Of a stretch of DNA of 64,000 nucleotides, positions 1-64,000 are shown piece by piece. This DNA is from Saprospiraceae bacterium (lineage in GTDB: Bacteria > Bacteroidota > Bacteroidia > Chitinophagales > Saprospiraceae). Below the pieces are notes generated by a model. That model worked only from the letters and a program-made list of their open reading frames with translations, had not been told where the DNA came from and did no database searches. The stretch's first letter is position 1. Each line of letters begins with the position of its first letter. Both the position numbers and the translations under genes were made by a program. The DNA is taken from assembly GCA_033761835.1 (NCBI GenBank), contig JANRME010000304.1, positions 5,686 through 69,685 of the forward strand. Direction: 5' to 3'.

Positions 1-1076
1 AACAAGAAAGCGAAATCACAGGAGCAGTGAGCAACCGTTTGATTCCGACCGATTTGGGCATTACTGTAAGTGACTTTTTGGATGAGCATTTTGAAAAAGT
101 AATGAATTATCAATTTACTGCCGACATTGAAAAGCAATTCGACGATATTTCCAACGGTAAGCGCCAATGGACTGCGATTCTGAAAGATTTTTACACACCT
201 TTCCACGAAACGGTTGAAAATACATTGGAAAATGCGGATCGCCCTTCGCGGGAGCGCATTTTGGGCAAAGACCCTTCGTCTGGACATACTGTACTTACAC
301 GGATGTCGCGCAATGGGCCGGTAATTCAAATTGGCACACCGGAGGAATTAAATGGAGAAGAAAAGCCACGTTATGCAAATTTGCAACCAGGGCAATCCAT
401 CGAAACCATCACTTTTGAAGAAGCGATGAAGCTCTTCCAGTTGCCAAGAGAATTTGAAAAATATAAAGGGCAGGAAATGTCAATAGGTCTCGGTCGTTTT
501 GGTCCTTATGTGAAATTTGGCGAGAAGTTTATTTCCATTCCTCGTGGCGAAGATCCGTTGAGCATTAGTCGGGAGCGAGCCATTGAATTGGTGGAGCAAA
601 AACTCAAGGAAGACGCGCCTGTTGGCACGTATAAGGGCGAACCGATCATCAAGGGCAAAGGACGGTTCGGGCCTTTTATTAAATGGCAGGATTATTTTGT
701 GAATGTGCCGAAAAGATACGATTTTGACAATTTGAAGCTGGAAGATATGCACGCACTTATCGAGGCTAAAGTGAAAAAAGAAGCTAATCGCTATGTGAAG
801 CGCTGGGAAGAGGAAGGTATTGATATCGAAAATGGACGTTGGGGACCTTTCATTCGTTTTGGTAAAGAAATGATTAGCTTTCCGAAAAAGGATGGACAAA
901 AAGTGGATGCCGATATTGCAAAAGCAATGACTTTGGAAGAAGTGAAAGCGGTCATCGTTGAGAAAATTCCGGATGCTTTTGAGAAAAAGAAAAAAGCAGC
1001 AAAGAAGACAGGCACAAGCGCAAAAAAATCCACTGCGAAAAAAACAGCGAGTAAAAAAACGGCGAGCAAGAAATAA
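1..1076 (+). CDS. topA: DNA topoisomerase I, C-terminal part (5' end lies outside the window)
   Basis: The reading frame is open to the window edge (...QESEITGAVSNRLIPTDLG precedes the first listed M). It carries repeated GRFGPY / GRFGPF / GRWGPF topo-IA C-terminal repeat motifs and a Lys/Ala-rich tail, KKKKAAKKTGTSAKKSTAKKTASKKTASKK. Confidence 0.85.
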   Translation, partial: QESEITGAVSNRLIPTDLGITVSDFLDEHFEKVMNYQFTADIEKQFDDISNGKRQWTAILKDFYTPFHETVENTLENADRPSRERILGKDPSSGHTVLTRMSRNGPVIQIGTPEELNGEEKPRYANLQPGQSIETITFEEAMKLFQLPREFEKYKGQEMSIGLGRFGPYVKFGEKFISIPRGEDPLSISRERAIELVEQKLKEDAPVGTYKGEPIIKGKGRFGPFIKWQDYFVNVPKRYDFDNLKLEDMHALIEAKVKKEANRYVKRWEEEGIDIENGRWGPFIRFGKEMISFPKKDGQKVDADIAKAMTLEEVKAVIVEKIPDAFEKKKKAAKKTGTSAKKSTAKKTASKKTASKK

Positions 1077-1106
1077 CAAATTTCATAATTTCCAATTTAC
1101 AAAATC

Positions 1107-1424
1107 ATGGAAGACAGCAAAAAAGGGCAGAATCAACTCAATATAGAATTATCGGAAGAAATTGCGGAGGGCGTGTATTCCAATTTAGCGATTATTTCGC
1201 ATTCTCCATCAGAGTTTGTGCTGGATTTTATTCGCATCATGCCGAATGTACCCAAAGCAAAGGTGAAGGCTCGGATTATCTTGACGCCACAGCACGCCAA
1301 GCGTTTGCTGAATGCTTTGAATGATAATATCAAAAAATACGAATCGCAGTTCGGATTAATCGATGAGCCAGAGCAGCCGCCATTTCCACCGATGAGTTTT
1401 AATACGCCCAAGGCGCAGGCCTAA
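1107..1424 (+). CDS. Small conserved protein, DUF3467-like
   Basis: 105-aa ORF. The block YSNLAIISHSPSEFVLDFIRIMPNVPKAKVKARIILTPQHAKRLLNAL matches my recollection of the DUF3467 family. No search was run. Confidence 0.6.
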   Translation: MEDSKKGQNQLNIELSEEIAEGVYSNLAIISHSPSEFVLDFIRIMPNVPKAKVKARIILTPQHAKRLLNALNDNIKKYESQFGLIDEPEQPPFPPMSFNTPKAQA

Positions 1425-1431
1425 CTTTGTT

Positions 1432-1471
1432 ATTGGTTACCGGGGAGGTTGAGCAATCCCAGATAACCAAT
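1432..1471. terminator. Imperfect hairpin between convergent genes (candidate bidirectional terminator)
   Basis: Arms attggtta (1432-1439) and taaccaat (1464-1471), plus inner ggg/ccc pairs. There is no clean T-run. Confidence 0.35.
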
Positions 1472-1477
1472 GATCCA

Positions 1478-2128
1478 CTATTTCCTACCATCTAAAGCCT
1501 TGCCGCTCAATTGCGCTTTTTTCAGCAGCCCGGCTATGGTCGCTCTGGAATTGCCTTGATAGGTATTCTTGATTATTTTTACCAAACCGATGCTTTTGGC
1601 GTACCATTCAATGATTTCAATAACAAGAACTGATTTATTTTTTTCAGTAAAAACCAATTTGGTTTCTATTTTCAAACAATCGGTAAAGTTGCGCAAGGGC
1701 GTTTGCGCGGTTTCAAATCCTTGTGCATTTACTTCCAAAGTAAGCGTTCCTGCCGTTTCGCCAGTCTTGTAAGGGGTTTTGCTATTATAAATTTTATATT
1801 TTTCAAAAGTAGTTGGATATAATAAAAGCGGATTTGTAAAAACATATTCCTGGTTGGCAAAGCCAAAAGCTTTAAGCTTCAAACCCTCTTGGTTCTTGCT
1901 TTCCAAACGTCTTTGTCCATCGCTTTCGACACGCCACAATTCTTGAGAAGCACTGTCCACCTGAAAATACAAATGATGTAAAGGAAGCTCGGGGCGGGCG
2001 ATATTTTCAAAAATCAGGGAATCGCTTGCTTGGTTGGTCAGATAATCGGCAATAAGAATACCACTCTGTGCAGTCGTTAAACGCCACAATAGCATGAAAA
2101 TCAGGCCCAAACCAAGCTTTTTTATCAT
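1478..2128 (-). CDS. Secreted hypothetical protein
   Basis: 216-aa ORF with an N-terminal signal peptide (MIKKLGLGLIFMLLWRLTTAQS). Its start overlaps the stop of the upstream FKBP gene by 4 nt (2125-2128), which suggests an operon. Confidence 0.6.
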   Translation of the reverse strand: MIKKLGLGLIFMLLWRLTTAQSGILIADYLTNQASDSLIFENIARPELPLHHLYFQVDSASQELWRVESDGQRRLESKNQEGLKLKAFGFANQEYVFTNPLLLYPTTFEKYKIYNSKTPYKTGETAGTLTLEVNAQGFETAQTPLRNFTDCLKIETKLVFTEKNKSVLVIEIIEWYAKSIGLVKIIKNTYQGNSRATIAGLLKKAQLSGKALDGRK

Positions 2129-2583
2129 AAATAATCTACCAATTCGATTTCAAAAATAAGCACAGAGTTAGCAGGTACACTGCTTGTTCCTGTTGCGCCA
2201 TAGCCCAAGCTTGAAGGTATAAAAAATGTGCCTTTTCCGCCTCTCTTGAGTTTTGGAATGCCGATTTGCCAACCGGCTATGAGTGTGGTCAATTGAAATG
2301 GACGCGCTTGATTACCAGGCGTTTGATCAAAAACGGTGCCGTCCAATAGATAACCTTTGTATTTTACAATCACATTGGAAGTGGGAGAAGGAAAGCCGCC
2401 AACGCCGGGTTCGGTGATGATATAATATATACCCGAAGAATCTGCTGTGGCGTTAAGGTTATTATCTCTTAGGTATTGTTCGATTTTTTGCTTATCAATT
2501 GGGTCTTGATCGGGTTCGTTTTTCTCTTTGTCACAAGCGAAAATCGTGATTCCCAATAAAGCTAAGAATATCCATTTTTTCAT
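2125..2583 (-). CDS. FKBP-type peptidyl-prolyl cis-trans isomerase, lipoprotein
   Basis: FKBP_C signature (VKYKGYLLDGTVFDQT ... GWQIGIPKLKRGGKGTFFIPSSLGYG ... VLIFEIELVD). The start is placed at the internal ATG (CAT at 2581-2583), giving MKKWIFLALLGITIFAC, a signal peptide with a lipobox. Confidence 0.85.
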   Translation of the reverse strand: MKKWIFLALLGITIFACDKEKNEPDQDPIDKQKIEQYLRDNNLNATADSSGIYYIITEPGVGGFPSPTSNVIVKYKGYLLDGTVFDQTPGNQARPFQLTTLIAGWQIGIPKLKRGGKGTFFIPSSLGYGATGTSSVPANSVLIFEIELVDYL

Positions 2584-2704
2584 GTTCGGTCTTTTTTGCG
2601 AAACGCAAAGGTAAGCAATAGCGCTGTTTTGGAATAGCAGAAATATACTTTTATGCTGGTTTGTCAAATGGCAGTCAGGAAGGGTAAATGTAATAACTAT
2701 AATA

Positions 2705-2741
2705 AAATAATCGGATAAGTTTTTTGAACCTATCCGATTAT
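2705..2741 (-). terminator. Hairpin downstream of paralog P1
   Basis: 12-bp arms aataatcggata (2705-2716) and tatccgattatt (2730-2741) with a 13-nt loop. The flank is AT-rich with no strong T-run. Confidence 0.35.
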
Positions 2742-2769
2742 TATAATCTTTAGGAATATTATAATAAAA

Positions 2770-3234
2770 TTATGGCAATGTATTAATATCTACTACTCTA
2801 TGATAAGTAGCAAGCCCATATCCTTTATAAACATTCTTTATTTCGATGGGGGCAGGTAGCTTTGGATCAAGAGGATAAGTGGTCAAACTTAATTGTTCAT
2901 CCCCATCAAAATATATGGCTTGAGTTCTCCAAATAAATTTTTCGTAATTATACCTGTAATAAACTTTTCCTCGACCTAAAATTTTTTCTTGATCGAGTAA
3001 AGGCGTTTCGCTTTGTAATACAAAAGATTTTCCTTTACCACTATTATCGGTTTCTAATAGTAGAACAACACCTTCTTTATAAGGCACGAGTCGAGCAAAG
3101 CCTTCAAATACTGTGTATTCGTCATTCTTATCAAATTTAGAAAAATCAAAACGTTCTGTAAGATTTAATTTTTCTTCTGTTTTGCAGGAAAGTAGTCCTG
3201 CCAGTAATAGTAAAGATAATACATAATTTTTCAT
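2770..3234 (-). CDS. Paralog P1 of the lipoprotein family; N-terminal module only, no Cys-rich tail
   Basis: 154 aa. Signal peptide plus lipobox (LLLLAGLLSC). It shares blocks with the next three genes (EYTVFEGFARLVP, FVLQSETPLL..EKILGRGKVYYR, YFDGDEQLSL, GYGLA..VVDIN) and ends at ...VVDINTLP, exactly where the Cys-rich tail begins in the others. Confidence 0.75.
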   Translation of the reverse strand: MKNYVLSLLLLAGLLSCKTEEKLNLTERFDFSKFDKNDEYTVFEGFARLVPYKEGVVLLLETDNSGKGKSFVLQSETPLLDQEKILGRGKVYYRYNYEKFIWRTQAIYFDGDEQLSLTTYPLDPKLPAPIEIKNVYKGYGLATYHRVVDINTLP

Positions 3235-3252
3235 ATCTGTCCAATTTAAAGA

Positions 3253-3855
3253 TTAAGTATTAATACATTCAATACAACAAGCAAAATAACCACTTGAGCA
3301 ATTTACTAAACAATTACAGTTTGGATCTGGGTTACCATTTATTGTACACCAAGGATGCCCCGGACCTCCCTCATCGCAATCACCTCCGCTTTCACTATTT
3401 TCTTTACATTTACAACTTGCATCCCCAGGCTCTTCTAAATAATTTATATCAACCAATTGATTAAATTGAACGAGCCCAAATCCTGTATAGGAGTTTTTTA
3501 GTTTTATGGGAAGAGTAATATCAGAGAGAAATAAACTAAGTTGTTCATTTCCATCAAAATATAATAAATCACCTCTATAATAAATTTTACCTTGACCTAA
3601 TGTTTTCTCTTCTTTAAGAAGAGGCATTGTAGATTGCAGTAAAAAAGTTTTACTTTCTTGCTTATTATTATTTTCAACGAATAAAACAATACCCAATTTA
3701 CTTGGAACTAATTTTGCGAATCCCTGCAAGATAAAATATTCAGACTTAGAATTTAAGTCTGAAAGATCAACCTTTTCGGTAAAGTTTAAGTCTTCTTTTA
3801 GGTTGCAACTAAGCAAGGTTATAAGCCACAATAAAAAATATGATGATTTTTTCAT
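3253..3855 (-). CDS. Paralog P2: lipoprotein with 10-Cys C-terminal tail
   Basis: The start is placed at the internal ATG (CAT at 3853-3855), giving MKKSSYFLLWLITLLSC, a signal peptide with a lipobox. The N-terminal module is homologous to P1/P3/P4. Tail: PGDASCKCKENSESGGDCDEGGPGHPWCTINGNPDPNCNCLVNCSSGYFACCIECINT. Confidence 0.8.
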   Translation of the reverse strand: MKKSSYFLLWLITLLSCNLKEDLNFTEKVDLSDLNSKSEYFILQGFAKLVPSKLGIVLFVENNNKQESKTFLLQSTMPLLKEEKTLGQGKIYYRGDLLYFDGNEQLSLFLSDITLPIKLKNSYTGFGLVQFNQLVDINYLEEPGDASCKCKENSESGGDCDEGGPGHPWCTINGNPDPNCNCLVNCSSGYFACCIECINT

Positions 3856-3896
3856 AATCTTATTTAATAATTTATTTATAAAATGCTTTATTTTTA

Positions 3897-4502
3897 TTAA
3901 TTGCAGTGTATACAACATGCAAAGTAGCCAGAACTACAAGTAACAGAACAATTACATTCATCTGGTGGTGAACCACCACCAACACTACAATCTTGTGCCC
4001 CTGGTCCTCCAGCGTCACAATCACTACCAGAGGAAGCATTTTCACGACATCGACAACTCGCATCACCTGGGTTCTCAAAATAATTTACGTCAATTAATTG
4101 ATTATATCTGGCAAGTCCGAATCCCGAATATGCCTGTTTTAACTTGATAGGTAAGTTAACGTCAGAGAGATATAAACTAAATTGTTCTACACCATCAAAA
4201 TAAAGTAAATTTTCTTGATAGTAAATTTTACCTTGTCCTAAAACTCTTTCTTTATTAAGAAGAGAAACCTTAGTTTGCAACAAAAATGTTTTATTTTCTT
4301 GTTCAGTATTCCCTTCAATAAACAAAATAAGACCCATTTTACTTGGCATCAATCGAACTGAGCCTTGAAAAACCGTATATTCTGGTTTAGAATTTAATTC
4401 AGAAAGATCAATTTGCTTAGTAAATTTTAGATCTTCATTAAGGTTACAGCTTATGCTTATAAGCAAAGTGACCAATACATAAGTATATAATAAAATTTTC
4501 AT
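3897..4502 (-). CDS. Paralog P3: lipoprotein with 10-Cys C-terminal tail
   Basis: 201 aa. Lipobox at LLISISC. Tail: PGDASCRCRENASSGSDCDAGGPGAQDCSVGGGSPPDECNCSVTCSSGYFACCIHCN. Confidence 0.8.
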   Translation of the reverse strand: MKILLYTYVLVTLLISISCNLNEDLKFTKQIDLSELNSKPEYTVFQGSVRLMPSKMGLILFIEGNTEQENKTFLLQTKVSLLNKERVLGQGKIYYQENLLYFDGVEQFSLYLSDVNLPIKLKQAYSGFGLARYNQLIDVNYFENPGDASCRCRENASSGSDCDAGGPGAQDCSVGGGSPPDECNCSVTCSSGYFACCIHCN

Positions 4503-4553
4503 GATGTCAAAGTTTACAATTTAAAATCTCTATAAATGGATTCATTTAAATAA

Positions 4554-4561
4554 CAAAACTA
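4554..4561 (-). promoter_or_regulatory. Candidate Bacteroidota -7 promoter element for P3
   Basis: The plus strand reads caaaacta, which is TAGTTTTG on the minus strand and fits TAnnTTTG. It lies about 50 nt upstream of the P3 ATG at 4502. Confidence 0.3.
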
Positions 4562-4776
4562 AAAATTCCTAGTCTAATGCTTAAGTATTGGATAATCGAT
4601 TAATATGATAATAAAATCATAGATCGAAATAATCCCTGAGAGAATTGAATCTAAAAAACATCACACAAGGGCATTACATAGGTTTCACGGATCCCGCTGA
4701 TTATTGAAAAACCTATCTGCTAAATCTGCGCGATGCAAAGCAAAATTTGTATGAAAGAAAGTTCGATTTAATTTAC

Positions 4777-5373
4777 TTATGGCTTACAATGTTTACAACA
4801 AGCAAATGTGCCACTTGTACAATTATTAATAAAACATGAGCATTCTATACCAGTTCCAACGGAGCAGCCGGATGATCCTGGTCCTCCAGCATCACAATCA
4901 CTTCCACTTTCGCTATTATCAATACACTCACAAGTTGCATCTTCTGGATGAAGATTCTTGAAATCAATAAATTTATTAAATGCAGCAAGCCCAAATCCTG
5001 TATAAGAATTTTTTAGCTTTATGGGAGGAGTAACATCAGAGAGATATAAATTAAATTGTTCATTGCCATCAAAATATAATAAATCACCTCTGAAATAAGC
5101 TTTCCCTTTTCCTAATATCTTTTCCTTATAAAGGGATGAAGATTTAGTCTGTAGTCTAAATGTCTTATCTCCTTGGTCATTTTTACCTTCAAGGTATAAC
5201 ACTATTGCTTTCTGAGTAGGAACTAGTCTAGCAAAGCCTTCGTAAACTTGGTATTCATCATTTGAATTCAATTTGGAAAAATCAACTCGAGTAATACTGG
5301 ATAAATCTTTTTCAAGATTATAGGAAGTAACTCCTGCTATTAATAGCAGAATCATGGAAAGATTGGTAAACAT
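4777..5373 (-). CDS. Paralog P4: secreted protein with 10-Cys tail; lipobox Cys replaced by Tyr
   Basis: 198 aa. The hydrophobic N-terminus MILLLIAGVTSY has TAT (5320-5322) where the paralogs have the lipobox Cys. Tail: PEDATCECIDNSESGSDCDAGGPGSSGCSVGTGIECSCFINNCTSGTFACCKHCKP. Confidence 0.8.
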   Translation of the reverse strand: MFTNLSMILLLIAGVTSYNLEKDLSSITRVDFSKLNSNDEYQVYEGFARLVPTQKAIVLYLEGKNDQGDKTFRLQTKSSSLYKEKILGKGKAYFRGDLLYFDGNEQFNLYLSDVTPPIKLKNSYTGFGLAAFNKFIDFKNLHPEDATCECIDNSESGSDCDAGGPGSSGCSVGTGIECSCFINNCTSGTFACCKHCKP

Positions 5374-5677
5374 AACTATGATGTTTTAAGGGTTAAAGGA
5401 ATTATTACAAAGCTATAGCCTTTTTTTACAAAAAACAAGTAATAGAATGTTAAAATTGAATATTATTTAAACTTTTATAATAGATCTAAGTCAAAACCAT
5501 AGTTTTCAATTGACAATCATCAATTGATGCATGGCGTCTGTTAAAACGGAGGGTGGAGCTTTGGGCGAAGCCCTCTTTGTTTTTACACTTTTCGGCAATT
5601 CCTTTTTTCAAGTTCCGGCAAAAGTTGCTTATTTGCGTTAAATTTGAAGCCATTTTGAATATCAAAAAATTTCAACC

Positions 5678-6304
5678 ATGAAAGATATGTGCGTTTTTTT
5701 GGATCCCGGGCACGGTGCATTGGATAAAAATGGGAATTACGTAACCGCCCCAGCCAAGCAATTTCAACATACTCAAGGTACTTTTCACAATGGACGCTGG
5801 TTTTATGAGGGTGTTTTCAATCGCGTAATGACCAATCGCGTCGCTATGAAATTACAAAGGCTCAATATTCCTTATCTCATCGTCGCCCACGAATATCTGG
5901 ATACACCGCTGGAGTATCGAGTGAATATGGCGAATTGGTATCACCGCAATTTCAAGCCAGGTATTTATATTTCTTTTCATGCGAATGCTGCCAATGGGCA
6001 AGCGCGGGGCTATGAAGTTTATACTTCACCCGGTAAAACCGATTCCGATTCCGTAGCGGAGTTACATTGGAATAATGTAAAAGACTTATTGAGTAGCAAA
6101 ATTTCAATGCGCCCAGACACCGCTGACGGCGATGTCGATAAGGAAGCGAATTTTTATGTATTGCGCAATACCGCGATGCCCGCTATTTTGATTGAGCATT
6201 TGTTTTTTGACAATTTTGAAGACGCAAAGCTGCTGCTGGATGACGAGGTTGTAGATTTATTCGCAGAAGCAACAACGAGAACGATCGTTCAGTGGTTTAA
6301 ATAG
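5678..6304 (+). CDS. N-acetylmuramoyl-L-alanine amidase (Amidase_3-like), no signal peptide
   Basis: Motifs FLDPGHG, ISFHANAANG and ILIEHLFFDN match the Amidase_3 Zn-ligand blocks. The N-terminus MKDMCVFLDPGHG has no leader. Confidence 0.75.
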   Translation: MKDMCVFLDPGHGALDKNGNYVTAPAKQFQHTQGTFHNGRWFYEGVFNRVMTNRVAMKLQRLNIPYLIVAHEYLDTPLEYRVNMANWYHRNFKPGIYISFHANAANGQARGYEVYTSPGKTDSDSVAELHWNNVKDLLSSKISMRPDTADGDVDKEANFYVLRNTAMPAILIEHLFFDNFEDAKLLLDDEVVDLFAEATTRTIVQWFK

Positions 6305-6322
6305 GAATCAATCATTCCCGAA

Positions 6323-7981
6323 ATGACAAATAAAGAAATCGCCAAAGCTTTTCAATTTCTGGGGGAAATCATGGAATTGCATGGGGAAAATCCCTTTAAA
6401 ATCAAGTCTTACCAGAGTGCTTATATTACTTTGCGGAAGCTCGATCAGCCCTTGGCAGAGATGAGTGAGGAAGAAATTGCCAATATTAAAGGCGTAGGAA
6501 AGGCGATTGCAGGCAAAATCCGGGAATTATTGGACAACGGCAAAATGGAAACCCTTGAAAAATACAAGGAAATGACGCCGTCGGGTGTGCAAGAAATGCT
6601 TAATATCGCTGGGTTTGGCCCGAAAAAAGTACTCACGGTCTGGAAAGATTTGGGCGTGGAAAGTGTTGGAGAATTGCTTTATGCGGTGAATGAGAATCGC
6701 TTGATCGAACTGAAAGGTTTTGGCAAGAAGACACAAGATGACCTGCGGCAGAAATTAGAATATTATCAAAGGTCTAAAGATAAATTTCACTATGCGGCGC
6801 TTGAAACCGAAGCTGAAAAATTGTTGCGACAAATTCAAGAACAATTGCCTAAAGCCAATGTCAGTCTGACCGGAGCGATGCGTCGCCGTTGCAATATCGT
6901 TGATGCTATCGAATTGTTAATTGGAACGGAAAGTAATCTGGAGCAATTGTTTCAAAATCAGTTTCTTACAAAGAAAAAACAAAGCGATACTGTAATCTAT
7001 GCTGACACCACGGATGGCTATCCTGTGATGATTTACTTTTGCAAACCAGCAGAATTTGGCTCGAAATTATTTCGCTATACTGCTTCCCAAGTTTTTTTAG
7101 AAGGCTTTATTCAACGTTTTCCAGGGCTTGATTTTAAAGGTTTGGCCGAAGAACAAGACGTTTTTGCAAAAGCAAATCTGCCTTATATTGAACCCGAATT
7201 GCGCGAAAGCGAAGCTATCATTGAAAAAGCGCTGGCTGGAAAATTGCCTCCGTTGCTCGAAGAACGCGATATTCGTGGTGTATTGCATGCGCATTCGACG
7301 TATAGCGACGGGCTGCATTCCTTGCGGGAAATGGCAGAATATGTACAGCGTCAGGGCTACGAATATCTGGGCATTACCGACCACTCCAAATCAGCATTTT
7401 ATGCGAATGGTTTGCAAGTGGAAGGCGTCCTGCAGCAATGGGCGGAGATTGATGAATTGAACAAAGAACTCGCGCCTTTCCGCATTTTCAAAGGTATAGA
7501 AAGTGATATTTTGAACGATGGCTCCCTCGATTATGAAGAAAATATTCTGAAACAATTCGATTTTATTATCGCTTCGGTGCATAGCAATCTGCGCATGGAC
7601 GAGGCAAAAGCCACGCAACGCTTGATCGCAGCGATTGAAAATCCTTATACCAAAATTTTAGGCCACCCAACCGGGCGTTTATTGCTTTCTCGAGAGGGCT
7701 ATCCGATTGATCATCAAAAAGTTATCGATGCTTGCGCTGCTAATGACGTAGCGATTGAGTTGAATGCGAATCCTTACCGCCTTGATTTGGATTGGACATG
7801 GATACCTTATGCGCTTGAAAAAGGTGTGAAAATTGCGGTCAATCCTGATGCGCACAGCCGGGAAGGCGTGCATGATATTCATTTTGGGGTGCTTTCTGCA
7901 CGTAAAGGTGGATTGACTGCGGAAACTTGTTTGAATTGCCTCAATGTCAATGAATTCGGAAAATTTTGCCAAAAAGCATGA
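6323..7981 (+). CDS. Family X DNA polymerase with C-terminal PHP domain (PolX)
   Basis: 552 aa. N-terminal helix-hairpin-helix segments (IKGVGKAIAGKIRELL; GFGPKKV; LKGFGKKTQDDL) and C-terminal PHP motifs (GVLHAHSTYSDG, ITDHS, ASVHS, NPDAH). Confidence 0.85.
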   Translation: MTNKEIAKAFQFLGEIMELHGENPFKIKSYQSAYITLRKLDQPLAEMSEEEIANIKGVGKAIAGKIRELLDNGKMETLEKYKEMTPSGVQEMLNIAGFGPKKVLTVWKDLGVESVGELLYAVNENRLIELKGFGKKTQDDLRQKLEYYQRSKDKFHYAALETEAEKLLRQIQEQLPKANVSLTGAMRRRCNIVDAIELLIGTESNLEQLFQNQFLTKKKQSDTVIYADTTDGYPVMIYFCKPAEFGSKLFRYTASQVFLEGFIQRFPGLDFKGLAEEQDVFAKANLPYIEPELRESEAIIEKALAGKLPPLLEERDIRGVLHAHSTYSDGLHSLREMAEYVQRQGYEYLGITDHSKSAFYANGLQVEGVLQQWAEIDELNKELAPFRIFKGIESDILNDGSLDYEENILKQFDFIIASVHSNLRMDEAKATQRLIAAIENPYTKILGHPTGRLLLSREGYPIDHQKVIDACAANDVAIELNANPYRLDLDWTWIPYALEKGVKIAVNPDAHSREGVHDIHFGVLSARKGGLTAETCLNCLNVNEFGKFCQKA

Positions 7982-8231
7982 AGCAAATTTTATAAAAAAT
8001 GAGGACACGATTCAAATCATTTGCTAAATTGGATTAGGAATTATGATGTGATATTGTAGTGATATTATAATATGGTGATAAGAAGCCTAATTATATTTGA
8101 TTAAGTAAAAGGACATGTTTTAGTTTAATTGAAGCCGGGATAAACATTTGATTATCAATTAAATAAGGTTTTCGGCTATAGACTGAAAAACAGTCCGACT
8201 ACTTATTGAAAAATGGGCTAAACCAGTTAGA

Positions 8232-9344
8232 ATGAAAAATATTTACGTAGCGGCGACTGGACAACACGTTGGGAAGACGACTTCTACGCTGGGTTTGGTG
8301 GTGAATCTGGCGGAGAAAGGCATTAAAACTGGGTACTGCAAGCCGGTCGGGCAACAATCTGTGAATATTGATGGTGCAAGCGCTGATAAAGACGCTGTCC
8401 TGTTCTCTGATTTTTTGCATTTCAGCATGAATCCTGATTTGCATAGCCCAGTAGTACTTGGCCCTGGCATTACTCGCCGATATATCAATGATGAAAGCCA
8501 ATTTGATTTTCGGGATAAAATTTTAAATGCTGCTAATCAATTAGAAGCATTTTATGATTTGGTTGTATATGAGGGAACTGGTCATCCAGGCGTGGGTACG
8601 GTCGTGGACTTGTCGAACGCGCAAGTAGCCAGAATGCTCGATTGTGGGGTAGTCATGATTGTAGAAGGCGGTATTGGCAATACGATTGACCGCTTGCATA
8701 TGAGTTTGGCCTTGTTTCGGGAAGAAAAAGTACCGATTTTGGGAGTGATTGTGAATAAAGTGTTTGAAGAAAAAAAAGAAGAAATAGAATATTATTTGCG
8801 TCAGAAATTTGATCGGATGGACATCCCCTTGCTTGGGGTCTTGCCTTATGATAAATCTTTGTCCTTTCCGATTATGGAAACCGTGAATCAAGCGGTGGAT
8901 GGCAAAGTTGTACTAAATGAAGATCGCCTGGGCAATCGGGTTGAGGATATTATCGCTGGCTCTCTGCTGGATATAGATGAATTTAGTTCTTTTAATAATG
9001 TATTATTAGTTGTTAGTTATGGTCGTATAGATGAGGCCATTTCTAAAATTGAAGATATTTGTACAATGAAAGGCCTCACGGAGTCTCCACTTTCAGGGGT
9101 AATAGTGACAGGAGATGGCAGACATGAGCGCTGGTACGAACGTGCCGATTTCAGCAAGCCTTATTTTGTGGAAAATGAAATTCCCGTGATAACAACGCCT
9201 TTTGATACGTATGGTTCCGTGGTGAAAGTAAGTCGTATTGAAGTGAAAATTAATACCAAAACGCCTTGGAAAATTAAACGCGCGGTAGAACTCATCCGCG
9301 AGCATGTGGACATGGAAAGACTGGTAGGGCAATTGGTTTGGTGA
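8232..9344 (+). CDS. Pta-N-terminal-like protein (BioD-like P-loop plus DRTGG-type domain)
   Basis: 370 aa. The N-terminus MKNIYVAATGQHVGKTTSTLGLV is a BioD/CobQ-like P-loop. The overall architecture resembles the N-terminal regulatory half of phosphotransacetylase without the catalytic PTA domain. This is a recollection-based assignment. Confidence 0.55.
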   Translation: MKNIYVAATGQHVGKTTSTLGLVVNLAEKGIKTGYCKPVGQQSVNIDGASADKDAVLFSDFLHFSMNPDLHSPVVLGPGITRRYINDESQFDFRDKILNAANQLEAFYDLVVYEGTGHPGVGTVVDLSNAQVARMLDCGVVMIVEGGIGNTIDRLHMSLALFREEKVPILGVIVNKVFEEKKEEIEYYLRQKFDRMDIPLLGVLPYDKSLSFPIMETVNQAVDGKVVLNEDRLGNRVEDIIAGSLLDIDEFSSFNNVLLVVSYGRIDEAISKIEDICTMKGLTESPLSGVIVTGDGRHERWYERADFSKPYFVENEIPVITTPFDTYGSVVKVSRIEVKINTKTPWKIKRAVELIREHVDMERLVGQLVW

Positions 9345-9346
9345 GG

Positions 9347-9424
9347 TTGGTTGCCGATTATTAGTTGTTGGTTATCAGTTAATTGGGAGCGCTAGGCTTC
9401 CGCAATAACCGATAACCAATAACC
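9347..9424. terminator. Long imperfect palindrome filling the convergent gap (candidate bidirectional terminator or REP-like element)
   Basis: Core arms ttggttatc (9368-9376) and gataaccaa (9411-9419), with imperfect outer extensions (ggttgccgattatt versus aataaccgataacc). Confidence 0.4.
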
Positions 9425-9428
9425 ATTT

Positions 9429-10358
9429 TTACATCAGATTATCATACACATCCATCACAGATTTCACTGCCTCAGAAGATTCCTGAAGTAGCTTCATCTC
9501 GTCAGCGTTGAGCTTTAATTCGATCACTTGATTGATACCGTTTTTGCCCAATTTCACAGGTGCGCCTACATACACGCCATCAATGCCATATTGACCTTCC
9601 AGCTTTATGCAGCAAGGGAAAATCCGATTTTCATCTTTTACAATCGCTTCTACCATTTGAGCAGCCGCCGCGCCTGGCGCATACCAAGCAGAAGTACCCA
9701 TGAGTTTTACCAACTCGCCGCCGCCCACTTTGGTGCGTTCTACAATAGCATCCAAGGTATCAGCAGCAATTAACTCAGTCACAGGAATCCCAGCAACCGT
9801 TGTATATCTCGGAAGTGGCACCATCGTATCACCATGACCACCCATCAGCACAGCTTGAATATCTTTCGGTGAAACCTGCAATTCAGTCGCCAAGAAAGCA
9901 CGGTAACGTGCAGTATCCAAAATACCTGCCATACCAAAAACCTTGGAAGCGTCCAAGCCAGAGGTTTTGTGTGCTGCGTACGTCATCACATCCAAAGGAT
10001 TGGAAACAACAATGATGATGGGGTTCGCAGAATGTTTCATAATCGAATCCGTAACAGAACTAACGATTTTGGCATTCGTAGAAATTAAATCGTCGCGGCT
10101 CATACCCGGCTTCCGCGGAATACCTGCGGTAATGACCACAATATCAGAACCAGCGGTGTCTTTATAATCATCCGTACCCACCAGATAAGTGCTGTAATTG
10201 TCAATCGGAGCTTGTTGCCAGCTATCCAAAGCTTTGCCTCTGGCAAGGTCGCCCTGAATATCCAATAGGATTACTTCTTTCACAATATCCTTGTGTGCCA
10301 ATACATTCGCGCAAGTGGCACCTACATTTCCGGCGCCTATAACGGTTACTTTGCTCAT
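9429..10358 (-). CDS. mdh: Malate dehydrogenase (LDH-like family)
   Basis: The start is placed at the ATG (CAT at 10356-10358), giving MSKVTVIGAGNVGATCA, a Rossmann motif. Also present: GIPRKPGMSRDDL and MGGHGDTMVP. Confidence 0.9.
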   Translation of the reverse strand: MSKVTVIGAGNVGATCANVLAHKDIVKEVILLDIQGDLARGKALDSWQQAPIDNYSTYLVGTDDYKDTAGSDIVVITAGIPRKPGMSRDDLISTNAKIVSSVTDSIMKHSANPIIIVVSNPLDVMTYAAHKTSGLDASKVFGMAGILDTARYRAFLATELQVSPKDIQAVLMGGHGDTMVPLPRYTTVAGIPVTELIAADTLDAIVERTKVGGGELVKLMGTSAWYAPGAAAAQMVEAIVKDENRIFPCCIKLEGQYGIDGVYVGAPVKLGKNGINQVIELKLNADEMKLLQESSEAVKSVMDVYDNLM

Positions 10359-10580
10359 GATTTTTGGTTTTATTATAATATTTTTAATATATTTACCCTT
10401 GTTTTGTGGCATCGAAAGTTCATTGTTAGAACTTTTCGCTTTAAAATGGTGCAATTATATAGATTTTTTAGCAGCTTTGTTAATTGTAAGACGAAAGATT
10501 TGCCCTAATATTTAAAGATTTAGCGAAAGATTTTAGTTAATTTCACAGCGTCTTGGGCTAAGGAGAGGTAAAAATTTAAA

Positions 10581-12104
10581 ATGTTGATTAAACGAACAAG
10601 CATAGCGCTGTTGTTTGTAACATTTGTATTGTTTCTGCAGGCTCAATCCAATGAGTTGCTATGCGGAACGCAAAGGGATGATTTAGAACAAATTACCTGG
10701 CGATTGCTGCGCAATAGAGCTGCCCTTGCTCAAAATTCGCTTCAGGCTAGGTCCACTTATTATATTCCTATTAAATTTCATATTGTATCGCAGGATGACG
10801 GTTCGGGCATGATTTATTTCCGCCATATTTTGGATCAATTATGTGCTTTAAACAAGGATTTCGCAGAAATGCAGATTCAGTTTTACATGAAGGATAATTG
10901 CCATTATGTTAGCGATACCCGCATCAATGAAAATCATTATCACTATGGGTATCTAATGGAGCGCGATAGAGATACCTCGGCTATTAATGTTTGGATTGTC
11001 AAAACGCCTTATTCACCTAATCCCAATGCGATTACACCAGGCCTTTATCAATCGTCCAAAGACTGGTTGGTGATGAGTAAAAATTATATCAATAGCAATT
11101 CCTTTGCGCTTTCGCATGAAATAGGTCATTTTTTTGGGCTATTACACACCTTCAACGGCTGGGATACCGACCCTTGGAAAGCAGATAAACATGGCAATCC
11201 AGCACCTGCTTCCTCTCCTTTGAATATTCCGACAGAAATGGCAAATGGATTGAATTGCCGCCACGCAGGTGATTATATTTGCGATACACCACCTGATTAT
11301 AATTTTGGCTTTTATTGGACAACGGATTGCAACTACAATGGGGGCGCTCGCGACCCGATGGGCGAATTAGTTGATCCAGATGAGTCAAATTTTATGTCCT
11401 ATTTTGACCTGTGTAATAGAGGCGATTATCATTTTTCATCGGAGCAAAAAAATTTGATCCAAACGGATTTGATGAGTAATTCCAGGAACTATATTCGGGA
11501 TGGTTTTATGCCTTTGTTTACCAAAATTGAAGAAACCGTTGAGCTTCGTTCGCCAACGAGCGGCGCGCAAGTACCTTATTACAATGCAATAGCGTTGGAA
11601 TGGTCGGCGGTAGTGGGAGCGAATAATTATCTGATAGAAATAGATCGAGTACCTAATTTTACCTTGCAACCGCAAAGTTTTATTACCTCAGATACGACCT
11701 TTATCCTCAATGATTTGGATCCTAACCGCACTTATTATTGGCGCATCCGACCATTCAATGAATATTATGCCTGCGCTGCACCGACTACGCCAAAATCTTT
11801 TAAGACAGGCAGCATTGCCACTGCAACCCAAAATATTCGTCAGCTACGCGACTGGAATATTACTCCAAATCCAATTTCACGAAACACTGGTGCAAAAATT
11901 ACGTTCAACACTTCAGAAGGATTTGAAGTAGAAATAAATTTGTACAATACAACTGGACAAATAGTGCAACACATTGGAAAGCAACGATTTACTCCAGGTT
12001 TGAACACCCTCCAACTTATACCTGAACACCTCAATGCTGGTATTTATTTTTTGAGATTGCAAACGAATAAAGGAAGATTAGTTGAAAAAATAATTGTATA
12101 TTAA
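10581..12104 (+). CDS. Secreted metzincin zinc metalloprotease (M43/pappalysin-like) with T9SS C-terminal sorting domain
   Basis: Signal peptide. HEIGHFFGLLHTF fits HExxHxxGxxH. An FN3-like middle region contains YYWRIRP. The C-terminal ~80 aa (ITPNPIS...GIYFLRLQTNKGRLVEKIIVY) is typical of Por secretion tails. Confidence 0.8.
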   Translation: MLIKRTSIALLFVTFVLFLQAQSNELLCGTQRDDLEQITWRLLRNRAALAQNSLQARSTYYIPIKFHIVSQDDGSGMIYFRHILDQLCALNKDFAEMQIQFYMKDNCHYVSDTRINENHYHYGYLMERDRDTSAINVWIVKTPYSPNPNAITPGLYQSSKDWLVMSKNYINSNSFALSHEIGHFFGLLHTFNGWDTDPWKADKHGNPAPASSPLNIPTEMANGLNCRHAGDYICDTPPDYNFGFYWTTDCNYNGGARDPMGELVDPDESNFMSYFDLCNRGDYHFSSEQKNLIQTDLMSNSRNYIRDGFMPLFTKIEETVELRSPTSGAQVPYYNAIALEWSAVVGANNYLIEIDRVPNFTLQPQSFITSDTTFILNDLDPNRTYYWRIRPFNEYYACAAPTTPKSFKTGSIATATQNIRQLRDWNITPNPISRNTGAKITFNTSEGFEVEINLYNTTGQIVQHIGKQRFTPGLNTLQLIPEHLNAGIYFLRLQTNKGRLVEKIIVY

Positions 12105-12123
12105 AAAAATTCCATTTAAAATA

Positions 12124-13617
12124 ATGACACGTTTTTTTAAAACGCTTCTTTTTTCCAGCCTATGTGCTGGGATGAGCTTGACTTCAGTTGCGCAAGAGCC
12201 TTTGCGCTGTGGTGCAGATCCAGTAATGTCAAAATGGCTGGAACAATACTTTGCAGGCCAAATTGCTGTGGAGAAAAATGATGAGTTTTTGTATGTGCCG
12301 CTTACCATTCATATTTTTGGCGATGATAATGGCGAAGGCTACGTTTCTGTGAATAGTGTGCTGAACGCGCTTTGCACTTTGAATGAAGACTACGCTTCTG
12401 CCAATATTCAATTTTATATTCAAGGCGATATTCGATACGCTAATAAAACGCGGTATTATAGTCATACACAAAACTCAACTGGTTCGTCTCTGAACGCGGA
12501 ATACAACGTGCCTAATAGCGTTAATTGCTATATTGTCAACAATGCAGGTGGTGCCTTGGGGTACGCGCCGCCTGGCGGTACTTATGTAGTACTTAACAAA
12601 GGGGAAATGCGCACCGGTAGCCATACTTGGCCGCACGAAATGGGACACGCATTATCTCTGCCGCATACTTTTTACGGTTGGGAAAATTATGATTTTAATT
12701 ATGAAAACATCGCACCAGATAGAGTTTATGGCGGCCTAACACCTGCGGGACGATTGGTGGAGCGCACCGATGGTACGAATTGCCAAAGCGCAGGAGATGG
12801 TTTTTGTGATACATCGCCTGATTATTTGAGTGTTCGTTGGGATTGTGATGAAAATGGTAAAAGTACGATTGTGCAAAAAGACCCGAATGGCGTCACTTTC
12901 AAATCGGATGGCACCAATGTGATGTCTTATTCTTACGATGAATGTGTCACTCGTTTTTCAGATGACCAAAAACAAGCCATGCGCGCACACGTGCAAACAG
13001 CCAAGGCATACATGCTCAATCGGGCACAACCTGTGCCAAACATCGACGGATTGAGTCCGCAATTGATTTCGCCCTCCAAAAATGAATCAGTGCTTTTTAA
13101 TAATGTTTTCTTAGAATGGCAAGCTATCCCTGACGCAAGCCATTATCTCGTGGAAGTGAGCAGGGTCAGTACTTTTGCTGCGCAATTGACGAATCGCTAC
13201 TCAGTAAAAACCAACAGCATGACGGTGACCGATTTGATCACCGATAGAACTTATTATTGGCGGGTGAAAGCTTATAATCGGAATAGTTTTTGCGCCAGCT
13301 TTAGCACTAATAATTCATTCAAAACGACTACCACTACTGCAGCGAATGATTTGGATACAAAATCTGTATTTGAAGTATTTCCCAATCCACTTGCCGAAGA
13401 TCAGGCCCTGACGATTCAAGTCAACACACCGGATAAAACAAAATTATTGGTTCGGCTTTTTGATTCATCGGGCAAATTGCTTCAATCATCTGACTATGAA
13501 GTATTAGCAGGTGAAAATATTTTGAATTTTAAACCCAATAAATTAGCGAAGGGCCTTTATTTGTTGAGCTTTACGACAAATAAAGGAAATGCCATCAAAC
13601 GAATAACGATTCAATAA
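12124..13617 (+). CDS. Secreted metzincin zinc metalloprotease paralog with T9SS C-terminal sorting domain
   Basis: The start is placed at the ATG at 12124 (MTRFFKTLLFSSLCAGMSLTSVAQ, a signal peptide). HEMGHALSLPHTF and YYWRVKA are present. The C-terminus (VFPNPLAED...GLYLLSFTTNKGNAIKRITIQ) is a Por tail. It is a tandem paralog of 10581-12104. Confidence 0.8.
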   Translation: MTRFFKTLLFSSLCAGMSLTSVAQEPLRCGADPVMSKWLEQYFAGQIAVEKNDEFLYVPLTIHIFGDDNGEGYVSVNSVLNALCTLNEDYASANIQFYIQGDIRYANKTRYYSHTQNSTGSSLNAEYNVPNSVNCYIVNNAGGALGYAPPGGTYVVLNKGEMRTGSHTWPHEMGHALSLPHTFYGWENYDFNYENIAPDRVYGGLTPAGRLVERTDGTNCQSAGDGFCDTSPDYLSVRWDCDENGKSTIVQKDPNGVTFKSDGTNVMSYSYDECVTRFSDDQKQAMRAHVQTAKAYMLNRAQPVPNIDGLSPQLISPSKNESVLFNNVFLEWQAIPDASHYLVEVSRVSTFAAQLTNRYSVKTNSMTVTDLITDRTYYWRVKAYNRNSFCASFSTNNSFKTTTTTAANDLDTKSVFEVFPNPLAEDQALTIQVNTPDKTKLLVRLFDSSGKLLQSSDYEVLAGENILNFKPNKLAKGLYLLSFTTNKGNAIKRITIQ

Positions 13618-14109
13618 TTATTTCTTTTTAAAAGACCAGGTTAGGGTTACTTTTGTTACTATTTCGCCAAAAGTGTTTGTGCCAACAGAAGTAACCCTGA
13701 TTTGTTGAGCCTCTCCACTATCCATCGTTTTTTGCACGGTATCCTGAATTTTTTTGCCTTCTTCACAGGTAAAAGTGGTCAATCCTGTCGCTTTTTTATA
13801 AAATTCTGCCTCTATATGCGTGATGAGCATAGAAATGCGTCCTCGTCCTTCTATCGCAATCAAACCTAGCGTCCCCGTCGAAAGCTCGGCCGCGCCGCAT
13901 AAGGCTGCGAAATAAGTAGAACGAAATGGATTTTGCGTCCGCCAGCTAAATGGAATGGTAATCTCCACCTTATCGGTATCGCAATATTTGATTTTTACAC
14001 CCCAAAACAACAAAGAAGGCAGCCTTTGCCAGAAATACAGGCGCATTTTCCAAGGAGTATTCAGATTGGCGATCAATTTTGATTTTGCAGGAAGAATATT
14101 GGAAGACAT
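13618..14109 (-). CDS. DUF4442-like hotdog-fold (thioesterase-like) protein
   Basis: 163 aa. The pattern LPSLLFWGVKI...D...VEITIPF.W.TQNPF.S.YFAAL.GAAELSTG matches my recollection of DUF4442. Confidence 0.55.
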   Translation of the reverse strand: MSSNILPAKSKLIANLNTPWKMRLYFWQRLPSLLFWGVKIKYCDTDKVEITIPFSWRTQNPFRSTYFAALCGAAELSTGTLGLIAIEGRGRISMLITHIEAEFYKKATGLTTFTCEEGKKIQDTVQKTMDSGEAQQIRVTSVGTNTFGEIVTKVTLTWSFKKK

Positions 14110-14183
14110 ACTTTTGCGAATTTTCGCTAAAATAGAAATAATTTGCCTTTATCTAACTAAATTTCCGATTTCCCACTTCCCAC

Positions 14184-15296
14184 TTAGTTTTCTTTCCTTT
14201 TTATTTCATACACGTCATGCCCATGTGCGTGTTCTGTATTCGAGCTGATATAATAATGTTGTTTAATGTAATCCGCACCACGCACATTCCAGCGTTCGAG
14301 ACTTTCAATCCATTTTGGGTCGTTGGTTTTTGCGCCGTCCAATAAAATCCCTTCGAGATTAGAATTATCAATCGTAGCGAAAAAAATAAGGTAAGCCCCA
14401 GAAAAGTCTGCTTTACTCAAGTTCGACCCGCGCAACACCGGATTGATGAGTACCGCATTTTGAAAATTAGCCTGAGCGGCATCAACCGCCTGCATTTTAG
14501 TGAGATTTAAATAAGAAAATGACAAATCGGCCCGACGAAGATTGGCATTATTTACTGTCGCATTGTCCAAATTAGCATAGGAAAGTTCTGCTTTGTTCAA
14601 ATCCGCATTATTCAAATTAATATGCTTTAAATTGCTGTTTTTCAAATTACTGCCTTTCAGATTCGCGTTGGATAATAAAGAATAAGAAAGACTTGCTTCC
14701 TCCAAATTGGTATTTTCCAAATTCGCCTTGGTCAAATTGACTTCTTTCAACATCGCTTTTGAGAGATAGCAATCCTTTAAATTTAAATCATAAATTTCCA
14801 TTTTATTTAGTCGTCGAATGCTACCCATTGTACGAATGACGGCTTCTTCCGAAATCCAATACCGATAATCATCAATTTCTTCTAAATAACGCTTAATATC
14901 TTGCTGTTTTCTGATATAATCATCATAAAAAGATAAAATAATTCCAAAAAGTACGATGTCAAATAAAAGTCCATGCGCCGAAATAAGTATATTCATTTCC
15001 CAATCACGCCAGTTATTTAAAATAAAAGGCTTGCTGATAAAGTATAATGCTACACTAAGAATAATGGCAGATTCTATAAAAAAACTTACGATCTCTGAGG
15101 AAGGCTTGAATAATTGTGCGATGGAACGAGAAAACAAAGCTACCAAAAATAGGATTGCCAATACTTCTGATCCTGGCCGAAAAACTAACCACAGTAAGGC
15201 CAAAGCGCCCAGAATTCTTAACATACGGGTCAACACCTTTTTGAAGCGTTGGTTAGTAGTATCCAGTTCCATCATTTTGATTTTAAGCATTTTCAT
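14184..15296 (-). CDS. Membrane protein with C-terminal pentapeptide-repeat domain
   Basis: 370 aa. It has about four hydrophobic segments in residues 25-135. A long run of A(D/N)LxX-type pentapeptides follows (ANLENTNLEEASLSYSLLSNANLKGSNLKNSNLKHINLNNADLNKAELSYANLDNATVNNANLRRADLSFSYLNL...). Confidence 0.8.
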   Translation of the reverse strand: MKMLKIKMMELDTTNQRFKKVLTRMLRILGALALLWLVFRPGSEVLAILFLVALFSRSIAQLFKPSSEIVSFFIESAIILSVALYFISKPFILNNWRDWEMNILISAHGLLFDIVLFGIILSFYDDYIRKQQDIKRYLEEIDDYRYWISEEAVIRTMGSIRRLNKMEIYDLNLKDCYLSKAMLKEVNLTKANLENTNLEEASLSYSLLSNANLKGSNLKNSNLKHINLNNADLNKAELSYANLDNATVNNANLRRADLSFSYLNLTKMQAVDAAQANFQNAVLINPVLRGSNLSKADFSGAYLIFFATIDNSNLEGILLDGAKTNDPKWIESLERWNVRGADYIKQHYYISSNTEHAHGHDVYEIKRKEN

Positions 15297-15480
15297 TAAT
15301 TCTATGAATAAAGATGATTACAAGGAGTGGGAGTTGCAAATTATGATCGCTTTTTTATACAAACGTGTAAGAAGGAGCATCTGCTCCCATCTTAAATCGC
15401 CTTTCCCAGAATTATTAATGTTCTAATCATTCTGAGGATTTCTAAAGTGCATCTTTTTGCAATATTTGATAAATCTTCCT

Positions 15481-15488
15481 TACTTTTG
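15481..15488 (+). promoter_or_regulatory. Candidate -7 promoter element upstream of sucC
   Basis: TACTTTTG fits TAnnTTTG and lies about 110 nt upstream of the sucC ATG. Confidence 0.35.
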
Positions 15489-15501
15489 GGTGTCAAAATA
15501 A

Positions 15502-15568
15502 AATGTGTTAATATGCCAATCTGATGACGTGTTGATTTTATATGTACTCACTTCATTATTAACACATT
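15502..15568 (+). other. 12-bp inverted repeat (potential stem-loop) in the putative sucC leader
   Basis: aatgtgttaata (15502-15513) and tattaacacatt (15557-15568) are perfect reverse complements separated by 43 nt. Confidence 0.5.
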
Positions 15569-15598
15569 AGCAAATTAGCAAACCAGCAAATCTAAAAA

Positions 15599-16810
15599 AT
15601 GAATCTTCACGAATACCAAGGAAAAGAACTACTCAAGAGCTATGGCGTCGCCATTCAGGAAGGAATTCTGGCACATACGATGGAAGAAGCAGTGGCAGCC
15701 TACAATCAAATCCAGGAAAAAACGGGCAGCAATTTCGCAGTAGTCAAAGCCCAAATTCATGCGGGCGGCCGTGGCAAAGGTGGTGGTGTGAAAGTTGCCA
15801 AAAATCTGGATGGATTAAAAGAACACGCTGGCAATATTCTCGGTATGATGCTGAAAACGCCTCAAACCCCAGGCGGGATGGAAGGCCCGGGCAAACTGGT
15901 GCGCAAGGTCTTGATCGCCGAAGATGCTTATGTTCCGAATTTCGAATCCTGCAAAGAATTTTATATTTCGGTGCTGACCGACCGAGAAAGCAAGCGCAAT
16001 GTGATCATTTATTCTACCGAAGGCGGCATGGATATTGAAAAAGTGGCAGAAGAAACGCCGGATTTGGTGCATAAAGAATTTGTGCATCCGACCCTCGGTT
16101 TGCAAGGATTTCAGGCTCGAAAAATTGCATTTAATCTTGGTTTGAGCGGTGAAGCTTTCAAGCAAATGACCAAATTTGTTACTGCTTTGTATAAAGCTTT
16201 TGTAAGTTCTGATGCTTCCTTATTTGAGATCAATCCGGCTATGAAAAATGGCTTTGATCAAATCATCGCGGTGGATGCTAAGGTTGCATTAGATGATAAT
16301 GCTTTATACCGTCATCCTGACCTGGAGGCAATGCGTGATGAAGATGAAGAAGATCCGACTGATGTAGAAGCGCGTCAATACGATTTAAATTTTGTGAATT
16401 TGGATGGTAACGTGGGTTGTATGGTGAATGGCGCAGGACTTGCGATGGCTACAATGGACGTGATCAAACTCTCTGGTGGTGAGCCTGCGAATTTCTTGGA
16501 TGTGGGCGGTACGGCTGACGCCAAGCGCGTGGAAAATGCATTCCGCATTATCTTGAAAGACCTGAAAGTAAAGGCGATTCTGATCAATATTTTTGGTGGG
16601 ATCGTGCGTTGCGACCGCGTGGCGCAAGGGGTGATCGATGCTTACAAAAATATTGGCGACATTCCGGTGCCGATTATCGTGCGTTTGCAAGGAACGAATG
16701 CGGATATTGCCAAGCAAATGATTGATGAATCTGGTTTGAAAGTATATTCGGCTATTCTCTTGCAAGAAGCAGCAGATTTGGTGGCTAAGGTTTTACAAGA
16801 ATCCAATTAA
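15599..16810 (+). CDS. sucC: Succinate--CoA ligase (ADP-forming) beta subunit
   Basis: Hallmark N-terminus MNLHEYQGKELL, ATP-grasp region, and the C-terminal CoA-ligase block NGAGLAMATMD...GGEPANFLDVGG. Confidence 0.95.
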   Translation: MNLHEYQGKELLKSYGVAIQEGILAHTMEEAVAAYNQIQEKTGSNFAVVKAQIHAGGRGKGGGVKVAKNLDGLKEHAGNILGMMLKTPQTPGGMEGPGKLVRKVLIAEDAYVPNFESCKEFYISVLTDRESKRNVIIYSTEGGMDIEKVAEETPDLVHKEFVHPTLGLQGFQARKIAFNLGLSGEAFKQMTKFVTALYKAFVSSDASLFEINPAMKNGFDQIIAVDAKVALDDNALYRHPDLEAMRDEDEEDPTDVEARQYDLNFVNLDGNVGCMVNGAGLAMATMDVIKLSGGEPANFLDVGGTADAKRVENAFRIILKDLKVKAILINIFGGIVRCDRVAQGVIDAYKNIGDIPVPIIVRLQGTNADIAKQMIDESGLKVYSAILLQEAADLVAKVLQESN

Positions 16811-16855
16811 GAATATTATTACTTGTAATTCCCTGTATTTCAATTTAAAAAGAAG

Positions 16856-16894
16856 ATGGAGAAGAGTACGAATGGCTTTTCTCCATTTTTTTTT
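16856..16894 (+). terminator. Rho-independent terminator of sucC
   Basis: Stem atggagaa (16856-16863) with ttctccat (16879-16886), a 15-nt loop, and a run of 8 T (16887-16894). Confidence 0.7.
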
Positions 16895-16959
16895 CCTGAA
16901 AATTTTATCTTTGGTGGTGGCGCTTTTCCCATTTCAACCATCAACTTATCAACCTTACT

Positions 16960-18441
16960 ATGACATTTCAAGAATATAGAAAATATGATGCGCTTGGCTT
17001 AGCCAAATTGGTTCAGAAAAAAGAGATCACGCCATTAGAATTGGTGGAAATCGCCATCCAAAGAGCAGAAGCAGTAAATCCCAAAATCAACGCCATCATT
17101 TATAAAATGTACGATCAAGCTAAAGATATGGCGAAGCAAGCAGATATAAATGCGCCCTTTGCTGGTGTCCCATTTCTGATAAAGGATATTGGGATTCATA
17201 TCAAAAATGAACCTTTGACGCGTGGCTGTAAAGCCTGGAAGGGCTACAAATCCTCAGAAGATAGCTTGATCGTTGAAAAATATCGCCAAGGCGGGTTAAC
17301 ATTTTTAGGGCGTAGTAATTCCCCTGAATTTGGGCTTACACCTTATACAGAGCCCCAATTTTACGGCCCGGCATGCAATCCCTGGAATACCAACAAAACT
17401 GCCGGTGGCTCCAGTGGTGGTTCGGCAGCAGCTGTAGCGGCAGGCATTACGCCAATTGCTACGGCAAGCGATGGCGGCGGCTCGATTCGGATTCCGGCAG
17501 CCAATTGTGGTTTATTTGGCATCAAGCCAAGTCGTGGTAGAGTGAGTCTTGGCAATACACTTGGCGAATGGTGGAGCGGGGCAGTGGTAGAAGGTTGTGT
17601 GAGTCGCTCGGTGCGCGATAGCGCTGCTTTCCTCGACTTGATTCAAGGCAATGCGCCTGGCGATTTATACTTGGTAAAACCGCCGATTCGATCTTATTTG
17701 GAGGAAATTCAAACTTCACCGAAGCCTTTAAAAATTGGTTTTTCTACAAAGCATACTTTGGGGCATGGTATTGATTCTGAATGCATTGCAGCTGTAAAAC
17801 ACGCAGCCGGGCTTCTGGAAAGTCTTGGGCATCAAGTAGAGGAAGTAGAATTGCCGTTTAAGCCAGAAGATTTAACCGAGATTTTTTTAATGATGGTCAC
17901 CGCAGAAACGGCAGCGGATTTACAAGAATTATCTCAATATTTAAACAGAAGAGTACGCCCGTCCGACGTCGAAACTACAACATATGCATTGGGCTTGTTG
18001 GGTAGAACCTTTTCTGCCAAGGATTTTGTCGTGCAAAAACGCCGATGGAATGAAGTAGCGCGTAGGGTAGGGGCTTTCCATGAACAATATGATTTATTGC
18101 TAACTTCTACCGTGTCCATGCTACCTTTTGATATTGGTGCAATTCAACCAAGTACTGCTGAAATCACTTCTTTGAAAATGATCAACACATTAGGCTTGGG
18201 CGTTGTCTTAAAAGCAAGTGTTGGGCCGTTAGCAGAAAAAACATTTTCTTATATCCCTTATACCGCGATTGCCAATATGACTGGCCAGCCTTCGATGTCG
18301 GTACCTTTATATTGGACAAAAGATAATTTGCCGGTTGGTACAATGCTCAGTGCTGCCTTAGGTCGGGAGGATTTGTTGTTTCAATTAGCAGCTCAATTAG
18401 AGCAGGCGCAGCCCTGGTTTGATATAATGCCTGAGTTGTAA
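16960..18441 (+). CDS. Amidase-signature (AS) family amidase
   Basis: 493 aa. Contains the GGSSGGSAAAVAAG signature and the downstream DGGGSIRIPA block. Confidence 0.85.
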   Translation: MTFQEYRKYDALGLAKLVQKKEITPLELVEIAIQRAEAVNPKINAIIYKMYDQAKDMAKQADINAPFAGVPFLIKDIGIHIKNEPLTRGCKAWKGYKSSEDSLIVEKYRQGGLTFLGRSNSPEFGLTPYTEPQFYGPACNPWNTNKTAGGSSGGSAAAVAAGITPIATASDGGGSIRIPAANCGLFGIKPSRGRVSLGNTLGEWWSGAVVEGCVSRSVRDSAAFLDLIQGNAPGDLYLVKPPIRSYLEEIQTSPKPLKIGFSTKHTLGHGIDSECIAAVKHAAGLLESLGHQVEEVELPFKPEDLTEIFLMMVTAETAADLQELSQYLNRRVRPSDVETTTYALGLLGRTFSAKDFVVQKRRWNEVARRVGAFHEQYDLLLTSTVSMLPFDIGAIQPSTAEITSLKMINTLGLGVVLKASVGPLAEKTFSYIPYTAIANMTGQPSMSVPLYWTKDNLPVGTMLSAALGREDLLFQLAAQLEQAQPWFDIMPEL

Positions 18442-18460
18442 AAAGAAATTTTTATAAAAC

Positions 18461-18955
18461 TTAAAGCGGCAAAGCGGTTCTTAATCTTTTCAATATTTCA
18501 AAAGCAGCAGGACAAATTTCGGTGTTTTTTAAAGTCAAATTAGCAATTTGATAAATCTGTTTGCGGTCGGTATGCGGATATTCGCGGCAAGCCTTTGGGC
18601 GTGCTTCGTAAATCGAGCAATAATTATCAGCACCCAAAAATGGGCAAGGTGCGCCATTATGAACATAGTCGCCATCCTCATCTAAATGCAAATATTTTTC
18701 AACAAAAGCCGCCGGCCGCATTCCTAAATACTGCGCAATACGCTCGATGTCTTTATCCCGGAAAATAGGGCTGGTGGTCTTGCAGCAATTGGCACAAGCA
18801 AGGCAATCTATCTCTGAAAAAACTTCTTCGTGCAATTCGAGTACGGTTTCGTCCAAATGCTTGGGCTTTTTTTGAGCTAACTTTTGGAAATACTTTTTAT
18901 TGGTGGCTTGTTCTTCGCGGGCGCGGGCAGGAAGATTTTGAATAAGATTTTGCAA
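18461..18955 (-). CDS. YkgJ-family (UPF0153) cysteine-cluster protein
   Basis: 164 aa with CLACANCCKT (CxxCxxCC) and later conserved Cys residues (CPFL...YCSIYEARPKACREYP). Confidence 0.75.
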   Translation of the reverse strand: MQNLIQNLPARAREEQATNKKYFQKLAQKKPKHLDETVLELHEEVFSEIDCLACANCCKTTSPIFRDKDIERIAQYLGMRPAAFVEKYLHLDEDGDYVHNGAPCPFLGADNYCSIYEARPKACREYPHTDRKQIYQIANLTLKNTEICPAAFEILKRLRTALPL

Positions 18956-19046
18956 TACAAACGGTTTTTACTTTATAATAGCAAACAAAAGTACGTACAA
19001 CTTTCCTTATCTTGAAAATGTTCTATGGCATTATTCAAAAATCAAT

Positions 19047-19958
19047 ATGAACACCTTCGCCAAAACCATAGTAAACAAAGCGAAATCACCCTCCGCCCGG
19101 TTTCGTGGATTTTTAATCCTTGGATTTTTGAGTCTCGTATGGGGTACCTCTTTTATCCTGATCAAAAAATCGTTGGAAGTTTATTCTCCTGTGCAAGTCG
19201 CTTTGCTGCGCTTGGGTTTGTCAGGGTTGGCTTTCCTGCCTTTATTTTTATATCAAATTCGCAAAATTGACTGGAAACGCTGGTATTTCTTTGTGCTGGT
19301 AGGGCTTTGCGGCAGCGGCATTCCAGCGTTTTTATTTGCTTTTGCGCAAATGCATATCAGTAGCTCGGTTGCCGGGATATTAAATTCATTAACGCCGTTA
19401 TTTACTTTATTAATAGGTATTATCATATTTCGTGCAAAATTACTTTGGGCGAAAGTAGTTGGAGTATTGCTGGGCTTAGTCGGAGCGGCGATGCTGATCT
19501 TATTCAGTAATGGTAATAATTTTCAAGGTGATGTAGGTTATAGTTTATTAATCATATTGGCGGCGATGTGCTATGCGACCAGCACCAATATCGTAGGAAA
19601 TAAATTGCGCGACGTCAAGTCATTGATTGTCAGTACTTTTGCCTTTGCTTCTGTTGGAATTCCTTCCTTTTTAATTTTGATTACGAACACCGATTTCCTC
19701 CACGTTTTGACTACACATCCGCAGGGATTAATAGGGCTTGGTTATGTTGGTTTTTTAGCCTTGGTGGGTACAGTGCTGGCGACTATCATTTTCTTCAAAT
19801 TGATTCAAGATACCAATCCTGTTTTTGCTTCTACGGTCGCTTATATCATGCCGATTGTCGCCTTGCTTTGGGGCTTGCTAGACGGCGAAACCATTGGATT
19901 ATATCACCTCTTGGGTATGGGACTTATCTTGCTTGGTGTGTATTTGAGTAGAAAATAG
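19047..19958 (+). CDS. EamA/DMT-family transporter
   Basis: 303 aa with about 10 hydrophobic helices arranged as two EamA-like halves. Confidence 0.75.
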   Translation: MNTFAKTIVNKAKSPSARFRGFLILGFLSLVWGTSFILIKKSLEVYSPVQVALLRLGLSGLAFLPLFLYQIRKIDWKRWYFFVLVGLCGSGIPAFLFAFAQMHISSSVAGILNSLTPLFTLLIGIIIFRAKLLWAKVVGVLLGLVGAAMLILFSNGNNFQGDVGYSLLIILAAMCYATSTNIVGNKLRDVKSLIVSTFAFASVGIPSFLILITNTDFLHVLTTHPQGLIGLGYVGFLALVGTVLATIIFFKLIQDTNPVFASTVAYIMPIVALLWGLLDGETIGLYHLLGMGLILLGVYLSRK

Positions 19959-19989
19959 AATCATTTTTCCAACATTTATCTGCTAAGAC

Positions 19990-20020
19990 TTGACAAAGCT
20001 TGTCAATAGCTGTATTTTTG
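19990..20020 (+). terminator. Candidate terminator after the DMT transporter gene
   Basis: ttgacaa (19990-19996), agc loop, ttgtcaa (20000-20006). A T5 run (20015-20019) lies 8 nt downstream. Confidence 0.35.
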
Positions 20021-20060
20021 AATGTTCTTATATTTCAGAATTTACTGAAAAAAATGAAGA

Positions 20061-20630
20061 ATGATTTCTTTATACATTCCTTCAAATGATCAGATAAGAG
20101 ATTTTTTAAAGAAACAAGAAATTTTGACCTTTACTTATCATGAAATAGGTAAAACCAGCATTCAAACTCGAATACAATCTTATGATAATGATTATTTGAA
20201 AGTCAAGATAGGAACAGGAGAAGAGGACTTTCAAAAAGCGATAGCTGCCATCCAGGATTGGCGGATGTTTCCAGGAAAATGGACAAGGATTTTACTTGAA
20301 GAAATGCCTGTTTTGGAAGGAGTCTGTGTCGCAATGTTTGCTCACTTTGCAGGAATTTGGTGGCGTAACGCTTGCCGAATAGTTTATGTAATAAATGAGC
20401 CTAAACGCTATGGCTTTGCTTATGGTACTTTGCCAGCACATATTGAATCAGGGGAGGAGTTATTTCTGGTATCTAAAGACGAAAAAGGAATTGTGTGGTA
20501 CGAAATTCGAGCATTCTCCAGACCCAGACATTGGATTGCAAAGGTGAGCTATCCTATCATCAGATTGCTTCAAGCGCAATTTCGACGAGATTCGGCCAGA
20601 CAAATGGAAAAGATTTTAAAAAATAACTGA
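20061..20630 (+). CDS. DUF1990-like protein
   Basis: 189 aa. The block YGFAYGTLPAHIESGEELF matches the conserved DUF1990 core as I recall it. Confidence 0.55.
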   Translation: MISLYIPSNDQIRDFLKKQEILTFTYHEIGKTSIQTRIQSYDNDYLKVKIGTGEEDFQKAIAAIQDWRMFPGKWTRILLEEMPVLEGVCVAMFAHFAGIWWRNACRIVYVINEPKRYGFAYGTLPAHIESGEELFLVSKDEKGIVWYEIRAFSRPRHWIAKVSYPIIRLLQAQFRRDSARQMEKILKNN

Positions 20631-21538
20631 TGCGTGTTCAATCCTGGCATATTGGTTTGTTTATTTGGTTGCTTATTTTGATTGTTCAACCCAGCGGACT
20701 ATTTTATGAATGGTGGGCGCGCTTACTTTTGTTATTGGCGGCATTGGTCTGGATTCCCTTAGCATTTTCTTTACCGATTCTCAAAAATGAAAATTTTTTA
20801 TTACAAATCGGGATGTTACCTTCTGCCATATTATTAGTGGTATCTATGCTTTTGCCAAAAAACTATTGGGCTTTCATCTGCGCTATTCCTTGGTTTTTGA
20901 TTACTTTTTTAATATTTATAAATGGTTTAAAAGATTTATTTCAAATAAAAAAATGGACAGCATCCATAATTGCTATTAATTTAGGACAAGTATTTTTAAT
21001 TATTGGTGGAGCTTGGTTACTCGCAGATCGATTTGATTTCCAACCAGTTAGTTTTTCTCCTGATATTGTTTTACTCACGAGTATTCATTTTCATTATGCA
21101 GGTTTTATATTTCCTTTATTGGCAGGACTTGCTGCCCAGAAGCAGAATTCTGAGGCACTTAACCTGGGAAGCACCTTAGCGATTATTGCTATTCCAATGA
21201 CTGCGATAGGGATCACGATTTCACATTTACATTCTATTTATCATTTTGAATTAATAGCAGCGGTAGCAGTCGTTATAGCCGGATGGTGTGTCGCAATTGG
21301 ATACTTTGAAATAATTGTAAAAAATAAATTACCTCTTATTACTAGAATGCTTTGGTTTATTATGTCTATTACATTATTAATAAGTATGACCTTAGCTTTT
21401 TTATATGCAATTCGTTTTTATTATGTAATAGATTGGCTATCAATTCCAGCAATGAGAGCATTTCATGGTACACTAAATGCAATTGTGGTAAGTGGATGCG
21501 GATTATTGGGTTGGCGGTTTTATAAAAATGAATTTTAA
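20630..21538 (+). CDS. YndJ-like polytopic membrane protein
   Basis: 302 aa with about 9-10 TM segments. Its ATG overlaps the TGA of the preceding gene (ctgATGcg at 20627-20632). The YndJ assignment is a recollection only. Confidence 0.45.
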   Translation: MRVQSWHIGLFIWLLILIVQPSGLFYEWWARLLLLLAALVWIPLAFSLPILKNENFLLQIGMLPSAILLVVSMLLPKNYWAFICAIPWFLITFLIFINGLKDLFQIKKWTASIIAINLGQVFLIIGGAWLLADRFDFQPVSFSPDIVLLTSIHFHYAGFIFPLLAGLAAQKQNSEALNLGSTLAIIAIPMTAIGITISHLHSIYHFELIAAVAVVIAGWCVAIGYFEIIVKNKLPLITRMLWFIMSITLLISMTLAFLYAIRFYYVIDWLSIPAMRAFHGTLNAIVVSGCGLLGWRFYKNEF

Positions 21539-21543
21539 TAATA

Positions 21544-22062
21544 TCATTCTTCCTTAAACCAACCCGCATACTTGATATAAGCATTGGCAATGCGTTCAAT
21601 CGTATCTTTGAATTGTGCTTCGCTGATGGCTTTTACTTTTTTGGCGGGTACGCCAGCATAAATATGTCCAGATTCGCAATGTGTATTTTCCAAAATAACT
21701 GCTCCAGCAGCGATTAAAACATTGCTTTCGACTATCGCGTGGTCCATCACAATAGCACCCATCCCGATCAGCACATTATCATGCAAAGTGCAGCCATGCA
21801 CAAGCGCCCTGTGCCCGATGGAAACATTATTCCCAATGGTCGTAGCGGCCCGCTCAAAAGTACCGTGAATGATGGCTCCGTCCTGGATATTAACTTTATT
21901 TCCAATACGTATGCTATTTACATCGCCACGTACGACCGCCTGAAACCAAACACTACAATCATCGCCCATGATCAAATCGCCAATCAGTGTGGCATTTTCA
22001 GCGAAAAAACAATTGCTTCCGTATTGAGGTGTAAACCCGCGAACACTTTTGATCAGAGCCAT
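21544..22062 (-). CDS. Gamma-carbonic-anhydrase-like / hexapeptide-repeat protein (YrdA/PaaY type)
   Basis: 172 aa. Left-handed beta-helix hexapeptide repeats, with the N-terminal pattern typical of the gamma-CA family (...TPQYGSNCFFAENATLIGDLIMGDDCSVWFQAVVRGDVN.IRIG). Confidence 0.8.
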   Translation of the reverse strand: MALIKSVRGFTPQYGSNCFFAENATLIGDLIMGDDCSVWFQAVVRGDVNSIRIGNKVNIQDGAIIHGTFERAATTIGNNVSIGHRALVHGCTLHDNVLIGMGAIVMDHAIVESNVLIAAGAVILENTHCESGHIYAGVPAKKVKAISEAQFKDTIERIANAYIKYAGWFKEE

Positions 22063-22083
22063 TTTTGATGAATTAGAAATTGA

Positions 22084-22602
22084 TTATTGGAAATTAGTTG
22101 TTGGATATTGGTTGATATGAACTTCATATTTTTCTTCTTGAACGGTGCGACCCCACATCGTCGTTTCTTTTTGGAAAATATTGACAAAACCAAAAGATTC
22201 GTAGAGTTTAATGGCAACCGTTTGTTCGCTAATAGTTTGTAATATTACAGATGTATAACCTGCTGTTTTACAGAAATCCATGGCTGATTGCATCAGGCGT
22301 TTGCCAAGCCCCAAACCACGCAAATCCGGCGAAAGCAAGAACCACCTAAGCTGTGCCTGGGTTTCAGAAATATTTACAATGGCAATACTGCCCTTTACCA
22401 TATCGTCTTTCTCCACTAACCAAATGCGTTCTCGCGCATTCATATTTTTGATAAAATGCGATAAAGGCTCCGCTACATAAGCATCGAAGGTATAATCGAA
22501 GCCACGTTCCTGTCCATATAGCACCCCGTGCCAATAGACAATAGCGCCTATATCGCCGGGCTTGAGTTCATTGCGGATGACGACGTCTTGACCTGGATTC
22601 AT
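22084..22602 (-). CDS. GNAT-family N-acetyltransferase
   Basis: 172 aa. Acetyl-CoA binding block LLSPDLRGLGLGKRLMQSAMDFCK (R/Q-x-x-G-x-G/A). Confidence 0.8.
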   Translation of the reverse strand: MNPGQDVVIRNELKPGDIGAIVYWHGVLYGQERGFDYTFDAYVAEPLSHFIKNMNARERIWLVEKDDMVKGSIAIVNISETQAQLRWFLLSPDLRGLGLGKRLMQSAMDFCKTAGYTSVILQTISEQTVAIKLYESFGFVNIFQKETTMWGRTVQEEKYEVHINQYPTTNFQ

Positions 22603-22735
22603 GTACTACTTTTGTACTTTCAAACATAGCGATTTTCTGTGAATTCAAAGCATTCATTTACAAAACCAATGACTTTGGTCATTTCAATTTAACTATACAA
22701 TAATTAATATTGAAAATACAAGAAAAGTGAAAATT

Positions 22736-23155
22736 ATGAAAAAACAAACAGGAATATGGATCGATTCGCGGGAAGCGATTGTGGTTCAATTGAATAAAAA
22801 AGATGCTATGGTTTTACGTATCGAGTCCGAAATCGAAAATTTCAACGTTGTAGGCGGTTCCCGCTCAAAGACAGAATGGGGCCCACGCGAAGAAGTATCG
22901 GAAAGCAAATATGTAGAGCGCCGCAAACACCAGGAAAAGGATTATTTCGAACAGGTAATGGAAGCAGTAAATGAAGCCGATGAATTGTACATCTTCGGCC
23001 CAGCCGAGGCCAAGACCCGTTTAGCGAAAATCATAGAAGCGAGCAATACGTTCCATCCGAAATTGCTAAATATCGAAACCGCTGATAGCATGACCGAAAA
23101 CCAGATTGTCGCACAAGTAAAAGCATTTTTTGAATCTATTGGTAACGAAAATTGA
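22736..23155 (+). CDS. Hypothetical protein, first gene of the stress cluster
   Basis: 139 aa counted from the ATG at 22736 (the listed ORF begins at a GTG at 22727). I cannot assign a family. The N-terminal pattern (GIWIDSREAIVV) and LYIFGPAEAK loosely recall host-attachment/eRF1-like small proteins. Confidence 0.5.
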   Translation: MKKQTGIWIDSREAIVVQLNKKDAMVLRIESEIENFNVVGGSRSKTEWGPREEVSESKYVERRKHQEKDYFEQVMEAVNEADELYIFGPAEAKTRLAKIIEASNTFHPKLLNIETADSMTENQIVAQVKAFFESIGNEN

Positions 23156-23259
23156 TAAAAATCAAGCGATTAGATGACAAACAACACTTCGTGTACCAAC
23201 GATTATGGACAATTTGGCAATGATTTCAAAGCTATTCAGTATAACCTAAAAACAAAGCC

Positions 23260-23706
23260 ATGTTACGAGCTAAAATTAGAAACAGAGCCTTTGATCGAAT
23301 GGGAGAAAATTTTGCTCATTTGATTGACCCCGATCACTTTTTGGGTAGAACTGCCTTTGATATTCCGTATCACAAAGAGATGCCTCCTGCTAATATTCGA
23401 AAGGAAGGTAAAATTTTTGAATTGGAATTGGCGGTGCCAGGCTTCACAAAAGACGAACTGGAAGTGATCGTAAAAGATGGCGTTTTGACTATTCGTGGAG
23501 AACGCAGTAGATCAGAGCATTCAGAAACCTCCCAATACATCCTGGAAGAATTTAATTACAATTCATTCGAGCGCTCTTTTCGCTTGGCTGAGAATGTGGC
23601 ACAGGAAGATATTGTTGCCAAGTACGAAAATGGCTTACTCAAACTGACTTTTATTGACGTACCGGAAGAAGAAGAACGCAATTATCGGAAAGTCAAAGTA
23701 GAATAG
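23260..23706 (+). CDS. Hsp20/alpha-crystallin small heat-shock protein
   Basis: Alpha-crystallin domain: FELELAVPGFTKDELEVIVKDGVLTIRGER ... FERSFRLAENV...AKYENGLLKLTF. Confidence 0.9.
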   Translation: MLRAKIRNRAFDRMGENFAHLIDPDHFLGRTAFDIPYHKEMPPANIRKEGKIFELELAVPGFTKDELEVIVKDGVLTIRGERSRSEHSETSQYILEEFNYNSFERSFRLAENVAQEDIVAKYENGLLKLTFIDVPEEEERNYRKVKVE

Positions 23707-23707
23707 T

Positions 23708-24028
23708 ATGAAACTAAGATGGTTATTGACCATGATGAATTTGTTTGGAACATTTGACATCAGAGATGCCATGCGGTCAGGAGCCGTTATTGTTGATGTG
23801 CGAACGGAGGCGGAGTATGTCGGGTTTCACATCAAAGGTGCGTTCAATATTCCTTACGATGAGATTGAAAAAAGCATCGAAACAATTCAATCGTGGCACA
23901 AACCAATTATTGTTTACAGCACTTATGGCTTGCGCGGCAGGCTTGCTGCTAAAAAACTGCGCAAATATGGCATTGCAGTATGGCCCAGCACCCGCGACCA
24001 ATTGTGTGAACTCTTGGCTTCTACCTGA
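23708..24028 (+). CDS. Rhodanese-homology domain protein, active-site Cys replaced by Ser
   Basis: Contains VIVDVRTEAEYVGFHIKGAFNIP and the loop IIVYSTYGLRGR. The position normally occupied by the catalytic Cys (YCxxGxR) is Ser71 (AGC at 23918-23920). Confidence 0.75.
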   Translation: MKLRWLLTMMNLFGTFDIRDAMRSGAVIVDVRTEAEYVGFHIKGAFNIPYDEIEKSIETIQSWHKPIIVYSTYGLRGRLAAKKLRKYGIAVWPSTRDQLCELLAST

Positions 24029-24115
24029 TATTTTATTGCGCCAATCCTGGCATGTTACACTTGTATTTGATTTTTAATATTTTGCTAAATGGTAAATGAT
24101 TAATTATCAATAATT

Positions 24116-25006
24116 ATGACACCACGTAAATTTCGCCGAATTCTGCTTGCCCTTGATTTGTCGGAGATGGACAAAACACTGCTGCGCTACATTGCTGAGA
24201 TGCACCAGGTGTTGGGTGCTGAAAAAATTTACTTCCTGCATATCATGCCAGACTTTACTGCTCCTAAAAACATAGATGTCGATTTTCATAAATTGTTTTC
24301 ATCAGAATACCCAGTAGATGAGAAAGTAAGGGATAAAATTGCCTTGGATGTGCAAGAATTTTTTGGGAACTCAAGAGATGTAGAATTGACAGTGGAAGTG
24401 GTAGAAGGCAGACCTTATGATAAACTATTGCACTGGATTGAGGTCAAGGAAATAGATTTGTTGGTTGTTGGACACAAAATGGCCAGCCAAGGAAGTGGCA
24501 TTATGCCTCGACGCGTAGCTCGCCGTGCCAAATGCAGTATTTTATTTGTATCGGAAAAACCGAGCATACCCAACCATGTATTGGTGCCGATAGATTTCTC
24601 TGATAACTCCGTTCGGGCTTTGCAATTTGCAGTACAACTCGATCACAATTTGCCGGATGCAAGCGTCACCGCCTTGCACGTTGTAGAGGCCCCTCCCGAA
24701 AAATATTATATGCGGACCACTCCAGTGAGCGGCTTTAGAGCTATGCTGACCGAAGCTGCTAAAAAGGCTTATCATAAGATGATCGAAGATAATGGATTAA
24801 CGGATAATGCTATTAATGCAGCTTTTTTGGAAGATGATTACATCAGCATTACTACACGGATTACGGATTTTATAGATAATAATTTGGTTGATTTGGTGGT
24901 GATTGGCGCACAAGGGCATACTGCTTTTGAACATTTTATTTACGGCAGTGTAACCGAGAAACTGGTAGAGCAATGCGAAAAAAAACCAATTCTTGTGATC
25001 AGATAA
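24116..25006 (+). CDS. Universal stress protein with tandem Usp domains
   Basis: 296 aa. Two Usp-like halves each end in a G-x-x-G ... ATP-binding-like block (LLVVGHKMASQGSG...; LVVIGAQGHTAFEHFIYGSVTEKLV). Confidence 0.8.
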   Translation: MTPRKFRRILLALDLSEMDKTLLRYIAEMHQVLGAEKIYFLHIMPDFTAPKNIDVDFHKLFSSEYPVDEKVRDKIALDVQEFFGNSRDVELTVEVVEGRPYDKLLHWIEVKEIDLLVVGHKMASQGSGIMPRRVARRAKCSILFVSEKPSIPNHVLVPIDFSDNSVRALQFAVQLDHNLPDASVTALHVVEAPPEKYYMRTTPVSGFRAMLTEAAKKAYHKMIEDNGLTDNAINAAFLEDDYISITTRITDFIDNNLVDLVVIGAQGHTAFEHFIYGSVTEKLVEQCEKKPILVIR

Positions 25007-25057
25007 AGTCTTTACGCATTCAATTAACTCTAAAAAGATATTTTGAGAAAAATTAAA

Positions 25058-25092
25058 GCCATTCTCGATTCCGAGAATGGCTCTTTTGTTTT
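25058..25092. terminator. Bidirectional rho-independent terminator between usp and the convergent lipoprotein gene
   Basis: Stem gccattctcg (25058-25067) with cgagaatggc (25072-25081) and a 4-nt loop, followed by tcttttgttttc. The upstream flank aattaaa supplies a T-rich tract on the other strand. Confidence 0.8.
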
Positions 25093-25136
25093 CTGGTTTT
25101 TGAAGCTTAAATTTTCCGACTTCGTACTTCGAAAGA

Positions 25137-25970
25137 TTATCTTCTCCAACGAGGCTCGATGCGAATGACGCGAGTCTCACCATTTGGCAACGTGACCTGT
25201 GCTTTGTTGTCACAATCTTCACCGCCGAAGCCGTAGTCAATCGTAAATACATTGCCGTTTCTATTCACTTGGCGGATACCATTGCCAACCCAAGGGCAGA
25301 TTTTTGCTTTGATAAGTGGCTCGATAATTTCGGAACTGTAGGTTTTGCCATCGCGATTCGTGCCGGAAGAAGAACCTTCAATTTTAACAACATCGTCGAA
25401 CATTCTCGGTGTATTTGCACCAAGGATTACTGTGTAAGTGTGCTCCGCTTCCCACATCGCTACATCTCCATCAGGATAAGTGATTTTATGCTCAAAACCG
25501 CGTGTAAAAGAGCTATTACCGTTATTGGTTAGTGTCGTAGTGCCTTCAAGCTTCGCGCCATCCACGTAGTAGTCTACAAAAGTAATGGTGCGGGTTGCGC
25601 CGGTTTGATTTAATGGGGCACTTTGTACAATCACAATTTTACCCTTTTTCTCTCTACCGCGTGGAGAAGTACAGCCATCGCCGTAGTCAATCGTGATTGT
25701 TTTGGGGAAAGTCATAGTATCTGCTGGCTCGATGGTGCGAGTTGGGCAATCTTCGCGTACTTCCACACCGCCTTCAGCCATGATACCATTCTCGATCAAT
25801 TCTTCGATTTCATCTTCGGCATCTAATACAAGGTCTTCAACAGCAGTAAGGTCTTCGGTAGTAATAACATCTTCGTTGAGCGAGTCAGTATTGTCATCGT
25901 CTTTATTACAAGCGGCAAATGTCAAAATCAAACCCAACAAGAGCATGGATAGAAATGAAAACTTTTTCAT
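25137..25970 (-). CDS. Hypothetical lipoprotein
   Basis: 277 aa. Signal peptide plus lipobox (LLLGLILTFAAC), then an acidic Asp/Glu-rich segment. No family recognised. Confidence 0.65.
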   Translation of the reverse strand: MKKFSFLSMLLLGLILTFAACNKDDDNTDSLNEDVITTEDLTAVEDLVLDAEDEIEELIENGIMAEGGVEVREDCPTRTIEPADTMTFPKTITIDYGDGCTSPRGREKKGKIVIVQSAPLNQTGATRTITFVDYYVDGAKLEGTTTLTNNGNSSFTRGFEHKITYPDGDVAMWEAEHTYTVILGANTPRMFDDVVKIEGSSSGTNRDGKTYSSEIIEPLIKAKICPWVGNGIRQVNRNGNVFTIDYGFGGEDCDNKAQVTLPNGETRVIRIEPRWRR

Positions 25971-26292
25971 GGTAGATTGAACTTTTTTTGGTTAAATAAT
26001 GAATGAAATACTTTTGTTAAAATAATCGCCACGTACAAAAAATTAAAAGATTGATAATCAATAAACTGAATATTAATCAATAATCAATTGTAAATAGACA
26101 ATTATAGATTGGGGCTGTTAATGTGCACACTATCAGCAAGTTAAAATTGTCAATTTAAATATTTTTGTATTATTTTGTTGACATCAGATAGACTTGGCAT
26201 TTCGATTAAGGTTTAATGCGGTTTAAAAAAATTTTCAAATAAATTTTAATAACCTGGAGTGTCCTATATTTCGCTTCTTATCTTTGCTTCCG

Positions 26293-26838
26293 ATGAATGA
26301 AGGAAGGGTCATATTAAACCAAGAAAGATTCGCACTCACAATTGAACGACTTTGCCAGCAATTGATTGAAGAGTACGATGATTTTAACGCTACCTGTCTG
26401 GTAGGCATTCAAACTGGTGGCGCAGTGCTGACCGATCGTTTGTGTCAAAGAATTCAGGAAATTCTTGGAATTCCCAAATTGGCAAGCGGCAAGCTGGATA
26501 TTACTTTTTATCGCGATGATTTTCGCCGCAGAGATAAACCACTCGCGCCGAGCGCCACTGAAATGGATTTTATCGTAGAGGATAAAAATGTGGTGTTGAT
26601 CGATGATGTATTGTACACGGGGCGCACGACGCAAGCCGCGCTCACTGCGCTCAATCATTTTGGCCGGCCGCGCTCGGTAGAATTATTGGTGATGGTTGAT
26701 CGAAGATTCAATCGGCATTTGCCGGTGCAGCCCGATTTTGTTGGGATTGTCATAGACGCACTCGACGAAGCCTACGTGCGCGTGGAATGGCAGGAAGAAA
26801 ATGGCGAAGATCGAATTTTATTGTTTGCAGATAAATGA
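26293..26838 (+). CDS. pyrR: PyrR (uracil phosphoribosyltransferase / pyr regulator family)
   Basis: PRPP-binding motif VVLIDDVLYTGRTTQAAL plus overall PyrR-like length and blocks. ATG at 26293 (the listed ORF begins at a TTG at 26284). Confidence 0.85.
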   Translation: MNEGRVILNQERFALTIERLCQQLIEEYDDFNATCLVGIQTGGAVLTDRLCQRIQEILGIPKLASGKLDITFYRDDFRRRDKPLAPSATEMDFIVEDKNVVLIDDVLYTGRTTQAALTALNHFGRPRSVELLVMVDRRFNRHLPVQPDFVGIVIDALDEAYVRVEWQEENGEDRILLFADK

Positions 26839-26890
26839 GTTGGTTAATTTTTATTTGTTATCAAGTTTTCTTGTTCTCTATGTCACGCAG

Positions 26891-26928
26891 TCTGGCATCT
26901 TTAAATCTGGCATCTGGCATCTTTAAAA
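26891..26928 (+). repeat. Short tandem repeat immediately upstream of the pyrB start
   Basis: TCTGGCA occurs at 26891, 26906 and 26913. The first and third copies are followed by TCTTTAAA, giving a TCTGGCATCTTTAAA unit twice. The pyrB ATG is at 26930. Confidence 0.8.
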
Positions 26929-26929
26929 T

Positions 26930-27862
26930 ATGAGCATAACACAAGAACTGAGTACGAAACACTTACTGGGCATCAAATACCTCAACCCCGAGGACATACA
27001 TCTTATTTTTGAAACCGCCGACAGCTTTAAAGAAGTTATCAACCGCCCTATCAAAAAAGTCCCTTCGCTCCGAGATATTACCATTGTTAATTTGTTTTTT
27101 GAAGATTCTACCCGTACGCGCATTTCCTTCGAGCTTGCGGAGAAGCGCCTTTCTGCAGATGTACTCAATTTCTCAGCATCTTCTTCTTCTGTGAAAAAAG
27201 GGGAGACCTTACTTGATACCGTCAATAATATCCTTTCCATGAAAGTGGATATGGTCGTGATGCGCCATCCCGCGCCTGGAGCGCCACATTTTCTGGCTCG
27301 CCATATCGACGCCAATATTATCAATGCTGGTGATGGCACACACGAGCACCCCACCCAAGCTTTGCTCGATGCTTATTCTATTCGTGAGAAACTCGGTACT
27401 TTAGAAGGTAAGAAGGTGGCTATATTTGGAGATATTCTACACTCCAGGGTAGCTTTAAGCAATATCTTTTGTCTAAAGAAATTGGGTGCAGAAGTCATTG
27501 TCTGCGGCCCGCCGACTTTGATTCCAAAACATATTCATGAACTGGGAGTTGGTGTAGAATACAATGTACGCAAAGCCTTGGAATGGTGTGATGTAGCGAA
27601 TATTCTTCGCATTCAATTAGAACGGCAGGACATCAAATACTTTCCTTCTCTCCGTGAATACGCGCAATATTTTGGCATCAACAAAGCCCTACTCGACAGC
27701 TTGAACAAACCCATCGTCATCATGCACCCCGGCCCGATCAATCGCGGCGTGGAAATCACCAGCGATGTCGCTGATTCTGAGCATTCTATCATTTTACAAC
27801 AAGTAGAAAACGGTGTAGCCGTGCGCATGGCGGTGCTGTATTTGCTGGCAGCGCGAGGGTGA
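26930..27862 (+). CDS. pyrB: Aspartate carbamoyltransferase catalytic subunit
   Basis: Motifs FFEDSTRTRISFE (STRTR), HEHPTQALLD (HPxQ) and HPGPINRG. Confidence 0.95.
   Translation: MSITQELSTKHLLGIKYLNPEDIHLIFETADSFKEVINRPIKKVPSLRDITIVNLFFEDSTRTRISFELAEKRLSADVLNFSASSSSVKKGETLLDTVNNILSMKVDMVVMRHPAPGAPHFLARHIDANIINAGDGTHEHPTQALLDAYSIREKLGTLEGKKVAIFGDILHSRVALSNIFCLKKLGAEVIVCGPPTLIPKHIHELGVGVEYNVRKALEWCDVANILRIQLERQDIKYFPSLREYAQYFGINKALLDSLNKPIVIMHPGPINRGVEITSDVADSEHSIILQQVENGVAVRMAVLYLLAARG
27822..27858 (+). repeat. Direct repeat copy 1 (last 37 nt of pyrB coding sequence before the final Gly codon and stop)
   Basis: tgcgcatggcggtgctgtatttgctggcagcgcgagg is identical to 28689-28725. Confidence 0.95.
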
Positions 27863-27908
27863 TGTGCGGACACTGACAGGCAGGCAATCCGGCGCTAACT
27901 TTGGCTTA

Positions 27909-28340
27909 TTAATTCTTCAAAAGGCGAGTTCCGGTAAGTAATTCCAAGAAATCATCCGCAGAAATAACTGGGACACTAGGGAATGCAATATCTTTTAATG
28001 CCTTGAAATGGCGGTCTTCTGTAACGATAAAATCAGCATTGGCAGCAATGGCGCAGTCCACGAACTTATTATCATCGGGGTCTTCCCGAATTAAATTCCA
28101 AAAAAAGTATTTTGAAATCTGCACGGTATCTGGGGAATTTTCAATCGCTTTTAAGGTATTTTCTGCAACGCTTGGCCGAAGGCTGTATTTCTCTTGCAGT
28201 TTTTCGGCATATTCGGAAAGAATATCGGTTGTGACACAAAGCTCAAACCCGCCATTTAGAAAAGCATCGAAAATAGGATAATACGGAGTTCCAAAAGGAA
28301 TGGAAACCAGTAACACATTGGTATCCAATACGACTCTCAC
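27909..28340 (-). CDS. PIN-domain toxin (PIN_3 / TIGR00305-like TA toxin)
   Basis: 143 aa with a GTG start. Contains MRVVLDTNVLL, DPDDNKF and FIVTEDRHF, the acidic residues typical of PIN nucleases. A 4-nt GTGA overlap links it to the upstream small ORF. Confidence 0.8.
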   Translation of the reverse strand: MRVVLDTNVLLVSIPFGTPYYPIFDAFLNGGFELCVTTDILSEYAEKLQEKYSLRPSVAENTLKAIENSPDTVQISKYFFWNLIREDPDDNKFVDCAIAANADFIVTEDRHFKALKDIAFPSVPVISADDFLELLTGTRLLKN

Positions 28341-28585
28341 TTTTGCTCCTTTTTATAGGGGGTGCGCATATTTTCTTGAAGCAGTTCTTGGGCATCATAG
28401 CCTTTCTTTTCCCAAACTGCTTGCGCTTCGGCACTGGCTTTATCGGCAAAATATCGCGCTATCATCCTTTGAATAACCTTCAAATCTTCATCTGCAACAC
28501 CATCCGCATAGAGCCTCAATAACTGAAGTTGCAGATTACTAAGTGGAAGAGAAAGTGGAGCGGCATTCGGTTCTTGTGCTTGCAT
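28337..28585 (-). CDS. Putative cognate antitoxin
   Basis: 82 aa counted from the ATG (CAT at 28583-28585); a TTG at 28612 is an alternative start. Its stop overlaps the toxin start. The product is small and helical (LQLQLLRLYADGVADEDLKVIQRMIARYFADKA). No family recognised. Confidence 0.6.
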   Translation of the reverse strand: MQAQEPNAAPLSLPLSNLQLQLLRLYADGVADEDLKVIQRMIARYFADKASAEAQAVWEKKGYDAQELLQENMRTPYKKEQK

Positions 28586-28688
28586 GTCCGTTGTTTTACG
28601 CTTAATGTGCAATGTTTAACAAATTTAGCCCTTTTTTGTCAAGGGGGCAATTCCTTTTTTCAAAAAAGATTAGTCAATCGCGCCAGAC

Positions 28689-28725
28689 TGCGCATGGCGG
28701 TGCTGTATTTGCTGGCAGCGCGAGG
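28689..28725 (+). repeat. Direct repeat copy 2 (orphan duplicate of the pyrB 3' end)
   Basis: Identical 37-mer. It is followed by ataa (Gly-stop kept in frame), where copy 1 has gtga. Confidence 0.95.
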
Positions 28726-28906
28726 ATAAAAATGCATTAAGCAGTTTCAATTAAAACGTCGATAAAAAAGTGCATCTAAAATGTCTATTTTAGAGTTATT
28801 CTTTTATTATTGTACAAATGACTTTTAGAGCTTGTTACATAATCTAAAGTATGCCCCGTTTTCTTGTTAGATAAAATCCTTTACAGGACATTCAAAATGA
28901 ATTAGT

Positions 28907-31324
28907 ATGAAATTAAAGCAGATCCAATTTGCCATTTATTCATTGATTGCCTCCATGATTTGCGTGAGCGCATCGGCTCAGACCGAGCAATACCAGGATT
29001 ATCCGATCACGCCTGTTCCTTTTTCTAAAGTGCAGATCAAAGATAATTTTTGGGCACCTAAAATCCGTACGAACCACGATGTGACCATCCCGATTGCTTA
29101 TGAACAGAGCAAAAAAACAGGGCGCATTGATAATTTTAAAATCGCCGGCGGCTTGATGGAAGGGCAATTCTGCACCGAATACCCTTTCGACGATACCGAT
29201 ATTTACAAAATCATTGAGGCGGCGAGTTATTCCATCCAAACCTTTCCAGATAAAAAAATGGAAAACATGATGGATTCTTTAATTTCGTATATTGCTGTTG
29301 CTCAAGAGGATGATGGGTATCTTTATACCACGCGTACCATTGGCAAAAATGTGCATGAATGGGCGGGAGAGCAACGTTGGGAATTGGTACATGATCTGAG
29401 TCATGAATTGTATAATCTGGGGCATCTGTTTGAAGCGGCGGTAGCGCATTACTCGGCTACGGGCAAGCGCAATCTCTTAGATATTGCCATCAAAAGCGCG
29501 AACCTGATTTGCAATGAATTTGGTGAAGGCAAAATTGTCAATTATCCTGGGCATCAGGAAGTGGAGATTGGTTTGGTCAAATTGTATCGCGTCACCAAAG
29601 ATGAGCGTTATTTGAAACTCGCCAAATTTTTCCTGGACGTGCGCGGCAGAGCAAACGTCGGAAAGCCAGCAAAATATAGCCAATCGCATATTCCTGTTAC
29701 CCAGCAAAAAGAAGCCGTCGGGCACGCAGTACGCGGCGCGTATATGTGGACGGGCATGGCAGATATTGCAGCCATCATGGGTGATGAAGCATATATGAAA
29801 GCGATCAATAATATCTGGCATGATATAGTTGACAAAAAATATTATATTAATGGCGGTATCGGCGCTACGGGCAGCGGCGAGGCTTTTGGCGAGGCTTACG
29901 AATTGCCGAATATGTCTGCTTATTGCGAAACTTGCGCCGGCGTGGGCAATGCGATCTGGAATTATCGGATGTTTTTGATGACGGGCGAAAGCAAATTCAT
30001 TGATGTGTTGGAAAGGTCTATGTATAATAATATTATAGATGGCGTTTCTTTATCAGGTGATCGCTTTTTCTACCCGAATCCTTTGGCTTCTTATGGTCAG
30101 CACGAGCGAAGCGAGTGGTTTGGGTGTGCTTGCTGCCCGCCAAATGTGGCGCGTTTTCTGCCTTCAATGCCAGGTTATATTTATGCACAAAAAGATAATG
30201 ATATTTATGTCAATCTTTACATAGCCAGTGAATCTACTTTTAATGCAAATGATAATCTATTGACAATCAGTCAACAAAGCGGGTTTCCCTGGCAAGGCGA
30301 TGTTAAAATTAATTTTAAATCTATTAAGCCTATTGATGCCAATATAAAGCTCCGCATTCCAGGTTATGCAATTAATCGCCCTGTGCCGAGTGATTTATAT
30401 ACGTATTTGGATGCAAATCCTGATCCTATTGTAATAAAATTAAATGGCAAAAAGGTTGATTATCAAATCGATGATAAGGGTTATGTGAATATTGCTAAAA
30501 AATGGACGAGCCGTGATGTCATCGAAATTGCTTTTCCGATTGTAACGGAAATTGTGCAATCGCACGCTGGAGTAACTGAAAATACCGGCAAAATCGCTGT
30601 GGAACGCGGTCCAATCTTATATTGCGCTGAATGGGCAGATAATCCTAATGGGGAAATTTTAAATTTAATTGTGCCTGAAAATCAAGATTTTAAAGCAGTT
30701 AAATCGGAAAAATTAGGTGGCATTTACACCATCGAAGCGACTGCCAAAAGAGCAAAACGCAACCTGAAAGGCGAAGTAGAAGTCAGCAATAGCAACCCAT
30801 TGACACTGATTCCGTATCACCTTTGGAACAATCGAGGTCCGGGAGAAATGAGTGTTTGGCTGGCGACGGATTTGAGCAGCGCCCGCCCTGCCCCTGCGCC
30901 CACCATTGCCAACAAAAGTAAGGTCACGGCTTCTGTCAAAACCAAAGCGATCCGCGCGGTGAACGACCAAATGTATCCAAAAAATTCCAACGACCATACG
31001 ATACCTTATATTCATTGGTGGCCCAAAAAAGCGACGAGCGAGTGGATGCAATTTGATTTTGAGCAGCCGCAAGAAATATCCTCGGTGAAAGTATATTGGT
31101 TTGACGATGGACCACATGGGGGTTGTAGAATTCCGGCAAGCTGGGAAGTGCAGTATAAAGAGGGCGAAGAATGGAAGCCCGTGCAAGCAGCCAGCGCTTA
31201 CAAAGTGACCAAAGATGATTGGGATGTAATTCAATTTAAATCATTGAAAACTAGTGCGTTGCGACTTGTTGTCAATCTACCGCAGGAATATGCTACTGGT
31301 ATTTATGAAGTAATTATTGAGTGA
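28907..31324 (+). CDS. GH127-family beta-L-arabinofuranosidase-like enzyme with C-terminal discoidin/F5-8-type-C-like domain
   Basis: 805 aa with a signal peptide. SAYCETCAGVGN (E-x-C) and WFGCACCPPNVARF (CC) correspond to the Glu/Cys3 Zn site described for GH127 HypBA1. The C-terminal ~140 aa is a beta-sandwich-like carbohydrate-binding-type module. Confidence 0.8.
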   Translation: MKLKQIQFAIYSLIASMICVSASAQTEQYQDYPITPVPFSKVQIKDNFWAPKIRTNHDVTIPIAYEQSKKTGRIDNFKIAGGLMEGQFCTEYPFDDTDIYKIIEAASYSIQTFPDKKMENMMDSLISYIAVAQEDDGYLYTTRTIGKNVHEWAGEQRWELVHDLSHELYNLGHLFEAAVAHYSATGKRNLLDIAIKSANLICNEFGEGKIVNYPGHQEVEIGLVKLYRVTKDERYLKLAKFFLDVRGRANVGKPAKYSQSHIPVTQQKEAVGHAVRGAYMWTGMADIAAIMGDEAYMKAINNIWHDIVDKKYYINGGIGATGSGEAFGEAYELPNMSAYCETCAGVGNAIWNYRMFLMTGESKFIDVLERSMYNNIIDGVSLSGDRFFYPNPLASYGQHERSEWFGCACCPPNVARFLPSMPGYIYAQKDNDIYVNLYIASESTFNANDNLLTISQQSGFPWQGDVKINFKSIKPIDANIKLRIPGYAINRPVPSDLYTYLDANPDPIVIKLNGKKVDYQIDDKGYVNIAKKWTSRDVIEIAFPIVTEIVQSHAGVTENTGKIAVERGPILYCAEWADNPNGEILNLIVPENQDFKAVKSEKLGGIYTIEATAKRAKRNLKGEVEVSNSNPLTLIPYHLWNNRGPGEMSVWLATDLSSARPAPAPTIANKSKVTASVKTKAIRAVNDQMYPKNSNDHTIPYIHWWPKKATSEWMQFDFEQPQEISSVKVYWFDDGPHGGCRIPASWEVQYKEGEEWKPVQAASAYKVTKDDWDVIQFKSLKTSALRLVVNLPQEYATGIYEVIIE

Positions 31325-31334
31325 AATTATCACC

Positions 31335-31367
31335 AGATTTAGGAAATTTTTAAAATTTCCTAAATCT
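31335..31367. repeat. 33-bp perfect palindrome between the two GH127-like genes
   Basis: The sequence is agatttaggaaatttt + t + aaaatttcctaaatct, giving 16-bp arms. Confidence 0.9.
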
Positions 31368-31390
31368 CAACTTTAAAATAAGGGATTATA

Positions 31391-33721
31391 ATGAAAAAGC
31401 TCCGAAATACGCTTATTTATTGCAGTTTAATTTTATTTTCTATTACATCCTTATTATATGCTCAAAATCGCCAGGAAGTAAAGCCCTTCGCTTTAAGCGA
31501 CGTAAAACTGCTGGAAGGACCATTTAAACACGCTACCGATCTGAATATCAAATCTTTATTGAGCTACGAGCCGGATCGGCTGCTGGCGCGGTTTCGGTCG
31601 GAGGCAGGTTTGGAGCCAAGAGCCGAATCGTACAAAGGTTGGGAGGCGCAAATGCTGGCGGGGCATAGCCTCGGGCATTACCTGAGCGCTTGTGCGATGA
31701 TGTATCAAACTATTGGGGATAAGCAATTTTTGGATCGCTTGAATTACATCGTGGACGAGTTGGAAATCATACAAAAAGCCAATGGTGGCGGGTATCTTGG
31801 CGCTTTTACCAATGGCAAAAAGATTTTTGAAGAAGAAATTGCAAAAGGCAATATCCGGTCGCAAGGCTTTGATTTGAATGGGATTTGGTCGCCATTTTAT
31901 ACCCATCATAAAGTGTTCGCGGGCTTGCGCGATGCTTATCGTTTGTGCGGCAATAAAAAAGCGCTGACACTGGAAGCCAATTTTGCAGATTGGGTGGAGA
32001 CCATTGTGCGACCTTTGACGGAGGAGCAGATGCAGGAGATGCTCCGTTGCGAATTTGGCGGCATTCAGGAGACTTTTGCACAATTATACGAAGATACCGG
32101 GAATAAAAAATACCTGGATTTGGCGCGGGTTTTTCATCACAAAGCAATCGTTGATCCGCTGGCGGAAGGCAAGGACGTTATGCCTGGCAAGCATGGCAAT
32201 ACACAAATCCCAAAACTCAATGCTTACGCGGTTTTTTACGAATTGACTGGCAATGAAAAAGATCGAAAAGCAGCGGAATTCTTCTGGAATACAGTGGTTC
32301 ATCATCATTCTTATGTGACCGGCGGAAACGGGAATCACGAGTATTTTGGCGAGCCGGATAAACTGCGCAATCGCCTGAGCGAAGGCACCACCGAGACTTG
32401 CAATGTTTATAATATGCTCAAACTCTCCGAGCATTTGTTCTTGTGGAAGCCAGATGCCCAGGTGGCGGATTTTTATGAAAGGGCTTTGTTCAATCATATT
32501 TTGTCCACACAGCATCCTGAAACGGGGCGAGTGATTTACAATTTATCCTTGGAAATGGGCGGTCGGAAATATTATCAAAATCCGTATTCCTTTACTTGTT
32601 GCGTCGGCTCCGGCATGGAAACCCATAGCAAATACGGCGGTAGTATTTATTATCATAATAATACAGAATTGTATGTAAGTCAATACATTGCATCGGAAGT
32701 GAATTGGAAAGAGCAGGGCATTCAATTTACCCAAACGACCAAATTCCCGGAAGAACAAGGCACGAGTTTTACATTTCAAATGAAAAAAGCGAAGGAATTG
32801 ACGCTGCATTTGCGCTATCCGCATTGGGCAGAAAAAGGAATAGAAGTCTTGGTCAACGGCAAGAAGCAAGTCGTTAATAGCCGACCCGGAAGCTTTGTTT
32901 CCATCAAACGCAAGTGGAAAAACGGGGATAAGGTGGAGGTGAAATTTCCGTTCTCATTAAGATTAGAAGCCATGCCGGATGACCCTGCGCGGATTGCGGT
33001 GTTTTATGGTCCGGTGGTACTCGCAGGAGATTTGGGTCCGAATGAAGATGAAAATGCGACTTCACCAGATTATGTACCGATTTTTATGTCGGAAGAGCGG
33101 AATCCCAGCGCTTGGCTGGAGCCGGTTGCAGGGCAAGTTAATGTCTTCAAAACCAAGGGAGTAGGCAAACCCAGAGAGGTAGTTTTTAAACCATTTTATC
33201 AAACACATGACCGTCGGTATTCAATTTATTTTGACTTGTTCAATGAGCAAAAATGGAAGGAATTCCAGGCAGCCTATCAGGCAGAACAAGAACGCAAAAA
33301 GAAGCTGGAAGCCATGACTTTCGATGCGTTTCAGCCGGGTGAAATGCAGCCCGAACGCGACTATAATTTCACAGGCGATAAGTTGAATCTGGAAGAAAAT
33401 TTCCGGGGTAGAAAAGCGCGGGGTTCCGAGCGCGGCGGCTGGCTTTCGTTTGAGATGAAAGTGATGAAAGGGCAACCAATGGCTTTGGTGCTGGAATATT
33501 GGGGCGGTTATACCGGTTCTAAAACTTTTGACATTCTGGTGAATGATATAAAAATCGCAACAGAAAACATTAGTGGAAAACGAGATGGAGAATTTATTGA
33601 TATCCAATACAATATCCCAGATGCAATTACTGCCGAGACCGACAAAGTGACCATCAAACTGATGCCGCACGAAGGACACCGAGCAGGTCCATTTTTTTAT
33701 GCGCGCACGATCAAAAGATAA
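31391..33721 (+). CDS. GH127/GH146-like (DUF1680) glycoside hydrolase
   Basis: 776 aa with a signal peptide. GTTETCNVYNM (E-x-C) and FTCCVGSGMETHSKY (CC) are conserved with the upstream paralog. Confidence 0.75.
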   Translation: MKKLRNTLIYCSLILFSITSLLYAQNRQEVKPFALSDVKLLEGPFKHATDLNIKSLLSYEPDRLLARFRSEAGLEPRAESYKGWEAQMLAGHSLGHYLSACAMMYQTIGDKQFLDRLNYIVDELEIIQKANGGGYLGAFTNGKKIFEEEIAKGNIRSQGFDLNGIWSPFYTHHKVFAGLRDAYRLCGNKKALTLEANFADWVETIVRPLTEEQMQEMLRCEFGGIQETFAQLYEDTGNKKYLDLARVFHHKAIVDPLAEGKDVMPGKHGNTQIPKLNAYAVFYELTGNEKDRKAAEFFWNTVVHHHSYVTGGNGNHEYFGEPDKLRNRLSEGTTETCNVYNMLKLSEHLFLWKPDAQVADFYERALFNHILSTQHPETGRVIYNLSLEMGGRKYYQNPYSFTCCVGSGMETHSKYGGSIYYHNNTELYVSQYIASEVNWKEQGIQFTQTTKFPEEQGTSFTFQMKKAKELTLHLRYPHWAEKGIEVLVNGKKQVVNSRPGSFVSIKRKWKNGDKVEVKFPFSLRLEAMPDDPARIAVFYGPVVLAGDLGPNEDENATSPDYVPIFMSEERNPSAWLEPVAGQVNVFKTKGVGKPREVVFKPFYQTHDRRYSIYFDLFNEQKWKEFQAAYQAEQERKKKLEAMTFDAFQPGEMQPERDYNFTGDKLNLEENFRGRKARGSERGGWLSFEMKVMKGQPMALVLEYWGGYTGSKTFDILVNDIKIATENISGKRDGEFIDIQYNIPDAITAETDKVTIKLMPHEGHRAGPFFYARTIKR

Positions 33722-33723
33722 TC

Positions 33724-34419
33724 TTATAGCTTGAATACGAAGCCGTTAGATACTTTTTCTAGGTATTTTTTTTGATCAAATTTGTAGAGAAAAGAGCCTT
33801 TTTTCGAGGACTCCATATCTTTTTCATTTAATTTCACTAAAATATCTAAACCATTGATTTTCTTAGTGAAATTTCGTTTATCCATGTCTTCGCGCATAAT
33901 GGCTTCGTACAATTTTTGTAAATGACGCATGGTGAATTTCTCTGGCAAGAGTTCAAAACCAATGGGTTGAACAGAAGTTTTATACTGCAATTGTTTAATC
34001 GCCTGACGAACTATGTCGTTGTGGTCAAAGATAAGATCGGGCAACTCTGATAAATTAAACCATTGTGCTGAGTATCGTTTAATCAATTCGGTATTATGTT
34101 CTGCGATATTGATTAAAGCATAATACGGCACAGAAATAGTGCGGTCGCCGGGGTCTCGATCTACTTCGCTGAAAACATTTAGCTGCTCCATATAGATATC
34201 ATGTAAGCCCGTGAGGTGATACAATACGCGAGCGGCTGCCTGGTTCAAGTTTTCGGTTTTTTTCAAAAACCCTCCCATCAAAGACCAATGACCCTTTTTG
34301 GGCTCAAAATCTCTTTTAATGAGTAGGAGTTGGAGTTCCTCTTGATCCAAATCAAAACCAAAAATAATGCAGTCCACCGCAATATAGGCTTTGTCTTCGC
34401 TGTCGTAATGATGGATCAT
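33724..34419 (-). CDS. NUDIX-domain transcriptional regulator (NrtR family; AraR-like)
   Basis: The NUDIX-fold N-terminal half (VDCIIFGF...LLLIKR...PKKGHWSLMGGFL) has a degenerate Nudix box. The C-terminal half is winged-helix-like. The gene is placed divergently from araB, as described for Bacteroides AraR. ATG at 34419; the listed ORF starts at a GTG at 34434. Confidence 0.7.
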   Translation of the reverse strand: MIHHYDSEDKAYIAVDCIIFGFDLDQEELQLLLIKRDFEPKKGHWSLMGGFLKKTENLNQAAARVLYHLTGLHDIYMEQLNVFSEVDRDPGDRTISVPYYALINIAEHNTELIKRYSAQWFNLSELPDLIFDHNDIVRQAIKQLQYKTSVQPIGFELLPEKFTMRHLQKLYEAIMREDMDKRNFTKKINGLDILVKLNEKDMESSKKGSFLYKFDQKKYLEKVSNGFVFKL

Positions 34420-34542
34420 ATTGAATTTTTTCACCGCAAATATCTAAAAATAGAATTTTGTTTTGTTAAAATTATTAACAATTCTAATTTTCAAGCATAT
34501 TTATTTAAAAACAAGCAAGGGAACAATTATAATAGGCAATCG

Positions 34543-34565
34543 ACAATAGTAGAAAGTACTATTGT
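34543..34565. promoter_or_regulatory. Candidate operator palindrome 1 (araR side)
   Basis: ACAATAGTA-gaaag-TACTATTGT, with perfect 9-bp arms and a 5-nt spacer. Confidence 0.4.
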
Positions 34566-34749
34566 TTTGAAAATCAGCAATTTGTTGTAAATAAAATCTA
34601 TATATATTCTGGAACAAATGCTTAGATAACTCTTGCCAATTGAAATTTTATTCCGTTTTTTAGGGGAAAGCCAATAATTTGATTAAAAGTTGCAAAATTT
34701 ACGCCTAAATTTTTCTTTTTAGAATTAATGTTGCTAATATTGGCTCTAT

Positions 34750-34770
34750 TAAATGTATAATTTACATTTA
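34750..34770. promoter_or_regulatory. Candidate operator palindrome 2 (araB side)
   Basis: TAAATGTA-taatt-TACATTTA, with perfect 8-bp arms and a 5-nt spacer. It shares the GTA-N5-TAC core with palindrome 1. Confidence 0.4.
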
Positions 34771-34776
34771 AATTTG
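34769..34776 (+). promoter_or_regulatory. Candidate -7 promoter element for araB
   Basis: TAAATTTG fits TAnnTTTG, lies 67 nt upstream of the araB ATG, and overlaps the right arm of palindrome 2. Confidence 0.35.
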
Positions 34777-34842
34777 CAAGAACAAAATCCTTGACCATAC
34801 ATTACGAAATATTTGAAATAAGCTATTGAAAATCAAATACAA

Positions 34843-36492
34843 ATGAATTATGTCATTGGAATAGATTTTGGTACAGATAGTGTACGTGCGATTTTGACCG
34901 ATGCGATGAATGGAGTAGAAATCAGCCAATCGGTGCATTATTATAGCCGTTGGAAAGCCGGAAAATATTGCGACTCAGCAACAAATCAATTCCGACAACA
35001 TCCGCTTGACTACTTAGAAGGACTGGAAACTACGATCAAAAATTGCCTCGCTCAAGCGTCGCAAGTGAAACCAGAAGATGTCAAGGGTATCGCTGTGGAT
35101 ACAACGGGTTCGACGCCGGTAGCAGTTGATAAGTATGGCACGCCATTGGCATTATTGCCAGGTTTTGAGGAGAATCCGAATGCGATGTTTATTCTTTGGA
35201 AAGACCATACTGCAGTGGCGGAAGCGGCTGAAATCAATCATATTTCGCGTACTTGGGGCGGGACGGATTTTACAAAATATATCGGGGGCATTTATTCTTC
35301 GGAATGGTTTTGGGCAAAAATTTTGCATACGATCCGTATGGATGAAGCAGTTGCCAATGCTGCTTATTCTTGGATGGAACATTGCGATTGGATTCCAGCG
35401 GTACTCACTGGAAATAAAGATGTGTTGAGCGTAAAACGCAGTCGCTGTGCGGCTGGGCACAAAGCAATGTGGCACGGAGAATGGCAGGGCTTGCCGCCAA
35501 AAGAGTATTTGACATTATTTGACTCACGTTTGGCAGATTTACGCGATCGATTGTTTCGAGATACTTTTACTTCTGATATTTCGGCTGGTAAGCTAAGTAA
35601 AACATGGGCGGACAAATTGGGCTTGAGTGAAAATGTTGTTGTCGCTGTAGGTACCTTCGATGCACACGCAGGGGGCTTGGGTGCTGAAATCGAGCCTTAC
35701 AGCTTGGTGAAAGTAATGGGAACCTCTACATGTGATATTATGGTCGCGCCTTTTGAAGAAATTGGCAATAAGTTGGTCCGCGGTATTTGCGGTCAGGTGG
35801 ATGGCTCGGTGATACCAGGAATGCTGGGCTTAGAGGCAGGTCAATCCGCTTTTGGGGATTTGTTGGCTTGGTTTCGGGATGTGGCACTTTGGGCAGTGCA
35901 AAACAGCCGTGATATTAGCGAGGATGCCAAAAACAAGATTGCAGAAAACCTGATTACCCAACTTTCTGAAGCAGCCGCAAAAATCCCACCGAAAATTGAT
36001 AGCGTTGTGGCGCTCGATTGGGTTAACGGTAGGCGTACGCCCGATGCAAATCAAGCGCTTAAAGGTGCGATCATGGGGCTGAATATGGGTAGCGATGCAC
36101 CAGCCATTTTCCGGGCAATGGTAGAAGCAATTTGTTTTGGATCGAAGCGTATTGTCGAGCGATTCCAAGAGGAAGGCGTTGAAATCAAACAAGTCGTGGG
36201 CATTGGCGGCGTTGCAAAAAAGTCGGCTTTTGTGATGCAAACGCTGGCGGATGTCTTGAATATGCCGATTAAGGTTGCGACTTCTGAGCAAGCACCTTCG
36301 TTAGGCGCGGCAATGCTGGCAGCTACGGCGGCAGGGATTTATGCAAATGTAGAAGATGCACGGCGAGTTATGGGCAATGGTTTTGACAAAACGTATCATC
36401 CGATGCCAGAACACGTACCGATTTACGAGCAATTGTATGCAAAGTACTTAAAATTAGGCGCTTTCGTAGAAGAAAATACACCGACATTTTAA
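34843..36492 (+). CDS. araB: Ribulokinase (FGGY family)
   Basis: 549 aa. FGGY N-terminus IGIDFGTDSVRA. The length and blocks are typical of AraB, and the gene is adjacent to araD and araA. Confidence 0.9.
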   Translation: MNYVIGIDFGTDSVRAILTDAMNGVEISQSVHYYSRWKAGKYCDSATNQFRQHPLDYLEGLETTIKNCLAQASQVKPEDVKGIAVDTTGSTPVAVDKYGTPLALLPGFEENPNAMFILWKDHTAVAEAAEINHISRTWGGTDFTKYIGGIYSSEWFWAKILHTIRMDEAVANAAYSWMEHCDWIPAVLTGNKDVLSVKRSRCAAGHKAMWHGEWQGLPPKEYLTLFDSRLADLRDRLFRDTFTSDISAGKLSKTWADKLGLSENVVVAVGTFDAHAGGLGAEIEPYSLVKVMGTSTCDIMVAPFEEIGNKLVRGICGQVDGSVIPGMLGLEAGQSAFGDLLAWFRDVALWAVQNSRDISEDAKNKIAENLITQLSEAAAKIPPKIDSVVALDWVNGRRTPDANQALKGAIMGLNMGSDAPAIFRAMVEAICFGSKRIVERFQEEGVEIKQVVGIGGVAKKSAFVMQTLADVLNMPIKVATSEQAPSLGAAMLAATAAGIYANVEDARRVMGNGFDKTYHPMPEHVPIYEQLYAKYLKLGAFVEENTPTF

Positions 36493-36494
36493 AT

Positions 36495-37199
36495 ATGAGT
36501 GATTATCAGTATATAAAAGAGATTTGTTACGAGGCAAATATGCAATTACCCAAACTTGGTTTGGTATTATTCACTTTTGGCAATGTCAGTGTGGTAGATC
36601 GTGAAAAAAACGTATTTGCTATCAAGCCTTCGGGCGTCCCTTATGAAAAACTCCGCCCGGAAAATATTGTCATTCTTGATTTTGATGCAATATTAGTGGA
36701 AGGCAATATGCGTCCATCATCGGATACAAAAACCCATGCGGCTTTGTACCAGCATTGGGAAAGAATTGGAGCGATTGTGCATACACATTCGACGTATGCT
36801 ACGGCTTGGGCGCAAACGCAATTGGATATTCCGATTCTGGGTACAACCCATGCGGATCATCTCACGGTGGACGTGCCTTGTGCGCCGCCGATGAGTGATG
36901 AGATGATAAAAGGTGATTATGAGTATGAAACTGGTTTTCAAATAATTAATGATTTTGAGCGACGAGGCTATTCTTATGACGAAGTGGAAATGATTTTACT
37001 GGGCAATCACGCGCCTTTCACTTGGGGTAAAACGGCCGAAAAGGCAGTATATAATAGCGCTGTGCTGGAAGAAATTGCCAAAATGGCGTATTTGAGTTGC
37101 ACCATTCGACCCGATGTGCCACGATTGAAAGAAGCATTGATTCAGAAACATTATGAGCGAAAGCACGGCAAAAATGCCTATTATGGTCAAAATGAATGA
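36495..37199 (+). CDS. araD: L-ribulose-5-phosphate 4-epimerase
   Basis: Class II aldolase/adducin fold. Contains FTFGNVS, IKPSGV and VHTHSTYATAWA. Confidence 0.9.
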   Translation: MSDYQYIKEICYEANMQLPKLGLVLFTFGNVSVVDREKNVFAIKPSGVPYEKLRPENIVILDFDAILVEGNMRPSSDTKTHAALYQHWERIGAIVHTHSTYATAWAQTQLDIPILGTTHADHLTVDVPCAPPMSDEMIKGDYEYETGFQIINDFERRGYSYDEVEMILLGNHAPFTWGKTAEKAVYNSAVLEEIAKMAYLSCTIRPDVPRLKEALIQKHYERKHGKNAYYGQNE

Positions 37200-37222
37200 T
37201 TAACGAATATTAAAAAGATAAT

Positions 37223-38782
37223 ATGAAAAAGAGACGACTATTACCCTTGATGAGCACCCTGTTGTTAATGCAGGCGATGGCTTTTGGACAACAACAGGCG
37301 GATGTAAGCATTATTGTCAATGCAGATCAAAGTAAATATACTATCAACAAACACATCTATGGTCATTTTGCAGAGCATTTGGGCAGGTGTATATATGGCG
37401 GCTTTTATGTTGGAGAAGATAATCAAAAAATTCCTAATACAAATGGCGTTCGCAATGACGTTGTTCAAGCGCTGAAGGAATTAAAAATTCCCAATTTGCG
37501 CTGGCCCGGCGGTTGCTTTGCAGATACTTATCACTGGAAGGATGGAATTGGGCCCAAAAAAGACCGCCCAACGATGGTTAATCAATGGTGGGGCGGCGTC
37601 ACCGAAGATAATAGCTTTGGCACGCATGATTTTTTGAATATGTGCGAATTGTTAAATACGGAACCTTATTTATCGGTCAATGTGGGCAGCGGTACCGTAA
37701 AAGAAGTTGCAGATTGGGTGCAATATGTCAATCATGATGGTATAAGCCCAATGGCTACTTTGCGTAAAGAAAATGGACGGGAAAAACCCTGGAATGTAAA
37801 ATATTGGGGCATGGGTAATGAAGCTTGGGGCTGCGGCGGTAATATGACGGCAGAATATTATGCGAACATTTACCGGCAGTATGCAACCTTTGTTTCTGAT
37901 TGGACCAATAGCAAACAAATACAACGTATCGCTTCTGGCGCAAGCGATGATGATTATCACTGGACGGAAGTGCTAATGCGGGACGTGCCAAGAAATTTAA
38001 TCGAAGGGGTGGCATTACATCATTATTCTGTTATTAATTGGGGTAATAAAGGTTCTGCAACGGATTTCTCTGAAGACCAGTATTTTAGTACTATGAGACA
38101 GGCCTTATTAATGGATGAATTAATAACAAAGCATACCAATATCATGGATCGTTATGATCCAAGTAAAAGAATAGCACTTGTAGTGGATGAGTGGGGTGGC
38201 TGGTATGATGTAGAACCAGGAACAAACGGTGCATTTTTATATCAGCAAAATACCATGCGCGATGCTGTGTTAGCTGGCGCCACACTGAATATTTTTAACA
38301 ATCATGCAGATAGAGTTAGGATGGCGAATTTGGCACAAACGATTAATGTATTGCAGGCTGTTATTTTAACGAATGAGACAAAAATGCTTTTGACACCGAC
38401 TTACCATGTAATGAAAATGTATAATGTACATCAAGATGCGAAGCTACTGCCAATTAATATAAATAATATAATGTATAAGCAAGGCGATCGGGAACTACCT
38501 GCTGTTTCAACTTCTGTATCACAGGATGCTAATGGGGCTATTCATATTTCTTTAGTGAATGTTGATCCGAACAAAGAGCACTCTGTGGCGTTACGGATTC
38601 GGGGAGCAGCTTTCAAAATAGTGAGCGGTTCGATATTGACTTCACAGAAACTACAGGATCACAATACTTTTGATCATCCTGACAAGGTGAAGCCGGTTGC
38701 ATTTAAAGATTTCAAAAAAGAGGATGATCTTTTGTCTGTAAAAATGCCGCCATTTTCGGTTATTGTGCTTGAATTAAAGTAA
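37223..38782 (+). CDS. GH51 alpha-L-arabinofuranosidase, secreted
   Basis: Signal peptide. WGMGNEAWG carries the acid/base Glu in GNE, and LVVDEWGGWY carries the nucleophile Glu. Confidence 0.85.
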   Translation: MKKRRLLPLMSTLLLMQAMAFGQQQADVSIIVNADQSKYTINKHIYGHFAEHLGRCIYGGFYVGEDNQKIPNTNGVRNDVVQALKELKIPNLRWPGGCFADTYHWKDGIGPKKDRPTMVNQWWGGVTEDNSFGTHDFLNMCELLNTEPYLSVNVGSGTVKEVADWVQYVNHDGISPMATLRKENGREKPWNVKYWGMGNEAWGCGGNMTAEYYANIYRQYATFVSDWTNSKQIQRIASGASDDDYHWTEVLMRDVPRNLIEGVALHHYSVINWGNKGSATDFSEDQYFSTMRQALLMDELITKHTNIMDRYDPSKRIALVVDEWGGWYDVEPGTNGAFLYQQNTMRDAVLAGATLNIFNNHADRVRMANLAQTINVLQAVILTNETKMLLTPTYHVMKMYNVHQDAKLLPININNIMYKQGDRELPAVSTSVSQDANGAIHISLVNVDPNKEHSVALRIRGAAFKIVSGSILTSQKLQDHNTFDHPDKVKPVAFKDFKKEDDLLSVKMPPFSVIVLELK

Positions 38783-38811
38783 ACTGTAAGCAAAAGGTTA
38801 ATAGCACATTA

Positions 38812-39483
38812 ATGAAAATTCAGGGATTTATTTTTGATATGGACGGTACGATGGTGGACAATATGATGGTGCATCATCGCGCATGGCAACGGAAATTAGC
38901 CGAACTGGGTTTGGAAATGAATTTAGAAGAAGTGCGACAGAGCATTCATGGGATTAATGAAGAAATTTTAGAGCGTTTGTTTGGCGAACGATTCAGTTTG
39001 GAAGAGCGAAAACGCATTTCATCTGAGAAAGAAGCGGCTTATCGAGAGATTTTTTTACCCGAATTGAAATTATTGGACGGTTTATCCGATTTTTTACAAT
39101 CCGCTTTTGAAAAAGGCATTGTAATGGGCGTCGGAACAGCTGCGCCTATTGAAAATGTGGACTTTGTATTGGACCATTTGAATATTCGGCATTACTTCAA
39201 AGCGGTCATTCATGCTGGGTTAGTTTCCAAAGGAAAGCCAGACCCTGAAGTTTGGAAAAAAGTTGCAGAAGGCATGGATCTTAATTTGGAGCATTGCCTG
39301 GTGTTTGAAGATAGCCCTACGGGTACAGAAGCAGCACGGCGTGCGGGTTGCCCGACTTATGTGGTCACTACGACGCATATGCAGGAGGAGTTTGCACAAT
39401 TTCCCAATATAGTAGGCTTTTTAGAGGATTTTACAACCATCAGCATCGAAGAGATACTTCAGGGAGTTTATTTTTACAAGTAA
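38812..39483 (+). CDS. HAD-superfamily hydrolase (beta-phosphoglucomutase-like subfamily IA)
   Basis: Motif [13 protein letters not shown], plus the later GKPDPEV and FEDSPTG blocks. Confidence 0.8.
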
Positions 39484-39508
39484 AAATATTAAAAAACGAG
39501 GATTGGTC

Positions 39509-41002
39509 ATGATGGAAAGTTTGAAAAAACTCGAAATTTGGTTTGTGACGGGCAGCCAGCATTTGTATGGCGAGGAGACCTTAAAACAAGTAGCAGAGCA
39601 TTCACAAGTTATTACAAAGGAACTAAATAATAATTCTAATATTCCGGTTACCATTGTATTTAAGCCTGTGTTGACAACACCAGATGCGATTTATCGGCTT
39701 TGTTTGGATGCCAACTCTGCTGAAAATTGTATTGGATTGATTGGCTGGATGCATACTTTTTCGCCTGCAAAAATGTGGATTCGAGGTTTAAAAATATTAC
39801 AAAAACCGCTATTGCATTTGCATACACAATACAACCGCGACATCCCCTGGGCTTCGATTGATATGGATTTTATGAATCTGAATCAGTCGGCACATGGAGA
39901 TCGAGAGTTTGGATTTATCGGTACGCGGATGCGGATGAATCGAAAAGTAGTGGTGGGGCATTGGCAGGATACAGAGGTGGTTGAGCGAATAAGCGTATGG
40001 TCTCGAGTGGCAGCAGCTTGGCATGATTGGCAGGGCGCAAAGTTTGCTCGTTTGGGCGACAATATGCGACAAGTGGCTGTTACTGAGGGGGATAAAGTTG
40101 AAGCTGAATTGCAATTTGGCTACTCGGTAAATGGCTATGGCATAGGCGATTTGGTGAAATATGTGAATGAAGTAAATGATAATCAAATAAATGATTTAAT
40201 AAGTATTTACCTTGAAACTTATAATGTAGTAAATATTTTGCATAAAAATGGCGTGCAACATAATGCTCTACGCGAAGCAGCACGGATTGAAATAGGATTA
40301 AGCACGTTTTTACAAGATGGCGGCTTTAAAGGATTTACCGATACTTTTGAGGATTTACATGGCTTGGAGCAGTTGCCAGGCATTGCTGTGCAAAGATTGA
40401 TGGCACGAGGATATGGTTTCGGCGCAGAAGGCGATTGGAAAACGGCTGCTTTGGTGCGTGCCATGAAAGTAATGGCTACGGGCTTGCCAGGTGGCAATTC
40501 TTTTATGGAAGATTATACGTATCATTTTCATCCGAATGGGATGGCGGTGTTAGGGGCGCACATGCTTGAAATATGTGAAGGAATAGCAGAGGGGCGACCC
40601 AACTGCGAAATTCATCCACTTGGTATCGGCGGCAAAGCCGATCCCGTAAGGTTGGTGTTCAATGTTGCCGCGGGCGAAGCACTCAATGCTTCCATGATTG
40701 ATATGGGCAATCGTTTCCGTATCTTGGTCAACGAAGTAGAAGCCATCAAGCCGGAAGCAGATTTGCCGAAACTACCAGTAGCAAGAGTGTTGTGGCGTTG
40801 TAAACCGGATTTAAAAACCGCAGCAACGGCGTGGATACTGGCGGGCGGCGCGCATCATACTTGTTATAGCCAAAATTTGACGGCGGAATATTTAGAGGAT
40901 TTCGCGGCTATAGCTGGCATTGAATATGTTTTAATTAATGAAAAAACAGATTTGTATCAATTCAAAAATGAGTTGCGTTGGAATGAAATGTATTACAAGT
41001 AA
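39509..41002 (+). CDS. araA: L-arabinose isomerase
   Basis: Hallmark N-terminus [15 protein letters not shown]. The length is about 497 aa. ATG at 39509; the listed ORF begins at a TTG at 39503. Confidence 0.95.
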
Positions 41003-41051
41003 AGTAATTTCATTATGAGTTAAACTCCGATATATTACCTCTTTGGATCAG

Positions 41052-41106
41052 CCTATAAGGTTTTTTTTAATCTTATAGGTTTATTGTGAAAGATTTATTT
41101 CACAAT
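41052..41106 (+). terminator. Two consecutive hairpins after araA (candidate terminator)
   Basis: First hairpin: cctataag (41052-41059) with cttatagg (41072-41079) around a T8 loop. Second hairpin: attgtgaaa (41083-41091) with tttcacaat (41098-41106). Confidence 0.45.
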
Positions 41107-41145
41107 GTAATAATTGATAGATAATGATTATTTAAATAATATAAT

Positions 41146-42285
41146 ATGAAACGACTAAACCTGACCCTATTCACCTTGGCGCTGCTCTCGATAGTTGCTT
41201 GCAAGCAGGTGTCCAAACAAGAAGATACGACTTCAAAACCAGCCTTTAAGGTAGAAAAAATGCCTTTTGGAAAGGTGGGCGAAGAGGAAATTACCTTATA
41301 CAAACTGTCCACGCCAAGTGGTTTTACGGTCGAAATAATCAATTACGGCGCGGCCATTGTATCCATTCTTGCGCCTGATAAAAATGGCGAAATGGGCAAT
41401 GTGGTGCTGGGTTTTGACTCTTTATCCGGCTACTTGCAAGCTGGAAATCCTTATTTTGGTTGTATCGCAGGTCGTTATGCCAATCGTATTGCCAAAGCGC
41501 AGTTTAAACTCGATGGCACAACTTATAAACTTGCCGCCAATAATGGCCAAAATACCTTGCATGGTGGACTAAAAGGATTTGATAAAGTGGTATGGGCCGC
41601 GGAAGAAAGCGTGGGCGATTCTTCTGCATCTTTGATGTTGACATATTTGAGCCCGGATGGCGAAGAAGGTTATCCTGGAAATCTTATGGCCGGCGTGGTT
41701 TACACGGTTACGAACGACAATGCACTCCGGATTCAATACAAAGCGACAACGGATAAAGCGACGCCTGTTAACTTGACCAATCATGCTTATTTCAATCTGG
41801 GTGCCGGCAAAACGCCTGATATTCTTGGGCATGAATTAATGCTTAATGCTGACGATTACACGCCTGTGGACGCTACTTTGATTCCAACCGGAAAAATTGA
41901 ATCGGTGAAAGGCGGTTCAATGGATTTTACGAGCGCGAAGCCCATTGGTAGAGATTTGGCGCAAGTAGAAGGCGGATACGACCATAATTTTATTCTGAAT
42001 AAAACCGGAAATGGCCTGTCATTAGCAGCGACTTTGTACGAGCCCACTTCGGGTAGAATGATGGAAATGCAGACCACCGAACCGGCGGTTCAATTCTACT
42101 CGGGCAATTTTTTAAATGGAGGGCTTACAAATGAAGATGGGAAGACAATTGTGAAGCATTACGGACTTTGCCTAGAAGCACAGCATTATCCGGATTCACC
42201 TAACCAACCTAATTTTCCAAATACCATCTTAAAACCAGGTGAAACTTATACGCAAACTACAATGTACCGCTTTTCAATAAAATAA
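41146..42285 (+). CDS. Aldose 1-epimerase (mutarotase), lipoprotein
   Basis: Contains NLTNHAYFNL plus the GalM-type blocks GGLKGFDKVVW and EAQHYPDSPN. N-terminal lipobox at LALLSIVAC. Confidence 0.85.
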   Translation: MKRLNLTLFTLALLSIVACKQVSKQEDTTSKPAFKVEKMPFGKVGEEEITLYKLSTPSGFTVEIINYGAAIVSILAPDKNGEMGNVVLGFDSLSGYLQAGNPYFGCIAGRYANRIAKAQFKLDGTTYKLAANNGQNTLHGGLKGFDKVVWAAEESVGDSSASLMLTYLSPDGEEGYPGNLMAGVVYTVTNDNALRIQYKATTDKATPVNLTNHAYFNLGAGKTPDILGHELMLNADDYTPVDATLIPTGKIESVKGGSMDFTSAKPIGRDLAQVEGGYDHNFILNKTGNGLSLAATLYEPTSGRMMEMQTTEPAVQFYSGNFLNGGLTNEDGKTIVKHYGLCLEAQHYPDSPNQPNFPNTILKPGETYTQTTMYRFSIK

Positions 42286-42404
42286 ATTTTGATAATTAAA
42301 ACTGAATGATTAATCTTGATTTGTAAAAATTTTATAAAAACAACCGATTGAGAATTATATTTTTAATGTAAATAACATCATAACACCTTTAACTCAAATT
42401 CAAT

Positions 42405-44021
42405 ATGAAAGGTTTTGAAACATTAGACTGGGTGGTAATCGGGATTTATTTTGCGATGCTCTTAGGCATTGCCCTTTGGGTAATCACCCGCCGTCAAAAG
42501 AACACCGAAGATTACTTTTTGGCGGGCCGCAACATTGGCTGGTTTGTTGTAGGCGCCTCTATTTTTGCTTCCAATATTGGCTCGGAGCACGTTGTCGGGT
42601 TAGCTGGTGCAGGTGCCGGTGGCAAAATCCCAATGCTCATTTATGAACTACACGCCTGGTTAGTCATCACGCTTGGCTGGGTATTTCTGCCCTTTTATAT
42701 TCGAAGTGGCATATTCACTACACCTGAATTTTTGGAACGCCGCTTTAATGAGAATACCCGGTGGTTTTTGAGTATTTTCTCCCTATTAGCTTATGTTTTG
42801 ACTAAAGTATCGGTGACTGTTTATGCTGGCGGCATTGTTATCGCTTCACTCTTGGGCATTGACTTTTGGTTTGGCGCTTTGATTACAGTGGTACTCACTG
42901 GTGCTTACACTGTGCTTGGCGGTATGAGGGCGGTGGTTTATACCGAAGCCTTACAAACCGTTGTTCTGATTATTGGCGCGGCTACATTGACTTTTGTAGG
43001 ACTCAACGCGGTCGGCGGTTGGGAAGGTATGAGAGCTTCCTTAGAACCCGGATATCTTAATATGTGGCGGCCAGCTTCTGATCCAAATTTCCCCTGGCCA
43101 AGTTTGGTGATAACCAGTACGATTGTAGGAACCTGGTATTGGTGTACCGATCAATATATTGTGCAAAGAGCTTTGGCTGCCAGAAACATAACCCAGGGAC
43201 GGCGGGGTACGATTTTCGGGGGTTTGCTTAAATTAATGCCGGTATTTTTATTTTTAATCCCGGGAGTCGTTGCTTTAGCTTTGAAAAATAGAGGAGAATT
43301 GAATTGGGATACACCCGATCAAGCATTTGCAACTTTATTGATGGAAAAAATGCCCACAGGCTTGAAGGGCTTGGTTGCTGCGGGGCTTCTGGCAGCGCTG
43401 ATGAGCTCCTTGGCCTCGGTATTTAATTCCTGCTCCACGCTATTCACTGTTGATATTTATAAAAAATTACGTCCTGATACGCCGGAGACTAAATTACTTC
43501 GAGTTGGACGTATCGCCACGGGTATTGTTGTAATATTGGGTATCGCCTGGATTCCAATTATGCAAAATATCTCTGGAGTTTTGTACGAATACCTTCAATC
43601 GGTACAATCTTATATTGCGCCGCCGATTACCGCCGTATTCTTACTGGGAATTTTCTCCAAACGTATCAATAGCACAGGTGCGATGGCTACCTTGATAGCC
43701 GGCTTGAGTGTTGCGGTTGTTCGATTGGTACTGGAATTGAGCAAGGATTCCTTGGATCCTGATAGTATTTTCTTTGCTTTTGGCAACATGAATTTTTTGA
43801 CTTTTGCAGCCTGGTTTTTCTTATTTTCGGTGATTATTTGTATCGGAGTGAGTTTACTGACACCTGCGCCTTCTGTTGAAAAAATTCAAGGATTGACATA
43901 TGGCACACTTACAGCCGAACAAAAAGCGGCGAACCGCGCCAGCTATAGCGTTTGGGATGTAGTATTCTCGGTTATCGTGATTGGAATCGTAGCTTATGTA
44001 ATGATAAGTTTTACGGGTTAG
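42405..44021 (+). CDS. Sodium:solute symporter (SSF/SGLT family)
   Basis: 538 aa with about 13-14 TM segments. The N-terminal block YFLAGRNIGWFVVGASIFASNIGSEH is typical of SSF. Confidence 0.85.
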   Translation: MKGFETLDWVVIGIYFAMLLGIALWVITRRQKNTEDYFLAGRNIGWFVVGASIFASNIGSEHVVGLAGAGAGGKIPMLIYELHAWLVITLGWVFLPFYIRSGIFTTPEFLERRFNENTRWFLSIFSLLAYVLTKVSVTVYAGGIVIASLLGIDFWFGALITVVLTGAYTVLGGMRAVVYTEALQTVVLIIGAATLTFVGLNAVGGWEGMRASLEPGYLNMWRPASDPNFPWPSLVITSTIVGTWYWCTDQYIVQRALAARNITQGRRGTIFGGLLKLMPVFLFLIPGVVALALKNRGELNWDTPDQAFATLLMEKMPTGLKGLVAAGLLAALMSSLASVFNSCSTLFTVDIYKKLRPDTPETKLLRVGRIATGIVVILGIAWIPIMQNISGVLYEYLQSVQSYIAPPITAVFLLGIFSKRINSTGAMATLIAGLSVAVVRLVLELSKDSLDPDSIFFAFGNMNFLTFAAWFFLFSVIICIGVSLLTPAPSVEKIQGLTYGTLTAEQKAANRASYSVWDVVFSVIVIGIVAYVMISFTG

Positions 44022-44066
44022 GATGGTTTTTTAAGCATAAAATTGGATAAAAATGAAGCCGAAACG

Positions 44067-44105
44067 CCTCTTTTCGGTACTGTTCATCGGTACCGAGGGG
44101 TTTTT
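44067..44105 (+). terminator. Candidate terminator after the symporter gene
   Basis: cggtac (44075-44080) pairs with gtaccg (44090-44095). The stem extends through cctc/gagg across a tttt bulge and is followed by g + ttttt. Confidence 0.5.
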
Positions 44106-44519
44106 ATATACCCAAACCGCATCTACCGTTACGATTGAAGATGATAAAAGAGCAGCATGTTTTCAGCAAAAGTATGTTCGGGAAAAGGTTTATAATGTGC
44201 ACGTGATACCTCGCTGGTTTGAGTATTTCACTCGATTTTAGTATGAAATCAGCTAAAAAAGGTAAAAAGAATTCAGACCAATACTGCTAATTTAAAAGGT
44301 AAACTTTGAATATTTTAATAAAAAGGGGATGAATTATTTTGTAGAACATTAAACTTGTTCGAAAATAGATTTGCTAAATCTCCAAGATTTTAGTAAATAT
44401 TTGATTATTAAAAGATTAATAATTTATTTTTGAACAACTCTATTTATTGAGTGTAACGGTGATTTGGGATTTTTAAATATTAATAATTTTTAGCTTAAGA
44501 TTATTATAAATTGAATGGT

Positions 44520-46220
44520 ATGAAAAATATAATACTACTTAATAGCTTTATTTTTTGCTTGTTCTATCATTTTTCTTATAGTCAAAACAGCATCCCCGAT
44601 CTGATTATACAGTATAATGCAGATCAGCAAATACTCCAGCGATTTTACACAGTGCAAGGTGCTTCTGAAACAAGCGAACGAATGCAGCAGTTAATTGTAG
44701 ATTATCGTTCGCAGCTTGAAAAATTGAACTACGATCGTCTAACTTTAGGTGAAAAGGTTGATTATCAGTTGTTTTTGCGCAATTTAAATGAAAATTATCG
44801 TCTCGAAAAACAATTGCAAAACGAGTTAAAAGCAGCGGAATCTCTCTTTCCTTTTGCAAATGACATTTATACCTTAATCGTTGCCAAACGCCGCGGGCAA
44901 CAACCCGACGCGCAAGCAGTCGCGGAGCAGATGGCTGCTGTTCAAGTACAAATAGCAACACTTTCTCAGACAATAGAAGCCGGCCCAAATATCAATGCGG
45001 AATTGGTGCGCCCGACGCTGGCATATTTGGAAAGTTTGAAAAAGGCACTTTTGGAAGCGCATCGTTTTTATGATGACTATGACCCTGTTTACTCCTGGTG
45101 GACTAAAAAACCTTTTGAAGACCTGAACAAAGCGATGGAAGCCTACGCCAAACTGCTAGACAAAAAGCAGGAGGTACAGAGTAACCAGAAAAGAGATAAA
45201 TCAGGGATTGTCGGCGTACCGATTGGGGATGCCGAGATTCGAAAGCAACTTCAGTATGAAATGATTCCTTATACGCCCGATGAGTTGATCCAGATTGCCG
45301 AGCAGGAATTTGCTTGGTGTGATCGGGAAATGCTGAAAGCATCAAGAGCGATGGGCTTTGGTGATAATTGGCATAAGGCCCTCGAAGCGGTGAAAGAAAA
45401 ATACGTTGCGCCTGGGCAGCAGCCAGCAGTTATTGATCGCTTGTACAACGAATCTATTGATTTCATTAAAAAACGAGATTTGATTACCATTCCGCCACTC
45501 GCGGAAGAGACCTGGCGTATGTCTATGATGTCGGCTGAGCGGCAGCGGGTTTCGCCCTTTTTTCTCGGCGGAGAGCAGATTATTATTTCTTATCCGACCA
45601 GCACCATGACACATGAGGAAAAATTGATGAGTATGCGGGGCAATAATCCTCATTTTTCAAGAGCTACGGTGCAACACGAACTTATTCCTGGGCATGGTTT
45701 GCAGGCTTTTATGAGTCGCCGGTATAATACTTACCGAGATTTTAATACGCCTTTTTGGGGCGAAGGTTGGGCTTTATATTGGGAGCGATTGTTATGGGAT
45801 TTGGGTTTTCCTGAAACGCCCGAAGACAAAATTGGTATGCTCTTTTGGCGGATGCACCGATGTGCACGGATTATTTTTTCACTCAAATACCACCAAGGAG
45901 AATGGACACCACAGGAATGCATTGATTTTTTGGTGGAGCGGGTAGGGCATGAGCGTGCAAATGCGGAAGGCGAGGTCAGGCGTTCTTTTACTGGCAATTA
46001 TGGGCCTTTGTATCAATTGGCTTATATGATTGGCGGATTACAATTTGAGGCCTTGAAAAAAGAATTAGTGGATAGTGGTAAAATGAGTTACCGGGCATTT
46101 CACGATCAGATTTTGCAGGAAAACCGAATGCCGGTAGAAATGGTAAGGGCTTTGCTCACAAAGAAAGCGCCTTCGAAAGATTTTAAGACCAGTTGGCGAT
46201 TTTATGAGTTAAAACCGTAA
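44520..46220 (+). CDS. DUF885-family protein (putative metallopeptidase-like), secreted
   Basis: Signal-like N-terminus, HELIPGHGLQ (HExxxH-type block) and a length of about 566 aa, consistent with DUF885 as I recall it. Confidence 0.6.
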   Translation: MKNIILLNSFIFCLFYHFSYSQNSIPDLIIQYNADQQILQRFYTVQGASETSERMQQLIVDYRSQLEKLNYDRLTLGEKVDYQLFLRNLNENYRLEKQLQNELKAAESLFPFANDIYTLIVAKRRGQQPDAQAVAEQMAAVQVQIATLSQTIEAGPNINAELVRPTLAYLESLKKALLEAHRFYDDYDPVYSWWTKKPFEDLNKAMEAYAKLLDKKQEVQSNQKRDKSGIVGVPIGDAEIRKQLQYEMIPYTPDELIQIAEQEFAWCDREMLKASRAMGFGDNWHKALEAVKEKYVAPGQQPAVIDRLYNESIDFIKKRDLITIPPLAEETWRMSMMSAERQRVSPFFLGGEQIIISYPTSTMTHEEKLMSMRGNNPHFSRATVQHELIPGHGLQAFMSRRYNTYRDFNTPFWGEGWALYWERLLWDLGFPETPEDKIGMLFWRMHRCARIIFSLKYHQGEWTPQECIDFLVERVGHERANAEGEVRRSFTGNYGPLYQLAYMIGGLQFEALKKELVDSGKMSYRAFHDQILQENRMPVEMVRALLTKKAPSKDFKTSWRFYELKP

Positions 46221-46380
46221 TGTTATATTTATTATGATTTCTAAGTAGTTTGATGGTTTTTGGCTAAGAGGCTCCTTAAGAGTAGCCACGAATCAAAAGT
46301 TTGATTTGATTAAAAATCAGTCTTTTGGCTACTGGATTCTAAACTACTCGACTACTTAATAAACAGATGTACTTTTGAAT

Positions 46381-46423
46381 AAAAATGGGTTGTTACCTCA
46401 TTATCGAATAACAACCCATTTTT
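46381..46423. terminator. Bidirectional terminator between convergent genes
   Basis: aaaaatgggttgtta (46381-46395) with taacaacccattttt (46409-46423). The 15-bp arms include A/T runs on both sides. Confidence 0.75.
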
Positions 46424-46544
46424 ATTTAGTTCAAATTAATAATACATCAACCCTCATTTCATATCGTTTTTAGTTTATGACAATATGTGTTTGATTTTTA
46501 ATTAATTACGCTTATATCCCCGATTTTATATTTCGGATTTGATA

Positions 46545-49025
46545 TTAATCCTCATCAATTGGCATCTGAATACCAATCATATAGCCAATATCCCATTTTC
46601 CAGCAGAGTTATGAGACCATACAAGGTCAAAACGGAAGAGCCGGAAAACACCAAAACCAATATTATCAAGCCCTACACCCAATTCAAGATAATCCTTTTT
46701 TTCTTTAGTGTATAAAAATCCAGCTTTAAAAATTTCGCGCCAGCCGAGCTTACGAATCAAAGGAATTTTACCCAAAATCCACCCATCAAAATTATGCTGG
46801 AAATGCACTTGTAAATAACTATCATTGGTGCTATGTTCATAATAAGGCAGTAAGAAAAAAGACGAAGCGTAGCGGTCGGGGCTGCCGATGAAGGTTTGAT
46901 TGCCTAAAAAATGACGGAAATCCATAAATTGTAAGGAATTGTGTGTGAGAAACTTACCGGCTTCTACTTGAAATTCCGAAGTGCCGACTACACCCAACGA
47001 AAGATCATTCTCAAGAATGCGAACCGACAACAAATCATAATTTACATCGCTCCCAAATGATCGGATGCCCTTTCGATATTGAATCCACAAGTCTGGAAGA
47101 TCCGAGCCATAATTAAACTTCCGATCGGGATAAGATATATATTTTTGTTTGTAGCGCAATCTTAAGTTCGCAGTAAACGTGAGCGCTTCGCTCTGCTCAA
47201 AGGAAGGTACAAATTCGCTGCCCAGCGGATCGTTGGGTTCGTAGCTTTTTTCTTTATTTTTGTTCCAGCTAAAATCAGTGCGATTCACCAATGGCGTGCG
47301 TTGTGCGTATTCGAGTGCGGTCGTCAAAAACACGCCATTAAAAAATTCCCTTTGAAAATTGATACGCCCAAAGGCTTTGTCATACAACTTCATGTAATTC
47401 TCCTTTCCAATGAGCGAGTACAACGTATTAAGTGTTTTGCTAATGGGATTAGCGCCATTAAATTGGGTTGCATTAATGCCGCCAGATAGCCCAATCTGAG
47501 TGGAATGTTTTTGCTCGAAGCGATAATTCAAGCCGAGCGTACCGCGCAAACGCTTATCAGCGAAGCCATAATTAACCGAGCCTCGTGCCGACCACCAACG
47601 GGTACTGTTTTCATCAAATTCTCGGCGATAGGTGGCATTCAAATCGGCATTCCAGCCTTGTACCGTATTAAATTGCACTGTCGTTGCAGGCGAATTAATA
47701 TTCAAATAGCGGCGTTCATAAGAATTCCGATAATCATATCCGAACAAAATATCAATCGGTTTGAACTTGTTGTTTTTCGCATCAATCGAGTCTAGATAAG
47801 GCTTGGATTCGCGTATTTCCTGCAAACTATCTTTTCGAACGTAGTCCACCGTCTCTTCCTCTGTGAGCGGAATCGGACGAATCGTATCCCAGAATTCTAA
47901 AGGCTTTTCATTTGCACCGTCATTTACTTTAAATACTTCATTGCCAAAAAAATTGGATGCAAAATTGGGTTCTAAATTATAATTACTATAAATTCCAGTA
48001 AATGTTCCACCCAATCTAAAACCAAATAACCCTGCCCGAAAAGTAATCGCTTGACTAAAAATTCGATACATATCAGGCTGTTGTATAGGTACATACACTT
48101 GTTTAATCGAAAGCGAGTCCAATCCTGGTTGATTAATATTGGCTTGCAATAACAATAAATCTGCGCTTTGAATATTCCAAATATCTTCTGTAATATAAAT
48201 GATACCTCGATAGACAGGATCTTCATTTCGACGCGGGATTACTTCAATTTTGTTGACCAATCTTCCTTCGTCGTCCAAAAAAGTGCCAATCAGGCGATAG
48301 CGATAATATGCCAAGGCATTACCGGCGATAGGCGAGACGATTTGCCGGCTGAAATCCGCAGTATTTTCATATAAATTAAAATCCATATCCGAAGCGCGGT
48401 TGAAGCCAAAACCATTATCATTGCCGCTCACTTTGGAGGATAACATTTCTTCTTTATACTCGTCGGGTTCTTGAAAATATAATTTAGACTGCGATTCAGA
48501 CAAATAAACAATTCCCTGACGATTGGAATCGAGTGTGCCTCCAAGATCACCTAAATCTCTGCCAAAAAATTTCTCTGGAGCATCTAAGAATTTGATATTT
48601 CCTTTTATGTAAACATCACAAGAATAAGCTTTTATAAGATCACGGAAATATTTACGCTTTTCAATTGCTTTGCGAATGACCGCGTAAGCTGGGTCTTCAG
48701 CATTAGCCTTTACAACTACTTCGCCCAATTCAACGGGCTGTTCTTGCAATGTCACATCCAATAGGATTGGATCGTTTTTAATGCGAATTTGTGCGATAAC
48801 TTGCTTAAAACCAACATATTGGAAAACTAAATTGTAATTGCCCGATTGTAATTCGAGGCGGTATTCCCCATTTACATTGCTAGTCGTACCGATAGAAGTG
48901 CCTTTGACGTACACGCTGGCGAAGGAAAGTGGCTCGCCTTCAGAGTCAGTGATTTTGCCACTGATTTGAGCGTTCAGATCAGCCCATAGCATCAGGAGGC
49001 TAAAAAAAAGTATCAGATGTTTCAT
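46545..49025 (-). CDS. Outer-membrane-type protein: carboxypeptidase-regulatory-like N-domain plus large beta-rich domain (DUF5686-like)
   Basis: The start is placed at the ATG (CAT at 49023-49025), giving MKHLILFFSLLMLWADLNAQ, a signal peptide. ISGKITDSEGEPLSFASVYVKGTSIGTTSNVNGEY is a CarboxypepD_reg motif. The remaining ~700 aa is aromatic-rich and beta-rich. Confidence 0.7.
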   Translation of the reverse strand: MKHLILFFSLLMLWADLNAQISGKITDSEGEPLSFASVYVKGTSIGTTSNVNGEYRLELQSGNYNLVFQYVGFKQVIAQIRIKNDPILLDVTLQEQPVELGEVVVKANAEDPAYAVIRKAIEKRKYFRDLIKAYSCDVYIKGNIKFLDAPEKFFGRDLGDLGGTLDSNRQGIVYLSESQSKLYFQEPDEYKEEMLSSKVSGNDNGFGFNRASDMDFNLYENTADFSRQIVSPIAGNALAYYRYRLIGTFLDDEGRLVNKIEVIPRRNEDPVYRGIIYITEDIWNIQSADLLLLQANINQPGLDSLSIKQVYVPIQQPDMYRIFSQAITFRAGLFGFRLGGTFTGIYSNYNLEPNFASNFFGNEVFKVNDGANEKPLEFWDTIRPIPLTEEETVDYVRKDSLQEIRESKPYLDSIDAKNNKFKPIDILFGYDYRNSYERRYLNINSPATTVQFNTVQGWNADLNATYRREFDENSTRWWSARGSVNYGFADKRLRGTLGLNYRFEQKHSTQIGLSGGINATQFNGANPISKTLNTLYSLIGKENYMKLYDKAFGRINFQREFFNGVFLTTALEYAQRTPLVNRTDFSWNKNKEKSYEPNDPLGSEFVPSFEQSEALTFTANLRLRYKQKYISYPDRKFNYGSDLPDLWIQYRKGIRSFGSDVNYDLLSVRILENDLSLGVVGTSEFQVEAGKFLTHNSLQFMDFRHFLGNQTFIGSPDRYASSFFLLPYYEHSTNDSYLQVHFQHNFDGWILGKIPLIRKLGWREIFKAGFLYTKEKKDYLELGVGLDNIGFGVFRLFRFDLVWSHNSAGKWDIGYMIGIQMPIDED

Positions 49026-49197
49026 ACGTAGATGTTTGATGTAAAACAGGGTTTGGCGCAAAGTTATTATGAAGAGTGGAAATAATGATTTAAGGTTGGT
49101 TTAAAAATAATTTAAAGATGTGTTAAAATAGAGATATAGGTTTACTGGCGTAAGGCGTAAAGACATATAAGTAATTCGCTATATTATGAATTTTTAA

Positions 49198-50763
49198 TCA
49201 TCCCATCTTCTCTAACAATCCTTCCCGTTTTGCAAATTTTTCCATTGCAATTTCTTGAATCGGGCGATTTTCAATTTTACTTTCTAACCAAGATATGATG
49301 TCCAGATAAAGAAATGCTCGTTTTTCATAAGGGTCGTTTAGCAATTTAAGTAATTTTTCTTTCAAACTGATAAACTCTTGTTTCATTTCTGACTCACGCA
49401 TTCGCGGTACGCGCCGCACAAAGCGGAATATTTCTTGCAAAACGGATTGCATTTGTTCCATCTTTGATAAAAAACGATACACTGATTTTACTTGATATTC
49501 AACTAATTGCGCGTTCCCTAACTCATAGTGCGCAATCAAATTGAGAATTCTGGCAAATGACTGAATATCTTCCCGATAATCTGGATTTTTTTGATTGATA
49601 ATCATATTTAAATATTCAATCGCATTTTTATTATCGCCGCTACCAAAATACAAGCAAGCGATACGATAATAAAATAGCATGACACGATGATTGTCCCAAT
49701 TGTATTCGTCTTCATCTATCAATTCTATTACTTTGGGAATCAGCTTAATACCTTCACTGAAAGTGCCTTCTATAAAATGTTTTTTGACGGTGTGATTGTA
49801 TAAAAATAAATAATAAAGCCCTTCTATATTTTTATTTTGCGTTATATCATATTCGTCGGCAAAACTTTTTAATTCAATTAAAGTTTTTTCAAATTTTTGA
49901 TAATATAATAAATTAAAAAGCACATTCAACAAATTATGAACCCCTTTGAGATACATCGGTACGTTGAGCAATTTCAACTCCGATTCCTCATGAAATAAGT
50001 CCACCCAACGCTGTGCGTACCGATAACTCATCGGAAAATCCTGTATCATGTGATAGTACCAAATATGCGCCTGACAATAATAAATTTTGCCATAAAAATC
50101 GAGCCGCTTGTAATCAATATCAGGTAATTTACTTTTAAAAAATTCTTTTACATAATTATGATCTTTTTCATTACGTGCAAAACCAACCTTGATGTACAAT
50201 CCATACATCTGCAAGGCGAGGTTGGAAAAACGATTGGTTTCCGTTAGTATTTTGTTGATTTCCAGGGCTTCAGCAGTCAATTCCTCTGCTCGGCCTTCTA
50301 TACTGCGGGTGATGTACTGCGCTTCGATGTATTTTTCAAATTCAATGATTTCTAGAGCGATTGCATAAAACTTTCCTTTGATGGCTCGTGCTTTTGCTTT
50401 GTCTAAAATATCTAGACTTTGACGATATAATCCCTTGTCGTACAATACTTTAGCGTGGTCAATCGATTCGCGTATCTGGAGATCTTCAACATGATTTCGA
50501 TTCAATAATCTTAAACTTGTGAGTAATTGTTTATATAAATGTGCCTTCAAATTAGAAAGTTGGGTCTTTTTAATCGCTGGCAGCTTCCGCAAAATCATAT
50601 CTTCATCGTACTCTTTGTATTTGTCAAGCATATCAAACAATTGTAAAAACAAAATATCGTCCGATGCCTGATTGCGCCCTACAAACAGACGAAAATGCCT
50701 TTTTTCCGCTCGTGTCAGCGACTTAATTAATTGTATGAGGTCGTCGGTTTTTTGCTTAGGCAT
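49198..50763 (-). CDS. Hypothetical all-helical (TPR-like) protein
   Basis: 521-aa ORF with no signal peptide and repeated amphipathic helical segments. No family recognised. Confidence 0.6.
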   Translation of the reverse strand: MPKQKTDDLIQLIKSLTRAEKRHFRLFVGRNQASDDILFLQLFDMLDKYKEYDEDMILRKLPAIKKTQLSNLKAHLYKQLLTSLRLLNRNHVEDLQIRESIDHAKVLYDKGLYRQSLDILDKAKARAIKGKFYAIALEIIEFEKYIEAQYITRSIEGRAEELTAEALEINKILTETNRFSNLALQMYGLYIKVGFARNEKDHNYVKEFFKSKLPDIDYKRLDFYGKIYYCQAHIWYYHMIQDFPMSYRYAQRWVDLFHEESELKLLNVPMYLKGVHNLLNVLFNLLYYQKFEKTLIELKSFADEYDITQNKNIEGLYYLFLYNHTVKKHFIEGTFSEGIKLIPKVIELIDEDEYNWDNHRVMLFYYRIACLYFGSGDNKNAIEYLNMIINQKNPDYREDIQSFARILNLIAHYELGNAQLVEYQVKSVYRFLSKMEQMQSVLQEIFRFVRRVPRMRESEMKQEFISLKEKLLKLLNDPYEKRAFLYLDIISWLESKIENRPIQEIAMEKFAKREGLLEKMG

Positions 50764-50875
50764 TGTATTTGTAGTTTAATTAAAAACCTGATAGCCAAAA
50801 TACTATGTAAAATTGCTTTTATTGTGATTTCGGATTATTTGTCTATTTTATTTTCCTTGCCAATTCTTGAACCAC

Positions 50876-50883
50876 TAACTTTG
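50876..50883 (+). promoter_or_regulatory. Candidate -7 promoter element of an unannotated short transcript
   Basis: TAACTTTG fits TAnnTTTG and lies about 90 nt upstream of the orphan terminator. Confidence 0.3.
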
Positions 50884-50971
50884 AATCAACAAACATAACA
50901 TCTTTCTTAAGATCAAAGGTTAAATTTCATCAGTTCGAAGTTATTATAAACGATTTGAGTTCATTAAGTGG

Positions 50972-51001
50972 CGGCGCGCAAGAGCGCCGTTCTTTTTTTT
51001 T
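50972..51001 (+). terminator. Strong orphan rho-independent terminator upstream of recQ
   Basis: cggcgc (50972-50977) with gcgccg (50984-50989) and a 6-nt loop, followed by t-t-c and then 9 T. No plus-strand gene lies upstream. Confidence 0.75.
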
Positions 51002-51061
51002 GGGAAAAGCAGGAAAGCGTTGTTTATCAACAGGCAAATTTGCTAAATTTGTTCAAAATTA

Positions 51062-52978
51062 TTGACAAAATTTGCTTTGATTGATACGCCGTTACATATT
51101 CTTAAAAAATACTGGGGTTATAATGCTTTCCGAGACTTGCAAGCCGACATCATCCAGTCGGTACTCGATGGCAAAGATACCCTGGCGCTGATGCCTACAG
51201 GCGGCGGTAAATCTATCTGTTTTCAAGTGCCTGCGCTTTGCCAGGAAGGTATTTGCATTGTTATTTCTCCGCTTATTGCATTAATGAAAGATCAGGTACA
51301 TAATCTGCGTCAACGTAATATTCCTGCTGCTGCTATTTATTCGGGGATGCATTCCATAGAAATGGACCGAATTTTTGATAATTGTGTTTATGGCAATACC
51401 AAGTTGCTTTACCTTTCACCAGAGCGTTTGGTTACGGATTTGGCCCGCGAACGCATTTCACGGATGCACGTCAATCTGCTGGCAGTGGACGAAGCACATT
51501 GTATCTCGCAGTGGGGTTATGATTTTCGTCCGTCTTATCTTGAAATTGTGAATATTCGTGAACTTGTTCCCAAAGCGCCGATTCTGGCTTTGACCGCTAC
51601 CGCTACGCCCGAAGTAGTAGAAGATATTCAAGAAAAATTGCAATTCAAATCCAAGAATGTATTTCAAAAAAGCTTTGCCCGAAGCAATCTCGCTTATGTT
51701 GTATTGAATGAAGAGGGAAAAATGGAAAAATTACTGGATATTTTAAAAAAGGTGAAAGGCTCGGGTGTAGTTTATGTACGCAATCGACGTAAAACAAAGG
51801 AAATTGCTCAGTTTTTGGTACAAAAAGGAATTGCCGCTGATTTTTATCATGCCGGTTTACAGCCTGAAGAACGTTCGGAAAAACAAGACGCATGGATTGA
51901 AAATCAAACGCGTATTATAGTGAGTACCAATGCTTTTGGGATGGGAATCGATAAGCCCGACGTGCGTGTAGTGGTACATTTGGAACTGCCTGATAGCCTC
52001 GAAGCATATTTCCAAGAAGCTGGGCGCGCGGGGCGCGATGGTAAAAAATCTTATGCTGTATTGTTATATAATCATAATGACCGCTTGAGTCTTGAGAAAA
52101 ACTATGCATTGGCTTTCCCTGAAATAAATGAAATTCGACGTGTATATCATGCTTTAGGAAGTTATTATCAACTCGCTATTGGAGCAGGCGCTGGGGCGAG
52201 TTATGATTTTGATATGATATCCTTTGGAAAAAATTTTCAATTAGAGCCTATCAGAACATTACACGCGCTCAAAACGCTGGAACAAGCCAGCTGGCTTACG
52301 CTTACTGAGGCTGTTTACACGCCTTCGAGTTTGCAGGTAAAGGTTTCCAAAGAAGAATTATACGATTATCAATTGCGACATCCTAAATATGATTTGATGC
52401 TCAAAGCCATTTTGCGCTCTTATCAGGGTTCTTTTAGTCATTTTGTAAATGTTCGTGAATCACAATTGGCTTCTTTTTTAAAAATTTCAATCGAGGAAGT
52501 TATAAAAACGCTAGATTTATTACATAAAGATAATATCATTGAATATTTGCCGCAGACCGATCAACCGCAACTCACTTTCCTGCAAGATCGGGTTGACGCA
52601 AACGATTTGACAATTGACCACCAATTGTACGAATTTCGGCGCAAACGGCACTGGGAACGCATCCAAAAAGCGATTGCTTATGCCGAAGATCCAATTTGCA
52701 GGAGTCGCCAATTATTGAATTATTTTGGTGAAAAAAATGATAAAGATTGTGGTATTTGTGATGTATGTCTTGGCAGAACCAAAGCTGATTTAAGTAATGC
52801 GGATTATGATGCGATTAAAAATAAAATTCAAGAAAAGCTAAATGAAAATGTAATGCCCCTGGAGCAACTTATGAGTGGATTTTCATCTACTAGCCAGGAA
52901 AAAGTGCTACGTGTATTGGAATACTTATTGGATGAAGGCTACGTTTTTCAGAATGGAAATGTTTTACAATGGAAATGA
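51062..52978 (+). CDS. recQ: RecQ-family ATP-dependent DNA helicase
   Basis: Walker A LMPTGGGKS, DEAH box (VDEAHCISQWGYDFRP), and a RecQ-Ct Zn motif (CRSRQLLNYFGE...CGICDVC). The start is a TTG. Confidence 0.9.
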   Translation: MTKFALIDTPLHILKKYWGYNAFRDLQADIIQSVLDGKDTLALMPTGGGKSICFQVPALCQEGICIVISPLIALMKDQVHNLRQRNIPAAAIYSGMHSIEMDRIFDNCVYGNTKLLYLSPERLVTDLARERISRMHVNLLAVDEAHCISQWGYDFRPSYLEIVNIRELVPKAPILALTATATPEVVEDIQEKLQFKSKNVFQKSFARSNLAYVVLNEEGKMEKLLDILKKVKGSGVVYVRNRRKTKEIAQFLVQKGIAADFYHAGLQPEERSEKQDAWIENQTRIIVSTNAFGMGIDKPDVRVVVHLELPDSLEAYFQEAGRAGRDGKKSYAVLLYNHNDRLSLEKNYALAFPEINEIRRVYHALGSYYQLAIGAGAGASYDFDMISFGKNFQLEPIRTLHALKTLEQASWLTLTEAVYTPSSLQVKVSKEELYDYQLRHPKYDLMLKAILRSYQGSFSHFVNVRESQLASFLKISIEEVIKTLDLLHKDNIIEYLPQTDQPQLTFLQDRVDANDLTIDHQLYEFRRKRHWERIQKAIAYAEDPICRSRQLLNYFGEKNDKDCGICDVCLGRTKADLSNADYDAIKNKIQEKLNENVMPLEQLMSGFSSTSQEKVLRVLEYLLDEGYVFQNGNVLQWK

Positions 52979-52999
52979 TTTAAATTTAATTCGCTTACT

Positions 53000-53674
53000 A
53001 TGATAAGGAAATTAAGCAAAATTGATTGGAGGTATGCACTTGGCGAAGTATTCCTTATTTTTCTGGGCATCAACCTAGCATTATGGTTTAATAATTTAAA
53101 CGAAAATCGAAAAACAAGAAGCCAGGAGATAGAAACGCTTAAAGAAATCAAATTGGGTTTACAGGCAGATTTAATAGATATTGTTACAAATATTGAAGGA
53201 TTTGAAAATCGAACCAAGAGTTATGATCTATTGATTAAATATTTGATTAATAAAAAGCCAATGGATGATAGTCTTCGGATGTATCTTCCTTTTTTAAGCG
53301 GCTCTACGATGTTTGTTACCAACAGGACGCCCTACGAAACACTAAAATCACATGGATTTTGGTTAATAAGTAATGACAGTTTGCGCGCAGCCATTATGAA
53401 ATATTATGATGTTTCTCAGGACTGGATGTTAATAAACGAGGATGGGTATTTACAACATTATACAATGAACATTAAACCTATTTTGGTCAAACACTTTGAG
53501 TTTAGAAAAGGGTTGCTGCCTTTTGATTTTGACGCTTTGTGCCAGGATAGAGAAGTGCTGCAAAATCTACTCTGGGCAAATTCATTAAATTATTTGCAAC
53601 TTAATTTGTATAAAGATATTAGAACAGAAGCCAATACTCTCATTCAAAAAATAGATAAAGAATTAGCTCGTTAA
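53000..53674 (+). CDS. Single-pass membrane protein, DUF6090-like
   Basis: 224 aa. The N-terminus ...YALGEVFLIFLGINLALWFNNLNENRK resembles the conserved anchor of DUF6090 proteins. This is a recollection. Confidence 0.5.
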   Translation: MIRKLSKIDWRYALGEVFLIFLGINLALWFNNLNENRKTRSQEIETLKEIKLGLQADLIDIVTNIEGFENRTKSYDLLIKYLINKKPMDDSLRMYLPFLSGSTMFVTNRTPYETLKSHGFWLISNDSLRAAIMKYYDVSQDWMLINEDGYLQHYTMNIKPILVKHFEFRKGLLPFDFDALCQDREVLQNLLWANSLNYLQLNLYKDIRTEANTLIQKIDKELAR

Positions 53675-53677
53675 GCT

Positions 53678-54778
53678 TTGGGAAAAAATATCATTTGTAC
53701 CGTTACCAACGATCTTTCTTATGACCAACGCATGATTCGTATTTGTACAAGTCTTGCTCATGCTGGTTATAAAGTGCTGTTAATCGGGCGGTTGAAAAGA
53801 AATTCTGAGTCATTGATAAATAAACCTTTTCAACAAAAACGCTTGAAATGCTGGTTTGAAAAAGGTAAGTTTTTTTATATTGAATATAATATTCGATTGC
53901 TTTTTTATTTACTTTTTGTAAAATTTGATGCGATTTGCGCAGTAGATTTAGATACCATTTTACCAGGATTATTTCTGAGTAAAATCCGTGGAAAGCCCTG
54001 TGTTTATGATGCGCATGAGTATTTTACAGAAACGCCAGAAGTTGTGCGCCGCCCAATTATAAAATATATTTGGGAAATGATTGCCAAATTTGCCATTCCG
54101 CGCGTGGAGGTAGCATACACGGTGGGGGAGGAGTTAGCAAAGATTTTTGAACAGCGATATAAAAAGAAATTTTGGGTCATTCGAAATGTACCATTTCGAC
54201 AAGAAGGAATTGCAAATCCAACTCGAAATATTATATTATATCAAGGTGTATTAAATGAAGGACGCGGTTTGGAACAAGCCATCGAAGCGATGCAAACGCT
54301 TGAAAATAGTGAACTTTGGCTGGCTGGCGAAGGCGATTTATCTGCATTTTTGCGACAAAAAGTTATTCATTTACAATTGGAAAATAAAGTAAAATTCTTG
54401 GGTTATTTACATCCAAAAGAGTTACATGAAACAACATTGCAAGCGAAAATAGGGCTTAATTTATTGGAAAACAGAGGCTTGAGTTATTATTATTCTTTAG
54501 CAAACAAAACATTTGATTATATTCAGGCGGGCATCCCTTCCATTCATATGAATTTTCCGGAATATAATAAAATTAATGAAAAGCATGATGTTTTTTTACT
54601 AATTGAGGATTTGAATATTCAAAGAATTATAACAGCCATTGAAAATTTAATCAAAAATAAGGATTTGTATAATGAATTGCGAGAAAATTGCCTGGAAGCT
54701 AAAAAAATCTTTGTTTGGGAGAAAGAAGAAGAAAAATTAATAGCGCTGTATAATAACCTGTTAAAGAATAAGCATTAG
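53678..54778 (+). CDS. Glycosyltransferase (GT-B fold, GT4-like)
   Basis: 366 aa with a TTG start. The C-terminal half contains ILYQGVLNEGRGLEQAIEAM...LWLAGEGD and an E-x7-E-like region. Confidence 0.7.
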   Translation: MGKNIICTVTNDLSYDQRMIRICTSLAHAGYKVLLIGRLKRNSESLINKPFQQKRLKCWFEKGKFFYIEYNIRLLFYLLFVKFDAICAVDLDTILPGLFLSKIRGKPCVYDAHEYFTETPEVVRRPIIKYIWEMIAKFAIPRVEVAYTVGEELAKIFEQRYKKKFWVIRNVPFRQEGIANPTRNIILYQGVLNEGRGLEQAIEAMQTLENSELWLAGEGDLSAFLRQKVIHLQLENKVKFLGYLHPKELHETTLQAKIGLNLLENRGLSYYYSLANKTFDYIQAGIPSIHMNFPEYNKINEKHDVFLLIEDLNIQRIITAIENLIKNKDLYNELRENCLEAKKIFVWEKEEEKLIALYNNLLKNKH

Positions 54779-54802
54779 GAAATTTGTAAATCTCCTAATG
54801 CT
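54771..54802. terminator. Hairpin between convergent genes
   Basis: agcattagga (54771-54780) with tcctaatgct (54793-54802) and a 12-nt loop. It overlaps the GT stop codon. There is no T-run. Confidence 0.45.
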
Positions 54803-54820
54803 TGGCAATCAATTATTTGA

Positions 54821-57343
54821 CTATTCTTCTTCTTCAAAAATAGCTCTACCGCTCCGATCGATAATCGTCACACCCGCTTGTTGTGTACCCATCAGCAAAA
54901 TATCTTGTACGTTTACATGCGGCGGACGCGTGATCGCCCAAAGGATTGCATCGGCTACATCGCTCGCATTTAAGGGTTTAAAATCTTCATAAATCCTGGC
55001 TCTTTCGGCATCGCCATCAAACCGAACCAATGCAAATTCCGTCTCTTCTACATGCCCGGGCGCAACCTGGCTTACTCGAATATTGTAGGAATGCAAATCC
55101 AAACGCATCCCTTTGGTTAAGGCTTCTACCGCGAATTTGGAGGCGCAATACACATTTCCATTCGGATAGACTTCTTTACCCGCGGTCGAACTGATATTGA
55201 TGATATGTCCTTTTCTGCGCTTCACCATCAAAGGCGCTACGACACGTGTCATGTATAGCAAACCCTTCACATTCGTATCAATCATTTCTTCCCAATGCTC
55301 CAATTTTCCTTCGTGGATTGGATGGAAACCTTTGGCTTTGCCAGCGTTATTAATTAGTATATCAATAGCTTGCCAATCTTCGCCGAGGTTTTCAATAGCA
55401 CGTTCCACTGCATTTACATCCCGGACATCGAAATCAAGCGTTTTTATTTTGATATCATATTCGGACTCCAATTCTTTCTCCAGATCATCCAAACGTTCTT
55501 TGCGACGACCAGTAAGGATTAAATCGAAACCATTTTCTGCTAATAATGTTGCCGTAGTTCGCCCAATGCCAGAAGTCGCGCCAGTGATCAGCGCAATTTT
55601 GCCTTCACCCGGAAGTTTCGCTTTTAGAGTTTCTGCTGCCTCCGCTTGCTTTGCCGCCTCTTCTTCTTGTGTTTTCAGCATTTCCTCCAATTGTTGGATA
55701 CTTTGCTTGAGGGCCTCGATTGTTTCATGCGTAGCAGCCGATTCAGGATAAGCGGTCACTTTATACTCAAAAGCTTTGTCGTTTTCCGGGGTTTTTAACT
55801 CTGGATTGATTTTTATAGCGCGCAAGTAGTATTCACGGGCGGTTTCTTTATTTCCCATTCGATGGTATGACATCGCCAAATCATAATTGGCAAATGGATG
55901 TTTTGGATTCGCTTTTAGCGTTTTTTCAAAATATTTGATTGCTTTTTTAGGTTTGTCCAATTGTTCCGCTAACAAATTGGCGTAGCGATACGTGGCATCC
56001 ATATTGTTTTCATCATATTTAGCAGCTTTTTTGAAATATTTAGCAGCTTGTTCTATTTGATCCGGATATTGTGCAGCTACGACCATGCCCAGGCGATAGT
56101 ACGCATCGGCGTTTTCATCGTTGATCTCTACCAACTTTTCGTAAGAATTTTTTGCCAGCAGAAAATCTTGTTTTAATTCAGCCAATTGTCCAATGAGTAA
56201 AAGCGCCTCTTCGTTTTCAGGTTCTATTTCTAAAGCGGCATCCAATTGATTAATGCTTTCCGATTGATTGTCAGTATATTGTGCCAATAAAACGGCATAA
56301 GCATAGCGCAACGCAAAACTTCCAGGATGGAATGAAATATAATCTGCTAAAGAACTTAAAGCGCTTTGTACATCGCCGGAATTGGCAGCATCATAAGCGG
56401 TTTCAACCCAATTTTGAATCTGGGCTTCACCAATGGGTTCTTCTTCTAAATCTTTCTCTTCTGGCTCAGGCGCTGCTTCGATTTCAATTGGGGGTTCTAT
56501 TTTCGATTCAATATGTTCAAATTCAAAATTGCCATTTGAACTGGGTTCTGGCTCATACATTTTTTCTGCTTCTTCAACTATGGCAACAGGAGTTTCGGCT
56601 ATTTTTTCTTCCAGTATAGGTTCTTCCACATTAGGGTGGGATTCCACTTCTATCTCCTGTTTAATTTCAACAATCGGCGGCAAAGTTTCAACCGGTGCGG
56701 TTGGCTCAAAAGTAGGCTTCGGTGCAATGGGCATCAACGGTGGCAAATCGCGGAAAGCCCGCCAGCCATTGTCATCATTGGTAAAACGGAAAAAACGCTC
56801 GTAGCTATTGGCAATAAAATCAGGGTATTCCAAAAAATCCATGTTGCGCAAAGTCCTCAGAAACTCTCCGATTTCACCCGAAATATCGCGCATCACACGT
56901 AAGTACTGATTAAACTTTTCTTCGTCCAATTCATCGTGCAATTGGCGCTTTTGCTTGCGCAAATCGAGATATTGATCTTGCCAATAATTGATATATTTGA
57001 TAATATCGCTCACGCGATCAAATTGCGTGGGAGCGCTGATGGGTTGCCCTGTATTATCATCTTTGGTTTGGCCATCTACAATCACAGGTAATATATCGGA
57101 GCCGCGTTCTTGTAGAAACTTCAAGCCACCACTCATGCACTGCGCGGATTTCAGGAAATTATCGCTGATGACCAACAGAACTGGTCCGCGTTTACCACGC
57201 AATTGAGTGCTGAGCGATTCGTCGTTAGTGGTTCGTTTGCAGTAAAAATGTTCAAACGAGTAGGAGGCCCTGCTCAATTGGCGTTCGATTTCTTCTGCAA
57301 TTCTAATGTTGTCAATGCAGTATGCTAAAGCTATACTTTTCAT
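54821..57343 (-). CDS. Multidomain protein: TIR-like N-domain, acidic Pro/Glu linker, TPR repeats, C-terminal classical SDR oxidoreductase
   Basis: 840 aa. Residues 1-75 (SIALAYCIDNIRIAEEIERQL...GPVLLVISDNFLKSAQC) follow the TIR_2-like beta-alpha pattern. Residues ~205-310 are a P/E-rich low-complexity stretch. Residues ~310-560 hold several 34-aa TPR-like repeats (AYYRLGMV..., AKYFKKAAKYDENN..., AIKYFEKTLKANPKH..., AREYYLRAIKINPE). The C-terminus has ALITGATSGIGRTTA (TGxxxGxG), NNAG and YCASKFAV (YxxxK). Confidence 0.7.
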   Translation of the reverse strand: MKSIALAYCIDNIRIAEEIERQLSRASYSFEHFYCKRTTNDESLSTQLRGKRGPVLLVISDNFLKSAQCMSGGLKFLQERGSDILPVIVDGQTKDDNTGQPISAPTQFDRVSDIIKYINYWQDQYLDLRKQKRQLHDELDEEKFNQYLRVMRDISGEIGEFLRTLRNMDFLEYPDFIANSYERFFRFTNDDNGWRAFRDLPPLMPIAPKPTFEPTAPVETLPPIVEIKQEIEVESHPNVEEPILEEKIAETPVAIVEEAEKMYEPEPSSNGNFEFEHIESKIEPPIEIEAAPEPEEKDLEEEPIGEAQIQNWVETAYDAANSGDVQSALSSLADYISFHPGSFALRYAYAVLLAQYTDNQSESINQLDAALEIEPENEEALLLIGQLAELKQDFLLAKNSYEKLVEINDENADAYYRLGMVVAAQYPDQIEQAAKYFKKAAKYDENNMDATYRYANLLAEQLDKPKKAIKYFEKTLKANPKHPFANYDLAMSYHRMGNKETAREYYLRAIKINPELKTPENDKAFEYKVTAYPESAATHETIEALKQSIQQLEEMLKTQEEEAAKQAEAAETLKAKLPGEGKIALITGATSGIGRTTATLLAENGFDLILTGRRKERLDDLEKELESEYDIKIKTLDFDVRDVNAVERAIENLGEDWQAIDILINNAGKAKGFHPIHEGKLEHWEEMIDTNVKGLLYMTRVVAPLMVKRRKGHIINISSTAGKEVYPNGNVYCASKFAVEALTKGMRLDLHSYNIRVSQVAPGHVEETEFALVRFDGDAERARIYEDFKPLNASDVADAILWAITRPPHVNVQDILLMGTQQAGVTIIDRSGRAIFEEEE

Positions 57344-57428
57344 GTGTTGGTTCTAAGAATTTTGTTTTTTGGAATTTAAAGCCCTTAATAAAACAATCGA
57401 AATTCATTAAATCTTCAAAATTAAGCAT

Positions 57429-58796
57429 TTATAATTCTTCTGCCATCAATTCCTTGATAAAAGTATCAAATTTTTGTTTAAAATTTTGGTATTCGCTGGT
57501 CGCGGGCCCTGAAAACCCGGTGTGAATGCGCCGAACTTTATTCTGCCGATCAATAAAAATCATGGTCGGAAAAGAAATCACGCGATTGAGCATCGGAAGT
57601 GCTTTGCTTGCTTTGGTCTTGACATCAGAACCAGCATATAGAATCTCATAATCTATTCCAAAAAATTCCTTGTACTTTAGAATGGCAGCCCGAGCTTTGC
57701 TCTCATCGTTGTGGCGCTCAAAAGCCAGTCCAATAATTTCCAGGTCATCGTTTGGGTTATTTTTTAAATAATCCAATAAAAATTCAGTTTCATCTCTACA
57801 ATTAGGACACCAAGTGCCCATAATTTGTACGATCTTTATTTTATCCTGGTATTTTGGATCATCAAGTGAGATGGTTTTACCGTCTGGATTTTTAAATGCA
57901 AAAGTAAATTTATCATAACCAGGATTGAGGTAAGTCAAGGAATCTGCATTGCCCAGGCGAAACTCAGAGTTGCGTCGTGCCGTCCAAGTGGTGGTATAAT
58001 GCTTGCCCGACCACCAAGTACCAAATAATGTACTGTCGGCTTGAATTTTGGCTTCAAAAAGATAAGCGTGCGAACCATCAAATGCTGAAAGATAAAGCTT
58101 ATCACCTTGAACCGTACCCTCCAAAAAGCGATGGTCGCCGGTTTCGGTCATAAAAGTACCATTCAGGTTATTTCCTTTTTGTACAAATTCGCCAATCCCT
58201 TTTTCTTCATCTTCTGTGTCAGGCGAAAATGTTACCTCCCAGCGCCCGGTGGCATCCAATGTAGGTGTTTCTTTCATTTTGGTGAAGCGATGCGACAGGC
58301 CTTGACGGGCAACAAATGGAATTCGATAGTCCACATTTCGATTATTCACTACCCATTCACCTTGAATGATATTTTCATGATAAATTCCCTTTATATAAGA
58401 ATCGAATACAGGGAAATTAATTACAATCGTATCTTTTGCAATGCGTTTATCTCTGCCGATGACGATGTCATCCAAGCGAATACGCTCTTCACCATTTATA
58501 ATTTCAATATAAAATTTAGTATCATTTTCATACTTTACTTCAAAAGTGAATGGAAGCTCTCCTGAATTGATACGATCAATTCGATTAGGAATTTCCTCAT
58601 CATCGGCTGTGCCGCCCTTCGTTGTACTGGCTGCCACAGGATCAAGCGTCAGAACGGCTCGCCAATAACCTGGCGCTAAACCTGTATAAGGATTTTCAGC
58701 TACAAAACAACCGGAATTTACCACGATTGCGATTATAGCAATTAGCAAGAATATTTTATTTTGCGCAAATGTTGTGGTCATATTTTTATAAGTCAT
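57429..58796 (-). CDS. Lipoprotein with C-terminal TlpA/ResA-like thioredoxin domain
   Basis: 455 aa. Hydrophobic N-terminus with NSGC. The C-terminal domain carries GTWCPNC (CxxC). Confidence 0.75.
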   Translation of the reverse strand: MTYKNMTTTFAQNKIFLLIAIIAIVVNSGCFVAENPYTGLAPGYWRAVLTLDPVAASTTKGGTADDEEIPNRIDRINSGELPFTFEVKYENDTKFYIEIINGEERIRLDDIVIGRDKRIAKDTIVINFPVFDSYIKGIYHENIIQGEWVVNNRNVDYRIPFVARQGLSHRFTKMKETPTLDATGRWEVTFSPDTEDEEKGIGEFVQKGNNLNGTFMTETGDHRFLEGTVQGDKLYLSAFDGSHAYLFEAKIQADSTLFGTWWSGKHYTTTWTARRNSEFRLGNADSLTYLNPGYDKFTFAFKNPDGKTISLDDPKYQDKIKIVQIMGTWCPNCRDETEFLLDYLKNNPNDDLEIIGLAFERHNDESKARAAILKYKEFFGIDYEILYAGSDVKTKASKALPMLNRVISFPTMIFIDRQNKVRRIHTGFSGPATSEYQNFKQKFDTFIKELMAEEL

Positions 58797-58860
58797 TGTT
58801 TCAATGTAGGAAAGGCTTTTGGAAGGATAATTGTTTAAGAATATAATGGATTTCCATTCG

Positions 58861-59388
58861 TTATCCTTTCTCTCCTACAAAATGATGCTCCTTGTATTTG
58901 AACAATATATTGAAGGTAGTCAGACTCCCGTAAATGCGCGTCAGGTATTGCTGCAAGTTAATTTTATCCTCATCTGTCAATTTCTCGCTCGTATTGATGC
59001 GTTGTTCCATTACACGAAGCCTATCACGTACCATTACGATTTTATGGAAAAAAGTTTCAATTGGAAACTCTTTTTCTTTCAAAGAATTGTCAGAAGGCTT
59101 TAGAATCATGGTACCGCCAACCCAACGATCACCCAAAGGCACTTCTTCGGAAATGTCGGAAAAGTCGCGCAAAATTTTGATTAATGATTTCTCGGCTTCA
59201 CTAAAAGTGACGTTTTCTTCGGCAGGAAGCGCTTCTATGATGTCCCATTTATCATAATCTCTGCCCACTTGTTTGATGCCGTACAACATAAAACACACTT
59301 CATAAGCCGCTTTGTGTAAGCGAATAATAACACCATCACCGTAAGCGGGATGTTTTACTCTGGAGCCGATTCCCAATGGATTGCCCAT
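58861..59388 (-). CDS. Conserved hypothetical protein
   Basis: 175 aa counted from the ATG (CAT at 59386-59388); the listed ORF begins at a GTG at 59397. No family recognised. Confidence 0.55.
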   Translation of the reverse strand: MGNPLGIGSRVKHPAYGDGVIIRLHKAAYEVCFMLYGIKQVGRDYDKWDIIEALPAEENVTFSEAEKSLIKILRDFSDISEEVPLGDRWVGGTMILKPSDNSLKEKEFPIETFFHKIVMVRDRLRVMEQRINTSEKLTDEDKINLQQYLTRIYGSLTTFNILFKYKEHHFVGEKG

Positions 59389-59603
59389 AATAAACACTTA
59401 ATGATTGGTTTGTAAGTTTACTGTGCCAAATTTGAGAAAATTCTTGAACAAGTTGACGTATTTCATGCTCCTAATGCTGAAAGTAGCAGATCGCCACATT
59501 TTGTTAATATTAAAAATTACTCAGACGATATTTTCTCGTCATTTTTATATCAAATCAAAAACAACCAGACTGAAATCCTGTTGAAAGACCTTAACATTGT
59601 GCT

Positions 59604-60638
59604 ATGAAATTGCAAAACGATTTGCTTTTAAGAGTTGCTAATGGGCAAGCGGTCGAGCGCCCGCCCGTTTGGCTGATGCGTCAGGCAGGACGTATCTTGC
59701 CCGAATACCGCGCTGTGCGAGAGAAATTGCACGATTTTAAAGAATTGGTGACCACTCCCGAACGTGCAGCAGAAGTCACGATTCAGCCTGTAAATATTTT
59801 GGGGGTGGATGCGGCCATCATTTTCTCTGATATTTTGGTGATTCCTGAAGCTTTGGGCTTGGATTATGAAATGGAAGAAAAACGCGGTCCGATTTTTCCA
59901 AAAACCATTCAAATTCAAAGAGATATTGACATCTTGCGCTCAAGTGAAGAAGCGGCTGCGCATTTGCAATACGTTTATGATGCTTTGCAAATCACTAAAA
60001 GCGAATTGAATGGGCGTGTGCCGCTCATTGGTTTTTGTGGTGCACCATGGACATTGCTGGCGTATATGGTGGAAGGTTCAGGTAGCAAAACATTTTCTAA
60101 AGCAAAAAAATTTCTTTATACACAACCGATTGAATCTCATAGCCTACTGCAAAAAATCACGGATGCTTCGATTGCTTATTTGAAAAAACAAATTCAGAAC
60201 GGGGCCGATTTGGTACAAATTTTCGATTCCTGGGCGGGCATTTTGAGTCCTGCGCAGTACCAGGAGTTTTCGGCAAAATACATTGCACAAATTTGTAATG
60301 AGATTACCGAAGCTCCGATCACGATTTTTGCCAAAGGTGCTTGGTTTGCGCTGGAAGATTTTGCCAGGATGGATTGTAATATCATTGGTTTGGATTGGAA
60401 TATGGATCCGACTGAGAGCCGAAGAAAGATAGGGGTGACTAAAGCTTTGCAAGGAAATCTTGATCCTTGTTGTTTGTATGCTTCCACCGAACAAATTCGG
60501 AAGGAAACGAATGCGATGCTTCGGGCTTTTGGTGGTAAGCATATTGCCAATCTTGGTCATGGGGTTTATCCGGATACACCTTTGGACGGCGTCCGCGCTT
60601 TTATTGAGACGGTACAGGCATTCCGTTATGAATCCTAA
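59604..60638 (+). CDS. hemE: Uroporphyrinogen decarboxylase
   Basis: Hallmark [15 protein letters not shown] and the downstream URO-D blocks. Confidence 0.95.
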
Positions 60639-60761
60639 AACTTTTGGGTAATTTTTATCGTTTATCGCTTCTGTGTTTTAATTTTGAATTTTGCTTGGAA
60701 TATTTTAAGTGTGGCACATTTTCAAAATGCGCCACACTTTCATACAATAATAAATAATAAT

Positions 60762-61640
60762 ATGGGTTGGTTCAGACGACTCAGAGAAGGTATCCAAACA
60801 GCAACCAGAAACAAAAAAGAGGCACCCGAAGGCTTGTGGTATCAGTGTAAAGAGTGCAAGGAAACTTCCACAATGAAGGAATTGAAAGAAAATTTCTTCA
60901 AATGCCCAAGTTGCAATTATCATGTTCGGATTAGCTCTAAAGATTATTTCTCTTTGTTATTCGATAGCAATTATGACGAGCTTTTCGGCAATCTTCGAGC
61001 CAAAGATATGCTTGGTTTTACTGATTTGAAACCCTATCCAAAGCGATTGGAAGAAACCATCAAAAAAACAAGATTGACTGAGGCTATGACAGTAGCCAAA
61101 GGCAGAGTGAATAAACGCTCGCTGGTGGTAGCAGCTATGGACTTCAATTTTATTGGCGGCTCGATGGGTTCTGTGGTCGGCGAAAAAATTTCCCTATCGA
61201 TTGACCATTGCTTGGAACATCGCATTCCACTTTTGATTATTTCAAAATCAGGTGGCGCGCGGATGATGGAAGCCGCGTTTTCGTTGATGCAAATGGCAAA
61301 AACAGCAGCTAAATTGACCTTGTTGGCGAAATCTGGCATTCCGTATTTTTCGATGCTCACCGACCCGACGACTGGTGGTGTGACGGCCTCTTACGCGATG
61401 CTGGGGGATATTAATTTTGCTGAACCCAAGGCACTGATTGGCTTTGCCGGGCCGCGCGTCATTCGGGAAACGATCAAACGCGATTTGCCAGAAGGTTTTC
61501 AAACCGCAGAGTTTTTATTAGAGAGTGGTTTTCTTGACAATGTCGTAGATAGAAAGGATTTGAAGGAATATATTTCGGATTTGCTTTATTTGTTTGATGA
61601 GAAAAATCGTGTATTGACAACGGATATGGATAGTTTATAA
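60762..61640 (+). CDS. accD: Acetyl-CoA carboxylase carboxyltransferase beta subunit
   Basis: ATG at 60762 (MGWFRRL...). Zn ribbon CKECKE...CPSCNYH. Carboxyltransferase block FIGGSMGSVVGEK. Confidence 0.9.
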   Translation: MGWFRRLREGIQTATRNKKEAPEGLWYQCKECKETSTMKELKENFFKCPSCNYHVRISSKDYFSLLFDSNYDELFGNLRAKDMLGFTDLKPYPKRLEETIKKTRLTEAMTVAKGRVNKRSLVVAAMDFNFIGGSMGSVVGEKISLSIDHCLEHRIPLLIISKSGGARMMEAAFSLMQMAKTAAKLTLLAKSGIPYFSMLTDPTTGGVTASYAMLGDINFAEPKALIGFAGPRVIRETIKRDLPEGFQTAEFLLESGFLDNVVDRKDLKEYISDLLYLFDEKNRVLTTDMDSL

Positions 61641-61690
61641 AAGCTTGAAGAGCAAGAGTTTAAAAATTAAAAAAAAATCAAAATATAACT

Positions 61691-62245
61691 ATGAGAATCA
61701 TATCCATCTTCTTACTATCCCTTCTTTTATTTTCCTGCAATCCGCGAACAACAGGCTCGCTGCCGACTACCGATCAGTTGCCAAAAGTAGATGCCGAAGC
61801 TAATCTGCAAAAACTTGGAATCAATCTGCCGAAACCCTCGTCACCAGTGGCAAATTATGTGAATGCTGTGCGCACGGGCAACTTGATTTTTCTGGCTGGC
61901 AAAGGACCGCTCAAGGATGATGGCACTTATATCACAGGAAAAGTGGGAAAAGATTTGAATGAACGTCAGGGATATGAAGCCGCTAGATTGGTGGGAATCA
62001 ATCAATTAGCTGCCCTGAAAGCTGAAATTGGCGATTTGAATAAAGTAAAACGCATCGTGAAAGTGCTGGGTATGGTGAATTGCACCGACAATTTTACCAA
62101 CCAACCCGAAGTGGTGAATGGTTTCTCCGATTTGATGGTGGCGGTATTTGGCGATCGTGGCAAACACGCTCGCTCGGCAGTGGGAATGTCGTCTTTGCCT
62201 AGAAACATTGCGGTAGAAGTGGAATTGATTGTAGAAGTGGAATAA
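61691..62245 (+). CDS. RidA/YjgF-family protein with lipoprotein signal peptide
   Basis: The N-terminus MRIISIFLLSLLLFSC is a lipobox. The C-terminal ~130 aa has the YjgF/RidA pattern (LIFLAGKGP..., ...ARSAVGMSSLPRNIAVEVELIVEV). Confidence 0.7.
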   Translation: MRIISIFLLSLLLFSCNPRTTGSLPTTDQLPKVDAEANLQKLGINLPKPSSPVANYVNAVRTGNLIFLAGKGPLKDDGTYITGKVGKDLNERQGYEAARLVGINQLAALKAEIGDLNKVKRIVKVLGMVNCTDNFTNQPEVVNGFSDLMVAVFGDRGKHARSAVGMSSLPRNIAVEVELIVEVE

Positions 62246-62369
62246 GGATTTGACCATAAATTGTTTTTTCAAAGGATTTTTAAGCTCCTTCGTTCAACCA
62301 AACCTCCCCTTTATATTTTATATGCTTACTTTGTGTAAAGCATTGTAAAACATACAAAAAATTTAACCT

Positions 62370-63617
62370 ATGATTTCAGCAGAAACCATGCTTTCTTCGC
62401 AGGATTTGATACAATTGGAAGAGCAATACGGAACACATAATTACCATCCATTGCCAGTCGTACTTGCGAAAGGGCGGGGCGTATTCGTATGGGATGTGGA
62501 AGATAAACAATATTATGATTTTTTATCGGCATATTCTGCTGTAAATCAAGGACATTGTCACCCGCGAATTATCAAAGCCTTAGTAGAACAAGCGGGGAAA
62601 TTGACCCTGACTTCGCGGGCATTTTATAATGATGTCTTAGGTCGTTTTGAAAAATACATCACCGAATACTTTGGTTATGATCGCGTACTGCCCATGAATA
62701 CTGGCGTAGAGGGCGGGGAAACTGCCATCAAGCTGGCGCGGAAATGGGGTTACAAAAACAAGGGTATTCCGGTGAATGAAGCAAAAGTTATTTTTGTGAC
62801 CGGCAATTTCTGGGGGCGCACACTTGCTGCGATTTCTGCTTCTACCGATTCTAAAAGCACGAAGGATTTTGGACCTTATATGCCAGGATACAAAATTGTG
62901 CCTTACAATGATTTAACCGCATTGGAAGAAGCTTTGCAAGACCCAACGGTGGCGGGCTTCATGGTAGAACCGATTCAGGGCGAGGCGGGCGTCGTAGTGC
63001 CCGATGATCATTATTTACCTGGAGCTTATAAATTATGTAAAGAATATAATGTTTTATTTATAGCCGATGAAATTCAGACAGGGCTTGGGCGCACGGGAAA
63101 ATTATTATGCTGTGATTATCATAATTTTAAACCCGATATTTTAATTCTTGGCAAAGCCTTATCTGGGGGCACGTATCCTGTATCAGCCATTTTAGCGAAT
63201 GACGAAATTATGCTCAATCTTCGCCCTGGTGAGCATGGCTCAACTTATGGTGGCAATCCATTGGCTTCTGCAGTAGCAATGGAGGCCTTGCAAGTGTTGA
63301 AAGACGAGCGATTGGCAGAAAATGCTTCTCATCTTGGCAATATTTTTCGTGAACGGATGCAGCGAAATTTAGTGGACAAAACGGAGATAGTGACCTCGGT
63401 GCGCGGCAAAGGTTTATTAAACGCAATTGTAGTAAATGATAGCGAAGACGGGGATTTGGCTTGGAATATCTGCATGAAAATGGCGGAAAACGGCTTGTTG
63501 GCAAAACCTACTCACGGCAACATCATTCGATTTGCGCCGCCACTGGTGATGACCGAGGCGCAACTACACGAATGTTGTGACATTATAGAACAAACGATTT
63601 TGACATTTGACGTTTAA
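62370..63617 (+). CDS. rocD: Ornithine--oxo-acid aminotransferase (class III PLP aminotransferase)
   Basis: Contains [29 protein letters not shown] and GKALSGG (PLP Lys). The length is 415 aa. Confidence 0.85.
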
Positions 63618-63690
63618 TGTTTGTAATTCTGGCATCCTTCGGTCGCCGTAGGCTTACCGTAGGCGATGCTGGTATCTGACATCTTGAAAA

Positions 63691-64000
63691 TGAATTTTAT
63701 CATCTACGATCTGGAGGCAACTTGTTGGCAAGGACGACCACCCTCTCTGGTGCAGGAAATTATTGAAATTGGAGCGGTTCGGCTCAATAACTATGGCGAA
63801 GTGGAAGGCACTTTCAATAGTTTTGTTCGACCTAAAATGCACCCACGACTTTCCGTTTTTTGTCAGGAACTGACGACCATACGGCAGACTGATATTGATC
63901 GGGCGCGTTATTTTCCTGATGTAATTGAAGATTTTCAGGATTGGGCCGAGGTTTTTGATGAAGATTATGTGCTTTGCTCCTGGGGCGGTTTTGATAAAAA
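63691..64000 (+). CDS. DEDDh-type 3'-5' exonuclease (KapD/ERI-1-like), N-terminal part; runs off the window
   Basis: Translated by hand: MNFIIYDLEATCWQGRPPSLVQEIIEIGAVRLNNYGEVEGTFNSFVRPKMHPRLSVFCQELTTIRQTDID... This shows the Exo I motif DLEAT and the typical following blocks. There is no stop before the window end, which is why the ORF track lacks it. Confidence 0.7.

What the first reader, a model, noticed from the sequence alone, without database searches (positions are those of the whole stretch)
54821..57343. Unusual single-polypeptide fusion: TIR-like domain, Pro/Glu linker, TPR array and SDR oxidoreductase
The N-terminal ~150 aa follows the TIR_2-type pattern: a beta-strand IALAYC, the helix AEEIERQL, then PVLLVISDNFLKSAQC. 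A ~100-aa acidic P/E-rich low-complexity linker comes next, then at least five TPR-like repeats. The protein ends in a complete classical SDR (TGATSGIGRTTA, NNAG, S...YCASK) resembling YdfG-type NADP-dependent dehydrogenases.

Bacterial TIR domains are established NAD+-consuming or signal-generating modules in immunity (Thoeris, CBASS-associated, TIR-STING). An SDR binds NAD(P)(H). I do not know of a described system that covalently links these two through a protein-interaction scaffold.

The protein could be a nucleotide-sensing or nucleotide-modifying defence or stress effector. It could also be a scaffolded metabolic enzyme whose TIR-like domain is only a structural flavodoxin-like fold. 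The TIR call rests on pattern reading only.
Basis: partly seen in the sequence, partly recalled or inferred. Interest (0 to 1): 0.7.

Follow-up and report, generated by a model that had tools for sequence, protein, structure and literature searches.

The report
Clade-wide TIR–TPR–dehydrogenase fusion protein
This is a real 840-residue protein that joins a TIR-fold module lacking the NAD-cleaving glutamate, a TPR array and an intact NADP-dependent YdfG-type dehydrogenase; it is a vertically inherited core gene of Saprospirales bacteria rather than an immune system, and what it does in the cell is still unknown.

Summary
The ORF is real.

**What the domains are**
- The TIR call holds. A family profile hits the MyD88 TIR (E=5e-5). 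Pfam TIR_2 matches 20 of 23 diverse members. A pLDDT-93 model retrieves plant and bacterial TIR structures first.
- The position of the catalytic glutamate that all tested TIR NADases need is not conserved. Position 72 is Glu in 9 of 150 members and position 73 never is.
- The SDR is the best conserved part. It has an intact N-S-Y-K tetrad and an NADP-type Arg-Arg pair. Its nearest solved structure is E. coli YdfG.

**Distribution and context**
- TIR, helical hairpin, acidic linker, TPR and SDR form a fixed architecture in at least 161 species genomes. All 80 loci listed are Saprospirales or unclassified Bacteroidota MAGs.
- The gene is the last of a conserved same-strand trio: a 178-aa hypothetical, a TlpA-like lipoprotein, then this gene. 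The trio sits beside hemE and accA.
- I found no defence-model hit for this protein or its two partners, and no plasmid or phage copy.

**Reading**
The best reading is a scaffolded housekeeping reductase whose Glu-less TIR and TPR parts mediate assembly or partner binding. A defence reading is unlikely. The architecture appears undescribed. Interest is moderate.

The parts
54821..57343 (-). Whole gene: 840-aa TIR-hairpin-linker-TPR-SDR protein plus stop codon
   Evidence: ORF list and translation. An identical protein, P0001, is in NCBI from a Saprospiraceae MAG.
57014..57343 (-). Residues 1-110: TIR-fold core. It has strands bA 2-9, bB 28-35, bC 55-59 and bD 84-88, and the invariant motif S60-D61-N62-F-L-K-S-x-x-C69-M70. 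It lacks the catalytic Glu.
   Evidence: Pfam TIR_2 at E=0.0047 for this protein alone, and 20 of 23 family members match, best 1.1e-8. The family profile hits the MyD88 TIR at 5e-5. The AF2 model has pLDDT 93. Foldseek's top hits are the L6, BtpA, PdTIR and AbTir TIR domains.
56744..57013 (-). Residues 111-200: long helical hairpin (H111-134, H141-167) plus three short helices. It carries the near-invariant motif RVSDIIQYINYWQDQYLDLRRQKR and always accompanies the TIR core.
   Evidence: Alignment A1 invariants. AF2 secondary structure. Co-occurrence with the TIR core in 145 of 146 representatives.
56423..56743 (-). Residues 201-307: acidic Glu/Pro-rich low-complexity linker of variable length
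   Evidence: Mean pairwise identity 0.25, no column conserved at 90%, length 63-414 aa, E 21% and P 9.5%.
55793..56422 (-). Residues 308-517: TPR array of about six repeats
   Evidence: Pfam TPR_17, TPR_16, TPR_8, TPR_2, TPR_19, TPR_14, TPR_11 and TPR_1 all score above their gathering thresholds. The conserved columns are the structural TPR positions.
55610..55792 (-). Residues 518-578: second linker, charged and probably helical, between the TPR array and the SDR
   Evidence: Read from the sequence. Mean pairwise identity 0.34.
54842..55609 (-). Residues 579-834: classical NADP(H)-dependent SDR of the YdfG/YMR226c type. Key features are TGxxxGIG 587-594, R613-R614, NNAG 665-668, and N691, S719, Y732, K736.
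   Evidence: adh_short at 5.7e-58. NCBIfam YdfG model scores 242 bits, below its 411-bit cut-off. Nearest PDB entry is E. coli YdfG 3ASU at 1e-59. The motifs are conserved at 95-100% in 166 members.
54824..54841 (-). Residues 835-840: acidic C-terminal tail IFEEEE
   Evidence: An acidic tail of the (F/Y)EEEE type is present in 60 of 150 family members and absent in 73.
54770..54803 (-). Terminator-like hairpin (15-bp stem) 18 nt after the stop codon; likely end of the transcription unit
   Evidence: Terminator scan. No terminator-like site was found on the minus strand between the three upstream genes.
57429..58796 (-). Conserved upstream partner: 455-aa TlpA/ResA-like thiol:disulfide oxidoreductase with a WCPNC motif. 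Its N-terminal signal resembles a lipoprotein signal (VVNSGC).
   Evidence: Pfam AhpC-TSA and Redoxin. NCBIfam TlpA and ResA. Present immediately upstream in 77 of 80 loci, on the same strand in 50 of 50 pairs, with gaps mostly -4 to 90 bp.
58861..59397 (-). Conserved first gene of the trio: a 175-178-aa hypothetical protein at 70-92% identity across loci, with no family assignment
   Evidence: Present in 65 of 80 loci. No Pfam, NCBIfam or PADLOC hit. More than 8000 database clusters matched; every one of the 120 listed that carries a name is called hypothetical.

Best explanation
The gene encodes a lineage-specific, vertically inherited, cytoplasmic multidomain enzyme of Saprospirales.

**Catalytic part.** The C-terminal classical SDR of the YdfG/YMR226c type is the catalytic unit. 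It most likely uses NADP(H) to interconvert a small 3-hydroxy acid or alcohol and the corresponding aldehyde or ketone. Like other SDRs of this type it is probably oligomeric.

**Accessory parts.** The N-terminal TIR-fold module with its fixed helical hairpin lacks the catalytic glutamate and resembles adaptor TIRs such as MyD88. Together with the TPR array it most likely acts as a protein-protein interaction or self-assembly device. The two are tethered to the enzyme by a long acidic disordered spacer. Their role would be to cluster, localise or regulate the reductase, not to cleave NAD.

**Expression.** The gene is probably co-transcribed as the last gene of a three-gene unit (178-aa protein, TlpA-like lipoprotein, this gene).

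**Shown:** domain identities, an intact SDR active site, absence of the TIR catalytic Glu, clade-wide fixed architecture and synteny, and non-defence context.

**Inferred:** the scaffolding role, oligomerisation, substrate class and co-transcription.
For: - **SDR identity.** adh_short 5.7e-58. E. coli YdfG 3ASU is the nearest solved structure at 1e-59, followed by yeast YMR226C and sulfoacetaldehyde reductase.
- **SDR integrity.** TGxxxGIG, R613/R614, NNAG and N691/S719/Y732/K736 are conserved at 95-100% in 166 members. The SDR is the most constrained region: mean pairwise identity 0.64, with 108 of 256 columns at least 90% conserved.
- **TIR fold.**
- **Missing glutamate.** Position 72 is R/G/N/K/D with Glu in only 9 of 150. 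Position 73 is G/A/S/L and never Glu. The mapping rests on the gap-free HMMER alignment to MyD88 and on the hhalign strand-D anchor to SARM1, whose E642 falls on position 73.
- **Literature.** All examined prokaryotic TIR NADases need this Glu, and the MyD88 and TLR4 TIRs have no NADase activity (PMC7282519).
- **Fixed architecture.** 104 of 146 newly retrieved 50%-identity representatives show all four modules. The rest look like fragments or lack a detectable TPR.
- **Distribution.** 161 species genomes carry a relative. Most of the 80 loci listed are named Saprospiraceae, Lewinellaceae, Haliscomenobacter, Phaeodactylibacter, Lewinella or Flavilitoribacter. The rest are MAGs labelled only Chitinophagales, Bacteroidota/Bacteroidetes/Bacteroidia, or in one case 'bacterium'.
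- **Synteny.** The trio is conserved, with hemE and accA upstream. Same strand in 50 of 50 pairs, with short or overlapping junctions. There is a terminator-like hairpin only after the last gene.
- **Non-defence context.** The neighbourhood is ordinary chromosome: arabinose utilisation genes, DUF885, DUF5686, a RecQ-like helicase and a glycosyltransferase. There are no PADLOC hits for the N-domain or the two partners. Nothing matches on plasmids or phages.
Against: - No experiment or partner identification supports the scaffolding role.
- The TIR pocket region is extremely conserved: Y8, D/E11, N12, D61 and N62 (both 150 of 150), C69 and M70. So is the hairpin helix. This is more than a passive structural domain usually needs, and it could mean ligand binding or an unconventional catalytic site.
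- The SDR scores well below the NCBIfam YdfG equivalog cut-off (242 against 411 bits), so the substrate is not established.
- The TlpA-like partner is predicted to be extracytoplasmic, so the operon link may reflect gene order only.
- Identity to the window protein correlates only moderately with that of the neighbouring genes (Spearman rho 0.32-0.62).
Confidence: 0.6

Rival explanations
1. Defence or abortive-infection effector. The TIR domain is an NADase or cADPR-type signal generator, as in Thoeris ThsB, TIR-STING or SPARTA. It would be triggered through the TPR sensor, with the SDR handling NAD(P)-derived products.
For: - The N-domain is a genuine TIR-fold homologue.
- TIR plus TPR occurs in bacterial conflict systems, usually with a STAND NTPase between them (PMC7159879).
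- A RecQ-like helicase about 1.8 kb away matches PADLOC DpdF models.
Against: - The catalytic Glu is absent at positions 72 and 73. The tryptophan that I recall preceding it in catalytic TIRs (a motif taken from memory, not tested here) is Gln in this protein and in the family consensus.
- Neither the full-length protein nor the N-domain matches a PADLOC TIR or effector model.
- There is no NTPase and no ThsA-, STING- or Ago-type partner.
- The gene sits in a fixed housekeeping neighbourhood in 65-77 of 80 species loci.
- The RecQ/DpdF-like gene is not syntenic elsewhere (1 of 80 loci).
- There are no plasmid or phage copies.
- The N-domain is conserved rather than diversifying.
Confidence: 0.05
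2. Sensor or novel-enzyme TIR. The remodelled, invariant pocket of the TIR-hairpin module binds a nucleotide or nicotinamide-type ligand. It either allosterically controls the tethered NADP-dependent reductase or catalyses a non-canonical, Glu-independent reaction.
For: - Residues that line the TIR active-site region in catalytic TIRs are invariant here: Y8, N12, D61, N62, C69, M70.
- The first hairpin helix, rich in aromatic and basic residues, is also invariant: Y117, N119, W121, Q122, Y125, R129.
- Fusion to an NADP(H) enzyme gives a plausible functional link.
Against: - No ligand-binding evidence exists.
- The conserved residues could equally form a protein interface or the packing core between the TIR core and the hairpin.
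- Sequence affinity is closest to the non-enzymatic adaptor MyD88.
Confidence: 0.15
3. Envelope or redox-stress module. The three co-oriented genes work together, with the cytoplasmic NADPH-dependent reductase feeding or detoxifying something linked to the extracytoplasmic TlpA-like thiol:disulfide oxidoreductase. The TPR and TIR parts would dock the enzyme to this machinery at the membrane.
For: - The trio is conserved in 65-77 of 80 loci, always on the same strand, often with 4-bp overlaps.
- There is no internal terminator-like site.
- hemE lies adjacent.
Against: - The partners are predicted to sit in different compartments.
- The 178-aa family is far larger (more than 8000 clusters) than the fusion family (291 clusters at E<=1e-10). 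Adjacency may therefore be clade-specific gene order rather than a functional system.
- No membrane anchor or known docking motif is present.
Confidence: 0.15

Closest known systems
E. coli YdfG / S. cerevisiae YMR226c (NADP-dependent 3-hydroxy acid dehydrogenases, classical SDR)
   Same: - The C-terminal 256 residues align end to end with YdfG (3ASU, E=1e-59) and YMR226C (2.1e-55).
- Both have the same TGxxxGxG, TGRR, NNAG and N-S-Y-K residues.
   Different: - It scores below the NCBIfam YdfG equivalog cut-off (242 against 411 bits), so it is a relative, not a demonstrated orthologue.
- YdfG is a stand-alone protein of about 250 aa. This protein carries about 580 extra N-terminal residues (TIR, hairpin, linker, TPR) and often an acidic tail.
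Adaptor (non-enzymatic) TIR domains such as MyD88
   Same: - MyD88 is the best sequence match among solved structures (E=5e-5), with a shared bA motif and the 'VVVSDDYLQSKEC'-like bC-aC motif.
- Both lack the catalytic Glu.
- The MyD88 TIR has no NADase activity and works by assembly (PMC7282519).
   Different: - This protein is bacterial and cytoplasmic, fused to an enzyme, and sits in a housekeeping context.
- It carries a family-specific helical hairpin after strand D.
- No death domain or receptor partner is present, and self-assembly has not been shown.
Bacterial TIR NADases and signal generators (AbTir, BtpA/TcpB, PdTIR, ThsB, TIR-STING, SPARTA TIR-APAZ)
   Same: Same fold. These are among the top Foldseek hits, with probability 0.9-1.0.
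   Different: - The catalytic Glu they require is missing.
- No defence partners or defence-island context are present.
- Inheritance is vertical and order-wide, not patchy.
TIR-STAND NTPase-TPR proteins of bacterial conflict systems (Kaur et al. 2020, PMC7159879)
   Same: An N-terminal TIR and C-terminal TPR repeats occur in one polypeptide.
   Different: - There is no AP-ATPase or NTPase module here. An acidic spacer replaces it, and an SDR follows the TPR array.
- The sequence is conserved rather than diversifying, and the gene has a fixed core-genome location.

Membership tests
TIR domain superfamily (fold and homology) | Significant profile match to TIR models or known TIR sequences | tested here: met
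   The family profile hits the MyD88 TIR at E=5e-5. Pfam TIR_2 hits 20 of 23 members, best 1.1e-8. The window protein alone is sub-threshold: 17.8-20.8 bits against a gathering score of 28.
TIR domain superfamily (fold and homology) | Flavodoxin-like alternating beta/alpha fold closest to solved TIR structures | tested here: met
   The AF2 model has pLDDT 93. Foldseek's top hits are the L6 TIR (4e-4), then BtpA, PdTIR, AbTir, BtTir and RPS4. Flavodoxins and dehydroquinases score similarly lower down. No SEFIR or MTH538 entry is among the 50 hits listed.
Enzymatic TIR (NADase or cADPR-isomer synthase) | Conserved catalytic glutamate at the start of helix aC (SARM1 E642 equivalent) | tested here: not met
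   Position 72 is Glu in 9 of 150 members. Position 73 is G/A/S/L and never Glu. Position 71 shows no Glu among its eight commonest residues. The mapping uses the MyD88 alignment and the SARM1 strand-D anchor.
Enzymatic TIR (NADase or cADPR-isomer synthase) | NAD+ cleavage activity | not testable with these tools
   Needs a biochemical assay.
Anti-phage TIR systems (Thoeris, TIR-STING/CBASS, SPARTA, TIR-STAND) | Match to curated defence models and presence of the cognate partner gene or domain (ThsA, STING, short pAgo, NTPase) | tested here: not met
   PADLOC gives no TIR or effector hit for the full protein or the N-domain. The neighbours are a TlpA-like protein, a 178-aa hypothetical, hemE, accA and a glycosyltransferase.
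Anti-phage TIR systems (Thoeris, TIR-STING/CBASS, SPARTA, TIR-STAND) | Patchy, mobile, defence-island distribution | tested here: not met
   Synteny is conserved in 65-77 of 80 species loci. No plasmid or phage matches were found. The window neighbourhood is core metabolism.
Classical SDR, YdfG/YMR226c-like | Rossmann TGxxxGxG, NNAG, and the N-S-Y-K catalytic tetrad | tested here: met
   TGATSGIG 587-594, NNAG 665-668, and N691, S719, Y732, K736 are conserved at 95-100% in 166 members.
Classical SDR, YdfG/YMR226c-like | NADP(H) preference: basic pair after strand b2 (TGRR) | tested here: met
   R613 and R614 are 99-100% conserved and align with the TGRR of YdfG. Actual cofactor use was not assayed.
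Classical SDR, YdfG/YMR226c-like | Equivalog-level score to the curated YdfG model (same function) | tested here: not met
   NF007829 scores 242 bits against its 411-bit cut-off. The protein is YdfG-like, not a demonstrated YdfG.
TPR repeat proteins | Multiple 34-residue helix-turn-helix repeats scoring above Pfam gathering thresholds | tested here: met
   TPR_17, TPR_16, TPR_8, TPR_2, TPR_19, TPR_14, TPR_11 and TPR_1 all score above their cut-offs.

The most novel reading that the evidence does not exclude
The Glu-less TIR-hairpin module may be a new functional class of bacterial TIR that operates outside immunity. One option is a ligand sensor for NAD(P)-derived or other nucleotides, using the invariant Y8/D11/N12/D61/N62/C69 pocket and the invariant W/Y/R-rich hairpin helix to control a covalently tethered NADP-dependent reductase. 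The other is an assembly domain that builds higher-order enzyme scaffolds. Either would be a housekeeping, order-wide use of a TIR domain in bacteria.
Probability: 0.15. Interest if true: 0.75.

Novelty: new variant of a known kind. Interest (0 to 1): 0.4.

Why it matters
Nearly all bacterial TIR domains studied so far are NAD-cleaving immune or virulence enzymes. This family differs in three ways. It is conserved across a whole order, it lacks the catalytic glutamate, and it is hard-wired to an intact NADP-dependent dehydrogenase in a core-genome operon.

If the TIR part works as an assembly or sensor module, bacteria would be using adaptor-type TIRs for ordinary physiology. That bears on how scaffolding TIRs (MyD88, TLRs) and enzymatic TIRs diverged.

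The practical lesson is that a TIR hit should not be read as a defence system without checking the catalytic Glu and the gene context.

The function remains unknown, so the present value is a well-defined, testable family rather than a discovery of mechanism.

Tried and rejected
1. **Plus-strand reading.** It is full of stops. The gene is on the minus strand.
2. **Defence-system assignment.** PADLOC gave only two weak hits in the TPR region for the full protein and nothing for the N-domain or the two partners.
3. **RecQ-like neighbour as a defence marker.** It matches DpdF models, but it has a homologue in only 1 of 80 related loci. I treated it as an unrelated neighbour.
4. **Profile-profile alignment of the family with SARM1 TIR.** hhalign gave only a short alignment over strand D with poor statistics (probability 0.18, E=0.32). 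I used it only as a positional anchor, together with the MyD88 alignment.
5. **Identifying the 178-aa partner.** There were no Pfam, NCBIfam, PADLOC or PDB matches. The AF2 model was poor (pLDDT 59), so I ran no fold search.
6. **Covariation between the TPR array and the acidic tail.** Basic residues in the TPR region are somewhat enriched in tail-bearing members. This is confounded by phylogeny and I treat it as a hint only.
7. **Literature searches for a described TIR-SDR architecture.** These found nothing relevant.
8. **Paralogue search.** There is no stand-alone paralogue of any of the four modules elsewhere in the 64-kb window.
9. **Full-length structure prediction.** I did not run it, because the tool returns no coordinates or PAE, so inter-domain contacts could not be read.
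Full report
**1. Observation**

The coordinates 54821-57343 hold one 840-codon ORF on the minus strand. The plus-strand frame is broken by many stops.

Pfam finds adh_short at residues 582-770 (E=5.7e-58). It also finds a block of TPR families above their gathering scores between about 345 and 515, and a sub-threshold TIR_2 match at residues 5-95 (E=0.0047, 17.8 bits against a cut-off of 28). The only correction is the strand.

**2. The protein is real and belongs to a large, uniform family**

An identical protein is deposited from a Saprospiraceae MAG. More than 100 full-length homologues at 40-75% identity have the same layout, and several carry a precomputed TIR_2 hit.

I ran an exhaustive profile search with the N-terminal 200 residues (alignment A1) against 1.84 billion representatives. 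It found 178 clusters at E<=1e-30. Of the 146 newly retrieved representatives among the 150 listed:
- 104 show TIR, hairpin, TPR and SDR in that order.
- 26 are short, N-terminal-only sequences that are probably contig-end fragments.
- 11 lack a detectable SDR and 4 lack a detectable TPR.

The N-terminal module is thus essentially never found outside this architecture.

**3. The TIR call**
- The family profile hits only MyD88 TIR chains in the PDB (E=5e-5). The alignment is gap-free from strand A through the 'SDxYLxSxxC' motif after strand C.
- Pfam TIR_2 is matched by 20 of 23 diverse members, best E=1.1e-8.
- An AlphaFold2 model of residues 1-200 is confident (pLDDT 93, pTM 0.88). It shows b-a-b-a-b-a-b, a small hairpin, then a long helical hairpin (111-134 and 141-167) and three short helices.
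- Foldseek against the PDB ranks the flax L6 TIR first (E=4e-4, probability 1.0). BtpA/TcpB, PdTIR, TIR-STING, BtTir, AbTir and RPS4 follow. Generic flavodoxin-like folds are interleaved at similar scores. No SEFIR or MTH538 entry appears.

The N-domain is therefore a TIR-fold homologue, extended by a family-specific helical hairpin.

**4. The TIR lacks the catalytic glutamate**

In catalytic TIRs the Glu sits at the start of helix aC. I recall the motif as S-x-x-(F/Y)-x-x-S-x-W-C-x-x-E-L in plant and bacterial TIRs, and the residue is E642 in SARM1. The motif itself comes from my own knowledge.

The requirement for this Glu in all examined prokaryotic TIR NADases, and the lack of NADase activity in MyD88 and TLR4 TIRs, are stated in PMC7282519.

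In the window protein the corresponding stretch is S60-D-N-F-L-K-S-A-Q-C69-M-S-G72-G73-L74. The MyD88 alignment puts the Glu-equivalent at residue 72. A short hhalign match of strand D to SARM1 puts E642 on residue 73. That match has poor statistics (probability 0.18, E=0.32) and serves only as an anchor. I checked my typed SARM1 sequence and it is 100% identical to PDB chains.

Across 150 full-length members:
- Position 72 is R (43), G (31), N (24), K (13), D (12), E (9), and other residues.
- Position 73 is G, A, S or L and never Glu.
- Position 71 is mostly S or N.

The conclusion holds under a one-residue shift either way. By contrast, Y8, N12, D61 and N62 (both 150 of 150), C69, M70 and L74 are invariant or nearly so. 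So is the first hairpin helix, RVSDIIQYINYWQDQYLDLRRQKR. The module is under strong constraint, but not for the known NADase chemistry.

**5. The SDR is intact and is the core of the protein**

Its nearest solved relatives are E. coli YdfG (3ASU, E=1e-59), yeast YMR226C, a Pseudomonas SDR and sulfoacetaldehyde reductase.

The NCBIfam YdfG equivalog model scores 242 bits against a 411-bit cut-off. The protein is YdfG-like but not assignable to the same function.

In 166 family members the following are 95-100% conserved:
- the Rossmann motif
- the Arg-Arg pair after strand b2, aligned with the TGRR of YdfG and typical of NADP(H) users
- NNAG
- the N691, S719, Y732, K736 tetrad

Mean pairwise identity by region:

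| Region | Mean pairwise identity |
|---|---|
| SDR | 0.64 |
| Helical hairpin | 0.46 |
| TIR core | 0.40 |
| TPR array | 0.39 |
| Second linker | 0.34 |
| Acidic linker | 0.25 |

The acidic linker varies from 63 to 414 residues.

**6. Distribution and context**

A scan of one genome per GTDB species found 161 genomes encoding a relative. Most of the 80 listed are named Saprospiraceae, Lewinellaceae, Haliscomenobacter, Phaeodactylibacter, Lewinella or Flavilitoribacter. The rest are MAGs labelled only Chitinophagales, Bacteroidota/Bacteroidetes/Bacteroidia, or in one case 'bacterium'. The named families make up the order Saprospirales.

Homologues of the window genes in those 80 loci:

| Window gene | Loci with a homologue (of 80) |
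|---|---|
| 455-aa TlpA-like gene (immediately upstream) | 77 |
| 178-aa gene | 65 |
| hemE (divergent) | 40 |
| accA-like | 42 |
| Downstream genes | 1 |

Many of the loci that lack an upstream homologue are truncated contigs.

The TlpA-like gene and the target are on the same strand in 50 of 50 pairs. The gaps are mostly -4 to 90 bp.

In the window no terminator-like site separates the three genes on the minus strand. A 15-bp-stem hairpin follows the target's stop codon.

The independently annotated Phaeodactylibacter xiamenensis locus shows the same order.

The remaining window neighbourhood is ordinary chromosome: arabinose utilisation genes, DUF885, DUF5686, a RecQ-like helicase and a glycosyltransferase.

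The N-domain and both partners have no PADLOC hit. The N-domain has no match in 72,556 plasmids or 50,697 phage genomes.

Identity of the target to its homologues rises and falls with that of the neighbours (Spearman 0.32-0.62). This is consistent with vertical descent.

**7. Interpretation**

The evidence fits a housekeeping enzyme with accessory interaction modules much better than an immune effector. I propose the following:
- The YdfG-type SDR carries out an NADP(H)-dependent oxidoreduction of a small hydroxy-acid or aldehyde substrate.
- The Glu-less TIR-hairpin and the TPR array mediate self-assembly, partner docking or regulation.
- These modules hang on a long acidic spacer.

The domain identities, active-site status, distribution and context are shown. 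The scaffolding role, the substrate class and co-transcription are inferred.

The extreme conservation of the TIR pocket region and the hairpin helix leaves room for a ligand-sensing or unconventional catalytic role (rival 2). The conserved trio leaves room for a link to extracytoplasmic thiol-redox biology (rival 3). A Thoeris-like or other NADase defence role is unlikely (rival 1).

**8. Comparison with known systems**
- The enzyme part works like YdfG/YMR226c but fails the equivalog test.
- The TIR part is a member of the TIR superfamily by fold and profile. It fails the defining feature of enzymatic TIRs and resembles adaptor TIRs.
- The TIR-plus-TPR combination recalls the TIR-STAND-TPR proteins of conflict systems (PMC7159879). 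Here there is no NTPase, no diversification and no mobile context.
- I found no paper describing a TIR-SDR fusion. Databases annotate the family simply as 'SDR family NAD(P)-dependent oxidoreductase'.

**9. Verdict**

This is a real, correctly read and unusual architecture, and a new variant of known kinds. The defence interpretation is not supported, and the function is unknown. Interest is moderate, at 0.4.

Noticed in passing
window 58861-59397 (-): A 175-178-aa protein is encoded first in the conserved trio. It is 70-92% identical across Saprospirales loci and matches more than 8000 database clusters. Every listed cluster that carries a name is called 'hypothetical', and there is no Pfam, NCBIfam, PADLOC or PDB match. 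The only hint is a very weak similarity of residues 7-28 to the PcrA/UvrD Tudor domain (E=0.059). The AF2 model was poor (pLDDT 59).
   Followed up: partly
window 57429-58796 (-): A 455-aa TlpA/ResA-like thiol:disulfide oxidoreductase with a WCPNC motif. It has a lipoprotein-like signal (…VVNSGC) and an uncharacterised N-terminal region of about 260 aa with no family hit. It lies immediately upstream of the target in 77 of 80 loci, often overlapping it by 4 bp.
   Followed up: partly
window 54824-54841 (-); family members P0001-P0266: An acidic C-terminal tail of the (F/Y)EEEE type follows the conserved ...DRSGR end of the SDR in 60 of 150 members and is absent in 73. One member (P0051) ends in EEEVD, which resembles the Hsp70/Hsp90 EEVD ligand of TPR domains. 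This suggests a possible intra- or inter-molecular contact between the TPR array and the tail. Basic residues in the TPR region are somewhat enriched in tail-bearing members, but this is confounded by phylogeny.
   Followed up: partly
window 51062-52978 (+): A RecQ-family helicase (DEAD, Helicase_C, RecQ_Zn_bind) matches PADLOC DpdF models very strongly (E=2e-146). I saw no other Dpd components nearby, and the gene has a homologue in only 1 of the 80 related loci.
   Followed up: partly
P0167 (612 aa), P0146, P0219, P0234: A few family members keep the TIR-hairpin and the SDR but have no detectable TPR array. The constant pairing is therefore TIR-hairpin with SDR, and the TPR array is dispensable in some lineages.
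   Followed up: no
L003 10001-12584; L060; L070; P0016 (625 aa): In three long-read MAG assemblies the N-domain and the rest of the gene fall into separate ORFs. P0016 starts in the linker. The likely causes are indel errors or real splits, and I did not resolve which.
   Followed up: no
P0058: One family member is labelled as coming from a Mameliella sp. (alphaproteobacterial) MAG, yet it closely resembles the Phaeodactylibacter sequences. Mis-binning is the probable cause.
   Followed up: no
window 34843-44021 (+): A complete-looking L-arabinose utilisation cluster: FGGY kinase, class II aldolase/epimerase, alpha-L-arabinofuranosidase, HAD hydrolase, AraA isomerase, aldose 1-epimerase and an SSF transporter. 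DUF885 and DUF5686 genes follow.
   Followed up: no
window 54770-54803 (-): A 15-bp-stem terminator-like hairpin lies 18 nt after the target's stop codon, overlapping the 3' end of the convergent glycosyltransferase gene (53678-54778, +). It may act as a bidirectional terminator.
   Followed up: no
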